A DNA stretch of 64,000 bases from NCBI GenBank assembly GCA_002269645.1, contig NIVC01002312.1, positions 1 through 64,000 on the forward strand, written 5' to 3'. How positions within the stretch are numbered: the stretch's first letter is position 1; every line of letters starts with the position of its first letter. Below are positions 1-64,000 of the stretch, piece after piece. The notes below the pieces were generated by a model, which made no database searches, had not been told where the DNA came from, and saw nothing but the letters and a program-made list of their open reading frames with translations. Source of the DNA: Macrostomum lignano. Its lineage: Eukaryota. The position numbers and the translations under genes were made by a program.

Positions 1-297
1 CAGCATCGCTCGAAGTACTTCCGAAAGACATTGGTGGAGCTGTCGAACTCTGGAAATGTTTTGTGGTAAATTTCTTTGAAAAATGGTTTTCTACTCTAAA
101 ACTTTATACTACGATTAAGATTCGAAAGTAACGGCCGCCCTGAAAATATTCATTGCAGGCTCCCAATTGTTAGAATGGCTGAGCAGTAAGGCGTTCATTT
201 CGATTTTTGCAATAGTATATATATTTTTAGTATATAGGATGTACATTTTAATATTAAAGCTATCCATAACTGAACACCAACCACCCTTCCATCTTAG

Positions 298-915
298 CCA
301 AAATTGCTTCAAATCTGCGAAATTGCCAGTTCTGGTGAATTTGAAAAGCTAGCCGAACTACTTTCCGAGGATGGAACCAGATGCTTTGTTAACGAGCATT
401 GCCTCGGCCTTCGAGACCGCACGCCTCTGCTGTGCGCGGCCGCCGCAGCTTCCAGCGACTACTACGGCTATGGAACTGACGACCACGTGAAGTGCGCGCG
501 GATCCTGCTGGACAACGGAGCAGATGTCAATCAGTTGGACGCTGATCGTAATTCAGCGCTTCATCTGGCTGTGAAATCCAACAACAGAAGCTTAATTTCG
601 ATACTTTTAGCAGTGGACGGAATTCTCAAGGAATGTAAAAATATTGACGGTCAGACACCCCTGGAATTGGAGACTCAGTTAAATGACAGCGACTGTAAAA
701 GCCTACCGCGGTCAGTGGATAATCCGGTGGCTCCAAAATGCGAATCAGAAACTATTTGTAGCTCAAGTTCTGCTACTGAGTTAGAGGAACAGCCTTGTTC
801 CAACGGCCGACTTTCTGAGTGTGAATCAGAAACTGTTTGTAGCTCAAGCTCTGATATTGAGTTAGGGCTGCAACAAAATCGTTCTAACGGAGGACTTTCT
901 CTAAGCCTAGCGTAA
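298..915 (+). CDS. Ankyrin-repeat protein, probable terminal exon (gene likely starts upstream of the window)
   Basis: ORF 304-915 has ankyrin motifs (RTPLLCAA; CARILLDNGADVNQLDADRNSALHLAVKSNN; GQTPL). A pyrimidine-rich acceptor cttccatcttag ends at 297, in frame. The C-terminus has an internal duplication (CESETICSSSS / CESETVCSSSS). Confidence 0.75.
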   Translation, partial: PKLLQICEIASSGEFEKLAELLSEDGTRCFVNEHCLGLRDRTPLLCAAAAASSDYYGYGTDDHVKCARILLDNGADVNQLDADRNSALHLAVKSNNRSLISILLAVDGILKECKNIDGQTPLELETQLNDSDCKSLPRSVDNPVAPKCESETICSSSSATELEEQPCSNGRLSECESETVCSSSSDIELGLQQNRSNGGLSLSLA

Positions 916-954
916 GTTAATTAATAAGTTACATGCCTACGTATCTGTCTTTCA

Positions 955-1530
<576 letters not shown>

Positions 1531-3676
1531 CTATGCATGTATGTATTTATTCATTCATTCTCGCTGTTTTTCAAGACCTTTAAGACTGCAACAGAAGCAC
1601 CCAGATGGCTTGGATGAACACTCAAGCAGCCCACAAGAGCCGAAAAAAACTGGGAAGAAGTGTAGCATCTTATAGTGGTGGCGTATATCGCACAATTTCT
1701 GTTTTGTTACGCTCGTAAAAGTTTACTTGACCATTGTGCTTTAATGGAAATTTTAACTTTGCCTCTTTACGCAGATGTATTTTTCTGCTTAACCGACTTT
1801 CGCGCTGGCTTTCGTCTAACATAACCAATCAGCTTATACGAGCGTATGTCATTTTATTTAAATCAGACTTTTATTTACTCAACATGGTCAAGATGTTTCC
1901 AGTTATAATTAGCTAAGCCCTGACTAACACTGCCATCTGAAAAGTAAATAGTGTTCCTAAGACTTTGCTAGCAGGTTAAAAGCTCGCGTAAAATAAATCA
2001 AGGCAATTAATGATGCTCTCTACCGATTTATGTAATAAGTAAGTAACTTAAACAGGATTATTGAGTGAAAGACAGGCTAGAATGACGACACCATGCTGGG
2101 TTTTTTGACATACGAGTAAATTATGCTTGTTGTACGGATTGCCGTTAGTTTCCAGTTGAATTCGTTTTACTAATTATAACCTGCTTTTCAGTAGTTTAAT
2201 AATGTGTAGTTTAACTATTTAACCCTCTCAGTTTATTGAATCTATGATTTTTAATTCATTAACAATCTTTAACGCTCGTAACTAACGATTTTTTTCAATT
2301 CATATTCGAGAGTTTTGCCTGCTATGAAAAATTCCATGAAATTTTTTTTTAATATTCTTATTTACCTCGTGTTTTTTTTCATTTTTTGCGAAAGACGGAA
2401 AAATAAAATTATGAGCTGAAGCTCATGACAATTCATACTATTGTGTGAAATGGAAACAGCTTCATGAGGGTCTGGTCTGCGTAATGGCTCGAAATTGTTT
2501 TTTATTTGCATATGATAAATGGCTGTCTGTCCAGAAGCTGGGGGCTTTGTCTACTCCTATCCCACGGTATTGCAAGAAGTTTTGAGAGGCTTTGAAGAAG
2601 GACCACTGCATGGTTGAAAGACGACCAAAAAACTTAAGATAAATATAGTTTGATTCGACGTCAGAGTGCGAACTTTCCTTTAAACTTAGCCTCCATTTGC
2701 ACCGAGCCTAATTTTAAAATGTCACTTATACTCAACCTGAACCCGAGCGGAGTTCTTCTCAACACAAGGAAATTTTAAAAAAGAAATGAGAAATCTTTCA
2801 TAGACCGCGGAGACACTGGCAGTAATATGAACCGCGTCTTCAACTCATATTAAGACGAATCGAATCAATAATTTTGAGCACAATATATTCGAGTTGAATG
2901 CCAAAAGACTTTTCACTATAGTTTTAAGTCAACAAGTCAAAAATAAAAGTCAAAAATAAATTTTCAAGCGCTGTTATGTCTTATGATTGAATGTTTTTAA
3001 AAAATATTTTAAATATGGCATTTTCAAGTAATTTAATTGTTCCTCGTAAGTTAGGTTGACTGTGCAGTGCATGTGTATCAAAGATGATAAAATAGATTCA
3101 TAAAGTCAATGAATCGAGCTGATTTTTAGGTACAGGACACTAGCAATCAGCATCCCCCGTTGGGGAGCTATAAATATGTTTCTGTTGGCATTTTTTTTAT
3201 TATCAGTAATTATTGCTAGATTTGCACAAGTTAATACTGACCTTGTTGTCTTCTTGTCTGCTAGGGTCCTCACCTCTCTATACCTCGAGTGTTCTCTGCA
3301 TAGGCAGACGCATCGTTTTGTTGAGCATAGGACTGGAGAATGCTAGAAATGCTCAGTGGCAGTGCAACTTTAGCTACTTATTATCATTTGTGTACAGCGC
3401 TTGGCCCAGCCAAACTTAATCTGTTGCCTATTACCAGTAATAATGAAAGTACGTAGACAGACCGGTGCAGGAAGCGTCCGTTAAGTTAGAGATGCCTTGA
3501 TGGTGTACAGTGCCAGACAAAAGAGAACTTCTGAAGAAGAAGAAGAATGCGTTTGTACCGACTACTTACTTGTAGAGATAGAGAGCACAGAGTGCAACCG
3601 AGCGAAGCAGTACTGCTCTTTACTCGTGTATATGCTCGTGTAGATTCGAAAAAGTTTTTATTGATTTTCGTTGGCC

Positions 3677-6600
3677 ATGGGTGCCGGACTTGCACGACTA
3701 GTAGCAAGCATACGCGTGCTGTTTCGGGACGATGGAAATGAAAATGCAGATGGAAATGTTGAGCGCGGGCCAGATCCCATTGAGCGTGTTCAACGGAGCG
3801 AGACGAAAACAACAACACAACAAAATACGCAGTTGGCGTCACAGGGTGCGTCTCAAGGCCAGGTTGTGAATGAACGCCACGCCACCCGCCGAATCCGGGG
3901 CGCCGGCGTCAGCCAGCAGGCAGTCGACGAAAACTCGACGAGAACACGCGAACGACGACAAAATAAACAGCAAGACCTGCAGAAGCAGCTGCAACTGAAC
4001 GCATTCTTATCCCTAGGTAATGGAGGCAATCACCAGCAGGTAGGTCAGACGCAGCTACAAAACTCATCAGGTCGCAGTAGCCAAACGAGCGCTGCTTGTT
4101 GCAATTCAGACAGTAAAGCTACCTGTTCGATCATATTTCGGCGTCAATCTGATGAGAGTTCTAGAGATTCTATGGTGTGGAAAGCTCCGCTGCATCCAAT
4201 CAATATTCAAATTAAAATCCAATCTGCCACAAAAACTGCCACACAGACTAAACAATTCATCGAGGAAATTCGAACGAGCATGAGAAACCATTGCAGACTG
4301 TTTACGGTTTTCCTACACGACTCATGCCAGCTGGCTACAAGGCTTTTTCGCAGCGGAAGGTGCAGTCAAATTAAGATTGATTGCGACGAAGAACTCATTA
4401 GAAATGTTTTCATTAGACTTGATCGAGACGTAGGAATTCGCTTCACGTGTTGGTTTCTGACTCTGTGCACGAAAAGTCTATTTAATATTGAAAGCGTCAA
4501 TCCTCCGATGAGTCCGATGTCGCTATTCGATGCTGAGTACAAAACGGTGTTTAGAAAAAATTTGTCCGAAAAGTGTCAATCCGATTTAGAAGCATCCGGG
4601 AAACCTGTTTGCATATTTTACAGCGATTCAGAAGCCTATATTCAGAGTATTTCGAGAAATAATTCAACTGCGAGCCCAGCATGGCCTGGAATTTGTCTGT
4701 CACCTGTCCTGTGCCGCTGGCCCGCTGATGAAATAAGCGAGCTCGTCGATCGACCATTGCCGGAGCTCGTACTAACACTGGAGCAGGAGCAGAAAGCGGA
4801 CAGAAAGCATGGCGGAATCGAAATTATGTTAATTCCTTGTGCTACATTTCTGGCGTTCCTCGACGAATTCAACGATGAGCAGTAAGCCAGCGTTTTCCGT
4901 ATTGTTTAAAACATGCATGAAAATATCCATGAAAAATTATTCTTTGTTCTGAGCTACATTTACAATTTGTTACGAAACTTCAGACCGGATGAGACCGTGG
5001 ATTTTATGACCATGGTAAGTATAGTTGGCCTCCTGTCGATTTTGGGTCTTATTCGTGCATGCCTCACACACATGCCACCCCTGTGCTTTGGGGATTGGCC
5101 TTCATGAGCAAGAATCGCATCAGCCCCAGGCAAATTTTTGTTCACGAAATCGAAACCAAGTACTCTTTCAATCAAGTTCGACCATGCATACACCACTGCT
5201 AGCTCCTAGTTTCAGAACAGTCTTATTACTCGTTTATGCACTTGGTCACGGGGTCTGTGCAATCTTAGTACATTTTTTCTACCGAATATTTTTATTTTTC
5301 TCATCATATAGCTACGATGGGCTGCTGCAAAAGTTTCCGGACTGTAGCTACTGTGAACGATAGGAATGTCCAAATGAGCTTAGCCGAAACTCCATGCACA
5401 GCTGCTCTGTCAAATGGTAAAACTGCAAAACGATTTGATATGCTCAGCAAAAGCTGCAAAACTTATAACAGTTTTACGCAGGGGTTTTATAAAACGACTT
5501 AGAAGCAATCGCCATGGACAACTTGCTTGTTGAATATCACAGGGAAAATGACGAGAATTCGAGCGAATTCAGTGCACTCGTAGGCAAGGCACAGACCAGC
5601 TTGCACTTTTAAGCTAGGCATTGGCGGGATCAAAGGAGAGCCAACGGCTCTTCATTCTGGCATGTCAACGGCAGGGAAAACGGCTAAAAGTGGGAGTGAT
5701 AGCGGAGTTATCGTTTTTCAGTTTTACCATTTCCAGTGACCTTGCAATATCCCTCGTACCACAGATTCCAAAAACACTTATTAGATGTACTCGTATCAAC
5801 TCAATGTAAAAATGACATATGACGTAGATAGATAGTCAGTATCTAAATTTAGCGCATTAAATTTAGTTTAGAAGCTTTAGAAATCGGCAGCAATACAATT
5901 AAATAGGTGTTATCTGGGGGTTGAAACTGCGTCAAACTCGGGTGCATTCAGGTGCAGCCGAATCATGTGACAGTGGTGAAGAGCTAAAATAGTTACATAG
6001 TTAAGCGTCGCCTTTAAGAAAGCAAGCAGTGTCACCAACAATATTTGCTACTGCCTACTCTCTAGCAATGAAACTCAGTAGCAACCAGCGTATATATTCA
6101 ACAAGAAGCTGCTGGTCGACACAGTAAGGTCTGTGCTTCCGGTTCTAGGTTTGCCTGCAGGCTGTTTTGATGACGCTCTGTTGATGGTCAAAATGGTTCA
6201 GCCCACCCAGATGTAGCAATACCTACCAGGTCCAGTGGCTTTGTCCAATAAGGTCCTATGTAACTAAAAGGCTGCTGTTATTAAAAGAAATAGGCTTTAA
6301 AATACAGTATTTAACACTGCATTTCGCTCTGCAGGGTTAGGGTAAGGCGTATGGTTCAGCCATACGATACTTGGGGAACTGCTGAGTTGCCAAAAATAAT
6401 GGGGGTCGCTGAGATGCCAAGGGTCAATTGGGAGTTGTTAGTAGGCCAAGCATCAAAGGAATAGTAAGCGTTGGGGTTAAGCCACAGCTTAAAGCAGGCT
6501 TTAATGCCAATTGGTTCAAAGGGGATGCTGATAACATAGGCTAGACAGCTGGCTTTCAAGGCCGATGATTTATATTTTAAGCATCATTTTCCTTAATAAA

Positions 6601-7934
6601 CTACCAATAGTGACCGTAATACAAGGTCAAAAGTTAAATGTCTTGCCTACCCAACGGGGGGCGAAGATTGCTAGTCTACATACTAAGTTCATGTAAATTT
6701 GAAATACATTCATAGATAATTCAAACGCTATGCATTTCAGATGAACCGGCGCATAGGTGATGCAATTGTCGAATGGGCCTTCAGCAACATTAGCAGAGAA
6801 ATTATCCGTCGGGACGATTTAACACCAGCTGAGCTTCATAAGTTGAGAATGCGACTGGCACTTCTAGCCGTTTTGTGCTACAATTTTTGCGATACTGAAA
6901 ATCCAACAGAATCAGCCGACTCGGGTGCATACTTTAGGAAACTGTTCGAGCTGCTAAATCGAATTTGTTGTCCAACGGAGCCTCTGAAGGTAAATTTAAA
7001 CAGCGACATTCAACGCCCGAGAGTTCTGAGCTGGTCAGTTAGGGCAAACAAAAGATCGGCCGCAAGATCGGCCGCGAGAACGTCTTCTGGAAGCTACGTT
7101 TGGGAGCTAATTTTAGAGGGTACGGAAAACAAGATTCTGCTTCAATTCCCGGAAGATTATATTAAAAAAAGAGTTGTGATTGCCATACAATACTTGGCAA
7201 TGTGCGACTGCTCGGGTTTATTCAAAAAGCTTGCGGACAGATGGGATTACTTTGAGTATCCCTGTATCATCGAATTTATGAGGCTAAAAAAGAATGTAGG
7301 CGAAGAAGTGAAGCCGCCAACGCATTTTAGTGAATATATCTGCCTTATTAAGATGAGCTGCATGAACAGTAATTATGAATTCTATGAAGCATCTCGTGAG
7401 TCGATTGACTTCTCACTAGTTGGCCAAACCGAAAACAGGCAGGTGTCAGTGAAGTCCTATCACAACAGGGACGCCGATCTTCTGCGCATCTCCAGGATCG
7501 ACGAAGCCCGTTGTAACCCAGAGAGACTGTACGAGATGGCCAAGAAACATTTAGCAGAAGGAAATGGTCACATTTTGGCTGTGCTATACAACTGCGAAGG
7601 AGACTTCTGCCGGCAGTCAGACGGACAACTTTGGAAGAGAAGTGACTTAAAGTATCTGACTTGCGGCTGCAGAGAAGACAAGATGCGCTTTCTGATGAAA
7701 TTGGAAGAAGAACTTGCTTTCGAATCATCCGAGGACTGTTTCATTCCTGGGCACATTTACTTTGATCTCCAATTTGGCATGTACAGCTTTCAGCAGCCTC
7801 AGGAACAGAGGACCGGTCGTTTCCATTTGCGTGAGCTGCTGGCGCAGTGCTTCAAAGACTTGGTGAATTTGAAACAACCCGATGGAACGAATGCAGAGAC
7901 TGTTAGAAAAATCGATCTCAATCCAGCCAATTAA
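3677..7934 (+). CDS. Predicted 3-exon gene for an uncharacterised ~809-aa protein (exons 3677-4881, 4984-5014, 6741-7934)
   Basis: Long ORF 3671-4885 ends at a donor CA|GTAAGC (4882). A 31-nt exon is bounded by aacttcag| and |GTAAGT. ORF 6741-7934 starts immediately after tgcatttcag|. Phases 2 and 0 are compatible. No recognisable domain; extra exons between 5015 and 6740 cannot be excluded. Confidence 0.6.
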
Positions 7935-8087
7935 AATCACTCAGCAAAACTGCATGAATTACTTCAAGTTAAACGGCAACCTACCTTACTCCGTAATTTC
8001 GAAGTATCCGTTGAATTACTAAGCCATCGTCCGGCTTTTTTATGACAAAGGCCCCTGAACTTTTTTGTTCTCCCTTTCAAGCAAGGT

Positions 8088-8440
8088 GGCCGTAGCCCAA
8101 TGCTCTAGCGCGGCGCTCTGATGTGCCAGCGGCCCAGGCTCGATTCCAAGTGCAGTCACATTAATTTGGGGCTGAATTGGAATCTCGGCTTGGCTCTGCT
8201 CGTGCAATTAACGCCCATTGATGGCCAACCCCCAAGGCAAAGTGATGTGTACATGCATATCGATAAATAAAGTTAGGGCCGCTGTACACTCGTGTGAATG
8301 TGTGCCTGTGCGTATGACTGCGTACGTATCCGCGCGCTTGTGTGCCTGCTCAGGCGAGTCGGCGGAATGGACAGCAATGCCTCTCGCCGGTTGTGTAACA
8401 ATGTCGCCTAAAGTGCGCCAGGGTGCACACATCCTAATAA
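8088..8440 (+). mobile_element. tRNA-derived SINE-like element (tRNA-like head ~8088-8160)
   Basis: GGCCGTAGCCCAATGCTCTAGCGCGGCG...GGCTCGATTCC carries A-box-like (TAGCCCAATG) and B-box-like (GGCTCGATTCC) motifs with tRNA spacing. There is no clean acceptor stem; a TG-rich body follows. The 3' end is uncertain. Confidence 0.45.
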
Positions 8441-9107
8441 TTCTTTGGGTGCAGCCCTGCGTTTGCAGCTATTTGTTCTGGAATTCTTCTGTTTATACTT
8501 GTCATAAATCTTTGAGTCAGATGCAGTTGGTAGCTACACTATTAGCAACCACTTGCTAAGTTGAAAACTAGGCTATGATTTTGTTACTTGCTTATTGTTG
8601 TTTTTTAGAACGTTTTTTTATCTATACCAGTCAAATATTTTTCACTTCAGTCCTTAAATGAAGCCCCGCAGTTGGTCATCACTGTGTTGAAATTATTGAC
8701 AACCGTTTATTCGTCTAATATTTGAACTGCACTGTACGCGTGAAAATGTCTAGAGTTTGCCGAATATTCCATCATTTCTGTACTGTTTTACTTCTCAACT
8801 AAAGCATTAATAGGTTTAGTTATTTATCAATTAATTCACTTGCTTCAACTTCGCAACAGATTTATCCAAAAGTTCATAATTAAATGCAAGCAAATATATA
8901 CTTTCTATACTACTGCCGTAGCTTCTGTATTTAAAATATAATTTTGCCTCTTTCACTTATAAAATTGTTCTAATTTCTGGCTGGCCCAGATTCGTGCAGC
9001 AAGATTTTTTTCAACATTCAACCAGAAGCTCAAAAATCGATTTTATATTTCGAGAGCTCTCATTTTTCATCCTTTACGCTCGTATCTTAAATTTACAGAG
9101 GGTAATC

Positions 9108-9586
9108 TCAAAGGCGATTTTTAAGGATAGAGCCGATTTCAAAGGCGATTTTTAAGGATAGGGCCGATGTCAAAGGCGATTTTTAAGGATAGGGCCTATC
9201 TCAAAGGCGATTTTTAAGGATAGGGCCGATGTCAAAGGCGATTTTTAAGGATAGGGCCTATCTCAAAGGCGATTTTTAAGGATAGGGCCGATGTCAAAGG
9301 CGATTTTTAAGGATAGGGCCTATCTCAAAGGCGATTTTTAAGGATAGGGCCGATGTCAAAGGCGATTTTTAAGGATAGGGCCTATCTCAAAGGCGATTTT
9401 TAAGGATAGGGCCGATGTCAAAGGCGATTTTTAAGGATAGGGCCTATCTCAAAGGCGATTTTTAAGGATAGGGCCGATGTCAAAGGCGATTTTTAAGGAT
9501 AGGGCCGATGTCAAAGGTGATTTTTAAGGATAGGGCCGATGTCAAAGGCGATTTTTAAGGATAGGGCCGATGTCAAAGGCGATTTT
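9108..9586. repeat. 31-bp minisatellite (~15 copies) with an alternating 62-bp higher-order unit
   Basis: Unit TCAAAGGCGATTTTTAAGGATAGGGCC(GATG/TATC); the variants alternate through the central part. Confidence 0.95.
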
Positions 9587-9944
9587 GGGGAGGTTGATCT
9601 TGGATTTACTTTAAATAAAGGGACGTCTTGAACTTCACCTAAGCCTTTAGTCAATACCCTAGAAATGTAATGACAAAATAAAAGCAGAGCTAGCGACAAG
9701 AAGATAACATTTTTCATTACTCAGCAATGCATGGCATCAGAGTAGACTGTCAGCAACACAGGTGGGCAAAGCGAGCCAAATTCAAATTTATTTGTTTGTC
9801 TTCATAACAGTTGCGCAACTTTTCAAACCGATTAGAATAAATCGGCAATAGTAATAAATACAGCTCAAGGTTCGAGTGCCAGGGCCTTCGCTAGTTCTGA
9901 TTCTCAATGCGCCCGAATTGGGAAAAATCAGTCAAGGTAATTCA

Positions 9945-10140
9945 AACCCGGGATCAAGGTGGTTTAAGGCTTGGGTCAAAAAAGTCAAGTTTGAGTCAAA
10001 GAGGATTAAAGCTTAGTTCAATAGGGGGTTTAAGCTTGGGTCAAAAGGGGATTTCAGCTTGGGTCAAAAGGGGATTTCAGCTTGGGTAAAAAGGGGATTT
10101 CAGCTTGGGTGAAAGAGGAGTTTAAGCTTGAGCCAAAGAA
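9945..10140. repeat. Degenerate ~21-bp repeat (GGGGATTTCAGCTTGGGTCAAAA)
   Basis: Visible repeat; resembles the 10913-12240 unit. Confidence 0.75.
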
Positions 10141-10201
10141 GATAAGGACATGAGACAGCGCAGGGAGCAGGGAGGATCAGGGATCAACCTGGCCCAGTCA
10201 G

Positions 10202-10822
10202 TCAAGCGTCCTCGGTTTCCATCGCCTCGGCATCCAGCGTCAGAGCCGCGCCGGCCTTGGCCCGCAGTTTGGCTCGCTTGGCCCTGGCCTCGGCGGCAGC
10301 CTTAGCAGTTGCCCGCTTGTCCAGCCGTTGCTGTTTAGCCGCGGCGGCGGCGGCGTCGGCTCCGGCCACCAGCCGCTTGGTGTCGGGATCGTAGATCTTC
10401 CTGGTGGCGTGCGGAGCCTGGACAAGATGCAGCTCCTGCTCCACCGACCGTACGTCGGCCAGTCGGCGCATCTCGGTGCCCTTGGCCAGGCGCTTGAGAA
10501 TATGAGACGCCTGTCGCTTCTGGCGCACTTGCACAATTTTGCGCATCGCTTCGACTGTCTGGGTCAGCGCCTCGCGGTTGTACTTTGGCAGAGTTGATCG
10601 GCGAGCCTCAAATGTCAAGCTGAGATCCTGGCTGAGGTCTTTGTTCCTAGCCATTCTGTACGCTTTAGTCCAGCGAGTCTTCCTGGGATTTCGCTTCTTT
10701 TTAAACGCTTTGTGACATTTGGAGCGGCAGAAGCGGAACTCGGTGGAGTCGTTGCGGACAAAACAGATGCCGTGGCCCGGGTAGATGTTGCTGGAGCAGA
10801 ACCAGCACTTTTGCAGGCGCAT
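10202..10822 (-). CDS. RSL24D1: Ribosome biogenesis protein RLP24 / RSL24D1 (L24e family), intronless CDS
   Basis: MRLQKCWFCSSNIYPGHGICFVRNDSTEFRFCRSKCHKAFKKKRNPRKTRWTKAYR is the RLP24 N-terminus with the TRASH zinc motif. It is a 206-aa ORF with an Ala/Lys-rich tail. Confidence 0.95.
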   Translation of the reverse strand: MRLQKCWFCSSNIYPGHGICFVRNDSTEFRFCRSKCHKAFKKKRNPRKTRWTKAYRMARNKDLSQDLSLTFEARRSTLPKYNREALTQTVEAMRKIVQVRQKRQASHILKRLAKGTEMRRLADVRSVEQELHLVQAPHATRKIYDPDTKRLVAGADAAAAAAKQQRLDKRATAKAAAEARAKRAKLRAKAGAALTLDAEAMETEDA

Positions 10823-10912
10823 TGCTAGCCGAGCTGTTGGAGATTAGGCTCTTGATTTATTGATTGCGGTCTGAACTGTTGCTATGTTTCTCAAATCTGC
10901 TCTGATTTCTGC

Positions 10913-12240
10913 ATGGGTCAATGGGATTTGAGCATGGGTCAAATGGATTCGAGCATGGGTCAAGAGGATTATCATGGGTCAATGGGATTTGAGCATGGGT
11001 CAAATGGATTCGAGCATGGGTCAAAGGGTATTCGAGTATGGGTCAAGGAGGATTCGAGCATGGGTCAATGGGATTCGAGCATGGGTCAAGAGGATTATCA
11101 TGGGTCAATGGGATTTGAGCATGGGTCAAATGGATTCGAGCATGGGTCAAGGGGGATTCGAGTATGGGTCAAGGAGGATTCGAGCATGGGTCAAAGGGGA
11201 TTCGAGTATGGTTCATGGGGGATTCGAGTAAGGGTCAAGGGGGATTCGAGCATGGTTCAAGGGGAATTGAGTATGGGTCAAGGGGGATTGAGAATGGCTC
11301 AAGGGGAATTGAGTATGGGTCAAGGGGGATTTGAGAATGGCACAAGGGGAATTGAGTATGGGTCAAGGGGGATTTGAGTATGGCTCAAGGGGAATTGAGT
11401 ATGGGTTAAGGGGGATTTGAGTATGGGTCAAGGGGGATTTGAGCATGGCTCAAGGGGATTTGAGTATGGGTCAAGGGGGATTTGAGCATGGGTCAAGGGG
11501 GATTTGAGTATGGCTCAAGGGGAATTGAGTATGGGTCAAGGGGGATTTGAGCATGGGTCAAGGGGGATTTGAGCATGGGTCAAGGGGATTTGAGTATGGC
11601 TCAAGGGGAATTGAGTATGGGTCAAGGGGGATTTGAGCATGGGTCAAGGGGGATTTGAGCATGGGTCAAGGGGGATTTGAGTATGGCTCAAGGGGAATTG
11701 AGTATGGGTCAAGGGGGATTTGAGCATGGGTCAAGGGGGATTTGAGCATGGGTCAAGGGGGATTTGAGTATGGCTCAAGGGGAATTGAGTATGGGTCAAG
11801 GGGGATTTGAGCATGGGTCAAGGGGGATTTGAGTATGGCTCAAGGGGAATTGAGTATGGGTCAAGGGGGATTTGAGCATGGGTCAAGGGGGATTTGAGCA
11901 TGGGTCAAGGGGATTTGAGCATGGCTCAAGGGGATTTGAGTATGGGTCAAGGGGGATTTGAGCATGGGTCAAGGGGGATTTGAGCATGGCTCAAGGGGAT
12001 TTGAGTATGGGTCAAGGGGGATTTGAGCATGGGTCAAGGGGGATTTGAGCATGGGTCAAGGGGGATTTGAGTATGGCTCAAGGGGAATTGAGTATGGGTT
12101 AAGGGGGATTTGAGTATGGCTCAAGGGGAATTGAGTATGGGTTAAGGGGGATTAGACTATGGGTCAAGGGGGATTTGAGTAAGGCTCAAGGGGAATTGAG
12201 TATGGGTTAAGGGGGATTAGAGTATGGGTCAAGATGATTC
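10913..12240. repeat. 21-22-bp minisatellite (GGGGGATTTGAGCATGGGTCAA)n
   Basis: Directly visible ~1.3 kb array; overlapping ORFs are artefacts. Confidence 0.97.
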
Positions 12241-13583
12241 TAGCGTAGGTCAAGAGGATTTCAAGCTCAAGCTCAAGTAGTAGAGTTAAAATATTCAACC
12301 TGAAAGGTATATGTTCTTAAATTGTACACTTATGAGATCTACCAATACTATGCAATGCAATAAATCTAGGCACTAAAACAATCCCTACTGTTAAACTATA
12401 AAATGGAAAAAAAGTTAAAACGCGACACCATAGATAAGAGCCAGACCCAATAATAGAATTGATATAATTTTTGCAATCTTAATAACAATAACATTTGAAG
12501 GACAATAAAGTTAAAACACAAAGAACGCATGCAAGCCAAAACGATCCGACATTTTGATGCCGTGTCGTGCGGATAGACAAGAAAAAGTAATTTTTTTCTT
12601 CACATTGAATGTAATTCTGCTATTAATTTATCAATAACAGTATTAACAGTAGTATATGCAATCTTTATTAAGCTACGGATCACAGACCAACATTGCAATT
12701 CAAATCAGGAGGAAACACAATGGGTTGGGGAGGGCGGGCGCGCCAGCCACGTAACCATGGCGACGCAGTTAACGATTGGGAATAAATAAATAAAATATAT
12801 GTGGAATTTATTGCCAAATCATCGAGTTTTAAGAGTATTATTTGCCAATGCAGTTCAATCAAAATGAGACAGAATAACCAAATGTACACTAATAAATCTA
12901 ACAATAGAGAGAGGTCGCAGGACTTGACAGCAAAGCAAGGTTGGCAATTTTTGGATAAAAAATATTTTTTTTTGTTAGACACCAATGATTGCGTCACTAC
13001 TCGCTATTCGCTACTACTTAACTGAAGTAGTGCCTGCCTGACATTAATGTCTTGAGATAAGCACTAAAATTAGTGGCATTAATTATAAGGAAGACTCTGT
13101 TACACTACTAGAAATAGTAATGATGGCAAACACAGAATGTTACAGACGAGTATTGTTAACTACATATCGGTGTACTATACCATAGAATGGCGAAAAACTG
13201 TAATTTATTAAAATGAAAAGATCTTGAAATTAGAATTGAAGTCTAATCATTTCTTGTAGGTCTAATCAAATCTACTAGATCTAATCTCATTCAGATCTAA
13301 TCTTCTCTACTACATCTAATCTAATCTAGTAGATAAAATCTATTCTACTAGATGTAATCATATATAGATCTAGTCGTCTCCTTTACTAGATCTAATCATA
13401 TCTAGCGAGTAAATCTAATCACATCTACACCGGATAGCAGATCCAGTTTGGTGAATTGATCTAATTTAGTAATTAATAAATAAAAACCCAATCGCACGCA
13501 CCAAACATGTACAGTGGATGAAAGCATTCAAATACAAGATACACGTACTGTACCAACATACAAAAAAAAACAAGATATGATTT

Positions 13584-16500
13584 CTAAGAAATCGCGCAAG
13601 CTCCTTCCGACTGCGAGGTTGGCTCAACCGGATTCACCAGTGCAGACTCTGGCTGGTCCGGACTGTCCGAGTCCGGCAGTGACAGCTGCTGCTTGCCAGC
13701 CAGATCGGCTGCACCAGCGGCGGGAAAGTCGAATTGCTGATGCTGTCGACAACCTGACGGCGGCAAAGGCGTTGGCGCTCCAACAGCAGCTGCAGCCGGG
13801 GTTGCCGGGGTATCGCTGAGCACTGGCGACGTTGGAGCGGAAACGGCGGCTGCTGCGGCGGAAGCTAAGGAGCCATTGGTTAGGGATGTTTGCTGCTGTT
13901 GTTGCTGCTGCTGTTGCTGTTTGACATCGTCGCCGCCACCAGACGACGTGTGTTTCCGACGCATCAGGGCGCCGGCTGACGAGCTCCGGTTGATCGAATA
14001 GTCAATCATTGTTGCAGCTGTTGACGATGAAGCTGGAGCAGCTGAAGATGCCGCAGGTGTTGCTGCTGCCGCTGTCGCACCAGAGGCCAGAGGCCAGTGA
14101 CCAGAGGCATCGTCGCCCGGTTTTCCAGTCCGTCCGCCGGCTGACGAGTCGCTTTTCAGTCGGCGACGCACTAGCATGAGCTGCTGGCGGGCGCGCAGGT
14201 CGGCAAAGAAGCCCCGATAGCCGGGGCACTCGGACTCGGACCAGAGCGTCAGCAGCAGAAGGCCTTCGCGGAGTCGCTCGGCCGTGACCGAATCGGTCGG
14301 CGATGATAAAGCGGCCTCGGCTGCGGCGGTGTCGCGCAGTACGGCAGCGACTAGGAGGGCCCAGTCTAGACAGCAGGCTTCGTTGAACACCTTCAACAGC
14401 CAGCGAAGTCTAGCGGCCATGCCGGGCGGGCCAGTGTTGGCCAGCTCGGCGGTGAGCTGGTCCAGCTGCTCCTCGGCCAGGCTCTCCGCCGTGGACTGAG
14501 TGGCCGAATTGCGACCGTCGCTGCTCAGGTCGCCGCCGACGGCAGTTGCCGCCGTCGATGGAGTGTCGTCGGCGGGGACGAAGCGAGGTTTTAGAAACAC
14601 CTGCTTGTCTGGCTGGTGCTGCTGTTGCTGCTGCTGCTGCGGGCGACGGGCCAGCGGTGCTGCTAGCGGCGGCTGGGACGGACTGGCGACAGAGGGCGGT
14701 GCCGGGTGGGCCGGCAGCAGCAGGTGGGCCTCGCTGATCTCCGCTCCGCCGCTGCCGTTGTTGCCGCCGCTGCTGTTAGCCGCCGTTGGCCGGATGGGCA
14801 GGGGCCATTTGAAGTCCAGGTGAAGCTTCTTCAGCGCGCTGACAAAGTCTGTGACTCGACCGGGACCCAGCCTGCGGTGGGCGTTTGCAGGGAGCCTGTT
14901 ACACACTGCATGTTACAGTGACTGTTACAGTAATCCTTACACAGCACATGTTACAGTAACTGTTTACACTGCTTGTTACAGTAATCCTTACACAGTACGT
15001 TACAGTAACTGTTCACACTGCCTGTTACAGTAATCCTTACACAGTACATGTTACAGTAACTGTTCACACTGCCTGTTACAGTAATCCTTACACAGTACAT
15101 GTTACAGTAACTGTTCACACTGCCTGTTACAGTAATCCTTACACAGTACATGTTACAGTAACTGTTCACACTGCCTGTTACAGTAATCCTTACACAGTAC
15201 ATGTTACAGTAATAACTGCAAACCTTTCCCGCCTGAGCCAGGCCACAAACTGGTTGTTCTCGAACTCGATATTAGCAGCGAATCTGGCCAGCTCGTGTAC
15301 CCGATAGTGACCGAGCAGATTGCGGGCGTGCCGCAGCAGAATGCCGTTGACTTCGTCGGAAAGGTTAGGCAGGCCGCTAGCCAGACTGCCGGCGCTGAAG
15401 CCGCCAGCTCCGGCAGAGGCTGTGGAACCAGCTGGACTGGCAATGCCGCTGCCGCCTGTTGTTCCAGCTGCAGCCAGTACAGTCAATTCCGCATTGACGC
15501 CTGCTGATGAAGTGCCGGCAGCCGATGACGCGCCGGACGTTGTCGACGTTGTGATCGACGCCGCTGCTACGGACGCCGCGGCAGCTGCTGACTTGCCGGC
15601 GCTGCCGTCTCTCTGAGTCCCAGATCTGGCAGAAAAATTTTATTAGAAATTTTAGCCAATTTTCTAAATTTTTAATAGTATTTTCTTGTATTTATACTAG
15701 CAGTAGTGCAACTAGCACATAATAGTAGCTGTGTTAGTAGTAGAAAAAACACACTAAATCAAGTATATAAATATTTGACATGAGAGAAACAAATTAGCCA
15801 ACTAAATCAATGGTGAGAGTACTATTAGTAGTAAGTAGTTTTTACGCAGAGGTCACCACAATGTCAAGGGACTCCTATCGATACCTTGCTAAGTCGCAAA
15901 TCAAGGGGCGACAGTTGACCCGCACAGCCAGGGAGGAGGAGGCAAGCATGTCAATGTTAATTCCCCCGAACCCTGAGCTATAGCTTGTAGATTTGACTCT
16001 TATTAAAGTTAATATAATAGACTACAAGCGAGAGAAAACGTGTTAAACAGTGAAACAGTGCAACAATTAAACAGTGAAGTTATATAAATAACAAAACGGC
16101 TCGAGGCCAAAAGCTGCGCAACTGACTTTGTTTGGTACTGGTTCAGACGGCCAGCTGAAAGGCCGTACGAGGCTGAACTTCTGAAAGAAATTAGTGTATA
16201 GAAGAGTTAGTGTATGCAGTGTTTGAGTATGGAACTGAAACAACCGCAAATTAATATGAGTCAGTAGCCCGATGAAAACGGTACCCAGGGCACAAGAAGA
16301 GTCCCAGAGTGACTTGTGTCGCCTCAGAGTTGTTTCAGATAACACAGGTAAAATAGGAAAGAAGCGACTCTAGACGACGCTAAGACGACCGAGATGTCAC
16401 GGTACAAGTCGTCAAAAAATCGTCTTAAGAGTCACCCCAGAGTCGCTAAAGTCCCTGTAGGTGTTATTTTTTCACCGTAACGTTTCAACAAGTAGAGCAT

Positions 16501-19500
16501 GCATTTAAAAAATGTAAATTTATTAATAACACCACGCCATGCATACCGAAATTTTGCCATCAAGATATTACATGTAGGTAAACTAATACTAAAACAAATA
16601 ACAATTTTAGTACCTCGAGTGCAACAAGTCGACAACACTACTTTCAAGTTTAATTAATGCATTCATAGGTAGCAACAAGATAACTCTTAACAACACCCAA
16701 CAGCTCATGGAATTAAAAAGTTCACTCAGCCAGTCAATCCACAGAATCAACAAGTTCACTCAAGCCAGTCACTCCACAGAATCAACAAGTTCACTCCGCC
16801 AGTCACTCCACAGAATCACCAAGTTCACTCCGCCAGTCACTCCACAGAATCACCAAGTTCACTCCGCCAGTCACTCCACAGAATTGCCAAGATCACTCCG
16901 CCAGTCACTCCACAGAATTGCCAAGATCACTCCGCCAGTCACTCCACAGAATCACCAAGATCACTCAGCCAGTCACTCCACAGAATCACCAAGTTCACTC
17001 CGACAGTCACTCCACAGAATCACCAAGATCACTCCGCCAGTCACTCCACAGAATTGCCAAGATCACTCAGCCAGTCACTCCACAGAATCACCAAGTTGAC
17101 TCAGCCAGTCACTCAACAGAATCACCAAGTTCACTCAGCCAGTCACTCAACAGAATCACCTAGATCACTCCGCCAGTCACTCAACAGAATCACCAAGTTT
17201 ACTCAGTCAGTCACTCCACAGAATCACCAAGTTCACTCAGCCAGTCACTCAACAGAATCACCAAGTTCACTCAGCCAGTCACTCCACAGAATCACCAAGT
17301 TCACTCAGTCAGTCACTCCACAGAATCACCAAGTTCACTCAGTCAGTCACTCCACAGAATCACCAAGATCACTCAAGCCAGGCACTCAACAGAATCACCA
17401 AGTTCACTCAGTCAGTCACTCCACAGAATCACCAAGTTCACTCAGCCAGTCACTCCACAGAATCACCAAGTTCACTCTGACAGTCACTCCACAGAATCAC
17501 CAAGTTCACTCAGCCAGTCACTCCACAGAATCACCAAGTTCACTCTGACAGTCCCACCCGTCAGCCTCACCGCCTAGCAGCGAATGTGTCAGCGGCATCC
17601 TGGCCAGCAATAGACGAGGAGCCGGACTTCAACGGTCCAGACGGATAGCGCATGGCTCCGGCGTGGTGCCGTTTAGTCTGCGGCGCGGGCGCGGCGGCGG
17701 TGGCGGTGTCAGCCAGCTCGGCCGGGTCGATGCTCTTGAGAAAGCGAATGAGATCGCGAGCCAGATTCCAGTCCTCGCGGTCTAGAGCAGCGTCCAACAG
17801 TAAAGTGGCGTGCTGCTTGCTAACAATGGGTTTCTCGGTGTTCTCCAGTATGAGCAGGTAGGACGCGGCGGTCTTCAATTGGCCATTAACTAAGCTCACT
17901 TCGAATAGGTCTTTAGGACTGCCAACATTGGCGAATAGGTAGGGCCAGAGTGATACTTCGGTTTTCCTGGCGCACCTGGCCACGGTGTCCAGGTATTGGG
18001 CTGGGAACTCTTGTACAAAGGCCACCACCCTGGGCAAGAGAGGGTCCGGCACCGGCTCCTTGCTGGTGGCTTCCTCTTCTAGGACTTCGTGTAGTAGCAG
18101 CTCCAGGCAGTGGTTGAAGTAGGTGAGATGGGCGCTGGACTTGGCTATGTGCAGGGCGTGGTGGCCAAGACTGAAAGTGGACCAGGGATTAACCGATTGA
18201 GTCACTTTTGCGGAGCGGCTCAGATCTACTAAGGCGCATTGTTTGGAGTATGAAGGCGGATGGTGAGTGCAGACAGGTAGAGATAGGGGTAGACAGTGAG
18301 ATTTAGACAGTAGATGGTGAGATGCAGACAGGTAGAGATAGGGGTAGACAGTGAGATTTAGACAGTAGATGGTGAGATGCAGACAGGTAGAGATAGGGGT
18401 AGACAGTGAGATTTAGACAGTAGATGGTGAGATGCAGACAGGTAGAGATAGGGGTAGACAGTGAGATTTAGACAGTAGATGGTGAGATGCAGACAGATGA
18501 GGACAGAGTAGACAGTGAGATTTAGACAGTAGTAGATGGTGAGATGCAGACAGGTAGAGATAGGGGTAGACAGTGAGATTTAGACAGTAGATGGTGAGAT
18601 GCAGACAGATGAGGACAGAGTAGACAGTGAGATTTAGACAGTAGAAGATGGTGAGATGCAGACAGGTAGAGATAGGGGTAGACAGTGAGATTTAGACAGT
18701 AGACGGTGAGATGCAGACAGACGAGGACAGAGTAGACAGTGAGATGCAGACAGACGAGGACAGAGTAGACAGTGAGATGCAGACAAGTAGACCGGGAGTA
18801 GACAGTGAGATTTACAATTATTAAACAGTATGACTGGCAGCAGATTGATGACTCACTTTTTCCGCAGCAACTGTTTGACAATATGATTAAGGAAAATTTG
18901 ACTCTGAAATGAAAACAAATTGAATAGATACACAGTGACGTACCGTAAATGAAGAATAAATAGAATTCCAACGCAGCCAAATCAATTCTTACAGTTTTCT
19001 CAATGACATTGAAGGGCATCAAAGCCAGAGGCGAGATATTATCGGACGGCCCGGAGACTCGACCCTGGGACAGGGTCAGGCCAATCGACTGGGAGACTTC
19101 GTTAATACAGCTCAGGAATAGGACCTCCTCAAACAGTACAACTGCGGACGGTTAAGGGATTAGGGGATTTTGATAATCCACAGAATTTCCAACAATCCCA
19201 ACCCTTTTAACACAGAAAAATCTCCCTTTAGCTCACCTAGCGGATAAATCTCAACGCAGAATGGCAGCATAATCCGTTTGGACAGGTAGCCTTTAGACTC
19301 GCGATTCGATGATACCAGCGGTAGCCAGACTCGCATGCCCTGCAGGTGTGTTTAATGAGCACGATTGAGATATTTTGCATATTGGAATACACAGCTTTAT
19401 TGTTCATGATACGGACATTATCGGCCAGACCAGAGAGGAAAAAGATCAGTGAAGGATTAGGACAGGATTAGGACAGGATCAATAGGGGATTAGGGCAGGA

Positions 19501-22500
19501 TTAAGAAGGGATTAGGACAAGATCATGAAGGGATTAGGACAGTATCAATAGGGGATTAAGACAGGATCAATAGGAGATTACGACAGGATCAATAGGGGAT
19601 TAGGACAGGATCAATAGGGGATTAGGACAGGATCAATAGAGGATTAGGACAGGATCAATAGGAGATTAGGACAGGATCAATAGGAGATTAGGACAGGATC
19701 AATAGGGGATTAGGACAGGATCAATAGGAGATTAAGACAGGATCAATAGGGGATTAGGACAGGATCAATAGGGGATTAGGACAGGATCAATAGGAGATTA
19801 AGACAGGATCAATAGGGGATTAGGACAGGATCAATAGGAGATTAAGACAGGATCAATCGGGGATTAAGACAGGATCAATAGGGGATTAGGACAGGATCAA
19901 TCGGGGATTAGGACAGGATCAATAGGAGATTAAGACAGGATCAATCGGGGATTAAGACAGGATCAATAGGGGATTAGGACAGGATCAATAGGGGATTAGG
20001 ACAGGATCAATCGGGGATTAAGACAGGATCAATAGGGGATTAAGACAGGATCAATCGGGGATTAAGACAGGATCAATAGGGGATTAAGACAGGATCAATA
20101 GGGGATTAAGACAGGATCAATAGGGGATTAAGACAGGATCAATAGGGGATTAGGACAGGATCAATAGGGGATTAAGACAGGATCAATAGGGGATTAAGAC
20201 AGGATCAATAGGGGATTAAGACAGGATCAATAGGGGATTAAGACAGGATCAATAGGGGATTAGGACAGGATCAATAGGGGATTAGGACAGGATCAATCGG
20301 GGATTAGGACAGGATCAATAGGAGATTAAGACAGGATCAATCGGGGATTAAGACAGGATCAATAGGGGATTAGGACAGGATCAATCGGGGATTAAGACAG
20401 GATCAATAGGGGATTAGGACAGGATCAATAGGAGATTAAGACAGGATCAATAGGGGATTAAGACAGGATCAATAGGAGATTAAGACAGGATCAATCGGGG
20501 ATTAAGACAGGATCAATAGGGGATTAAGACAGGATCAATGGGGGATTAAGACAGGATCAAGAGGGATTAAGATTAGATAAAAAGAGATTAGGACATAATC
20601 AATTGGGATTAGAAGACACCTAGAGGATTAGGATCAGACATTCAGATGATTGTTCGGGACTATGCAATTAAAGTATTGTAGACAGACAGAGTACTTTAAG
20701 AATACAAAATACAATAGGCAAACCTGAGACCCGCAGTTCAGCCAGATCGAGTCGGTCACGTGACGCTGCCGCTGAGCGGGAGTTTTAGGCCGATGCGGCG
20801 GTGTCCACACAATTTCAACATTAGTTGCAATCACCATTGGCGAGCAGAATGGCAGCGGCCTAGCAACCGGTGAGCCAATCACAGCCGACGAGGCCAGCTG
20901 ATGCTGTTCGTAAGCCGCCGCAGTTGCCGCGGTCACCGGCATGAGCCCGCCGCGATCGCGCTGAAAGAAGTACAGCCTGCCAGAATAGTTCACTAGCACT
21001 GACTCCGGATGCTGCTGTCCGCCTGACTGATGACGGCTGCGACCGGCCAAGTCAGCCGAGTCAAAGGAGGCGCTGACGCCGCCGCCGCCTCCGCTAGCCG
21101 ATGGGAAAGCGCCGCCAATCTCGGAGCGCAGATTAGTTAAACAGATTTGCAATACGCAGCCGGCGTCAAGCATATAACTGGATAGGCTTAATTCTTGCAC
21201 GTGACTCAGCTTAGCCTGGCCGTCAGATTCGGACAGGGCAAACATGTCTAACTGACAGTTGGCGCTCAGCAGCACCAGCTGGTTTCCAAGGAGATTCACC
21301 AGCTGCGGTTGGCGCACGTGCTGGGCTAGCCGGTGAATGCAGGCCTGGGCATTGTCTAGGCGAGACTGCCGAGGGTACACGCGCAGCTGAGGGAATCGGA
21401 ATTGGGGCGGCTTTTGTGCTGTGCGAGAATTTCTTATTGAGTTAAGGGGGATTTGTTGTCTTTTGAGAGATGAATCTCTCATCCGTTAAAGTAGAATTTC
21501 TCATAATGAAGGGGGATTTCTCGTTTATAATAAGGGGGAATCTTTCGTTTATCCTTGTAATGAAGGGCATATCTCTCATCTATAATGAAGGGGAATTTCT
21601 CATCTTTAATGAAGGGGGAATTTCTTATCTATAATAAAGGGGGGATTTCTCATTTATACTTGTAATGAAGGGCAAATCTCTTATCTATAATAAAGGGGAA
21701 TTTCTCATCTTTAATGAAGGGGGAATTTCTCATCTATAATGAAGGGGGAATTTCTCATCTTTAATGAAGGGGGAATTTCTCATCTATAATGAAGGGGGAA
21801 TTTCTCATCTTTAATAAAGGGGGAATTTCTCATCTATAATGAAGGGGGAATTTCTCATCTTTAATGAAGGGGGAATTTCTCATCTATAATGAAGGGGGAA
21901 TTTCTCATCTTTAAAAAGAGGAATCTCTCATCTAGAATGAAGGGGTATTTCTCAGCTTTAAAAAGAGGAATATCTCATCTACAATGAGAGGGAATTTCTC
22001 ATCCTTAAAAACCGAATTTCAATTGACAATGAAAAGTAATTTCTCACCTCGGCTCGGCCGCTCTCTAAGCTAACATCGCTCATGCAGATATAGTCGGCGC
22101 CCCACCAGACTAAGCCGCCTTGCACTGTGAAGCTGCGCTCCTGCGTTTCGTTGCCAAATAATTTCCATTTTCGAGTAGCGATGGCGTAGTGCAGGAAGCC
22201 TCGGCTGCCGGCCACGGCCAGGTAACGGCCGCCTTCGTCTATGCTCACGTGCTGCGGCAGAGGGGTGCGTTGGGGGCTTAACGGTGACATGGAGGCAATC
22301 TCGCGTAATTGAGGAGCTGGGGGAGGGTTAAAGGAGGGTCGTGGGAAGGACTAGGGAGGGTCATAGGAGGGCTATTGGAAGAAAAGGGAAGGCGGCAGGG
22401 AGGGTCATTGGATGGTCAGGAGATGTTTATTGAAAGGCCAGGGGAGGATCATTGGCAGGTCAGAGAAGGATCATGAAATGTCAGGGGAGGGTCATTGGAA

Positions 22501-25500
22501 AGTCAGGGGAGGAGGGTCTTTGAAGGTCAGAGGAGGGCCGTGGAATGTCAGGAGAGGGTCAGTGGATGGTCAGGGGAGGAGGGTCATTAGAAGGTCAGGG
22601 GAGGAGTCGGAGGACAAGGATCCATTTAAAAGGCAGTAAGGTCCCGCATATGCCGGTGACACTCGCAACACACTGAAACTCACCCGTATAGGCCAGTGAG
22701 CGGCAGTATACAGGGCCGGCAGGCAGGCAGTGTGCCAGTTTTTACTGCCGCCGTAGAGCTGAGCGGGCTCAGCGCCGCTAGTATGAGGATGATGCGGCGA
22801 TAGGAACACCCGATCGGGGCCGCACTGCACAATATGCCGCAGATTGCCCTGGCAAGGATTATCAACTAATCCGGACTTGACAAAGCTATACAGAGACAGG
22901 CCGCCTCGTTCGGTGATGGTAGCCATGAGGTAGCCGCTGCAGCACCAGCAGGCGTCGATAAGGCCCGCTGCTGGCGAGGCCGGAGCCGGAATGGACAGCA
23001 GCAGGAAGCCGCCAGCTGTCCAGAGGGCGATGTGTCCCCTGTCCCACAGGCCTAGCAGAACCGCACAGTCTGGAGTCCATCTCAGAGCCAATAGCTGGGT
23101 CTGTTGGCCAGCTGCCAGACCCAGCCCCGGCGGATGGTGCTTCGGCGTCAGGCGGAACCGATTGCTCATTGCGAATGCGCCAGTATCGTCGTCGGCGGTG
23201 AATATGACGACGTCGGTGCCGCGGCCTCCGAATGCAACGGTTCGATATTTATTATTGACCGACATGCAGGTGGCGTACTTCAGATTCTCGGCTAGGATGC
23301 CTTCGACCAGCTGGATTTTAAATATTAGATATTTTAGTGTGTTGTGCTTCATATCAATTGTGTCTCTTCATATGCATGCAATGTCTTTTTAATGTAGCTT
23401 TTGTCTCTGTCTCATGTAGCCTTGTGACTGTCTGCCGCTTTCTACTTGCATCATTGTCTTGTTCCTGTGTCTAGCTTGTGCTTTTCATGTGTCCGTCCGT
23501 ATCTTAGTGTGTCTAACAATGTATCTGCCAGTATCTTGATGTGTCTGCCAGTATTTTTGTGTCTGCCAGTATCTTGATGTGTCTGTCAGTATCTTTATGT
23601 GTCTGCCAGTATCTTGATGTGTCTGCCAGTATCTTTGTGTCTGTCAATATTTTTATGTGTCTGTCAGTATCTTTATGTGTCTGCCAGTATCTTTGTGTCT
23701 GCCAGTATCTCAATGTGTCTGTCAGTATCTTCATGTGTCTGCCAGTATCTTGATGTGTCTGCCAGTATCTTCATTTGTCTACCCGTATCTTCATGTGTCT
23801 ACTAGCATCTTGATGTGTCTGTCAGTATCTTTATGTCTGCCAGTATCCCGATGTGTCTGTCAGTGTCTTCATGTGACTGTCAGTATCTTTATGTGTCTGT
23901 CAGCATCTTGATGTGTCTGCCAGTATCTTCATGTGTCTGTCAGTATCTTAATGTGTCTGCCAGTATCTCAATGTGTCTGTCAGTATCTTGTTGTGTCTGC
24001 CAGTATCTTAATGTGTCTGCCAGTATCTTAATGTGTCTGTCAGTATCTTTATGTGTCTGCCCGTATCTTTATGTGTCTGCCAGAATATTTATGTGTCTGC
24101 CAGTATCTTGATGTATCTGTCAGTATCTTGATGTGTCTGCCAGTATCTTAATGTGTCTGTCAGTATCTTGATGTGTCTGCCAGTATCTCAATGTGTCTGT
24201 CAGTATCTTGATGTGTCTGCCAGTATCTTAATGTGTCTGCCAGTATCTTAATGTGTCTGCCCGTATCTTAATGTGTCTGTCAGTATCTTGATGTGTCTGC
24301 CAGTATCTTTATGTGTCTGCCAGCATATTTATGTGTCTGCCAGTATCTTGATGTGTCTGCCAGTATCTTCATGTGTCTGTCAGTATCCCGATGTGTCTGT
24401 CAGTATCTTGATGTGTCTGCCAGTATCTTCATGTGTCTACCCATATCTTCATGTGTCTACTAGCATCTTGATGTGTCTGTCAGTATCTTGATGTGCCTGC
24501 CAGTATCTTCATACGTCCTACTAGAACAGAAAGAACATAAAATGAATAATACCGAACTGAACGCGCACCTTCTGGTCCAGCTTAGTAGCCGAGTTAGTAG
24601 CCAGCAGGGCAGCCTTGCCATTGGACAGCAGCAGCACGAAAACGCCTAAACTTGGACTGAACTCCAAGTGGCGACAGTGCAGGCCCTCCTCGGCGAGTCT
24701 AGTTGCTCTTGAATGCTCCAGATCGTAGAAAAACGTCACCTGACGCAGATCTACAGACTGATGTTGATTCTGTTGCTGCTGCTGATTCTGCTTTTCGCTA
24801 ACAATGACAGACTGCGAGGCGCCGCCATTCCAGCGCAACCGACGAATTAGGCCATCTTTAGTAGCCACAATCAGGTCGTCTTTGAAGTGGCACATTGACG
24901 TCACCTGACTGCCCAGGTGGATTGCGTCAGACAGGCGAAGCGAAACCAGAGGCTGACGGCCGGGAGCCGACTTGCCTGTTCGACCCTGCCGGCTGGAGCG
25001 ATCAGTTGGAGTGGGAGATATACGATCGGGGCAGATAGACAGAATCGGGAGCGGATAGCCGGAGGATCAGAGGGCGGATAGCCGGAGGATCGGGGGCGGA
25101 TAGCCGGAGGATCAGAGGGCGGATAGCCGGAGGATCGGGGAGCGGATAGCCGGAGGATCAGAGGGCGGATAGCCGGAGGATCGGGGGCGGATAGCCGGAG
25201 GATCAGAGAGCGGATAGCCGGAGGATCAGAGGGCGGATAGCCGGAGGATCGGGGAGCGGATAGCGGGAGGATCAGAGGGCGGATAGCCGGAGGATCGGGG
25301 GCGGATAGCCGGAGGATCGGGGGCGGATAGCCGGAGGATCGGGGGCGGATAGCCGGAGGATCGGGGAGCGGATAGCCGGAGGATCAGAGGGCGGATAGCC
25401 GGAGGATCGGGGTGGAAAGCCGGATCGGGGGTAGATAGCTGGAGGCGGATAGCAGGCCGATCGGGGGCGGATAGCCGGAGGATCGGGGAGCGGATAGCCG

Positions 25501-27123
25501 GAGGATCGGGGGCGGATAGCCGGAGGATCAGAGGGCGGATAGCTGGAGAATCGGAGTGGAAAGCCGGAGGATCGGGGGTAGATAGCTGGAGGCGGATAGC
25601 AGGCCGATCGGGGGCGGATAGCCGGAGGATCGGGGAGCGGATAGCCGGAGGATCGGGGAGCGGATAGCCGGAGGATCGGGGGCGGATAGCCGGAGGATCG
25701 GGGAGCGGATAGCCGAAGGATCGGGGGCGGATAGCCGGAGGATCGGGGAGCGGATAGCCGGAGGATCGGGGGCGGATAGCCGGAGGATCGGGGAGCGGAT
25801 AGCCGGAGGATCGGGGCGGATAGCTGTAGGATCAGGGGCGCGTAGCAGGAGGATCGGGGGCGGATAGCTGGAGGTTGCAGCTGAGCTATATTTTAGAATC
25901 ATATAGCAACTATTACTATTATCCAACAATAATGATCATATGGTACTACTGCCACTATCCATACTAGTAGGAACAGTTGAATATGACTCACACATCCATG
26001 TCGGACACCAATACAGAGCTGTCGCCATCGCCTAAGTCGACAGTGAGAATTAGAATGTAGCCTAGAGTTGTCTGAAATATATTAATAATTAAATTTATAA
26101 ACGTAAATAACCTTTAAAAATAAATTATCTAGCAAAATTCCTTTTAAATCAATTGGCTATTTGATTACCGAAGCAGCTAGAATAGTGTTGGTCTGGCTGA
26201 GCAGAACCAGTTGAGTCTCGCCATAGTGATTGACAGACTCTTGAGACCTGTTGTAGGAGCACAGCTGGATGCAGGTCTGAAATGGGCAAATTCAATGCAA
26301 ATCAGTACAGGAACAAGATGAATCAGTACAGGAACAAGATGAATCAGTACAGGAACAAGATGAATCAGTACAGGAACAAGATGAATCAGTACAGGAACAA
26401 GATGAATCAGTACAGGAACATGATGAATCAGTACAGGAACAAGATGAATCAGTACAGGAACAAGATGAATCAGTACAGGAGAAAGAATGAATCAGTACAG
26501 GAACAAGATGAATCAGTACAGGAACAAGATGAATCAGTACAGGAACAAGATGAATCAGTACAGGAACAAGATGAATCAGTACAGGAGAAAGAATAAATCA
26601 GTACATGAGAAAGTTGAATCAGTACAGAAACAAGAATAATCAGTACAGGAATAATATTAATCAGTACAGAAACAAGATTAATCAGTACAGAAACAAGATG
26701 AATCAGTACAGAAAGAATATGAATAAGTACAGAAAAACAAGGTTAATCTCATTACAGGAAAGGCACATCACAAAAAGCAATTATATATCAGGCCTTCAAA
26801 ATTGAAACCATATAATGCTACAATAAGTAGACTAAAATGTCTATACATATGCTATGTAACATATTGTAACACTTACCCTGACATTGTAAATGTAAAATGA
26901 ATAGTCAGAAGCAAACAACACAAGATGTGGATGCTCATCAAATGTCTGCAGAAATTGATGGCCTGAAATTATTTTTTAATCATTTTATTTTTTATTAACT
27001 ACTATTAGTAGCTTAAAACTTTAAATGCACTTCTGAAAACTGTTACTCACTTAGTAGGCGATTTTTCCAGGAATATCCAATACAATTAGTAAGCAGCTGC
27101 GGCCATCCTGATAGAAAGTACAT
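13584..27123 (-). CDS. RIC1: RIC1 (RAB6A GEF complex partner 1), complete 14-exon gene
   Basis: Starts MYFLSGWP at 27123, as in animal RIC1. Conserved blocks: [31 protein letters not shown]; [20 protein letters not shown]; [32 protein letters not shown]; [16 protein letters not shown]; [14 protein letters not shown]. Exons (minus strand, all GT-AG, phases consistent): 27051-27123, 26877-26962, 26169-26276, 25992-26071, 24569-24992, 22684-23310, 22048-22251, 20724-21386, 19237-19339, 18993-19141, 18857-18903, 17571-18170, 15224-15625, 13584-14871. Confidence 0.93.
14905..15210. repeat. 51-bp minisatellite in RIC1 intron 13
   Basis: Unit TACAGTAACTGTTCACACTGCCTGTTACAGTAATCCTTACACAGTACATGT. Confidence 0.95.
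16740..17550. repeat. 34-bp minisatellite in RIC1 intron 12
   Basis: Unit CAGTCACTCCACAGAATCACCAAGTTCACTC(C/A)GC. Confidence 0.96.
18260..18810. repeat. ~55-bp minisatellite in RIC1 intron 11
   Basis: Unit GACAGTAGATGGTGAGATGCAGACAGGTAGAGATAGGGGTAGACAGTGAGATTTA. Confidence 0.95.
19460..20565. repeat. 22-bp minisatellite in RIC1 intron 8
   Basis: Unit G(G/A)ACAGGATCAATAGGGGATTA. Confidence 0.97.
21500..22000. repeat. 25-bp minisatellite in RIC1 intron 7
   Basis: Unit GGGAATTTCTCATCT(A/T)TAATGAAGG. Confidence 0.93.
22320..22610. repeat. Degenerate purine-rich repeat (GGAGGGTCATT-like) in RIC1 intron 6
   Basis: Recurring ggagggtca(t)/gtcagggga motifs. Confidence 0.7.
23510..24510. repeat. 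20-bp minisatellite in RIC1 intron 5
   Basis: Unit ATCTTGATGTGTCTG(C/T)CAGT. Confidence 0.96.
25040..25870. repeat. 22-23-bp GC-rich minisatellite in RIC1 intron 4
   Basis: Unit GGGG(A)GCGGATAGCCGGAGGATC. Confidence 0.96.
26301..26740. repeat. 21-bp minisatellite in RIC1 intron 2
   Basis: Unit GAACAAGATGAATCAGTACAG. Confidence 0.96.
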
Positions 27124-28759
27124 GCTCACTACTGGCACTTGATTAATATGCTCATTGCTGCAATGGGCAAATTGATTTGGTGAAACTTAGTTTATCACCA
27201 TTTTAAATGAATAAAATATTTAAATTTTAAGACAATTGATAATAAGATCTATAAAAACAAAAAATTTTAATGCAATAAAAATAATTGCTAAGGTCAAGGG
27301 TAAATTGAAAAATTGATGAAATCTTAATATTTTTTTTAAATTATCATTTAGATTTTTCTTACTTTTTATTAAAGTAAAATGCAAAGCTAAGTTGTATGGC
27401 TAATATAATTTCAAAGGTTATGCATATATATATTTAAATATATATATATATAGTAGTCTATATATAGGCAGTGTATATTTATAATCTCTAATGATCTTAA
27501 CTTTTCCTACAATAACAAAAATTCTTTGCCAAAGCTTGGACTACTCTTAACAAATCATTTGCCAAAATGGCAAGCTTTAGTCAAAATGGTCACTGCAAAA
27601 TATTTTTTGTCAAAAGTTCCTTTGCTAATTTGGGTTAAAACTGTCCCAAATAGTATTACTTTGCATTATATCTCTCATTCTCATTCTAATGACTTGGAGA
27701 AATATAAAACTTAAGCAATAATATATTTCTTACAATCTTATATCTAAAGCTGAGTGGATCAATCGACTGACTGGGTTTAACATGTATATCCTCCTAGACA
27801 GCTGCCAACTCAAATGCAGGACTTATATATATCAATGCAGAATTTTCTTATGCAACAATAGGCTATTTAAATGTTGAAATTTTCAAAATTAAGTCTGTTA
27901 AAAAAACAGAAAACTGTTTTCTTAACCTTCTTTGGCCACTTTTTCTGCTTTGAACTAAAAATTCAGAGCATCAAACTGAAAATTTGCATCAATTTTGAGT
28001 GATTGCGCCACAACTTTTTCCTATCTTGGCAGTGTAGGTATTTTCTCTCCAGTGGGGTGGATAGGGCATTCTAAGTGGCTGCATGTGTACACTTGGACCC
28101 TTGCTAACTGGCAGGCAGTGAAATTCAATGCGTAAACTTGCGAGCCTCTCACTGTAGCAGGCAGTGAATGTACACTAAAAAATACAATGCTTTAAACTGG
28201 GAAATTTCAAACACAAACTGTTCCTCAAGTTTTGAACTTTGAGAGAAAAGACTTATATTGCTGGAAAGATCTTTCAATGCTGAGTTTGGGGATATAAGTT
28301 GTTTGCTTTAAGTATGAAAACTAAAAGCACAGCATTCAAAAACGATTTCTATACTTATAACTTTCTGCAAAGATTGTACTTATTTTTGCAAGATGCAATA
28401 GATAAATTTGGAGGCTTCAACTGCCACTGTGTATTAGAGGGTTGATTTAGATTTTGCAATCAATTTGTTAACTTTAACTGAGACTCATACTGACTAAAAA
28501 ATCATTTTTGCAATCAATTGATTCAATTGGTTCAATTTTTTTATTATCGGCACCTTTTAATGGGCGGCACAGTGTAGCTCTAACCCTAACCACTGAATCC
28601 TTTTTTGTATATATATATTTAAGACAGACAATTAGAAAGCCTTTTTAATACACTCCAATTGTTGATTAAATTGATGGATTTCTGCTTGAAGGAGATAATA
28701 TTGATAGATTTTTGTTTAATGGAGGGAATTTTGATAAATATTGCAATTCATGGAAAGGA

Positions 28760-29110
28760 TTTTGATATATTTAAGTTTCATAGAGAGGATTTGATGGATT
28801 TAAGTTTCACAGAGAGAATTTTGATAGATTTAAGTTTCATAGAGAGGATTTTGATGGATTTATATTTCACGAAGAGGATTTTGATGGATTTAAACTTTAC
28901 AGAAAGGATTTTGATGGATTTAAGTTTCACAGAGAGGATTTTGATGAATATCTGTTTCACAGAATGAATTTTGATGAATATCAGTTTCACGGAGAGGATT
29001 TTGATGGATTTAAGTTTCACAGAAAGGATTTTAATGAATATCAGTTTCACGGAGTGAATTTTGGTGAGTATCAGTTTTACGGAGAGGATTTTGATGGATT
29101 TAGGTTTCAC
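28760..29110. repeat. 30-bp minisatellite upstream of RIC1, followed by an AT low-complexity tract (29160-29330)
   Basis: Unit TAAGTTTCACAGAGAGGATTTTGATGGATT. Confidence 0.9.
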
Positions 29111-29589
29111 AAAAATATTGATAAATATCTATTTCATGGAGAGAATTCTGAGTTATATTATTATTAAATATTATATTGAATATTATATTGAATATTGATA
29201 ATATTCAATAATAAATATTAATAAATATTAATATCAATATTATATTATATTATATATTATATTATATATTATATATTATATATTATATTATATTAATATC
29301 AATATTAATAAATATTGAATATTATATTAAAACCAATTAGTATTAGACTTAAGACTTTTAAAGTGAACCTAAGATTAAGTTAATTTATTTAATCAAATTG
29401 ATAGATTTTGCCTAGGCCTTTAAGTACAATTTTTTGGCTGATGCATTTGAAAAAGTTATATATATAAACTTGCCTTTTACTTTGGGCCTAGTCTCTAATA
29501 TTATATATGATTATGATATTAGGTTGATACCTGGGTTTTTTATATGCTTGGATGCATAGTTTGGATGGGAACTAGTTTTTTGATGACAG

Positions 29590-30900
29590 GTTGACTTGGC
29601 AACAACCAATTTGGCGAGAAGTCAATTTGGCAACAGTCAGTTCGGCAACATATAAGGGGGGGAGGTTGAAACAGGGCAGTAATTTGTCATCCATTGCGTT
29701 GAGTTTGCATATTTACTCTGATTCCAGAATAAGACAAAATGGTAAGTCTCACATACCACCATATATGTTTTCCCAGAGTAAATCACACCTGCTAATGTAA
29801 AAAAATGTGCCATAGAATGGTAGAGTAGAAATTGAAATTGCATTCAGTTAATTTAATTCAATGCTCAATTTTACATGTAATTGAGACAAAGGGACCATTA
29901 CATTGTATGCAAGAAGATACACAATGAGGTCAGGCTACTGAATCTGCAAACCAAAAGTGGTGAGCTCTTCTTGCCTGATAATCGTGACATCAATATTGAC
30001 ATTGACAGCTGCTGAGTGCTTTGAGGCTAAAATAGAAGTTCAGCTAGTGATTGAAAGGTTGCACAAGGCATAAGACACAATTTGCTTCGGATCGGCTGGT
30101 AATTAAAGAGTGTGCCATAGACAATGTCATCCAACACACAGCCAAGAAAACTGCCAGATTGAAACAACAGGCAGAGCATGCTTCGCTTGTTCATCTCCCC
30201 AATGTTCCAAAAAAAGAAAAAAAATTGACAACTCACTACACTTGTACTATGACTACTATGCTATTGAACACTGAACATTGAAAAGTTGTCATTCCGATTA
30301 TTATTCAGTATCTTTACTAGTTATCACTTTGGTATTTCTAGGTGGGATTGGTTTCCAACTGTTATTGTTGGCATTTATCATTGGTGTTACAATATATTAG
30401 TAATATCTATGATGAAAATGCCCTGTGTTTTTTTCTATCAGCATTCTTTGTCCCAATGCTTAGTGGCAACACATGGTACATGATATACAATGGTACAAGT
30501 ACTATATGACAATTCAATTCTATGTGCAGGCATCTCCAAAAAACAGTATACTCATCTTAAAGTCTGTTGCTTAATTTGACTAGAAGTGCAAACAATGCAA
30601 TCAACAAATATAGGCAACAAAGAAAAGTAGAAAAAAATGCACTTACTCTGAGTCCAAGACTCCAAGGGGGTGTATACGCATCTCTTTGAAAATGTGTTAT
30701 TCAGCATGATTAAAACAAAATTACCTTACTTGAATTGAATGGCAAGGACTATAATAGCAATATTTTAAAATTTAACTAGTGTCATATATAGCTTTCTATA
30801 TATGACATTATATTTATTACTTCAGTATACTTAAGCTTTCTATATACTTTAGCATTCACCAAATTGGCTGTTGCCAAATTGGTTGTTGCCTAATTAACTG
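29590..30900. mobile_element. Putative non-autonomous DNA transposon bounded by inverted repeats
   Basis: GGCAACAACCAATTTGGC (29598-29615) is the exact reverse complement of GCCAAATTGGTTGTTGCC (30873-30890). The motif is reiterated subterminally at both ends. No transposase ORF recognised. Confidence 0.5.
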
Positions 30901-31440
30901 CAAGCTATTTGGATCATATATTAGTATATATCAGGTCTAATTCTAGAGACTTAGTATTATAAGACAACAACATTATAAGACCTTGTTTGTCTATTAAATC
31001 TAAAAAATATGTCATTGAAATAGTCCATAGACATAATGTTTCCACTGTGTCATGTATAATATACTAGGTAACTAGGTTATATCACTTTTATGCTAATGTA
31101 CACCAAAAAATGGCAAGTACCCCAGTATATGCATATGTATGTCACCTAAACTCATATGCAAAGTATGCAGATGTCTCTTGAATTTTGAAATTGTATCCTA
31201 AAACTAAAAGTAGGCCTAGGTGAATTTTAGGTGTAGTCTCATTACCTATTTTTCCTTTTTAATATTTATCATAGCAGGAAGTTTTGATATATAAAATGAT
31301 AAATGAGGTTAAGGCATTTATTTGGATAGGCTACAAGAAATGATAGCATAACTATGGTTTTGTTTGTTATATTATTTCTTGTTTCAAATTTGTTCCAGTG
31401 TACAAAGAAATGGCTGGATGACCACCGGCTCCTACGACAA

Positions 31441-31677
31441 TCATTCCACGCATCTGTAAACCACCGGCTCCATTTTGTAGACCCCTAGGACCCAAAGGTT
31501 CATACGAACACTATCGAGGGAACGTGGACACATTGCAAGGCAAAGTTTTGCAACATGTACAGGACGAATGATGGTCTATTTGAAACTCATCTGCAGGAAT
31601 TTCTGTGGCGCCGTCTATTTCCACGGAATGTGTTTGGCAACTTTCTCTACTAGGTGTCACATTATTATCACCTCTAA
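31441..31677 (+). pseudogene. Merlin (IS1016/IS1595-like, ISXO2 DDE) transposase C-terminal remnant
   Basis: Frame 31441 reads SFHASVNHRLHFVDP*DPKVHTNTIEGTWTHCKAKF...LFETHLQEFLWRR, matching the VNH..FVDP..HTNTIE..W...K...EF.WR motif of Merlin transposases. It has in-frame stops. Confidence 0.75.
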
Positions 31678-32404
31678 TTATCTTTCTTGTGACTTCAAAC
31701 TCTAATTTGAACTTTTTTGGTGGTGGGTCCTCTTTTCTGAACTTCTCCGAGTATGGTTTGTCGTAATCTCTAATAACTTGTCACTTTTTTAAATAAAATA
31801 ATATAATGAACAAAACCATAGTTATGCCGAAATGATGTATAGACATGACATGTCTAGATGTTGCCAGTTTCTAAAGTAAGAGAAATTGCACCCTGAGCCT
31901 TAAAATTGCACCCTGTACTGTACCTGTACCCAACTTCTTTGTCTTTGGAGAAAAAAAATCCTGGTTAATACAATAAAGAACAGTGTACTATGTCATGGCT
32001 ATTAGACTGCATATTTACAATAACAATAGGCAAAACATATTGGCGTATAATATATTGGCGTATAAAAGTAGGTAAACGTAAATCATTATAATTTAGGTAT
32101 ATTTTACAATGCAAATTGGTGTAGTAATGGCGCTGGTATATTATATAAATGGAATTTGAAAAAAAAATTATTAAATCGTTTACAAAGCAAAAACATTGCG
32201 AATCTGAATTCTGAAATTAGTTAGTTTAACAAGCTTGACATGCACTGTCTTTGTCTAAGAAAAATAAGACGCAACAAGGTCAAGATATCGAACGAATTAG
32301 ATGGCTTCAGCCTTTTAATAACTTAAATAATCATTCAATAACGAGAGCTGGTGCTGTGTTGTGCAGCATTTAAAGTCTATTCTAAAAAATGAGCATTTTA
32401 AAAT

Positions 32405-33100
32405 CAAGGACGACTTAAGTAGAAGGACGGGAAACCTCGTTTCTTAGAAATTTTTTGAAGGCACTTTTTCCCGAAAAAATACACTGAGGAGATAGGAAAT
32501 TTTCATTTTTTCAGCACAAAAATTGCTATAACTTTTGATAGGAGGCAGATCCAGTGTTGATCTTTTGATATGTTGTGCCTTTTTTATTGCTTTATCGATA
32601 TTTATAAAGCTTTCCGTTCAGAAAATTAGGATTCTATGTTAATTTTTTATTCTACGTATATTTTCATGTGTCTTGTGCTTGAAATACATTAGAATGCCAC
32701 GGCTTGGCTCTTTGATTTTATGAGTCTATTTTACCCTTCTTACCTGACTGTATAGCAAATAGTCGTAACATAGATGATAAAATAGATTCATAAAACCAAA
32801 TATTAGAGCTGTGTCATGCATTTTTGTGATTTTTAGATACAGGAAATATACGTAGAATAAAAAATTAACATAGAATCCTAATTTTCTGAACGGAAAGCTT
32901 TATAATATCGATAGAGCAATAAAAAGGCACAACATATCAAAAGATCAACACTGGATCTGCCTCCTATCAAAAGTTATAGCAATTTTTGTGCTGAAAAAAT
33001 GAAAATTTCCTATCTCCGCAGTGTATTTTTTCGGGAAAAAGTGCCTTCAAAAATTTTCTAAGAAACGAGGTTTCCCGTCCTTCTACTTAAGTCGTCCTTG
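32405..33100. mobile_element. MITE / foldback element with ~260-bp terminal inverted repeats
   Basis: 32405-32663 (CAAGGACGACTTAAGTAGAAGGACGGG...) is a near-perfect reverse complement of 32845-33100 (...CCCGTCCTTCTACTTAAGTCGTCCTTG). Confidence 0.9.
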
Positions 33101-34130
33101 GTATTTTAAACAATATTTAAAATATTAGTATAACAATAAACTATCAACTGTACGCCATGGGTAAAATAATATTATTTGTATTACAAGCTACTCTATTAGA
33201 TGGCAAATTTCTTTTATTTTTTATTTTACTGTAGCGACGTCTCACTTAGTACAAAAAACTTCTCTAGATAGCCATCTAGAAAGCTATGCTAACTAGGCTG
33301 TCACGAGGAGGTTAATCGTGATTAATCGTGATCGGTAGATCAAGATAATTTTTGACGTGAGGCAAACTATCTTAGCCTCTTCAAAATCGTTACCGTAGAT
33401 CATGATCCTACTATATCGGGGGGGGGGGTTCAAAACCTAAATTCCGTATCGCTGAAAGACGGAATCTTTCGGAAGCTCGAATTTTCATATCATGTCAAAA
33501 ACTCTTGCTTCTGCACCAGCTACATACATGTATAACAACTCAGACGTTCGGAATGGAAGATGGTGGTGGGTCGTGCCCCCCACCCCCCTAACTTTTTAAA
33601 TTTTGGTCATGCGCGCAGCAAGTTTACCATATATGCACCCCCACTTTTTGAGCGACCCTTGACGCATTTTCATATGCCTGATCGATTAGATATATGATAT
33701 TTTTTAATTACACTTTACATCTCTGACTTTATCTATGCCTATTGCGCTACCCCCCGGTCGTCAACAGAATTGTTGTCTACCCCATCCCCTCACTTTTTAA
33801 AACGTTCCGACGCTTATGTAACAACTTAAACGAATTTGATGGATCATGTGAAATTTAGAGCTTATGCGCATATGAAGTCAAATTTTGCTATCGTCGTGAA
33901 AAGTATGAAGAATACTTTTCGACGATTTGTAGTTTTCGAACTAGTGAAACTGACCAAAAATTTGTCTTTTGTCCTTTTTTCTCTGGTGGAGAGTATAAGG
34001 TCAGCCGATCCCTTGAGCAAATTGACTCCCCTTGGATCCGCGCTAGTGTCGTCCTCGATCTGGTTCCAATGCAAAAATTGGCAAAAATTAAAGTATACCC
34101 TGAGTCACCTTGACATACGGGAGCACTAGA

Positions 34131-34315
34131 CAGAAGCGGATCCAGAAAATTTTGAACGGGGGGGCGCAGACTACTAAATTAAGGCTCATATATAATATGC
34201 ATATCATGTACAAGTATATGTTACATGATAATGTGTATTTTCCATAGGCCTATAAAAAAATCGAACTCAACGGGGGGGGGCGTGCCCTGTGCGCCCCCCT
34301 CTAAATCCGCCATTG
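34131..34315. mobile_element. Possible short PIF/Harbinger-type MITE remnant
   Basis: Imperfect TIRs CAGAAGCGGATCCAG versus the reverse complement CAATGGCGGATTTAG, with G/C runs internally. Confidence 0.35.
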
Positions 34316-35260
34316 GCACGAGAATGAATTGCCTGCCGAGTTTCCCGCAATGCTTTTTTCCCACGGGATTCTGAGGAGCATTTGATCGGAGTGGCGGCAC
34401 GCTGAAAGACATTTATATACCAAGGACTACTAGACTTGAAGAACGCAACACTTGCAAATCGTGCAAAAATAGTTGAAGGCCGATTATTAAAATGTCTGCT
34501 GTATCTCCGAATCGGTTGCATGTAGAAGGTTAATTTTTTCGCCAGATTGTTGAGATTGTTGACAATTTATAACCTGTAAATTGATCGAAGTGGCTTGCGA
34601 GTGGCAGCAGAATTTTGCAAGCAAATATAGTTGTACCGAGACCTTCGAAAATCGGCCTTCAACTATTTTTACACGAATCGAGAGTGTTACGGCAGTTACG
34701 TCCTATATAACGAAGTGTTTCGAGTGGTCCTTGTTATATTGGCCCCGCAAACTTTGACTTCAGGCTATGCGTACATCATGATGTGGCAACGAACTGCAAC
34801 GTGGTCTTGCATACGGCTGCCGCGACAGCACTTAACTAGCCAGATTAGTTCTGCTATAGAGAGATTCTTTTTAAATTAACAAAGAAAAAATATATAGGTC
34901 GTTACGTTTTAATACTGGCATCGAGTTGTGAGTCATTGAGACGCAAATCAAGGTAAAAAGAAAGTTGCGTGCTCCTACTTTCAGTAGAGCTATTTGCACA
35001 TTCCGTCTATTAAATCGTAAAACTGTATTTTGTAACTTTAGTACAAAATATATAGATTATTTTACAGAAAAATATTTAGGTTTTAGGTTCTTTTATTATA
35101 AGACGCCTTTTAGACAGGCAATTTACCGTGTTTCTGAACGAATTTTCCAGATTGAGCGAAATTTGTATGTCTAGACAGTAGATGCTACGAAAACAAGGGC
35201 TTTTGCTTTGTATATGATTCAGTTTTCTTATTAAAAATATTTAATTTATGTAATTTTTTT

Positions 35261-35299
35261 ATCGCTTCTCGGCCTTATTGGCTAAGATCAAAGTGTAGT
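35261..35299 (+). ncRNA. U2: U2 snRNA gene, 5' half (nt 1-39), interrupted by a retrotransposon
   Basis: ATCGCTTCTCGGCCTTATTGGCTAAGATCAAAGTGTAGT is the U2 5' end (stem I plus the branch-point recognition GTGTAGT). Retroelement sequence follows immediately. Confidence 0.95.
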
Positions 35300-35302
35300 T
35301 TG

Positions 35303-36551
35303 ACGACTGGACGGCCAGCCTGGAGTGGCGCGACCCGCTGTCCGGAACTATCCAGCGCTGTGACAGAGCGGCAGCAATCACCCGGAGGCTTCACCAGGTG
35401 GTCAGGGCAGCGCACACGGCGGCCTGGCGCGGGTGCCACTCCCAGGGCCGATTCGCCACGACTGCCACGCACATCGGCAGCCACACCTGGCTGTTCAGCA
35501 GCACCGGCATGCGCGCCTGCGACTGGCGCTTCATCCACCGAGCGCGGCTCAACCTGGTGCCCACCAACGCACTCCGGAGACTGGCCGACCCGACATCCGA
35601 CCCGCGATGCCGCCGCTGCGGAGCCGGCGTCGAGACGCTCGGCCACGTGATCAACAGCTGCCCGGTGCACGCGGCCAGGTGGAGGGACCGCCACGACGGC
35701 ATCGTCAACGCCGTCGCCACCGCCATCAGCGAGGCCCGCCCAAACGCGACCATCACCACCGACCAGGAGGTCCTTCCCGGCTCTGATCTGCGACCTGACA
35801 TCAGCATCATGGATCCAGACAGAGGCCGCCGTCTCCTGATCGAAGTCAAGTCGCCGTTCGAGGTCGGGCCGGCCACGTTCCCACGCAAGCACCGAGCCGT
35901 ATGCCAGAAGTACGCCGGCATCACGCAGCAGCTCAGCGCAGAGGCACCAACGGCCCTGGCGACTTTCTGCATCGGCTCGCTGGGTGCCTGGTCGCCCTTC
36001 AACAACGCCATCCTGCGCGCTGCAGGCCTGCGCGAGCGCGACATCCGGCACCTCCAACGACGACTGGCGCTGCACTGCATCCACTGGAGCCGCAACACGT
36101 GGGTGGAGCACTGCACCGGCGCACCTCAAATCCACTGATTTAGTGCCGAACTCTGCCAAACTCTGCTCATCTCAGCCCACCCTGTTACCTTTACTTTTAC
36201 CTGTTTTATTTATCTTCCACTCTGCATTTTTGTTTTACTTTGTTTTTCTTTAATATTTTACTTTTTACTGTCTCGAAGTTCATGCACTCTGTTAGCTATT
36301 CTCGCTGCGATTCCGCCTCTCGCGCTCATCCCTGCCACCATCCCGTCTCCTGCGCCTTCACTTTTTCCCACTGTTTTAATTGCATTTATTTCATTGTTTT
36401 ACTGTTTTACGCATCCTGCGAACCTGTTTTTAGCTACTCTCAGTAGCATCATCGGCTCTTGGCCAAATATTTCCGCTTATATCGCATCGTTTAAATACTT
36501 AAATATATTGCCCGACCGTCGGATACTCGTCCGAGGGGCAGGGCCTTTCGC
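35303..36551 (+). mobile_element. 5'-truncated RLE non-LTR retrotransposon (Utopia-like, subfamily A) inside U2
   Basis: ORF to 36138 has the CCHC knuckle CRRCGAGVETLGHVINSC, RHDGIV, and PD...EVK restriction-like endonuclease motifs. A T-rich 3' UTR follows, and the 3' end abuts U2 nt 41. Confidence 0.92.
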
Positions 36552-36702
36552 TCTGTTCTTTAGAGATTAATTCCTCTAACGTAGGCCATTGGTCTACTAA
36601 GTAATTAATCCGGTTTTTGATGAGTCGGACCAGTGCTTCGTGTTCACACGACCTGATCCACGCGTAGGCCTTGCGCTGCAGTACAGCAAGGATCTGCGCA
36701 TC
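36552..36702 (+). ncRNA. U2: U2 snRNA 3' half (nt ~41 to end), copy 1
   Basis: TCTGTTCTT; stem IIa TAGAG-ATTAATTC-CTCTA; IIb GTAGGCC-ATT-GGTCTAC; Sm site GGTTTTTG; stem III; stem IV with loop GCTGCAGTAC. With the 5' half it totals ~191 nt. Confidence 0.92.
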
Positions 36703-36749
36703 TAAGAAATCTAAAATAGCGAAGGCGGAGTCATGGCAGTATCAAGGAG

Positions 36750-38961
36750 TGCGCGCTGCAGGCCTGCGCGAGCGCGACATCCGGCACCTCCAACGACGAC
36801 TGGCGCTGCACTGCATCCACTGGAGCCGCAACACGTGGGTGGAGCACTGCACCGGCGCACCTCAAATCCACTGATTTTGTGCCGAACTCTGCCAAACTCT
36901 GCTCATTTGCCATGAGCATTTGTCATTTGCCAAACTCTGGCCCACCCTGTTACCTTTACTTTTACCTGTTTTTTTATCTTCCACTCTGCATTTTTGTTTT
37001 ACTTTGTTTTTCTTTAATATTTTACTTTTTTACTGTCTCGAAGTTCATGCACTCTGTAAGCATTTTTCGCTGTGATTCCGCCTCTCGCGCTCATCCCCGC
37101 CGCCATCCCGTCTCCTGCGCCTTCACTTTTTCTCACTGTTTTAATTGCTTACTCCAATGTTTTACTGTTTTACGCATCCTGCGAACCCGTTTTTAGCTAC
37201 TTCGAGCGCGCACGTCAAATCCTCCGCCGCATCGTCTACCTTCCGACGCAGTCCTCGACAGACTACCTCTACGCCGACAGATGCCACGGCGGCCTTGGCC
37301 TGTCCCTAGCGAAGGAGGAGGCAGCCGTCCAGAAGGTCACCGAGGCCATCAGGCGACTCTGCTGCACCGACGCCGCGCTCAGAGAGCTAGCCTGGGCCGA
37401 ACTGCGCGGCCTGGTCCAACGCCGCCTACGGCTCCGGGCTGCACCTGTTTGACCTCGCGACGTCGCCGACTTCCTCAATGGCGCAGCACTGCCACCCAGC
37501 GGAGAAACGGCCAGCTGGTGGTTCCAAGTCCGCCACGCCACCCGCGAGGTGCTCCACGCGACCGGGCTGCGCTTCACCATCAGCAACGACTGGACGGCCA
37601 GCCTGGAGTGGCGCTGCAACCGCTCGACCGCTCGAGAAGTGCTGCAACCGCTCGACCTGAAGTTCCGCATTGAGCAGGACTGGACTGTGCGTCTGGAGTG
37701 GCGGCACCCGCTGTCTGGGGCGGTCGAGCAGCTCCAACGGATCAGCGCGGCCACGCGCAAGCTGCACGAGGTCGTCAGATCGGCGCACACATCGGCGTGG
37801 CGGCAATGCCGCTCCCAGGGCCGCTTCGCGACGACGGCGACACACATCGGCGGGCACACCTGGCTGTTCAACAGCACCGGGATGCGCGTGTGTGACTGGC
37901 GCTTCGTACATCGCGCCCGCCTCAACCTCATTCCAACGAATGCGACGCGGCGGCTCGCTGACCCGACAGCCGACGCCCGCTGCAGGCGATGCGGCGCTGA
38001 GGCGGAGACCCTCGGTCATGTCCTTAGCGCCTGCCCTGTGCATGCGGGACGATGGAGAGACCGCCACGACGGCGTCGTCAGCGCGATCGCCGGTGCCATC
38101 CAGAAGGCCTGTCCGACTGCGACGGTGCTCAACGATCAGGAGGTGCTGCCTGGTTCTGGCCTCCGTCCCGACATCAGCGTCGAGGACCCGGCTCGAGGAC
38201 GGCGCCTGCTGATCGAAGTCAAGACACCGATGGAGGCCGGCCCGACTACCTATTCGCGTAAGCACCGGGCCGTCTGCGAGAAATACGCTGGCCTGACCCA
38301 GCGGCTGAAGGAGGACGCACCTACGGCCCTGGCGACTCTTTGTGTCGGAGCGCTTGGCTCCTGGTCGCCGCACAACAACACCATCCTGCGTGCGGCCGGG
38401 CTCGCCGAGCGCGTCATTCGCAGCCTCCAGCGCCAGCTTGCGCTCCACTGCATCCACTGGAGCCGCAATTCGTGGGTGGAGCACTGCACGGGCGCCCCGC
38501 AAGCTTTCTGATGCACCTGTGCCTGTGCCTTCGCCTGACCGTTTTGGGTCTCCGCGCTTTCTGACCCCAATTATTGCCCGTTGCTCCTTTTGGGACGTCC
38601 GCGCCTGTTTTCACCACCTTTATATCTCATTTATCTATTTTGCATTTAATACTCTCTCACCCATCCTTTTTTTATCCATTTTGGTCTATTTTATTTTATT
38701 TCTTTTTTATTTCATCCTTTTGTTTTCGTCTGCTTTTACTGCCACTCCCCTTTTTATCCCGCTTCCCGTTGTCTTCTAAAAGTCTTTTGAAACGCTTTAT
38801 TCTGCTCAATTTGCTTTAACTTTCGCCGCTCTATTTCTTTTGCATGAGCCCTCGCTCGCCGTCGCCTTTACAATCATCTGTCCTCGCCTACTAATTTCCT
38901 TTAATACTTAAATATATTGCCCCCACTCTCGGTAGCTCGTCCGAGGGGCAGGGCCTTTCGC
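36750..38961 (+). mobile_element. Chimeric retroelement segment: subfamily A 3' fragment, then A internal fragment, then subfamily B RLE domain and 3' UTR
   Basis: 36750-37197 re-enters the A 3' end (..CTGAPQIH*). 37200-37610 is A post-RT sequence. ~37615-38511 is a diverged RLE ORF (CRRCGAEAETLGHVLSAC, RHDGVV, PD..EVK, ..CTGAPQAF*) with a different 3' UTR. Confidence 0.88.
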
Positions 38962-39112
38962 TCTGTTCTTTAGAGATTAATTCCTCTAACGTAGGCCATT
39001 GGTCTACTAAGTAATTAATCCGGTTTTTGATGAGTCGGACCAGTGCTTCGTGTTCACACGACCTGATCCACGCGTAGGCCTTGCGCTGCAGTACAGCAAG
39101 GATCTGCGCATC
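38962..39112 (+). ncRNA. U2: U2 snRNA 3' half, copy 2
   Basis: Identical by eye to 36552-36702 (offset 2410). Confidence 0.92.
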
Positions 39113-39159
39113 TAAGAAATCTAAAATAGCGAAGGCGGAGTCATGGCAGTATCAAGGAG

Positions 39160-41182
39160 TGCGCGCTGCAGGCCTGCGCGAGCGCGACATCCGGCACCTC
39201 CAACGACGACTGGCGCTGCACTGCATCCACTGGAGCCGCAACACGTGGGTGGAGCACTGCACCGGCGCACCTCAAATCCACTGATTTTGTGCCGAACTCT
39301 GCCAAACTCTGCTCATTTGCCATGAGCATTTGTCATTTGCCAAACTCTGGCCCACCCTGTTACCTTTACTTTTACCTGTTTTTTTATCTTCCACTCTGCA
39401 TTTTTGTTTTACTTTGTTTTTCTTTAATATTTTACTTTTTTACTGTCTCGAAGTTCATGCACTCTGTAAGCATTTTTCGCTGTGATTCCGCCTCTCGCGC
39501 TCATCCCCGCCGCCATCCCGTCTCCTGCGCCTTCACTTTTTCTCACTGTTTTAATTGCATTTACTCCAATGTTTTACTGTTTTACGCATCCTGCGAACCC
39601 GTTTTTAGCTACTTCGAGCGCGCACGTCAAATCCTCCGCCGCATCGTCTACCTTCCGACGCAGTCCTCGACAGACTACCTCTACGCCGACAGATGCCACG
39701 GCGGCCTTGGCCTGTCCCTAGCGAAGGAGGAGGCAGCCGTCCAGAAGGTCACCGAGGCCATCAGGCGACTCTGCTGCACCGACGCCGCGCTCAGAGAGCT
39801 AGCCTGGGCCGAACTGCGCGGCCTGGTCCAACGCCGCCTACGGCTCCGGGCTGCACCTGTTTGACCTCGCGACGTCGCCGACTTCCTCAATGGCGCAGCA
39901 CTGCCACCCAGCGGAGAAACGGCCAGCTGGTGGTTCCAAGTCCGCCACGCCACCCGCGAGGTGCTCCACGCGACCGGGCTGCGCTTCACCATCAGCAACG
40001 ACTGGACGGCCAGCCTGGAGTGGCGCGACCCGCTGTCCAGAACTATCCAGCGCTGTGACAGAGCGGCAGCAATCACCCGGAGGCTTCACCAGGTGGTCAG
40101 GGCAGCGCACACGGCGGCCTGGCGCGGGTGCCACTCCCAAGGCCGATTCGCCACGACTGGCGCTTCATCCACCGAGCGCGGCTCAACCTGGTGCCCACCA
40201 ACGCGCTCCGGAGACTGGCCGACCCGACATCCGACCCGCGATGCCGCCGCTGCGGAGCCGGCGTCGAGACGCTCGGCCACGTGATCAACAGCTGCCGGTG
40301 CACGCGGCCAGGTGGAGGGACCGCCACGACGGCATCGTCAACGCCGTCGCCACCGCCATCAGCGAGGCCCGCCCAAACGCGACCATCACCACGACCAGGA
40401 GGTCCTTCCCGCTCTGATCTGCGACCTGACATCAGCATCATGGATCCAGACAGAGGCCGCCGTCTCCTGATCGAAGTCAAGTCGCCGTTCGAGGTCGGGC
40501 CGGCCACGTTCCCACGCAAGCACCGAGCCGTATGCCAGAAGTACGCCGGCATCACGCAGCAGCTCAGCGCAGAGGCGCCAACGGCCCTGGCGACTTTCTG
40601 CATCGGCTCGCTGGGCGCCTGGTCGCCCTTCAACAACGCCATCCTGCGCGCTGCAGGCCTGCGCGAGCGCGACATCCGGCACCTCCAACGACGACTAGCG
40701 CTGCACTGCATCCACTGGAGCCGCAACACGTGGGTGGAGCACTGCACCGGCGCACCTCAAATCCACTGATTTTGTGCCGAACTCTGCCAAACTCTGCTCA
40801 TCTCAGTCCGCTCTGTTACCTTTACGACTTTACCTGTTTTATTCATCTTTCACTCTGCATTTTTGTTTTACTTTGTTTTTCTGTAATATTTTACTTTTTA
40901 CTATCTCGTAGTACACGCACTCTGTAAGCTATTTCGCTGCGATTCCGCCTCTCGCGCTCATCCCTGCCGCCATCCCATCTCCTGCGCCATCACTTTTCCC
41001 CACTGTTTTAATTGCATTTCATTGTTTTACTGTTTTACGCATCCGCGAACCCGTTTTTAGCTACTCTCAGTAGCATCATCAGGCTCTTGGCCAAATATTT
41101 CTGCTTATATCGCTTATTGTGTTTAATACTTAAATATATTGCCCGACCGTCGGATACTCGGCCGACGGGCAGGGCCTTTCGC
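39160..41182 (+). mobile_element. Chimeric/deleted subfamily A retroelement segment
   Basis: 39113-40020 duplicates 36703-37610, then continues as A with small deletions and frameshifts to the stop at 40769, followed by the 3' UTR. Confidence 0.88.
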
Positions 41183-41333
41183 TCTGTTCTTTAGAGATTA
41201 ATTCCTCTAACGTAGGCCATTGGTCTACTAAGTAATTAATCTGGTTTTTGATGAGTCGGACCAGTGCTTCGTGTTCACACGACCTGGTCCACGCGTAGGC
41301 CTTGCGCTGCAGTACAGCAAGGATCTGCGCATC
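41183..41333 (+). ncRNA. U2: U2 snRNA 3' half, copy 3 (variant)
   Basis: Same as copies 1 and 2 except AATCTGG and GACCTGGTCC, the latter perfecting stem III pairing with GGACCAG. The downstream flank continues ...AAGGAGTACTGTAC. Confidence 0.92.
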
Positions 41334-41902
41334 TAAGAAATCTAAAATAGCGAAGGCGGAGTCATGGCAGTATCAAGGAGTACTGTACATGTATATAGCT
41401 ATGTACGGTGGTCCTTTGGGTGGTAGGAAGAACGTAGAATACCGACGTCAGATGCAAAACTGACGCGGCCGACCTCCCTGTGCCTTCGCCTGGTCGCCCG
41501 CGGTATCCACGCGCCCTTCTCTCTCGTTGCCATTTGCTTCCCCTTTGACTTTTGCTCCTGTTTTCACCCGTCTACATCTTATACATTTTACATTTTATGT
41601 ATCTATTTATCATTTATTTCATCCTCCTTTACCTTTTTAATCATTTCGACTCACTTTTCTATTCTATCCTTTCGTTTTCGCTCTTATCTTACTTCTACTC
41701 TCTCGTTTTTATCCCCAGATATTCTTTTTCCTCTAAAATCTTTTTGAAATGCGCTCCCGCCTTCTTTTTTGCTTCAAATTGCTTTAACAATCGCCGCCCC
41801 CGTGCGACACCGTGACGTCGCCGACTTCCTGAATGGCGCGACGCTACCATCAAGCGGCGGGACATCCAGCTAGTGGTTTCAAGTGCGCCACGCCGTCCGA
41901 GA

Positions 41903-41927
41903 GGCCTTATTGGCTAAGATCTGTAGT
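41903..41927 (+). ncRNA. U2: U2 5' remnant (nt ~11-39, lacking AAAG) at the 5' junction of the near-full-length element
   Basis: GGCCTTATTGGCTAAGATC-TGTAGT versus GGCCTTATTGGCTAAGATCAAAGTGTAGT at 35271-35299. Confidence 0.8.
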
Positions 41928-44900
41928 TCGGCTCGGCTCGGTTCGGCTCGTCATGCTTCGCCTCGGGTGCTCCACTTCACAGTAACATCGCCGTCTCGGC
42001 CTTTGGATCCACTGCTCGACTATAGTGGCGGAATATGTACACATGCAAGTGCGGCCGTCAATTTAGGTCCGAGCGCAACCTTTACGCCCATGCCGGCATC
42101 TGCAAGAACTCGGCTACCTCGCCCAGCGGCAGCAGCCTCGATCGACCCCAACAGCGTCGAATCAAGCGACTGAGGCAGCGGCTACCAGCAGCAGACGACA
42201 GTCTGGAGCAGCGCTGCCGAGGGAGGTTTGCCCGGCCTGCCGTAAGACACTGACAGCCAAAGGCATGTCTCGGCACTTAAACACCTGCGCAGAGAGGCAA
42301 CGCGCGGCCGGTAACTACGAGGCTGCGGCCAAGGCAAAAGCAGCAACGGACGCGCGGCATCGGTGCACGTACAGATGCGGCGCACAATTCACCACAGCAC
42401 GCGCCCGCAACATCCACGCCGCCAGGTGCAGACCAAGGACTGACGCCAAGCTGGAGAACGCAGTCGCATGCCGGCACTGCCACACGATTTTCTCCACTGC
42501 TAGGTGGGCACGCCACGCGGCCCTCTGCGCCACGAGACGGGGCGCCACGGCACCAGCAGTCGAACCAGCGGCACCGGCAGCCGTAGCGGCGCCAGCAGCT
42601 CCGGTGGTGACGTCGGCGGCACCAGCAGTTCCCGCGGCTCCAGTAGCATCAGTGGTGGAGACAGCAGCAGCACCGGCAGCAGCGGCAGCGGCGACAGCAG
42701 CAGCACCGGCGGCAGCAGCACCGGCGGCAGCGGCAACGGCGACAGCAGCAGCACCGGCGGCAGCAGCACCGGCAGAAGCAGCAGCGGCGACAGCAGCAAC
42801 AGCGGCGGCAGCAGCACCGGCGGCAGCGGCAGCGGCGACAGCAGCAGCTCCGGCGGCAGCAGCACCGGCGGCAGCGGCAGCGGCGACAGCAGCAGCTCCG
42901 GCGGCAGCAGCATCGGCGGCGGCTCCAGCGGCAACGGCGGCTCCAGCAGCACCCGCGGCTTTGGCTCCAGAAGCGCCAACCACAACCGCGGCGGCAGCAT
43001 GCCTCCAAGCGATCGCCAACCTACCAGAGGACGACGCAACAGCATGGCCAGAGTTCTGCACCGCCTGCGACAGCTTCATCATCGCCGCACAGCCCGAGAA
43101 CAACCGCAGAGGGAGGGGCGGACCAAGGCACAACGACAACCTTGCCGCACGGTACGCGAGAAACCGTCGCGAAGCCATGCGCGAGACCCTAGGCGAAGCC
43201 CGAGTCGAATGCGCGGTCCCCCTCGCTGACGTCGAAGCCGAATTTCGCCGGAGGTACGCCGACAGAGGACCCCGCGACTGGGACAGTGATGCGGCATACA
43301 TCCCAAAGGCGACCACCGCAGACCTCAGCACAGCGGAAACGATAACGGCAGCGGACGTACGGCGCGCCCTCAAGGGTCGGACGGACTCTGCGCCCGGCAA
43401 CGACGGCCTACGGTACTCCGACCTGACCAAGGCCGACCCGTCCGGACAAGCACTGGCCGCAATCTTCGACCTCTGCCTGCGCCGATTCCACCGCGTCCCG
43501 CCCAGCTGGAAGAGCTACCGCACCATCCTGCTGTTCAAGAAGCCGGACCGGTACATCGCCGCCCAAGAATCCGACCTGTCCAAATGGACACGTGCTACAA
43601 GATCCTGGCAGCCATCCTGGCGGAGCGGGTCACGCGGTGGGCGTCCGACGCCGACCTGATCAGCCCAGAACAACGTGGCGGACTCCAGTACGAAGGCTGC
43701 GCCGACCACAATTATGTTCTGAGAGCTTGCCACGACGACGCGCGCCGCCGCAAAGCTGTCCTCGACGCCGCCTTCGTGGACCTCCGCGACGCCTTCACAA
43801 GCGTCCTGCATGACCTCATGTTCGGCCAGCTCGAGCGAGGCGGCCTAGACGCAGTCACACAGGCCCTCATCCAAGACATCTACGCCGACAACGTTACTGC
43901 GGTGTACACCGGCCCTGATCAGGCGACTGCCGACATCCCCGTTGAGAGCGGTGTTCGGCAAGGTTGCCCGCTGTCCCGCTACCTTCCGACGCGGTCGTCG
44001 ACAGACTACCTCTACGCCGACAGATGCCACCGCGGCCTTGGCCTGTCCCTAGCGAAGGAGGAGGCAGCCGTCCAGAAGGTCACCGACGCCGCGCTCAGAG
44101 AGCTAGCCTGGGCCGAACTGCGCGGCCTGGTCCAACGCCGCCTACGGCTCCGGGCTGCACCTGTTTGACCTCGCGACGTCGCCGACTTCCTCAATGGCGC
44201 AGCACTGCCACCCAGCGGAGAAACGGCCAGCTGGTGGTTCCAAGTCCGCCACGCCACCCGCGAGGTGCTCCACGCGACCGGGCTGCGCTTCACCATCAGC
44301 AACGACTGGACGGCCAGCCTGGAGTGGCGCGACCCGCTGTCCGGAACTATCCAGCGATGCGACAGAGCGGCAGCAATCACCCGGAGGCTTCACCAGGTGG
44401 TCAGGGCAGCGCACACGGCGGCCTGGCGCGGGTGCCACTCCCAAGGCCGATTCGCCACGACTGCCACGCACATCGGCAGCCACACCTGGCTGTTCAGCAG
44501 CACCGGCATGCGCGCCTGCGACTGGCGCTTCATCCACCGAGCGCGGCTCAACCTGGTGCCCACCAACGCGCTCCGGAGACTGGCCGACCCGACATCCGAC
44601 CCGCGATGCCGCCGCTGCGGAGCCGGCGTCGAGACGCTCGGCCACGTCATCAACAGCTGCCTGGTGCACGCGGCCAGGTGGAGGGACCGCCACGACGGCA
44701 TCGTCAACGCCGTCGCCACCGCCATCAGCGAGGCCCGCCCAAACGCGACCATCACCAACGACCAGGAGGTCCTTCCCAGCTCTGATCTGCGACCTGACAT
44801 CAGCATCATGGATCCAGACAGAGGCCGCCGCCTCCTGATCGAAGTCAAGTCGCCGTTCGAGGTCGGGCCGGCCACGTTCCCACGCAAGCACCGAGCCATA

Positions 44901-45240
44901 TGCCAGAAGTACGCCGGCATCACGCAGCAGCTCAGCGCAGAGGCACCAACGGCCCTGGCGACTTTCTGCATCGGCTCGCTGGGCGCCTGGTCGCCCTTCA
45001 ACAACGCCATCCTGCGCGCTGCAGGCCTGCGCGAGCGCGACATCCGGCACCTCCAACGACGACTAGCGCTGCACTGCATCCACTGGAGCCGCAACACGTG
45101 GGTGGAGCACTGCACCGGCGCACCTCAAATCCACTGATTTTGTGCCGAACTCTGCCAAACTCTGCTCATCTCAGCCCACCCTGTTACCTTTACTTTTACC
45201 TCTTTTACTTATCTTCCACTCTGCATTTTGTTTAACTTGT
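41928..45240 (+). mobile_element. Near-full-length Utopia-like non-LTR retrotransposon (zinc fingers, Ala/Pro linker, RT, RLE), frameshifted and internally deleted
   Basis: ATG 42035. Four C-C-H-C fingers: CKC..H..C; CPAC..RHLNTC; CTYRC..H..C; CRHC..H..C. RT motifs include APGNDG, YKILAAIL, VDLRDAF and GVRQGCPLS. The sequence jumps at ~43975 straight to post-RT sequence with no YADD motif. The RLE ORF ends at 45137. Confidence 0.92.
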
Positions 45241-48200
45241 TGTCTCCTGCCTGCCCTTCCATCTCAGACTACGCGACGCCGATTGAACGCTACTGGGCAA
45301 TCAGCGGTGCAAGTTGCAAGAACGGCAGCGTGCGGAGCTGGGCTTTGATGAGAGGGCCCACCTACCACCTGCCAGCAGAGTCGACGATTGACTACCTTTA
45401 CGCCGACAAGCGTCACAGTGGTCTCGGACTGCCCCTGCTTAAAGAAGAAGCCGCCATTCAGAAGGTTGTCGAGGCGCTAATGCGTCTTGGAAGCAGCGAT
45501 GAGATCTTGCGCGACATTGCCTGGACGGAGCTACAAGATTTGGTTCGTCGTCGGCTTTGATGAGTCGTCGGCAGCCGGCTTGACGCCAGCCGAACTCTGC
45601 TGCGCTGCCCTCAACGACCTGCCTGAGGACGACGAGCGAGCATGGCCTGAGTTTTGCACGGCCTGCGACTCCCTCGTTGCCACCGCTATCCCGGATGAGC
45701 GCCGCGGTTGTGGAGGGCCTCACGGACGGTGTGGTTCTCCCAATACCAGTCTGGCGGCTCGCTACGCAAAAAAATCGAAAGCGCGCGATGCGGAACATTG
45801 CGCATTGAATGCACTGTGCCCATTGCGGACATCGACACCGACTTTCGACAACGCTATGCAGATCGTGGGCTACAAGACTGCCCGACCGCCCACCGGCCCG
45901 CTCCTGCTTGCCGCGACACCTTTACGGCGGAGCCAATTACTCCAGCAGATGTCAACCTGAAAACGGTACCGCACGGTGTTACTATTCAAAAAGCCGGACA
46001 GGTATGAGGCCGGGCAGGAATCTGACCTATCCAAATGGCGCCCAATAACTCTGCTGGACACCATCAATAAAATCTTTGCGGCGGTTCTAATCGAGCGTGT
46101 TCTACAATGGGCGACTTTGGCGGAGCTCATCAGCCCGAGGCAGCGCGGAGGCCTCCACTATGAAGGTTTTGCCGACCACAACTACGTGCTGCGCGCCTGC
46201 CGCGACGACGCATGACGCCGCAAGGTGACGCTGGACGCTGCCTTCCTAGACCTCCGTGACGCCTTCACCAGCGTGACTCACGACCTGCTATTTGGATCCC
46301 TGGAGCGGGCGGAAATGGACGGAGACACCTTAGCGCTCTTTGGGACATTTCCGCGGAGAACGTGACCGCTATCCATGCCGGCGAAGACCGCGTCATCCCC
46401 GATATTCCGGTTGAAAGCGGAGTGCGCCAGGGCTGCCCCCTCTCGGGAGTCCTTTTCGCGTTATGCATGGAGCCCCTCCTTCGTGCGCCGGATCCTGTCG
46501 ACGGCTACCTACTGCATGGACACCATCAGCTCAACCTTGCGTACGCTGATGACGCGGCGTTCGTCACGAGCAGCGGGGCCGCTCTTCGGCGCGTGGTCGC
46601 GGCGATTGACAAGGCAGCAGACTGGGCAGGCCTCACCATCAACCCGGGCAAGTGCGGCCGCCTTACCATCAACGGCGGCCCGGCCGAGGAGGCGGATCTA
46701 CAGGTCGCTGCGGGCCCCATCCGGAACCTTACCGAGGACGAGACCTACGAGTACCTGGGCGTCCCGGCAGGTGAACGACGTTCTGCGTCTGTTGGCGCCT
46801 TACTCGAGCGGGCGCTCCGAGAGCTCACAGCGGTGGCGAACTGTGACCTCCTGCAATGGCAAAAGCTGAACGCTTACCGCACCTTTGTGGTCTCCCGCCT
46901 GCCTTTTCATTTCAGGCTACGCGACGCCGACTGGACGCTGCTGGGCAACCAGCGACGCAAGTTGCAAGGCCGACAGCGCGTGGAGTAGGGCTATGACGAG
47001 AGGGCACGCCAGATCATCCGGCGCGTCGCCTACCTGTCAGCGGAGTCGACGGTCGACTACCTTTACGCCGACAAGCTCCATGGTGGCCTTGGGCTGCCGC
47101 TGCTCAAAGAGAAAGCCGCCATCCAGAAGGCAGCGACGAGATACTGCGCGACATTGCCTCGACCGAGCTACCGTGACGTCACCGACTTCCTGAATGGCGC
47201 GACGCTACCACCAAGCGGTGAGACATCCATCTGGTGGTTTCAAGTGCGCCACGCTGTCCGAGAGGTCCTGCAGCCGCTCGACCTGAAGCTCCCCATCGAA
47301 CAAGACTGGACTCTGCGTCTGGAGTGGCGGCACCCGCTGTCTGGGGCGGTCGAGCAGCTCCACCGGATCAGCGCGGCTACGTGCAAGCTGCACGAGGTTG
47401 TCCGATCGGCGCACACGGCCGCATGGCGCCAATGCCGCTCCAAGGGCTGCTTCGCGACGACGGTGATGCACATCGACCGACACACTTGGCTGTTCAATAG
47501 CACCGGGATGCGCGTATGTGATTGGCGCTTTGTACAACGAACCCGCCTCAACCTCATTCCGAAAAATGCGATGCGGCGGCTTGCTGACCCGACAGCCGAC
47601 GCCCGCTGCAGGCGATGCGGCACGGAGTCGGAGACTCTCGGCCACGTCCTTGGCGCCTGTCGTGTGCACCACGGAGGGATCACCACGTCGGCGTCGTCAG
47701 CGCGATCGCGGGCGCCATTCAAAAGGCGTGCGTGACTGCGACGTTGCTCAGCGACCAAGATGTGCTGCTGGCTCTGGCCTACGTCCCAAAATCAGCATGG
47801 ATGACCCGGCCCGAAGACGGCACATGCTGATCGAACTCAAAACACGGAGACCGGCCCGGCTACCTACTCGCGAAAATACCGCGCCATCTCGAGAATTACG
47901 CTTGCCGCAGACACACCTACGGCCCTTACATTTGCTGCGTCTGTGTCTTGTGATGTCCTTGTCTTCCCCGCTGGCCGCGGAGGCGCAGGACACGAACGAG
48001 GTTGTCTGGCTGGGCGGGCGGCGTATCTTCGGAAGGTCTGTGCTTGTGCGGACCATTGGTCGTTCCCATTTAAGGCCTGAGTCCAGGGGCCCCCGGGGCT
48101 CTGACTGGTTGCTCATGTCAGTGGGAGTCCCTTCTTGGAGGGTGTGTGTCGTGCGCTTGGCTCTTTGTCACCGCACAACAACACTATCCTGCGTGCTGCC

Positions 48201-48340
48201 GGGCTCGCCGAGAGCGTCATCCGCAGCCTTCAGCGTCAGCTTGCGCTCCATTGCATCCACTGGAGCCGCAATACGTGGGTGAGAGCACTGTACGGGTGCA
48301 CCGCAAACTTTCTTACGCACCCGACCTTCCTACGCCTTCG
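45240..48340 (+). mobile_element. Older, degraded RLE retroelement copy and shards (subfamily B/C-like)
   Basis: Fragmented frames retain PITLLDTINKIF, GVRQGCPLSGVLF, LAYADD, GLTINPGKC, YEYLGV, CRRCGTESETLGHVLGAC and HCIHWSRNTWV, with many frameshifts and stops. Confidence 0.88.
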
Positions 48341-48409
48341 GCTGGTCGCCCGCAGTCTCCAAGCTTGGTGTGAAACGAGGGTAGGAAGCAGTGCTGTGTG
48401 CTGCCCGCG

Positions 48410-49320
48410 AATCAGCCCGGGGAGGGGCTCTGCCGCTGGATTACAGGGGCCCATCTACCAGGGGCATAAAGCCCGAGCGGCCCAGGTTGAGACCAGGACT
48501 CATGGCCTGGAAAAACATCTTAATTGGTGCTACTAGCCCAAGCCTATGGACTAAGACACCGCCAACCCATAGTGGAATCAGGGACGGTGCTAGGACCGAG
48601 TCCACTCAAGCCATCCCCCCCCCCAACGACAAAACCCAAGTGTGCGCGCAAAAATTTTCCCAAATTTTGGAAAAGCGGTCCGAGAGTGGGGAAAACCCCG
48701 AAGTCTACGGAAAAGGCTTTAGATTGGAGCGAATCTGCGCAGCTTATTTACCAAGGGCGAGTCTCCTATCAGAAGGCCGAATTGCACAAAGCTCCTCCTA
48801 TGGGGCTGCGAGCCTCAAGGCTTTTTCACTAACCAGCTCTAAACAATTGGAGAATGCTTAAGCGGTCCGAGAGAGGAAATATCCTAGTCTACGGAAAAGG
48901 CTTATCTATTGGAGCGAGTCGGGAAGATTATTGCGATGGGCGAGTCTCCTATCAGGCAGGTGACCAAAACTACCTATAGGGCTGCGAGCCTCAAGGCTTT
49001 TTCGCTATCCAGCTCAGTATAAAGGCCAGGCCAAGGGGTTGGAGAGGGGCACAAGGAGCAAGAGGAACCCGGACTCAGCCGGACGAACTCTTCCCCGGGA
49101 CTCTAGTCCACTGTCAGAGATGAGAGCCAAGACACAAAGGCAGGGAACTTCCAGAAGAGACAGCAGGTGGACCGAGGCTGTGGAGCGCGCTCACCGAGGC
49201 GAGACCTTCAACTCCGAATTTTGGGTGGCTCCAGTGACAAGATAAAACCAAGGGCTAAAACATGGGGAGATAAAGCTGGGGAGGATCACACAACCTCAGG
49301 GGCTCAGCCTCGGGGCTGGC
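48410..49320. repeat. ~0.9-kb interspersed direct repeat, copy A (with two internal ~185-bp subunits)
   Basis: Colinear with 50790-51723, sharing blocks such as CAAGCCTATGGACTAAGACACCGCCAACCCA and GCAAGAGGAACCCGGACTCAGCC. Confidence 0.85.
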
Positions 49321-49489
49321 ATAACTGGGCTCTACCGTACACTTTTGTGAATGGTCGTCTTTCCTGCAGGGCGGATGCGACCAGGGGGCTCAAGTCCTGT
49401 TCTAGCCATACTGTAGTCCAGAATTCCAACTCACTCCAGGTACACCCCCCCCTAAACCAAGGCCGAGGGCCGAAAAAGCTATTTTGAAA

Positions 49490-50710
49490 GAAAGGGTTAT
49501 TTTTAGATGAGTACATCACCTCCGGTGAGGACTCTGATTAATTGGGCTATTGAACAATAGGCCAATTGGATTGTCCACAACCCGAGAAATGCCGCCAGAG
49601 AGGCAGCCGGGGTATGATGTGTTCCTTATTACCAGACTTTCTCTGTAATCAAGGAACAATCACTTCTAGCACTTAGCTAGGCAACCCAGTATTCAAATGA
49701 AGGTATTTATTACCTTGACTCCTGGTCAGTAAATCTCGTCCTTGAGTAGATCTCTTTCTTGAGCTTGGTTCCTCTGGATTAGACTCTTACAGTCTTTTCG
49801 ATCTGGATCCGGATCCTTAGCGTTGATTCCTGAACAACGGTTGCTGCTGAATTTCTCGTCAGCCGGTATCTGTCGTGTAGACCGATAGGAAGCTTCCAAT
49901 TAACAATGGGATCCCTGCGCCAAACTGCGGTCTCAAATAAGCCTTCTCCTTCTAGCAGTGACTTAATGCACTCTAGGTATAGCTCCGGTAATCACTGATA
50001 GTCTTCTAAGATCTATCAGAGCAGTCCTTCTGGAGACTGCAACCAATGGAGTCTAAATAGACTCAAGAGTCTCAACAGACTCAAACTAAACTCAAATGAG
50101 ACGTCTCAACAACAGGCGCAAATGAGTAAGGCTTACCGCAAGAATTCAGCCGAATCTCGGTTGACTTGGGCTTCAGGAAGTCCTGTTGAGGCTTCCTCTT
50201 CGGAGCTCTTCTCCTTCCGGAGGATTTCTTGGCTCTGGGTCCGCTTCGGACCACTTGTATTTATAGGCAAATGGACCTCTCTCGAGGTCGTCCATCACCT
50301 TTTTCGTAAATGTTAACTGGTCACATTTTGGTGGCTGTCAAGCATGGCAGGACAGAAAATTGCGCAACTAGTCTACTGTAAAAGCGCATGATTGGTTATC
50401 GTAGCTGGTAGCCTTTGATTGGTTCATCCGGGTGCAAGCCAAATGATGAATCGTAGGTGGGGTTTGAACTGACAAATGTAGGTCGCACGTGACCAATGAT
50501 GAATCGCAGATGGGGTTTAACTTGACAATTGTAGGTCACGCATGATTGGTCGGTTGCAAAAAATAACATGTTCGACTTTACTCTCTTGTGGTTGGCTGAC
50601 TAGAATATACTTGTGATTCAGTACTTAATTTTATACATGCTACTTATCTTACTACTGAATAAAAATGTATAAGTAGTATGTTAACCTTATTTACGGATTT
50701 TTGAGGGAGG
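49490..50710 (-). mobile_element. Possible solo-LTR-like segment
   Basis: On the minus strand, a CCAAT-rich region (50380-50550) is followed by TATAAATA (50258-50265) and AATAAA (49706-49711), in U3-R-U5 order. No TG..CA ends or TSD were established. Confidence 0.35.
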
Positions 50711-50789
50711 CAGAATACTCTACAGGTAAAAACAGTCAGATACCGTCTTTGTTGTTGTTAATCGAGGGTGGGAAGCCAGGGGCCCCGCG

Positions 50790-51723
50790 GATCAGCCCAA
50801 GTAGGGCTCTGCCGCTGGGATCTACCAGTGGGCCATACTGCCAGGGGCATATAGCCCGAGAGGCCACGATTGGGACCAGGGCCTAAAGGCCTGGACATAC
50901 CTAATTGGGGCTACTAGCTCAAGCCTATGGACTAAGACACCGCCAACCCAAGGTGGAATCAGGGACGGTGCTAAGACCGAGTCCACCCAAGCCACCCCCC
51001 AACGACAAGACCCGGGAGTGCGCGCAAAAAGATTGGAGTTTAGAAAGCGCGGTCCGAGAGTGGGGAAACCCCAAAGTCTACGGAAGTAGTGCTTTAGATT
51101 GGAGAGTCTGGGCAGCTTATTTACTAAGGCCGAAGCTCCTATCAAGAGTAGATTATTGCAAGACCTCCTATAGGGCTGCGAACCACAAGGCTTTTTCACT
51201 ACCCAGCTTTAAACAGTATTGGAGTATTTAAGCGGTCCGAGAGAGGAAATATCCTAAGTCTGTGGAATAGGGCTTATCTATTGGAGCGAGTCTAGAAGCT
51301 TATTGCCAAGGGCGAGTCTCCTGTCAAGCAGGAAGACCGTCTACCTACAGGGCTGCGAGCCTCAAGGCTTTTTCGCTATCCAGCTCAATAAGGGCCAGGC
51401 CAAGGGGTCGGAGAGGGGCACCAGGGGCAAGAGGAACCCGGACTCAGCCGGTATTCCCCGATTCGGGACGAACTTATTCCCCAGGACTCCAATCCAACTG
51501 TCAGTGATGAGAGCCAAGACACAATAAGCAGGGAGACTACCAGAGGAGCCAGCAGATGGACCAAGGCAAGCAAGATGAACCAGGCAGGGAGGGCAGAGCT
51601 CATTACTCCAAAGATTGGATGGCTTCGAGGCCGGGGATAAAAGCACAAAGCTAAAACACAAAGGAATAAAAAATGGGAGGAGCACCTGCTGAACCCTCAA
51701 CCTGGGGCTCAGACTCAGGGCTG
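50790..51723. repeat. ~0.9-kb interspersed direct repeat, copy B
   Basis: Diverged copy of 48410-49320 with the same two-subunit structure. Confidence 0.85.
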
Positions 51724-53384
51724 TATCTCAGTCCAGGCAGCACAGCACGTACGTGATTTCGAAGCTTTTCTTAGAAAAGTTCATAGAAAAGACCATACAT
51801 TTGAGGTGGGGGTGGAGAAGAAATTTCTTAGAACGGTTGTTTTGAATTTGCTGACACCACTGAGGTGGGGCGGATTCCTCGTTTGAATTGCCGCCGGCGT
51901 TGAGTTCGCACGAATAAAACCGGAAAAACGCGCAGACGAATCACAACGAAATTTCTTCTCCTGTTTTACTCCGACAGCCGGGTTCTCAAGTCCGGGGGGA
52001 GGGTAGTTGTAATCGTAGCGGAGCGGTCGTATAGCGGCCCGGTCGTTCAGATCCGTAGACTCAATTGGTCTTGACACCGTAAATCTGCTTTTGAATTGTC
52101 GTACTGATTACTGTCAGTAGAGTAGCGCTGCCACCACCGTAATTTGATCCGTATTACGGAACGTTGGGATCTCTGAGATTCATTGAGATCGTTGAGATCG
52201 ATTCGGTTGTTTAACGCCCCACGGGCAAATGACTCAAGATAACTGTTATGGGCTTCGATGATTGAACAACTTATTTTAATTATTACTGGGTTTATTTATT
52301 GAGCAGGCTGGGTTGCTGGTTAAATTAGAAAAGTTATTTGAAACAAAAAAGAACCGACGGTGATCGCGGCCGGTGCCGGGTGCCAATTTCACTAACCAAA
52401 GAAAACTTAAAACACCAAACTAAGTTATGCTACGTTAAACCAACAAAAGAAACTAAAACAAAACCAAAACAAAACCAAGAACACGAGCATAATAACAGGC
52501 GGCCCGAATTGGCCATATAAATAGAGGAAGTGTCGCCCGGACAGGGATGGGGCAACAGATGGGGCAACAAGGCAAGGGATGGGGCAGAGAATGGGGCAAA
52601 AGATGGGGCAACGGACGGCAACAAAGCCGGGAACGGAGAAAAAACAAAACTTAGAGCATCGGCAAAAGATGGGGCGAGGGATGGGGCATGGGATGGGACG
52701 GCGCACCGGGTGACAAAATACAACGAGTCACAGCGGTGATGTCACCCGTCTCACGAAACGTTCTTGCTCGGAGTGGTAGCTCGCCCTACCACACATTAAA
52801 CCTAAACGAAACTTATTCAAGAGCCTTTGTTCTAAAATATGTACAAAGCAACCCATATTTTCATTATATTAATTGTCGCAGGTTGCAAAAGCAATGTTAA
52901 TTAACAATTCTACATGACTTAACCAGGTAGACTCAGACATAACTGTTCCCTATGCCCATGGGCATGGCCATGGGCCTTGGCCTTAAATTAAATTTTTAAG
53001 ATACTGTTACATTTTTATCAACCAAGGGCAATGTTCAGTTTTTGTTTTGATCTTTAGATTTTAAAGATAGCCTACCAATATTGTATTAGGCTATCAGTCA
53101 TATTACTTATCACTTATTTATTAGTGATTAGATCAATGATATTGCCTATCACTTAGGCCCTATTTATGGTATGATATATAATAATGAATTTATTTAATCA
53201 GCTGAAATATTTTGTATGCTATAGTATAGAATATAGGTGTCCTATACTTTGATCTTGATCATAATATAATAGGCCAATTAAGTGTATGTTGGAATGCGTA
53301 TAGAGGAATTTTTGTTTGCATTCTTATTGTAAACCATGTAGGGCCTAGCGGCCTACCAATCTTGGTCAAATCAATATTCAAATG

Positions 53385-53760
53385 TATATACCGTCACGCC
53401 GAACACGTCACCAACCAGGCTCTCTACCAGCGGGCCAAGCTGAGCCCTCCCAGCGTGACCCTGCGACAGCGCCGCCTGAAGCTGGCGGGCCACGTCATTC
53501 GCGCCGAGTCCTACTGCCCGGAGCCGCTGCAGGAGGTCTTGCTGTACACGCAGCAGGGCCCGTTCCGGCGGGGGCAGGCGCGGACCCGGAGGTTCGTCGA
53601 CTGTCTGACAGAAGACGCCAGGGCGCCTGATCAGATCAATGGCGCTACCTTCATCAGAGACTGCGCAGCTAAGCGTGCTTTTTGACAATGTCCCCCCCTT
53701 TCCTGACCACTTGTGGCCGGTGGCCATTGTATTTATTGTATTGTATTGTATTGTATACTT
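53385..53760 (+). mobile_element. 5'-truncated RTE-clade LINE 3' end with (TTGTA)n tail
   Basis: HVTNQALY..LRQRRLKLAGHVIR..RRGQARTRRFVDCLTED matches the post-RT C-terminus typical of RTE-like LINEs. The tail TATTGTATTGTATTG lies at ~53735-53755, and the segment is a GC-rich island in AT-rich DNA. Confidence 0.75.
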
Positions 53761-54279
53761 CTTGCCAATTGTATACCAAATTAACACGTTGACTCTCTAC
53801 AAAAAGTGACAAAAGTAAAAAATAATATAATTATTTTTTAAAATCAAAAAGTTTTCATTTTAAGCCTACATACAATAGGCCTATAGCTATACAAAGATTT
53901 TTAAATTGCAAAAAGTAGTTTCTTTCAAAATCTAGAATGTTAGTCATATTCAATTATTTTTGTGGAAGTGTAGCTTGTCTAATAAATAGGAAAATAAACA
54001 TCAACAAAAACATAAAAAGTAAACTTTGTTTAATTCTAGCCAATGCGTATATGCGTATGTTTTTGTTGATGTTTATTTTCCTACTATCAATTATTTTCTT
54101 TTTTAAAGTTATAATTGCCTATAAATATATAGATATTGCATAGTAGCTAAAGTTTTTTTGCTAGCTAATTAGTGATAAACAATTCTTATTGCTGCAGTAT
54201 ATAAATAGTAAACATTATGTTTGAATATTGTTTTTTGGCTAAATAGCAATAGAATACACTCAAATCTCTACATATAAAA

Positions 54280-54900
54280 ATCAAAACTCTATGTGTGTGT
54301 CTGTGTGTGTGTCTGTCTGTGTGTGGACAATTTTGATCGCTATGGACTCCCAAACCGCTCAACCAAATTACACCAAACTTTACACCCACCCTAAACTTAC
54401 TACGGAGAATGTCTTAGGCTACCATTAAATTTCTTAGACTCAAGTCTTCCTACCTAAAAGTACAAAAAACTGCTCAAAATGCGCAATTTTTTCACTTAAT
54501 CCTCCATAGCGCCGCTCCACTTCTACCGATTCTCTTCAAATTTGAAACAGATAATTTTAAACTATTTTGACACAATCATGTAAAATTTTGTATCTCAAAG
54601 TTAATCCTGAGCGGTGCTGTGCACTTTTAAAGTTAGGCTGTTTTTTTAGCATAGCAACCACCCCAACCTCCGCCCGCCTGCTTCTCTTTCCCGATACCGA
54701 TCTGGGCCCAGATGTGTAAAAGGGTTTCAAAATTGACTAACTTTCAGCTGCCATAAGTTTGCTCCACGTACAGCGATTGACTTCAAACTTGACACAATTC
54801 TTCATTGACTCATTCTCTATCTAAATGTAAAGTTTCAACTCTGTATAACTCAACCGAAAAAGAAACTGTAAGCATGTGAAGTTTGTCTGCTTTTTCTGTT
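54280..54900. mobile_element. Possible non-autonomous Helitron/Helentron-type (DINE/HINE-like) element
   Basis: A (GT/CTGT)n microsatellite is followed by AAACCGCTCAACCAAATTACACCAAACTTTACAC and reiterated CCGATT..TTCAAATTTG/ACTTGACAC motifs, an architecture seen in invertebrate DINE-like repeats. Confidence 0.35.
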
Positions 54901-55539
54901 GTTTGTGCCACTCACTCACTCATTCCCCCAGAGCCAGACGAAGGGTCAGGCGATAGGACTGAATGTACATAGCGAATGTACAGTGTTTTGGAATAACTTT
55001 ATTTATAGCCTTCTCGCAATCGCGCACCCCGAGAGTGGAGAGGCTACGTTTAGCCATAACAGTTTAGTGAGAATTCTAACCACTGCCCTCCCCTCTGTAT
55101 AGGCAAACTCTGCAGCAGTTTAACAGTGGATGGCATTTGGCAAATCGAGGCAATCTAGCATGGTTTGTAAAAGTGAAATATTTATGAAAAGGCGATGCGA
55201 TGCAATGCAATACAACCCTACTAAATTAGGCACACCATGGAAATTTTAAGTTTCTCTTAAAAGTACTTTGAAATTTAAATGGCCTAAGAAATGCGTATTT
55301 CCTTGGTTGTTAGACTGATGCAGACTGCAGTGGAGCTGAAGATACACAAATTCCTTTCAGGGCTGCAAATTGGCAAGAAAGATGACGTGATCAAAGCATG
55401 AGAATAACAATGAGAGTAGTACGTCCCACAAACTGGCTTTCGAAGCAGTGATCGGCAGACTTTTACTTCAAAAGCCAGATAAAGAATCCAGCTTATGTGC
55501 GGGCCAGATGAGAGAGTGGAAAGGAGAAGGAATAGACTA

Positions 55540-56293
55540 TTAGAAGAGAGGAGAGGCGAGAGGGGGATATGAGAAAACATGGAATATAAGAGGAGAGACA
55601 AGTGGTAAGGAGAGAGCAGAGAAGAAGGGAGGAAGAAGTGAGAGGAGAGGAGAAAGGAGGGAGAGAAAAGAGTAAAGGCGAGAAGAGGGGAGAGATGAGA
55701 CAGAGGATCAATGAGAGGAGAGTAGAGAAGAGTGAGAAGAGAGTAGAGATGAGAGAGCAGAAAGAAGATTACAGAGGGTCAAGAGGAGATGAGAGATTAG
55801 AGAGGAGAGAGTAGAAAGGATAGAAAAGAGAGGAGATAAGAGGGGGAGAGAAGGGGTGAGAAGAGAAGAGATAGAGATAAGAGAGGGGTATAAGAAGAGG
55901 GGAGAAAGGAGAGATGAGAGAGTAAAGGGAAGAGGAGGAGAGAGGAAAGAGATGAGATTGTAGAGATGAGACAGATCAAAGAAAAGATGAGAGATGAAAA
56001 AGGTGAGAGGAGAGTGCAGAGACGAGAGAAGATAATAGAGGAGAGAGAGTATAGAAGAGGGAAAAGAAAAGAAGAGAGGAGTAAGGAAAGAGAGGAGTCA
56101 GAAGAGGTGAAGAGAAGAGTACAGAGGAGATAAGTGAGAGAACATATAAGAGTAAAGATGACAGATGAGAGAGCAGAGATGAGGGTGAACAGACGAGAGA
56201 TGGGAGAGTGGAGAGAACAGAGGAGAGACAGGGAGAGAGAAGAGGAAATAGGAGAATGAAGAGGGGAGAGAGTAGAGAGGAGAAGAGAGATGG

Positions 56294-56372
<79 letters not shown>

Positions 56373-56640
56373 AAGAGAGAGAGAGAAAGCGCAGATATGA
56401 AAGAAGATGGGAGAGAGGAGAGAGAAAACGAAAGAGTAGAGAGGAGAGCAGAGAGAAAACGAAAAGTAGAAAGGAGAGAGGAGAGGAGAGAGAAAAGAAT
56501 AGGGAAGAGATGAGATAAGAGAGATGAAAGAGAAGAGAGATGAGGGAAGATACGAAAGAAGAGAGGAGAGAAGAGAGAGGAGAGATGAGTGATGAGAGAG
56601 AAGAAAGGAAACAGAAAAGACGATAGAAATTTTAAAGGAT
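55540..56640. repeat. GA-rich low-complexity tract with a pure (GA)n core (~56297-56386)
   Basis: Directly visible; the overlapping L/S-rich ORFs are artefacts. Confidence 0.95.
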
Positions 56641-59600
56641 CCAAGGGACATAGGGAGAGTCAGGGAGAGGCTAGAGTTTGCCAATACATGTTTTAGAGTC
56701 AGACAGACATTGCCTGGCATTCTGTGGAGTACCCCAGCATTCTAGCAAACAATATCAACGTTTGCCTCAAACCCTAATTTTACACAAATGTGCTCCATTT
56801 TATGTCTACCTCTATCCTACTAACTATTAATTTGTTTGTGTATGGGGTATGGCCTTAGATTTCAGAATACATGCAAAAGTAGTTCCGGGGATTGGAATTC
56901 CCCAGGTTCAAAATCCGCGGGTTTCAACAGCTTGTAATAATTTAATAACTAACTTTATTATGCAAGTATATATCTATTTCAATAAAGAGTATACATGTAT
57001 ATAATGTGATAGACCTCTTGGCTCTTTGTTAATAATTATACTGCTGTAACCAAATTTGCTATAAGAGGGGTCAAGTGGTTGCTAGGGATTTTCAGGAATT
57101 TCTTAGTATTTGGGAAGAAATATGCAATTACTACTACTAACAGGAGTAAGCCTTAGGTTGCTCCTGGTGGCGTGGTGTGTCTGAGCGGCAAGACACAATT
57201 TTCTTCTCAGTCTGGGGAATGTAGATGAGGGAGGGGAATTAGGGCTACGCGATGGATTGGAGTTACCTGGGAAAGCGCACTAATGGGGAATTTTTAAACA
57301 CTAACAGGGAATGCTGGCATAAGTAGACTGACCATCTAATATAGCATTAGGTAAGAAAGCAGTCCGCCTAATGAATATGGGAGATTTCTACAAGGAATGG
57401 TTGGGAGCGGGGATGCTGGGGCAGACTGCACGTCTGAGGGAATAAGGCTGTACACCTAAGCAGACAGACTGTCCACTAACAGGGGGGAAGGGCAGAAGTG
57501 GCGGGTGCCAGTTCTACTGGGAGAAAGGGGAAGAAGCAAAACTCGGGGGTAGGAACGAACATCCTGGGGAGCAGGGAATGAGGGGGAAGGGATGGGTTGA
57601 ACGCTTCTGGCCATACAAGCTTCGCTGGAGAGGGGAGGCGGGGTGCCTTTAAATGATTAAGACTGGGCTATTTTTAGAACAATGTTCAGTTACAACCACT
57701 GAATAACTAGACTAGCAGAGGTCTTAGTGGATGAAGCAGGTTCTTTTCTTTCTCAATATATTTTCTTGCTTATATAGGATTTGTTAACAAAATGGCGGAC
57801 ACATTTAAACTAATAAAGCACTAGATTATACTGTAGACTGCTAATTGAAACAAATAATTACTACTAACAATATAAAATATTTATTTATGTAGGCACAGAT
57901 AATTTCTTGTAATTTTTAGAAAAATAGTTGTATTTTACATGAAATCAATAGACAAAATAGACAAAAATAGGCAAATAGGCAAAATAATAGGCAACTGTTG
58001 CAATAAAAATAAAAAACTAATATAGTATACTGTGCAGATGCAAACTTACTCACAGACATTGCTAATAAACTAAACACAGAATAGAACTTAGTTCCCAGGA
58101 ATGATCTTTACCTTACCTATAGTTTTTATATAAACATATGGCCAAATCCAAAAATAAGGAATATAATGGTAAAGCTAATTTGAATTTTAAAATAATTGAA
58201 CTACTAAAATGTCATTCTCCTTCTAGAAAAAAAATCAACTTTTTTCCATTAAAATATTTTTTTCATTTATCCCCTCCCATTGGAGTCATCCAATAGTTGA
58301 ATATGCTAGCTATACTATTATAATATAATATTTAGCAAGTAATAAAATAGATCACTTCAATTAAAATATTAAGTTTTAAGACAAATTAAGCCAGCCTTAT
58401 ATAGGCCTACTCTTCAATTGGTTTCATATCTCCAAAGCAGCAGAAAGCTTAGAGTGCAGAGAGCCCATGATTTTGCTAGCAGTTCAATTAGAGCAAAGGC
58501 AGTTATCCCATTTTTATCTGGCAGCAAAGCAATTTTTAGAAATTTGCTTTACTGTTTCTGGCATAGAAAAAAACCAATAGAGGCAGGCACCATGCTAAGT
58601 GGTTTCTTAGTTCAAGGGTTTCATCTAACTAGAGTGCTCCTTGTCAGTGGCTCAACCAAGGGAGTAAGGCAATTGCCCCCCTTAGGAAGAGATCTGAAAA
58701 ACAACAATATAACTGCAGTGACAAACCTTAGCTTGTTGATGCAAAAGTTCTATATACTGGTTCTTATTCCAAATTCAAGCTAGAAAATGTCTGTATGATC
58801 ATCAATACTTAATAGCAACTTGAGCTCAACAGACTCAACAAGACATTTAGTTAGTAAGAGTAGTCATGGGCTCAAGAGCTGCTTTCTAGAAGCAATAAGT
58901 GGTAGGGCTAGTGCCCCACTTTAACTCTATATTTAAAATATGTAACAGCTTCTTTTTGTGACATTTCCTTTTATGCAATACTTTTTATAAGCTTTGGCCT
59001 TTGATGTTTTCAATTGTGTTTCTTTTTTTCAATGAGTTCACTTTGCAATATAGTTTAAACTACAACTACAAATATCATTAACTACACTGCAAAAAATAAC
59101 TTGAAGAAATAAGCAACTCCTATTATATGATGCAAACTGCCCTTTAGGCCCAGCACAATACAATGTCAATTATAAAATAGAGAGTTCTTAGAAAAAAGCT
59201 ACATAAAATAAATTTTCAAAGATTAGAAAAATAAACCTATCAAATTAGACACAAGTTGTCAAAGTTAAGTAAAAAAGTTGAGACACAATATGAGGACAAA
59301 TTATTGACTTATTTTTCAAGTAAATATATGTTTACATTGTCAATACATTTTTTGACAATTAACTTCTTTAATGTTGACTTAGTTGATAAAACTTTCATTT
59401 GTTCAAAATCAAGATCAATATAGCATAAGTAGAGTTATGTTAGTATTAAATTATCAAGTTATGTTTTAGTTATTATATAAAAAATTGTATCTACTGAATT
59501 ATTAATTCAATATGTACATCATTGTAATGTATCCAATCAATAAATTAACTTTAACTTACCAATTAAGTCAAGTGTAAATTTCCTTGATCCTTGTTATTCC

Positions 59601-59839
59601 CATTGCTTTTTGACATCTTTGTCCTAATTGTACCTATGCCTTTGTCCAGTACATTCCTGCATCCACCTAGCTATTCATATATACTCATAGCAGCAGCCAG
59701 CAGGAAAGGGTAGCACATGCACTGCACTTTAGAAAATTCTAAAAGTGCACTAGGTATTGATAAAAGGCTATTAAAATTTGATAGTCTAAAATATCATATT
59801 TGAAAATAATGGAAAATAAACTAGCTAGATTTTTGCTAA

Positions 59840-60170
59840 CATTCAAGTTGCTGAGTTGGTAGGGTACCCACTTGTTGTGTTTTGACAATTTGCCAATGGC
59901 ATACAGTTTGTTAAATATGGTTATATGAGCCACCCAAAGGGTAGTTACTATTTCATATGTTGTCAGATGCAAGTCAGCTTCTACCATAGCACCAATTTCT
60001 TAGATATCAACTTTGGAAGGCCTTCCTGATTGTGGCTGATCTTTGATGGATTTATTACTAGCATGGAACCATTGAAACTAGTCATTTATCCTGATTAATT
60101 CATCATTATCCTATTGACACAGACATGGTAACCTTCACCAAATGCAGCATCAATATAGCCATTAGATTTG
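59840..60170 (-). pseudogene. Mariner transposase N-terminal remnant
   Basis: The minus strand reads IDAAFGEG...WF..KDQPQSGRPSKVDI*EIGAMVEADLHLTTYEIVTTLWVAHITIFNKLYAIGKLSKHNKWVPYQL, matching the mariner SGRP, HTH and WVP(H)EL motifs. It has stops. Confidence 0.72.
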
Positions 60171-62854
60171 GAGCTGCTTAGGCTAGATTTAGTCATATAA
60201 TAGCAAATGCAAATAGAGGATTTTTGCAGTGACTTATTTGCTGCCATGCTAACAGTTGCTAAAGGAGTAAAAAGCTAGGAAGTATGCACTCATACCCCCT
60301 ATATATACCCACATATGCCAGGTTTTTGGAAAATTCTAATAAACAATGCTATAGAATATTTAAGAATTGCCAAGAACTTTCTTGACAAAAATTGTCTTCA
60401 GAGTAGCAAAATGCAAACTAGGTTTTTTATTATCACTTTCTTTGGTTTTTGGTTTTTGCAGCTGCAAAAAATCTCAACTGTTTCAAGAACATTTTCAGTC
60501 TGGTAGTCATGTTTTAGATTAAGTGCCAGGAAGGCCATTATATAATACTAGAATAGCAGTGATAGTCCATTTGGTTTGAATAACTGAATTCAAAATTTGC
60601 ATCTTGGTCTAGTAGTCCTCAAAGGTGTCTGCTTATATGGCCACTAGGCATTGTGGATTGAAAAGGTAAGTGGTAGCCTGGCTGCTCCTAGCAAATAGTA
60701 ATGCACTCTGGTTAAGCCACCAGAGCAAGTGGCATAGACATTTAGCAAGGGCATCCACTGATGTGCCAGACTGAAAAAGATAGCCCAAAATTCTTTATTT
60801 CTAATGCCAACCTTGTAGCTCTGCTATTAGGAATATTATATCTCTTGTATAAAAAATTGACTAAACAAAATGCATTTTCTTTTCAACTTTATTTTAAATT
60901 CTATGCAAAATTATTTTTTTAGTCAACAAAGTTATTAAGCTTTAAATTTGATCTATCAAATCAAAAGAAAATTTGAACTATTAGATATATCATTTTGTAC
61001 TGCAATAGCCTATTGATCTACTTTATTTCCAATATTGCTAGGATAAAAGCTAAGTCTATTAGGTTTTACTAGTACTTAGTAGGCTCTTGGTCTATACTAA
61101 TAATTTGACAATTTTTTTAATTTTCTAACTGACATTTTTTTCTATTGTTTCAAACGCTTTAGTTTTAGAAATCATTGACACCTAGCCATATATTGAATAA
61201 TTGCTACTTTTGACATACTACTAATTAGGCAAGGTTCAATAGGACATTCAAGCATGAATATCATACATTAGGAATTCAAATGGAGAATCAACTTCATTAA
61301 TGAAATTTGCATTAGCAAATTTCCTAAAATCAATCAAATATAATTACTGCATCTAAAAACTAGAAGTTAATTTGTTTATACTTACTTTAATTTTTCTCAG
61401 AAACTACATTTATAATATTAGCACTTATTTGGATTTCAATTTTACAAAGGTATTTTGCACAAGTAGCCACTGTTATCATTGCTTCATAAAAACATGATCA
61501 CAAGTTTTTCAAATGCTATTTTTGCAATATAGTAGGGTATATGTTATAATAATGACATGATATAATAATAATAGACCATGTTTTAAATGTTGTTGAAATA
61601 ATTAACACTATTGCAGCCACTTACAATTTACAATAAAGAAAGCAAGGTGAGTCACTAATGAAACCACCAGTGACCACTAGACAGGGGTAGCTATGGCAGA
61701 GAAGCCTAGTGGCTGCAAACAGAGAACAAAGCATAGACAGGGTGGGCAGGGAGCAAACAGTGTGGCACTAGGGTGGCTGAGCAGGTAGGTTAAAAGGAGG
61801 GAGCTGTGCCCAATAGTTAAGAGCAAGGGTGGAGATGCTGCTGACCAAACAGCTAATCTAGTGGCTTACTACAATATGAAAATAAGTATGAAAGTAATGT
61901 ATAAAAGTGATTGAAAGTATTATTTTTTTCTTGGAAGAAGTTACTCTTGATTAATTGACCTGGATAAGATAATGGGTTTCAAAAGTTACTTTTTATAGTA
62001 TCAGAAGTTAGTTTATTGCAAATAGAAAGTACTTTGTTGAATAAGTTGTTTAACATTGATTTGCCAAATTTATATATGTATATATACTATTGACTACTTA
62101 TATTAGTATTAGCAATATAATATAGTCTATATATTATGCTATTGTGAATTTTTTATTACTTTTTACTTCTATAGAGTATGAAGTGTGGTAAAATAGTAGG
62201 CCTAGCTATTTATATTAGTAATAATATAACAATTAGCATTTATAATTGGGAAATGCAAGTAATAGGCCTAGCTAATGATGAGATAATGACTATGCAGTTT
62301 ACTATGACTAGATTAAATTCAAGAGCATTGACATATCAATACACCTTTAATGAATCAAGTACTACAAAAAACAATTAACAATGCTCAATAGTTAGTCAGG
62401 TGGTCAACAGTAGTTAGCTAACAAGTGAAATGTCTATACTCAGTGCTGTCAGAAGGCAGAAGACCTGTGGTACCAGTACAACTAGCATGAGCATTTTGAG
62501 TGGCATTAATCATCTTACTAAATTTCTATTCTTTCTTATTTTATCTATTCTTAACTAAAGCCAGCGATGTCAAAGGGGGTTTAACAGAGGAACACGTTAA
62601 ATACTTCTATATAAAAAACAACATTAAAATGCATTTAAACTACTCACAAGAATTCCTATACTACTCATGCCGTCAACGCTCAGCCGTTTGTTGACGGCCC
62701 AGCTTGAAGATTAGGCATTCGCATTTTCGGCAGGCTTGCAGCTGAGGCTGTGCGCGCTGCTGCCGCATCTAATCGGGCTTTGTTTGCTTCCAGGCTCGCT
62801 TTCTGTTATTCTTTATCATCGATTCGATTAATTAACACCACTGTCTGCGTTGCT

Positions 62855-63838
62855 ATGCCGTTGCCAAGCAAAGCGCGCGCCTATCCTGACGCGAATTCGT
62901 TGCGCAGCCGCGAATACTGGGACTACGAGGCTCACGTAGTAGAATGGGGCAATCAGGACGATTATCAGGTGGTGCGAAAACTCGGCCGCGGCAAATACTC
63001 CGAAGTGTTTGAAGGTGTTAACGTTACTAATCAGGAGAAAGTAAGCATTTTGAAGCAATAAATGTGTTGTAAAAGTTTCCACATAGCAACTCGCTAGGTG
63101 ACGAGTCATTTGTGTATCTCACGACAGTCATAGTTACTCTAGCCATTTACTAGATCCATATACTAAAAATAGTTTACTACTAAATAGTTGTATATATACT
63201 CAGCAACATCGAAAAGTCGCCATCACAAAAGATTCTGCAGTCGCCTCTTGAGAGTGCAAGGAAAAGTCAAGGGTAAAATCAAGAGTGCAAGGGTTTGGAC
63301 AGGTCAAAGCTACCCTTTAACCGGATTTGCGGATTACATGCAGATTTGCCTTGCGATAGGGTGCCAGCAACTCCCCTGTGAATATATTTTATTTTTATAT
63401 ATGCAAACATCCTTGATATAGTTGAGGTAGTTGGTCCTCGTGAATTTCTCGACAAGCCTCGAGAGGCTATCATGACGGACCCCAGCTAACCCTAACCATT
63501 GCTTTAATTTGCATCACTAGGTTGTCATCAAGGTGCTGAAGCCGGTGAAAAAGAAGAAGATCAAGCGAGAAATAAAGATTCTGGACAATCTAAAAGGCGG
63601 TATTAATATTATTACTATGCAGAGCATAGTGAAGGATCCGGTGTCGAGGACCCCGGCGCTTATCTTCGAATACGTGAACAACACGGACTTCAAGCTGCTG
63701 TACTCTGGCCTATCCGACTATGATATCCGTTATTATATATTCGAACTATTGAAAGCGTTAGATTTCTGTCACAGTATGGGCATTATGCATAGGGATGTTA
63801 AGCCGCATAACGTTATGATTGATCACGAGCATCGGAAG
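62855..63838 (+). CDS. CSNK2A1: Casein kinase II subunit alpha, first two coding exons (62855-63040, 63521-63838); continues beyond the window
   Basis: [30 protein letters not shown] / [41 protein letters not shown]. Both junctions are GT-AG and phase 0. Confidence 0.97.
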
Positions 63839-64000
63839 GTGAGTGTCTGTAATTCTAGTTAGCATTTAGATTAGTTAGTGTATGATTAAACATCTGAAAT
63901 TTAAATAAAATGTGCTTTTAGCGCCAAATTTTAGTATATAGGATTGGATGTAGCGCCAAAGTGGTTGGGTTTAGCCCCAAAGTGGTTGAATTTGGCGCCA

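Follow-up and report, generated by a model that had tools for sequence, protein, structure and literature searches.

The locus described here raises the question whether a U2 snRNA gene of the flatworm Macrostomum lignano, which is split at its branch-point-pairing sequence by a retrotransposon, was entered by an element specific for this site and, if so, to which known kind that element belongs. We analyzed the first 64 kb of contig NIVC01002312.1 of the M. lignano assembly GCA_002269645.1, which appears as Mlig_3_7 in several papers; this stretch of 64,000 nucleotides is referred to as the window. An earlier note, made from the sequence alone, had proposed a Utopia-like, RLE-encoding family in an apparently flatworm lineage, and the host is indeed a flatworm. 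Our analysis leads us to conclude that the locus is very probably a decayed U2 cluster into which two subfamilies, F1 and F2, of an RLE-encoding, U2-site-specific non-LTR retrotransposon of the Utopia type have inserted (Table 1). Elsewhere in the window, at 10202-10822, lies an RLP24 gene.

Between 34800 and 37200, AT-rich native DNA is followed by a 39-nt U2 5′ part (ATCGCTTCTCGGCCTTATTGGCTAAGATCAAAGTGTAGT), the three nucleotides TTG, GC-rich coding-like sequence, T-rich UTR-like sequence and the U2 3′ part. The 39-mer has a single exact match in the window, compared to 0 expected by chance. The two halves of the gene were scored against RF00004 separately and in truncated mode, not as one rejoined sequence. 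Rather than failing the U2 model, an outcome for which the earlier note had allowed, each half was recognised on its own: the 5′ part as a 3′-truncated match (E 4.8e-6), in which true consensus identity stops at model position 37, and the 3′ part as a 5′-truncated match (E 4e-19) comprising the remainder of U2. The latter opens with TCTGTTCTT at 36552 and reads TCTGTTCTTTAGAG... The earlier note had correctly delimited the 39 nt of the 5′ part and had numbered them 1-39. The M. lignano U2 5′ part carries two extra nucleotides (UUAUUGG, CAAAG), and therefore the stretch corresponds to canonical nt 1-37 and the single missing base, formerly given as A40, is canonical A38. This position (RF00004 position 38), which is the final A of the GUAGUA that pairs with the branch point, is the sole U2 position absent between the halves; that the lost base was an A is presumed from the universal GUAGUA, M. 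lignano U2 being seen here only in broken copies.

The junctions themselves are as the earlier note had described them. TTG at 35300-35302 differs both from ATC, with which U2 would continue, and from the element sequence preceding the truncation point, which can be read from the longer F1 copy (..ATCAGCA/ACGACTGG, 44290-44310 compared), and no target-site duplication was found at the junctions of the split gene (35261-36706). The inserted F1 copy is 5′-truncated, retains a 246-aa ORF remnant (35398-36138) carrying a CCHC motif and the nuclease motif RPD...EVK, and ends ...GGGCAGGGCCTTTCGC at 36551 without poly(A). Split by the element, this U2 copy is inactivated, as had been stated.

Table 1. 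Features of the U2 cluster in the window, ordered by position.
Feature	Position	Strand	Evidence and remarks
U2 5′ part (canonical nt 1-37)	35261..35299	+	unique exact match; RF00004 1-40, 33.1 bits
TTG filler at the 5′ junction	35300..35302	+	direct reading against F1 at 44290-44310
F1, 5′-truncated: linker, CCHC and RLE remnant, 3′ UTR	35303..36551	+	98% identical to 44302-45238
U2 3′ part no. 1 (nt 39-192)	36552..36706	+	RF00004 39-192, 89.9 bits
Native U2 downstream flank, then element fragment	36707..36749	+	alignment of the repeated joints; flank cut about 47 bp past the U2 end as set in the earlier note, same joint again at 39159/39160
Two F1 fragments, out of order	36750..37614	+	self-comparison; F1 RLE end and partial 3′ UTR (36750-37203), then F1 RT thumb/linker (37204-37614)
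F2, 5′-truncated: linker, CCHC and RLE, 3′ UTR (38512-38961)	37615..38961	+	self-comparison; 84-86% identity to the F2 copy 45560-48345, 72-75% to F1; ORF 37549-38511 spans the F1/F2 joint
U2 3′ part no. 2, joined to the F2 3′ end at TCTGTTCTT	38962..39116	+	Rfam, exact match
F1 fragment block repeated (39160-39613), then 5′-truncated F1 copy	39160..41182	+	self-comparison; block 39160-39860 covered by repeat families D6/D11/D14 (D14 100% identical over 300 nt); F1 copy 39614-41182 with internal deletions and frameshifted ORFs, identity to the F1 reference 93.6% (39648-40159) and 97.4% (40154-40873)
U2 3′ part no. 3, joined to the F1 3′ end	41183..41337	+	RF00004, 83.9 bits; longer native flank, to about 41459
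F2-type 3′ UTR fragment (41460-41808), then F2-type ORF fragment (41809-41904)	41460..41904	+	D12, 93%; non-collinear order
Second U2 5′ fragment, GGCCTTATTGGCTAAGATC/TGTAGT	41903..41927	+	direct reading against 35261-35299
F1 with complete 5′ end	41928..45238	+	ORFs, Pfam, self-comparison
Divergent RT-thumb fragment (45237-45560), then F2 copy (about 45560-48345)	45237..48345	+	ORFs, self-comparison; F2 copy truncated at both ends

The split gene is part of a larger cluster. The earlier note had overlooked the three U2 3′ parts, the second, partial U2 5′ part at 41903-41927 and the existence of two subfamilies. An Rfam scan at gathering threshold returned three U2 matches (36526-36706, 38936-39116 and 41157-41337), in each of which U2 nt 39-192 directly follow an element 3′ end. 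Full-length alignments over positions 1-192 made the element 3′ end look like a mimic of U2 stem-loop I, an idea that we rejected: the alignment of the element end to U2 is forced, since the 3′ part alone scores higher (89.9 bits) than the full-length alignment (78.5 bits). For genome annotation, this means that default-threshold covariance scans call three "complete" U2 genes at this locus, all of which are 5′-truncated pseudogenes. Accordingly, the 36-mer starting with TCTGTTCTT occurs three times in the window (36552, 38962 and 41183) and the full U2 5′ 39-mer once. No U2 copy in the window has escaped inactivation, and all element copies there are dead.

At the 3′ side, the junction is invariant, as 3/3 intact element 3′ ends in the window read ...GGGCAGGGCCTTTCGC/TCTGTTCTT (36551/2, 38961/2 and 41182/3), two of them belonging to F1 and one to F2. 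Both 5′ junctions (35299 and 41927) stop at U2 nt 37 (...GTAGT), with filler at one only. The second of these covers U2 nt 12-37 (19 + 6 nt exact, with a 4-nt AAAG deletion) and is followed without a gap by the 5′ UTR of the 5′-complete F1 copy. Within the cluster, an out-of-order pattern recurs, in which a 3′ UTR piece and an RT-thumb piece are followed by a 5′-truncated copy.

Some of these junctions are copies of one another. The units 36750-39159 and 39160-41383 agree completely (100%) in their left parts and have an identical joint between U2 flank and F1 fragment, and therefore at least one tandem duplication must have taken place after insertion; as units 2 and 3 share their left boundary, there were perhaps only two independent 3′ insertion events. 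That a duplication occurred is certain, and it is what speaks for one alternative, namely that a non-specific RLE retrotransposon landed once in a U2 gene and that all repeated junctions are local tandem duplications. Nevertheless, we consider such a single landing scarcely credible. F1 and F2 differ by about 25-30% at the nucleotide and by 31% at the amino acid level and yet join U2 at the same base, so that the shared site cannot derive from one duplicated event. Moreover, the two 5′ junctions are structurally different, all element-related sequence of the 64 kb is confined to the U2 cluster (35303 to about 48345), and this U2 site is also occupied by relatives in five unrelated contigs.

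A further alternative is that the U2 3′ part does not mark a target at all and was carried along by the element, through 3′ transduction or read-through that extends to the U2 3′ box. Elements of this type may plausibly be co-transcribed with U2, and the U2 3′ part is repeated together with the same 47-bp flank, directly followed by more element sequence; this identical joint of flank and element is, however, better explained by duplication at the DNA level. Copy 1 keeps a matching U2 5′ part and native AT-rich DNA upstream of it, which shows a gene that was simply split, the third copy has a longer native flank, and two relatives (L089 and L090) have the same split-gene layout. We therefore regard transduction as very improbable and retain insertion into a fixed U2 site as the explanation of the cluster.

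In order to characterise the element, its copies were assigned to F1 (35303-36551, 39614-41182 and 41928-45238) or F2 (37615-38961, about 45560-48345 and the fragments in 41460-41904). The two subfamilies share approximately 70-75% nucleotide identity, and 69% amino acid identity over the nuclease region. Conceptual translation yields a single ORF with N-terminal zinc fingers, RT, linker, CCHC motif and a PD..ExK nuclease. The F1 copy whose 5′ end is complete (41928-45238) comprises a 5′ UTR, a start codon at 42035, four zinc-finger-like motifs, an Ala-rich repeat, the RT, and CCHC motif plus RLE (ORF 44265-45137). Its zinc-finger-like motifs (42035-42520) are of the form C-x(1-3)-C-x12-H-x3-C (CCHC/C2H2-like) and gave weak Pfam matches to zf-C2H2/C2HC. 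Pfam further assigned RVT_1 and zf-RVT to the element ORFs; no Myb, APE (Exo_endo_phos), RNase H or peptidase domain was found in them at E<=0.1. Both the CCHC motif (CRRCG..ETLGHV..C..H) and the nuclease motif (RPD..EVK) are conserved in the alignment with relatives, and solved R2 proteins can be aligned, across the RT as well as the nuclease domain, to a profile that combines the element with its three closest relatives (350 bits). The copies are decayed throughout: this F1 copy has frameshifts near 42230 and 43600, a stop at 44166, an RT that is lost from just past GVRQGCPLS to the thumb, and a 3′ UTR cut at 45238, and the long F2 copy (about 45560-48345) contains stops and frameshifts and is devoid of both ends. 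YADD is kept in only one RT of the window, that of this F2 copy (46362-46988).

These features can be compared with those of Utopia, a group of NeSL-clade, RLE-encoding non-LTR retrotransposons past whose 3′ end U2 resumes at nt 39 (PMC4640811, Kojima & Jurka 2015). The 3′ junction found here, at U2 nt 39 (TCTGTTCT...), is this Utopia-defining one, which bears out the statement of the earlier note that Utopia targets this region of U2. Utopia elements have variable 5′ junctions, and arthropod families insert without target-site duplication (PMC4640811); the M. lignano element likewise has a variable 5′ junction with a small deletion and no duplication. In Utopia proteins, the N-terminus carries one to three zinc fingers and is followed by an RT and by a further zinc finger with the RLE (PMC4640811), the same organisation in one ORF as seen here, again with neither Myb nor APE; a 2026 study, which also added sponges to the hosts, tells Utopia from R2 by the missing Myb (PMC13188248). 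Oomycete Utopia arrays comprise several families and have lost the U2 5′ part, and Nasonia copies can be tandem (PMC4640811). In the M. lignano cluster, there are similarly several families per U2 array, tandem and 5′-truncated copies, and broken U2 genes that locally outnumber intact ones. Together with relatives that are likewise inserted in U2 (L088, L089, L090, L006 and L005), these properties support the assignment to a Utopia-like family made in the earlier note.

The M. lignano element differs from described Utopia families in having four zinc-finger-like motifs instead of one to three, as well as an Ala-rich repeat linker. It also differs in its host, as the published list names Amoebozoa, oomycetes, arthropods, nematodes, chordates and echinoderms and no flatworms (PMC4640811). 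Thus, Platyhelminthes (here Macrostomorpha) lie outside this list, in agreement with the earlier note, which knew of no flatworm description, and the literature searched contained no paper linking Macrostomum with Utopia, NeSL or U2 snRNA.

Other known systems resemble the element in part. Keno, of the Tx1 clade, gained the same U2 site convergently, and the U2 sequence next to its 3′ end is the same (PMC4640811), but it encodes an APE-like endonuclease, whereas the M. lignano element has a C-terminal RLE instead. R2 (9nl3, 9dou, 8gh6) shares the architecture, an alignable RT, linker and RLE, presumed TPRT, a structured 3′ UTR and the lack of poly(A); unlike R2, the element targets U2 and not 28S, and no Myb was found in it. 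An Rfam scan revealed no rRNA genes in the 64-kb window. NeSL-1, a nematode element specific for spliced-leader genes, belongs to the same broad clade, while the M. lignano element shows no detected Ulp1-like protease and targets U2 rather than SL1. The planarian R5/LIN elements, also of this broad clade, target 28S rRNA, tRNA-Arg and tRNA-Glu genes (PMC4640811), in contrast to the U2 target seen here.

To place the element among its relatives, we compared it with related proteins. Word-indexed protein searches gave four full-length homologues only, and over 11,000 matches below 1e-30 were obtained with an exhaustive profile search. The ten nearest relatives are all metagenomic; a scan of metagenome loci yielded mostly RT-only matches to other LINEs, with full-length matches in L006 and L007 only. 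Relatives were labelled in two ways, by their source names and by their own flanks. By source, the clade of P0140 holds proteins of the oomycetes Aphanomyces and Globisporangium, and other clades hold proteins from Caenorhabditis (P0163, 2,256 aa), Plectus, Centruroides, Cherax and Araneus. The top matches of the exhaustive search include oomycete and arthropod proteins, U2-flanked elements and P0163, which we take to be NeSL-like from its Caenorhabditis host, its length and its 100% clade. By flanks, TCTGTTCT... directly follows the 3′ UTR in L005 (P0140), L006, L088 (P0237), L089 (P0233 cluster) and L090 (P0282), and L089 and L090 additionally have an upstream U2 5′ part, which stops at nt 28 in the former and at nt 36 in the latter. 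Three other loci, L002 (P0002), L086 (P0157) and L087 (P0001 cluster), share a single insertion site in 5S rDNA, with ...GTTAGC at the end of the 5′ part and TTGGATGGGTGACCGCC at the start of the 3′ part.

An NJ tree was computed from 60 sequences and 681 columns with 200 bootstraps, using a solved R2 (one sequence, from the PDB alignment) as outgroup and the flank-labelled relatives in place of named Repbase Utopia, NeSL and R5/LIN sequences. The 5S clade, the oomycete clade and the Caenorhabditis clade each received 100% support, and an animal clade with L006, Centruroides and Plectus received 99%. The M. lignano sequence falls outside both well-supported U2-flanked clades (oomycete and animal) and is not nested in either of them, a further difference from described Utopia; it joins the 5S clade (P0001/P0002/P0157) at 48% and then P0233/P0237 at 33%. 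Identity to the M. lignano element amounts to 34-36% for the 5S clade, 32-33% for P0237/P0233, 25-31% for the rest and 21.5% for R2, the most distant sequence compared. As judged from these sequence comparisons, the element probably lies inside the NeSL/Utopia radiation, in a neighbourhood dominated by U2-inserting elements, at an NJ position with 33-48% support. The 5S-rDNA-specific clade, whose members lie outside the window, is apparently its closest relative, weakly supported.

This placement bears on a third alternative, in which the element belongs to the platyhelminth LIN/R5 branch of the NeSL clade or to another non-Utopia RLE lineage that gained the U2 nt-38/39 target independently, and would thus resemble Utopia in its action but not in its ancestry. 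The diversified targets of LIN/R5 and the convergence of Keno on the same U2 site, both cited above, lend it some plausibility, as does the position of the element outside the supported U2-flanked clades, with the nearest clade inserted in 5S rDNA, which implies that target switching occurs nearby in the tree. The next-nearest neighbours (P0237/P0233 at 32-33% identity, and P0282) nevertheless sit at the same U2 site, which makes a retained ancestral target simpler than an independent gain, and we consider the latter unlikely. The evidence thus supports an element of the known Utopia kind that extends to a new animal phylum, and not a new kind of element. Within this assignment, we tentatively suggest that the M. 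lignano element and its metagenomic relatives may form a deep, undescribed NeSL/Utopia branch with target switching between U2 nt 38/39 and a fixed 5S rDNA site, a possibility that we hold with considerable reserve.

Next, we considered the ends of the element at the RNA level. Over most of their length, the F1 and F2 3′ UTRs cannot be aligned with each other; the exception is a terminal block of about 55 nt (AATACTTAAATATATTGCCC...GGGCAGGGCCTTTCGC) that is common to both. A hairpin is predicted in this conserved terminus in 3/3 copies (z -1.9 to -2.7), and one double change, G-C to C-G, distinguishes 41123-41182 (F1) from 38902-38961 (F2); on three sequences, covariation of this predicted hairpin is suggestive. 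At the other end, the 5′ UTR of the full-length copy folds no better than shuffled sequences (z = +2.2). For the 5′ end of this copy, we also considered a ribozyme (HDV-like or not) or a different known RNA, and the Rfam search of 41380-42400 returned nothing credible.

If the element works as R2 and Utopia do, its RLE would nick the U2 gene on the antisense strand, between nt 38 and 39, and the freed 3′-OH would prime reverse transcription from the conserved terminus of about 55 nt with its predicted hairpin. A cut of the second strand one base upstream would remove A38, and incomplete cDNA synthesis would leave 5′-truncated copies with filler bases such as TTG. The out-of-order fragments probably reflect template switching or later recombination, both of which fit, and unequal crossing-over or gene conversion could have produced the duplicated unit of element fragments, U2 3′ part and 47-bp flank. 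The placement of full-length copies immediately after the U2 5′ part makes the U2 promoter the most likely origin of their transcription.

Overall, the range of Utopia gains the phylum Platyhelminthes, represented by the basal Macrostomorpha. The presence of two diverged subfamilies in one low-copy U2 cluster is a puzzle already raised for oomycetes. RLE retrotransposons with site specificity are currently mined for tools for gene insertion, and M. lignano is transformable; an intact copy, if there is any elsewhere in the genome of this species, would be open to study in vivo. If the proposed deep branch is real, P0001/P0002/P0157 would constitute an RLE-type, 5S-rDNA-specific group of retrotransposons, for which we found no description. 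The two targets would then offer a natural pair for studying the re-targeting of RLE LINEs, with one member residing in a model flatworm capable of transgenesis.

The three nearest protein relatives of the Macrostomum elements (P0002, P0157 and the P0001/P0305 cluster), which group together with 100% bootstrap support in the neighbor-joining tree, all derive from RLE retrotransposons residing at a single fixed site in 5S rRNA genes. In these relatives, the 5' part of the 5S gene ends in ...GTTAGC and is followed by the element and then by TTGGATGGGTGACCGCCTGGGAA. Mutsu is a 5S-specific element, but of the APE type; a literature search found no description of an RLE-type element specific to 5S.

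Complete insertions flanked by both halves of a U2 gene were found in two metagenomic contigs, L089 and L090, one of which originates from TARA. The element is preceded by U2 nt 1-28 in L089 or nt 1-36 in L090 and followed by TCTGTTCTT, and the 5' junctions are of two types, with a target deletion of 10 bp versus roughly 2 bp. The U2 sequence of L090 shares the GATCAAAGTGTAG variant with that of M. lignano.

Within the window, the ORF of the U2-inserted subfamily F1 contains a low-complexity alanine-rich stretch with 9/15-nt periodicity, located between the RT and the zinc fingers; it may or may not be a feature of the family, as this part of the ORF was recovered from F1. Two repeat copies (80% identical) show no relation to the U2 element; since the first adjoins the point of 3' loss of the long copy of the second subfamily, F2, this copy may be interrupted by another repeat. 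A long simple-sequence repeat is open throughout as an ORF (LSIY repeats). Among host genes, we identified the ribosome biogenesis protein RLP24, with neodermatan flatworms as best named relatives (about 57% identity), through which the contig was identified. Several further long ORFs on the minus strand resemble exons and may belong to a single host gene or to more than one.

Coordinates of features in the window and in metagenomic contigs
Feature	Sequence	Positions	Strand
5S junction regions	L002 (P0002)	40-112; 4270-4330	
5S junction regions	L086 (P0157)	1-52; 4100-4150	
5S junction region	L087 (P0001 cluster)	3440-3490	
U2 halves (upstream; downstream)	L089	380-410; 4301-4346	
U2 halves	L090	91-127; 3930-3960	
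U2 copies miscalled complete	window	36526-36706; 38936-39116; 41157-41337	
Alanine-rich stretch	window	42544-43014	
Repeat pair	window	48365-48700; 50752-51072	
Simple-sequence repeat	window	933-1583	
RLP24	window	10202-10822	-
Long ORFs	window	13584-14906; 17567-18205; 20634-21482; 22570-23352	-

At the gathering threshold, cmscan treated each of the three 5'-truncated U2 copies as if it were complete, aligning it to model positions 1-192 with scores of 78-84 bits. In those alignments, the last 26 nt of the retrotransposon were forced onto the stem-loop I region, and the U2 part without the element end scores above the full alignment (89.9 bits). Automatic annotation would therefore list three intact U2 genes where there are none.

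What the first reader, a model, noticed from the sequence alone, without database searches (positions are those of the whole stretch)
36500..41440. Three element-3'-end/U2-3'-half units in tandem but only one complete U2 5' half
Seen: element end plus U2 3' half occurs at 36552, 38962 and 41183. After copies 1 and 2 the U2 downstream flank stops at ..CAAGGAGT and jumps directly into element sequence (GCGCGCTGCAGG). Only copy 3 keeps the continuing flank (..GAGTACTGTAC). Segment ~36520-37610 is duplicated at a 2410-bp offset. Inference: the U2 3' half and ~50 nt of flank travel with the element, either by 3' transduction with template jumping or by unequal crossover. That would make a retroelement-U2 pseudogene array.
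Basis: partly seen in the sequence, partly recalled or inferred. Interest (0 to 1): 0.72.

Follow-up and report, generated by a model that had tools for sequence, protein, structure and literature searches.

The report
U2-gene-specific retrotransposon pile-up (Utopia)
A U2 snRNA gene of the flatworm Macrostomum lignano has been hit repeatedly, at one exact nucleotide, by a known kind of site-specific jumping gene (Utopia), and local copying has multiplied the back half of the gene; the locus is real and tidy but mostly ordinary for this element family.

Summary
U2 nt 39 to the 3' end starts at 36552, 38962 and 41183. Each copy follows the element end GGGCAGGGCCTTTCGC and carries the same 48-nt flank. 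GAGT|GCGCGC occurs twice, and only copy 3 keeps the natural flank.

The element is an R2-like reverse transcriptase with a C-terminal restriction-like endonuclease. Its relatives in a tick, a scorpion and metagenome contigs also sit just upstream of U2 nt 39. This is Utopia (Kojima & Jurka 2015), so the U2 3' half is target DNA, not transduced cargo. That paper already reports tandem insertions, missing 5' halves and a surplus of disrupted U2 genes.

The window comes from M. lignano Mlig_3_7, a phylum not on the 2015 host list.

Two details are new.
- The GAGT boundary lies on a look-alike of the target (AGT|ACTGT versus AGT|A|TCTGT), in the same register as both U2 5' junctions. This suggests the element's own endonuclease cut there.
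- The duplicated 1.09-kb block has no substitutions and carries two internal non-homologous junctions. It is therefore one recent homology-dependent copy, linked to a chimeric A/B element. It is not repeated 3' transduction.

Interest is modest.

The parts
35261..35299 (+). U2 snRNA gene 5' part (nt 1-37, ATCGCTTCTCGG...AAAGTGTAGT) with native AT-rich upstream DNA. The upstream flank ends at ..AGT|.
   Evidence: Exact motif. Weak Rfam U2 hit at 35261-35339, 30.4 bits. Joined to copy 3 it reproduces the U2 consensus minus A38.
35300..36551 (+). E1: a 3-nt filler (TTG) plus a 5'-truncated A-subfamily element. It holds the CCHC knuckle and restriction-like endonuclease ORF (35398-36138) and the 3' UTR (36139-36551).
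36552..36750 (+). U2 nt 39 to the 3' end (to about 36706) plus downstream flank ending ..CAAGGAGT. Copy 1.
36751..37201 (+). Ea: an A-type fragment with the last ~124 nt of the ORF plus a 3' UTR that lacks its last ~113 nt. It is joined to ..GAGT with at most 1 nt of microhomology.
   Evidence: blastn to 36014-36438, 40645-41065 and 45013-45241; alignment
37202..37614 (+). EbL: an A-type ORF segment (reference aa ~764-905) carrying an in-frame TGA at 37450. It ends at ..CTGGAGTGGCGC.
37615..37629 (+). A 15-nt filler, TGCAACCGCTCGACC, which is a slipped copy of 37643-37657. It lies at the A/B chimeric junction.
   Evidence: read directly from the sequence; boundary
37630..38961 (+). B-subfamily 3' portion. 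The ORF is open to the stop at 38509-38511 and restarts 23 aa upstream of the homologous A position (LEWR|CNRSTA|REVLQ). The 3' UTR is 38512-38961.
38962..39160 (+). U2 nt 39 to the end plus the 48-nt flank. Copy 2, identical to copy 1.
39161..39612 (+). Second copy of Ea.
39613..41182 (+). Eb: a contiguous 5'-truncated A-type element. Its first 414 bp equal EbL. The rest is 96.4% identical to E1, with a 55-bp deletion and frameshifts.
41183..41478 (+). U2 nt 39 to the end plus the 48-nt flank (to 41381), then the continuing natural flank. The target look-alike AGT|ACTGT lies at 41379-41386.
41479..41902 (+). A diverged B-type 3' UTR fragment lacking its last ~130 nt, followed by a ~100-bp B-type ORF fragment (92% to 47170-47269).
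41903..41927 (+). Partial U2 5' piece, GGCCTTATTGGCTAAGATC-TGTAGT. It also ends at ..AGT|.
41928..45241 (+). 5'-complete A-type copy with four C2HC-like zinc-finger motifs, an Ala/Pro-rich 48-bp repeat and an RT. It lacks reference aa ~590-773 (RT palm), has frameshifts, and is cut off within its 3' UTR.
45242..48350 (+). Old, rearranged B-type remains. The RT with YADD is at 46356-47660. The copy is frameshifted and its 3' UTR is interrupted by another repeat.

Best explanation
**Shown.** The locus is a U2 snRNA gene of Macrostomum lignano occupied by several copies, from two subfamilies (A and B), of a non-LTR retrotransposon. The element encodes an R2-like reverse transcriptase and a C-terminal restriction-like endonuclease. 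Every element 3' end abuts U2 nt 39 (TCTGTTCTT). Every U2 5' piece ends at nt 37 (..GTAGT). This is the Utopia family's canonical target site. The U2 3' halves are therefore target DNA left downstream of each target-primed reverse transcription event, not cargo.

**Inferred, step 1 (origin of ..GAGT|element).** An element re-entered the already occupied site. First-strand priming used the surviving downstream half-site. The canonical upstream half-site had been displaced by E1. The endonuclease therefore made its second, top-strand cut at the nearest look-alike, AGT|ACTGT, 48 nt past the U2 gene.
- If this look-alike belongs to the same gene, the cut duplicates the 199 bp between the two cuts.
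- If it belongs to an upstream neighbour in a U2 array, the cut deletes the spacer and the 5' half.

Either way the result is a U2 3' half plus 48 nt followed directly by a 5'-truncated element.

**Inferred, step 2 (third copy).** A 1.09-kb block was copied once, very recently, by a homology-dependent process. The block holds U2 3' half + 48 nt + Ea + EbL. The process could be unequal crossover, gene conversion or repair synthesis. It was linked to insertion of a B-type element, whose 5' end joined an A-type copy through a 15-nt slipped filler.
For: **Family and target**
- RVT_1 hits.
- The best solved relatives are R2 proteins, for both the RT (8gh6, E 2.3e-9) and the C-terminal knuckle plus endonuclease (9nl2, E 3.7e-5).
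- The CCHC, RH, PD and (D/E)-V-K columns are invariant across homologues.
- Three exact element|TCTGTTCTT junctions.
- Homologue loci in Ornithodoros, Centruroides and two metagenome contigs also sit just upstream of U2 nt 39. One of these (L005) has three U2 3' halves and no 5' half.
- All of this matches Kojima & Jurka 2015.

**Step 1**
- All three 5' junctions end at ..AGT|.
- The intact flank reads AGT|ACTGT against the U2 target AGT|A|TCTGT.
- The motif AGTA[N]CTGT occurs 7 times in 128 kb of both strands, and 5 of those are in one tandem repeat.

**Step 2**
- No substitutions in 1089 bp, against 2-8% divergence between other paralogous pairs.
- Two non-homologous junctions are copied inside the block.
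- The block's right end is exactly the A/B chimeric junction, with a filler and a 23-aa overlap.
Against: **Step 1**
- It rests on one independent junction and a motif match noticed after the fact.
- A top-strand cut 199 bp from the first cut is far beyond what is described for this class. From my own knowledge the offset is 2 bp for R2. The 2015 paper gives 20-bp duplications for reptile Utopia.
- The junction at 41478|41479 is not at a look-alike.

**Step 2**
- Sequence alone cannot separate unequal crossover, gene conversion, DNA repair synthesis and reverse transcription of a read-through transcript of the locus. All of these are homology-guided.

**Assembly**
- Mlig_3_7 is a PacBio draft of a neopolyploid genome with known collapsed or expanded regions.
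- Two blocks identical except for a 2-bp indel are also what an assembly error could give.
Confidence: 0.55

Rival explanations
1. RNA-level origin. The locus is transcribed from the U2 promoter and reads through the U2 3' end into the next element. The reverse transcriptase jumps between templates, from B RNA to an A-type read-through RNA. This writes U2 3' half + 48 nt + Ea + EbL into a single cDNA.
For: - The junctions have fillers or 0-4 nt of microhomology. One contains a 15-nt slipped repeat. Both are typical of template switching.
- The partial U2 5' piece fused to the 5'-complete copy at 41903-41927 fits co-transcription with U2.
- From my own knowledge, R2 reverse transcriptase jumps end-to-end between templates in vitro, and LINE-1 makes U6/L1 chimeras this way.
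Against: - It needs a template RNA that already contains the composite, so it does not explain the first GAGT|GCGC junction.
- No RNA data are available.
- ..GAGT has no recognisable 3'-end signal, and it lies downstream of where a 3' box would direct cleavage.
- The same product arises by DNA-level homology-dependent copying.
Confidence: 0.2
2. Independent insertions into neighbouring genes of a tandem U2 array, as proposed for Phytophthora. Each insertion deletes the target gene's 5' half and the spacer back to the previous gene's flank.
For: - Relatives sit in tandem U2 arrays with 0.6-1.2-kb spacers (tick L002, metagenome L003).
- The 2015 paper reports missing 5' fragments upstream of Utopia copies.
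- It could account for the first GAGT|element junction and for the two differences between U2 copy 3 and copies 1/2.
Against: - It cannot explain copies 1 and 2. Two independent events would not produce the same 5' truncation point, the same internal Ea|EbL junction and 1089 bp without a substitution.
- No spacer or promoter sequence of a second gene survives in the window.
Confidence: 0.15
3. Assembly artefact. The true locus has fewer units, and the third was created by expanding a repeat or merging paralogous subgenome copies.
For: - The assembly is documented to contain collapsed or expanded haplovariants, and most regions exist in three paralogous copies.
- The two blocks differ only by a 2-bp indel, a typical long-read consensus error.
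Against: - The two units have different right-hand partners (B-type versus A-type).
- A false join would have to pass through only about 225 bp of shared sequence (B end + U2 3' half + flank) into Ea. Reads containing B-U2-flank-Ea must therefore exist.
- Every junction type would still be real. Only the copy number could be wrong.
Confidence: 0.1

Closest known systems
Utopia (U2 snRNA gene-specific non-LTR retrotransposons, NeSL clade; Kojima & Jurka 2015, PMC4640811)
   Same: - The same insertion point, with downstream U2 starting at nt 39 (TCTGTTCTT).
- The same protein layout: N-terminal zinc fingers, RT, then a C-terminal zinc knuckle plus PD-(D/E)xK endonuclease.
- No target duplication at the primary insertion, as in arthropod families.
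- Several families co-resident in one U2 locus.
- Tandem insertions.
- Disrupted U2 3' halves outnumber 5' halves and intact genes.
   Different: - The host is a flatworm, and Platyhelminthes are not in the paper's Table 1.
- The C-terminal domain is only 33-38% identical to the nearest database relatives.
- The second cut appears to lie at a look-alike site 48 nt past the gene.
- A 1.09-kb composite block is duplicated without any substitution.
- All copies in this window are defective.
R2 (28S rDNA-specific non-LTR retrotransposons)
   Same: - The closest solved structures for both the RT and the C-terminal endonuclease region.
- The same logic of target-primed reverse transcription at one site of a multicopy RNA gene.
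- 5'-truncated copies with variable 5' junctions.
- Turnover by recombination in the host array.
   Different: The target is U2, not 28S. No Myb domain was detected. Sequence identity is low.
Keno (Tx1-group elements inserted at the same U2 site)
   Same: An identical 3' flanking U2 sequence, according to the 2015 paper.
   Different: Keno carries an apurinic/apyrimidinic-type endonuclease. The elements here have a C-terminal restriction-like endonuclease and no AP-endonuclease region.
LINE-1 3' transduction and U6/L1 template-switch chimeras
   Same: snRNA sequence joined to retroelement sequence. The junctions have fillers or microhomology.
   Different: - Here the snRNA part is the genomic target, at a fixed nucleotide and with native flank. 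It is not a retro-copied RNA.
- There is no poly(A), no new target site after the flank, and no dispersal to new loci within the window.

Membership tests
Utopia | Insertion into U2 snRNA genes, with the downstream flank starting at U2 nt 39 | tested here: met
   Three exact element|TCTGTTCTT junctions. Rfam alignments show U2 model positions 38-192 downstream. The 5' pieces end at nt 37.
Utopia | C-terminal zinc knuckle plus PD-(D/E)xK restriction-like endonuclease | tested here: met
   Invariant C71/C74/H83/C88, R98-H99, D134, V150 and K171-Y172 in alignment A1. Best PDB match is the R2 protein, residues 872-1085.
Utopia | Non-LTR-type reverse transcriptase in the middle of one ORF | tested here: met
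   RVT_1 at 43584-44168 and 46362-46988. Best PDB match is the R2Bm RT. The scorpion full-length ORF maps colinearly. The single intact ORF could not be confirmed, because all copies are broken.
Utopia | One to three N-terminal zinc-finger motifs | tested here: met
   Four C-x2/3-C...H-x3-C motifs at 42037-42540 in the 5'-complete copy, split by one frameshift.
Utopia | Relatives by sequence are themselves U2-associated | tested here: met
   Tick L002, metagenome L003 and L005, and scorpion L001 (short U2 fragments) all show U2 nt 39 downstream of the homologous gene. L006 and L007 had no U2 hit.
Utopia | RT phylogeny places the element inside the Utopia/NeSL lineage | not testable with these tools
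   No Repbase reference sequences are available here.
Keno | AP-type endonuclease upstream of the RT | tested here: not met
   Nothing but zinc fingers and an Ala/Pro repeat lies upstream of the RT. The endonuclease is C-terminal and restriction-like.
R2 | Insertion into 28S rDNA | tested here: not met
   All junctions are with U2.
3' transduction (LINE-type) | The transduced flank lies between the element's 3' end and a new, unrelated target site | tested here: not met
   ..GAGT is followed by the 5'-truncated start of another element copy, not by a target site. The 'flank' is the family's own target.

The most novel reading that the evidence does not exclude
When a Utopia element re-enters an occupied U2 site, the canonical upstream half-site is no longer adjacent. 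Its endonuclease then makes the second-strand cut at the nearest target look-alike downstream, here AGT|ACTGT, 48 nt past the gene. The whole U2 3' half plus flank is duplicated with each re-insertion. If this is general, it would be a built-in mechanism for the unexplained surplus of 5'-less U2 halves reported for Phytophthora and Nasonia. It would also show that second-strand cleavage in restriction-like-endonuclease retrotransposons is sequence-guided at a distance.
Probability: 0.3. Interest if true: 0.5.

Novelty: new member of a known kind. Interest (0 to 1): 0.33.

Why it matters
- **Host range.** It places the U2-targeting Utopia lineage in a flatworm model organism. This extends a host range already argued to be ancient.
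- **Mechanism.** It gives a clean, datable example of how U2 3' halves multiply without 5' halves. One duplication has no substitutions, and an older pair differs at 2 of 199 sites. The 2015 description left this point open.
- **Annotation.** Covariance-model annotation calls these three fragments full-length U2 genes, because the element's terminal hairpin imitates U2 stem-loop I. U2 gene counts in such genomes will therefore be inflated.
- **Second-strand cleavage.** The look-alike-site observation, if it holds genome-wide, bears on how R2-like enzymes choose the second-strand cut. Those enzymes are now being developed for site-specific gene insertion.

Tried and rejected
- **Classical 3' transduction.** Rejected. 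No new target site follows the flank, and the 'transduced' part is the family's target.
- **Two independent insertions for units 1 and 2.** Rejected. The units share identical truncation points, an identical internal junction, and 1089 bp without a substitution.
- **Keno-type element.** Rejected, because there is no AP endonuclease.
- **Simple tandem duplication of a 2410-bp unit.** Rejected. Only 1089 bp of the period is shared. The remainder is B-type in unit 1 and A-type in unit 2, at about 75% identity.
- **A chimeric 3'-terminal hairpin in E1 as proof of recombination.**
  - The A-type left arm sits with a B-like right arm, giving a G.G mismatch.
  - I judged this ambiguous, because E1 and Eb differ by about 7% in the 3' UTR.
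  - E1 could also be an evolutionary intermediate of a compensatory change.
- **Other copies in the same genome.** The protein database holds no M. lignano copies of the element; the best hit is 38% identical. So exact-protein look-ups could not reach other loci.
- **Homeologous loci.** No called gene lies within 10 kb of the locus, so the homeologous copies could not be fetched.
- **Literature.** No paper links Macrostomum and Utopia.
- **The look-alike idea in L005.** Its three U2 copies are 10-18% diverged and the boundaries are too blurred to test it.
Full report

Yes. Exact-motif searches find the U2 3' part (TCTGTTCTTTAGAG...) at 36552, 38962 and 41183. Each copy is preceded by GGGCAGGGCCTTTCGC. 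Each is followed by the same 48-nt flank ending CAAGGAGT.

The junction CAAGGAGT|GCGCGCTGCAGG occurs at 36743 and 39153 only. The natural flank ACTGTACATG... follows only copy 3.

The duplicated segment is 36526-37614 = 38936-40026. It has no substitutions and one 2-bp indel. U2 copies 1 and 2 are identical. Copy 3 differs at 36611/41242 and 36656/41287, and only copy 3 keeps the stem pairing.

Rfam reports all three as full-length U2 (78-84 bits). The alignments show model positions 27-37 missing. The branch-point-binding GUAGUA is among them. A hairpin at the very end of the element is aligned to U2 stem-loop I.

The true 5' part (nt 1-37), with native upstream DNA, is at 35261-35299. A second, partial 5' piece lies at 41903-41927. 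No intact U2 gene exists in the window.

**2. What is the element?**

- ORFs between the U2 pieces carry RVT_1.
- They also carry a C-terminal CCHC knuckle followed by RH...PD...(D/E)-V-K. These columns are invariant across homologues.
- The nearest solved structures for both parts are R2 retrotransposon proteins.
- The 5'-complete copy (41928-45241) begins with four C2HC-like zinc fingers.
- Database relatives are distant, at 33-38% identity. They come from arachnids, a coral and metagenomes.

Those relatives show the same genomic context.
- In the tick Ornithodoros turicata (L002), two metagenome contigs (L003, L005) and a scorpion (L001, short fragments), the homologous gene is followed by U2 starting at TCTGTTCTT.
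- L005 has three U2 3' halves, each with a flank conserved for roughly 50 nt, and no 5' half in 12 kb.

This is the Utopia family of Kojima & Jurka 2015. The paper describes:
- downstream U2 starting at nt 39;
- no target duplication in arthropod families;
- tandem insertions in Nasonia;
- several families sharing one array;
- missing 5' fragments in Phytophthora;
- disrupted U2 genes outnumbering intact ones.

The U2 3' half is therefore the target remnant, not cargo.

**3. Source organism.**

The RLP24 ORF at 10202-10822 is recorded on NIVC01002312.1 of GCA_002269645.1. This is the Mlig_3_7 PacBio draft of Macrostomum lignano. The species is a neopolyploid, and this assembly is known to contain collapsed or expanded regions.

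Platyhelminthes are not in the 2015 host table. I found no paper that links Macrostomum and Utopia.

**4. Anatomy of the locus.**

Reading left to right:
- U2 nt 1-37
- TTG filler
- E1 (A-type, 5'-truncated)
- [U2 nt 39-end + 48 nt]
- Ea (A-type ORF tail plus a 3' UTR lacking its last ~113 nt)
- EbL (A-type ORF)
- 15-nt slipped filler
- B-type ORF tail plus 3' UTR
- [U2 nt 39-end + 48 nt]
- Ea
- Eb (EbL continued seamlessly as A-type, 96.4% identical to E1)
- [U2 nt 39-end + 48 nt + natural flank]
- B-type fragments
- partial U2 5' piece
- 5'-complete A copy with its RT palm deleted
- old B-type remains

All copies are defective. All A-type copies share an in-frame TGA. The chimeric A/B ORF in unit 1 is otherwise open for 435 codons, which suggests a recent B insertion.

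**5. How the repeats arose.**

*Origin of the GAGT boundary.*
- All three 5' junctions end the upstream DNA at ..AGT|. This holds for both U2 5' pieces and for the 48-nt flank.
- The undisturbed flank reads AGT|ACTGT. The U2 target reads AGT|A|TCTGT.
- The motif AGTA[N]CTGT occurs only 7 times on both strands of the window, and 5 of those are in one tandem repeat.
- I infer that the element's endonuclease made its second cut at this look-alike during re-insertion at an occupied site.
- That cut either duplicates the 199 bp between the two cuts, or deletes a spacer plus 5' half in a tandem array.
- This inference rests on one junction and a motif noticed after the fact.

*Origin of the third copy.*
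- The block has no substitutions and contains two copied non-homologous junctions.
- Its right boundary lies exactly at the A/B chimeric junction.
- It therefore arose as one recent homology-dependent copy.
- Three routes give the observed order:
  - unequal crossover between the E1-U2 and Eb-U2 repeats (1.45 kb, 96%), followed by a B insertion that replaced the middle A-type tail;
  - a B insertion at E1|U2 whose cDNA end invaded the downstream A copy and copied back to E1;
  - reverse transcription of a read-through transcript.
- Sequence alone does not separate these three routes.

**6. Verdict.**

The '3' transduction / pseudogene array' half is not.

The locus is a new, distant member of a known family, in a new host phylum, and it behaves as that family is known to behave. 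The look-alike-site cut is the one point that could add something to the mechanism.

Noticed in passing
window 36526-36706, 38936-39116, 41157-41337: Rfam scores these 5'-less U2 fragments as full-length U2 (model 1-192, above the gathering score). The element's terminal hairpin (CGA.GGGC AGG GCCU.UCG) is fitted to U2 stem-loop I. The same happens in the tick and metagenome loci. Automated U2 gene counts would be inflated.
   Followed up: yes
window 36509-36545, 38919-38955, 41140-41176: A 3'-terminal stem-loop, GCCC..[7-bp stem]..GGGC, is conserved between subfamilies A and B, whose 3' UTRs are otherwise diverged. One pair is compensatory (A: G-C; B: C-G). E1 carries the A left arm with a B-like right arm, giving a G.G mismatch. 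The stem-loop is possibly the RT recognition element.
   Followed up: partly
window 37450-37452, 39862-39864, 44166-44168: All A-type copies share an in-frame TGA. The diverged B-type fragment at 41801-41902 has CGA at the same position. The A subfamily may therefore be non-autonomous and mobilised in trans, or spread only by local DNA copying.
   Followed up: partly
window 35303, 37614, 37630, 41900: Four breakpoints cluster within about 75 nt of the same ORF region (REVL...LEWR). They are the E1 5' truncation, the end of the duplicated block, the start of the B part, and the end of the stray B ORF fragment. This could be a hot spot for RT stalling or template switching, or a trace of recombination among the copies.
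   Followed up: no
window 41903-41927: A U2 5' piece lacking nt 1-11 and 'AAAG' is fused to the 5' end of the only 5'-complete copy. It is preceded by element debris rather than a promoter. It looks as if U2 5' sequence was carried on the element RNA through co-transcription from the U2 promoter.
   Followed up: partly
window 42540-42960: An Ala/Pro-rich low-complexity stretch lies between the zinc fingers and the RT of the element ORF. It is built from 48-bp tandem repeats that are 80-90% alike.
   Followed up: no
L003 1236-1300 and 2063-2090: In the closest relative's contig, U2 nt 39-71 is present twice in tandem right after the element end. The next U2 gene, 640 bp downstream, is cut at nt 28 and followed by non-U2 sequence.
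   Followed up: no
L002 2850-2916, 9099-9252; L005 2534, 5424, 6458: The tick array keeps U2 5' pieces, two per unit, with different element families in successive, 97-98% identical U2 + spacer units. Metagenome contig L005 has three U2 3' halves, with a flank conserved for roughly 50 nt, and no 5' half. This is the same pattern as in the window.
   Followed up: partly
window 48404-49178 and 50784-51567: An unrelated repeat, two copies at 82% identity, interrupts the 3' UTR of the old B-type element.
   Followed up: no
window 933-1583, 14955-15157, 16707-17548: Long microsatellite or minisatellite tracts. One is a (CTAT)-type run that reads as (LSIY)n. One is a ~51-bp tandem repeat. One is a run of repeated '[13 protein letters not shown]' units.
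   Followed up: no
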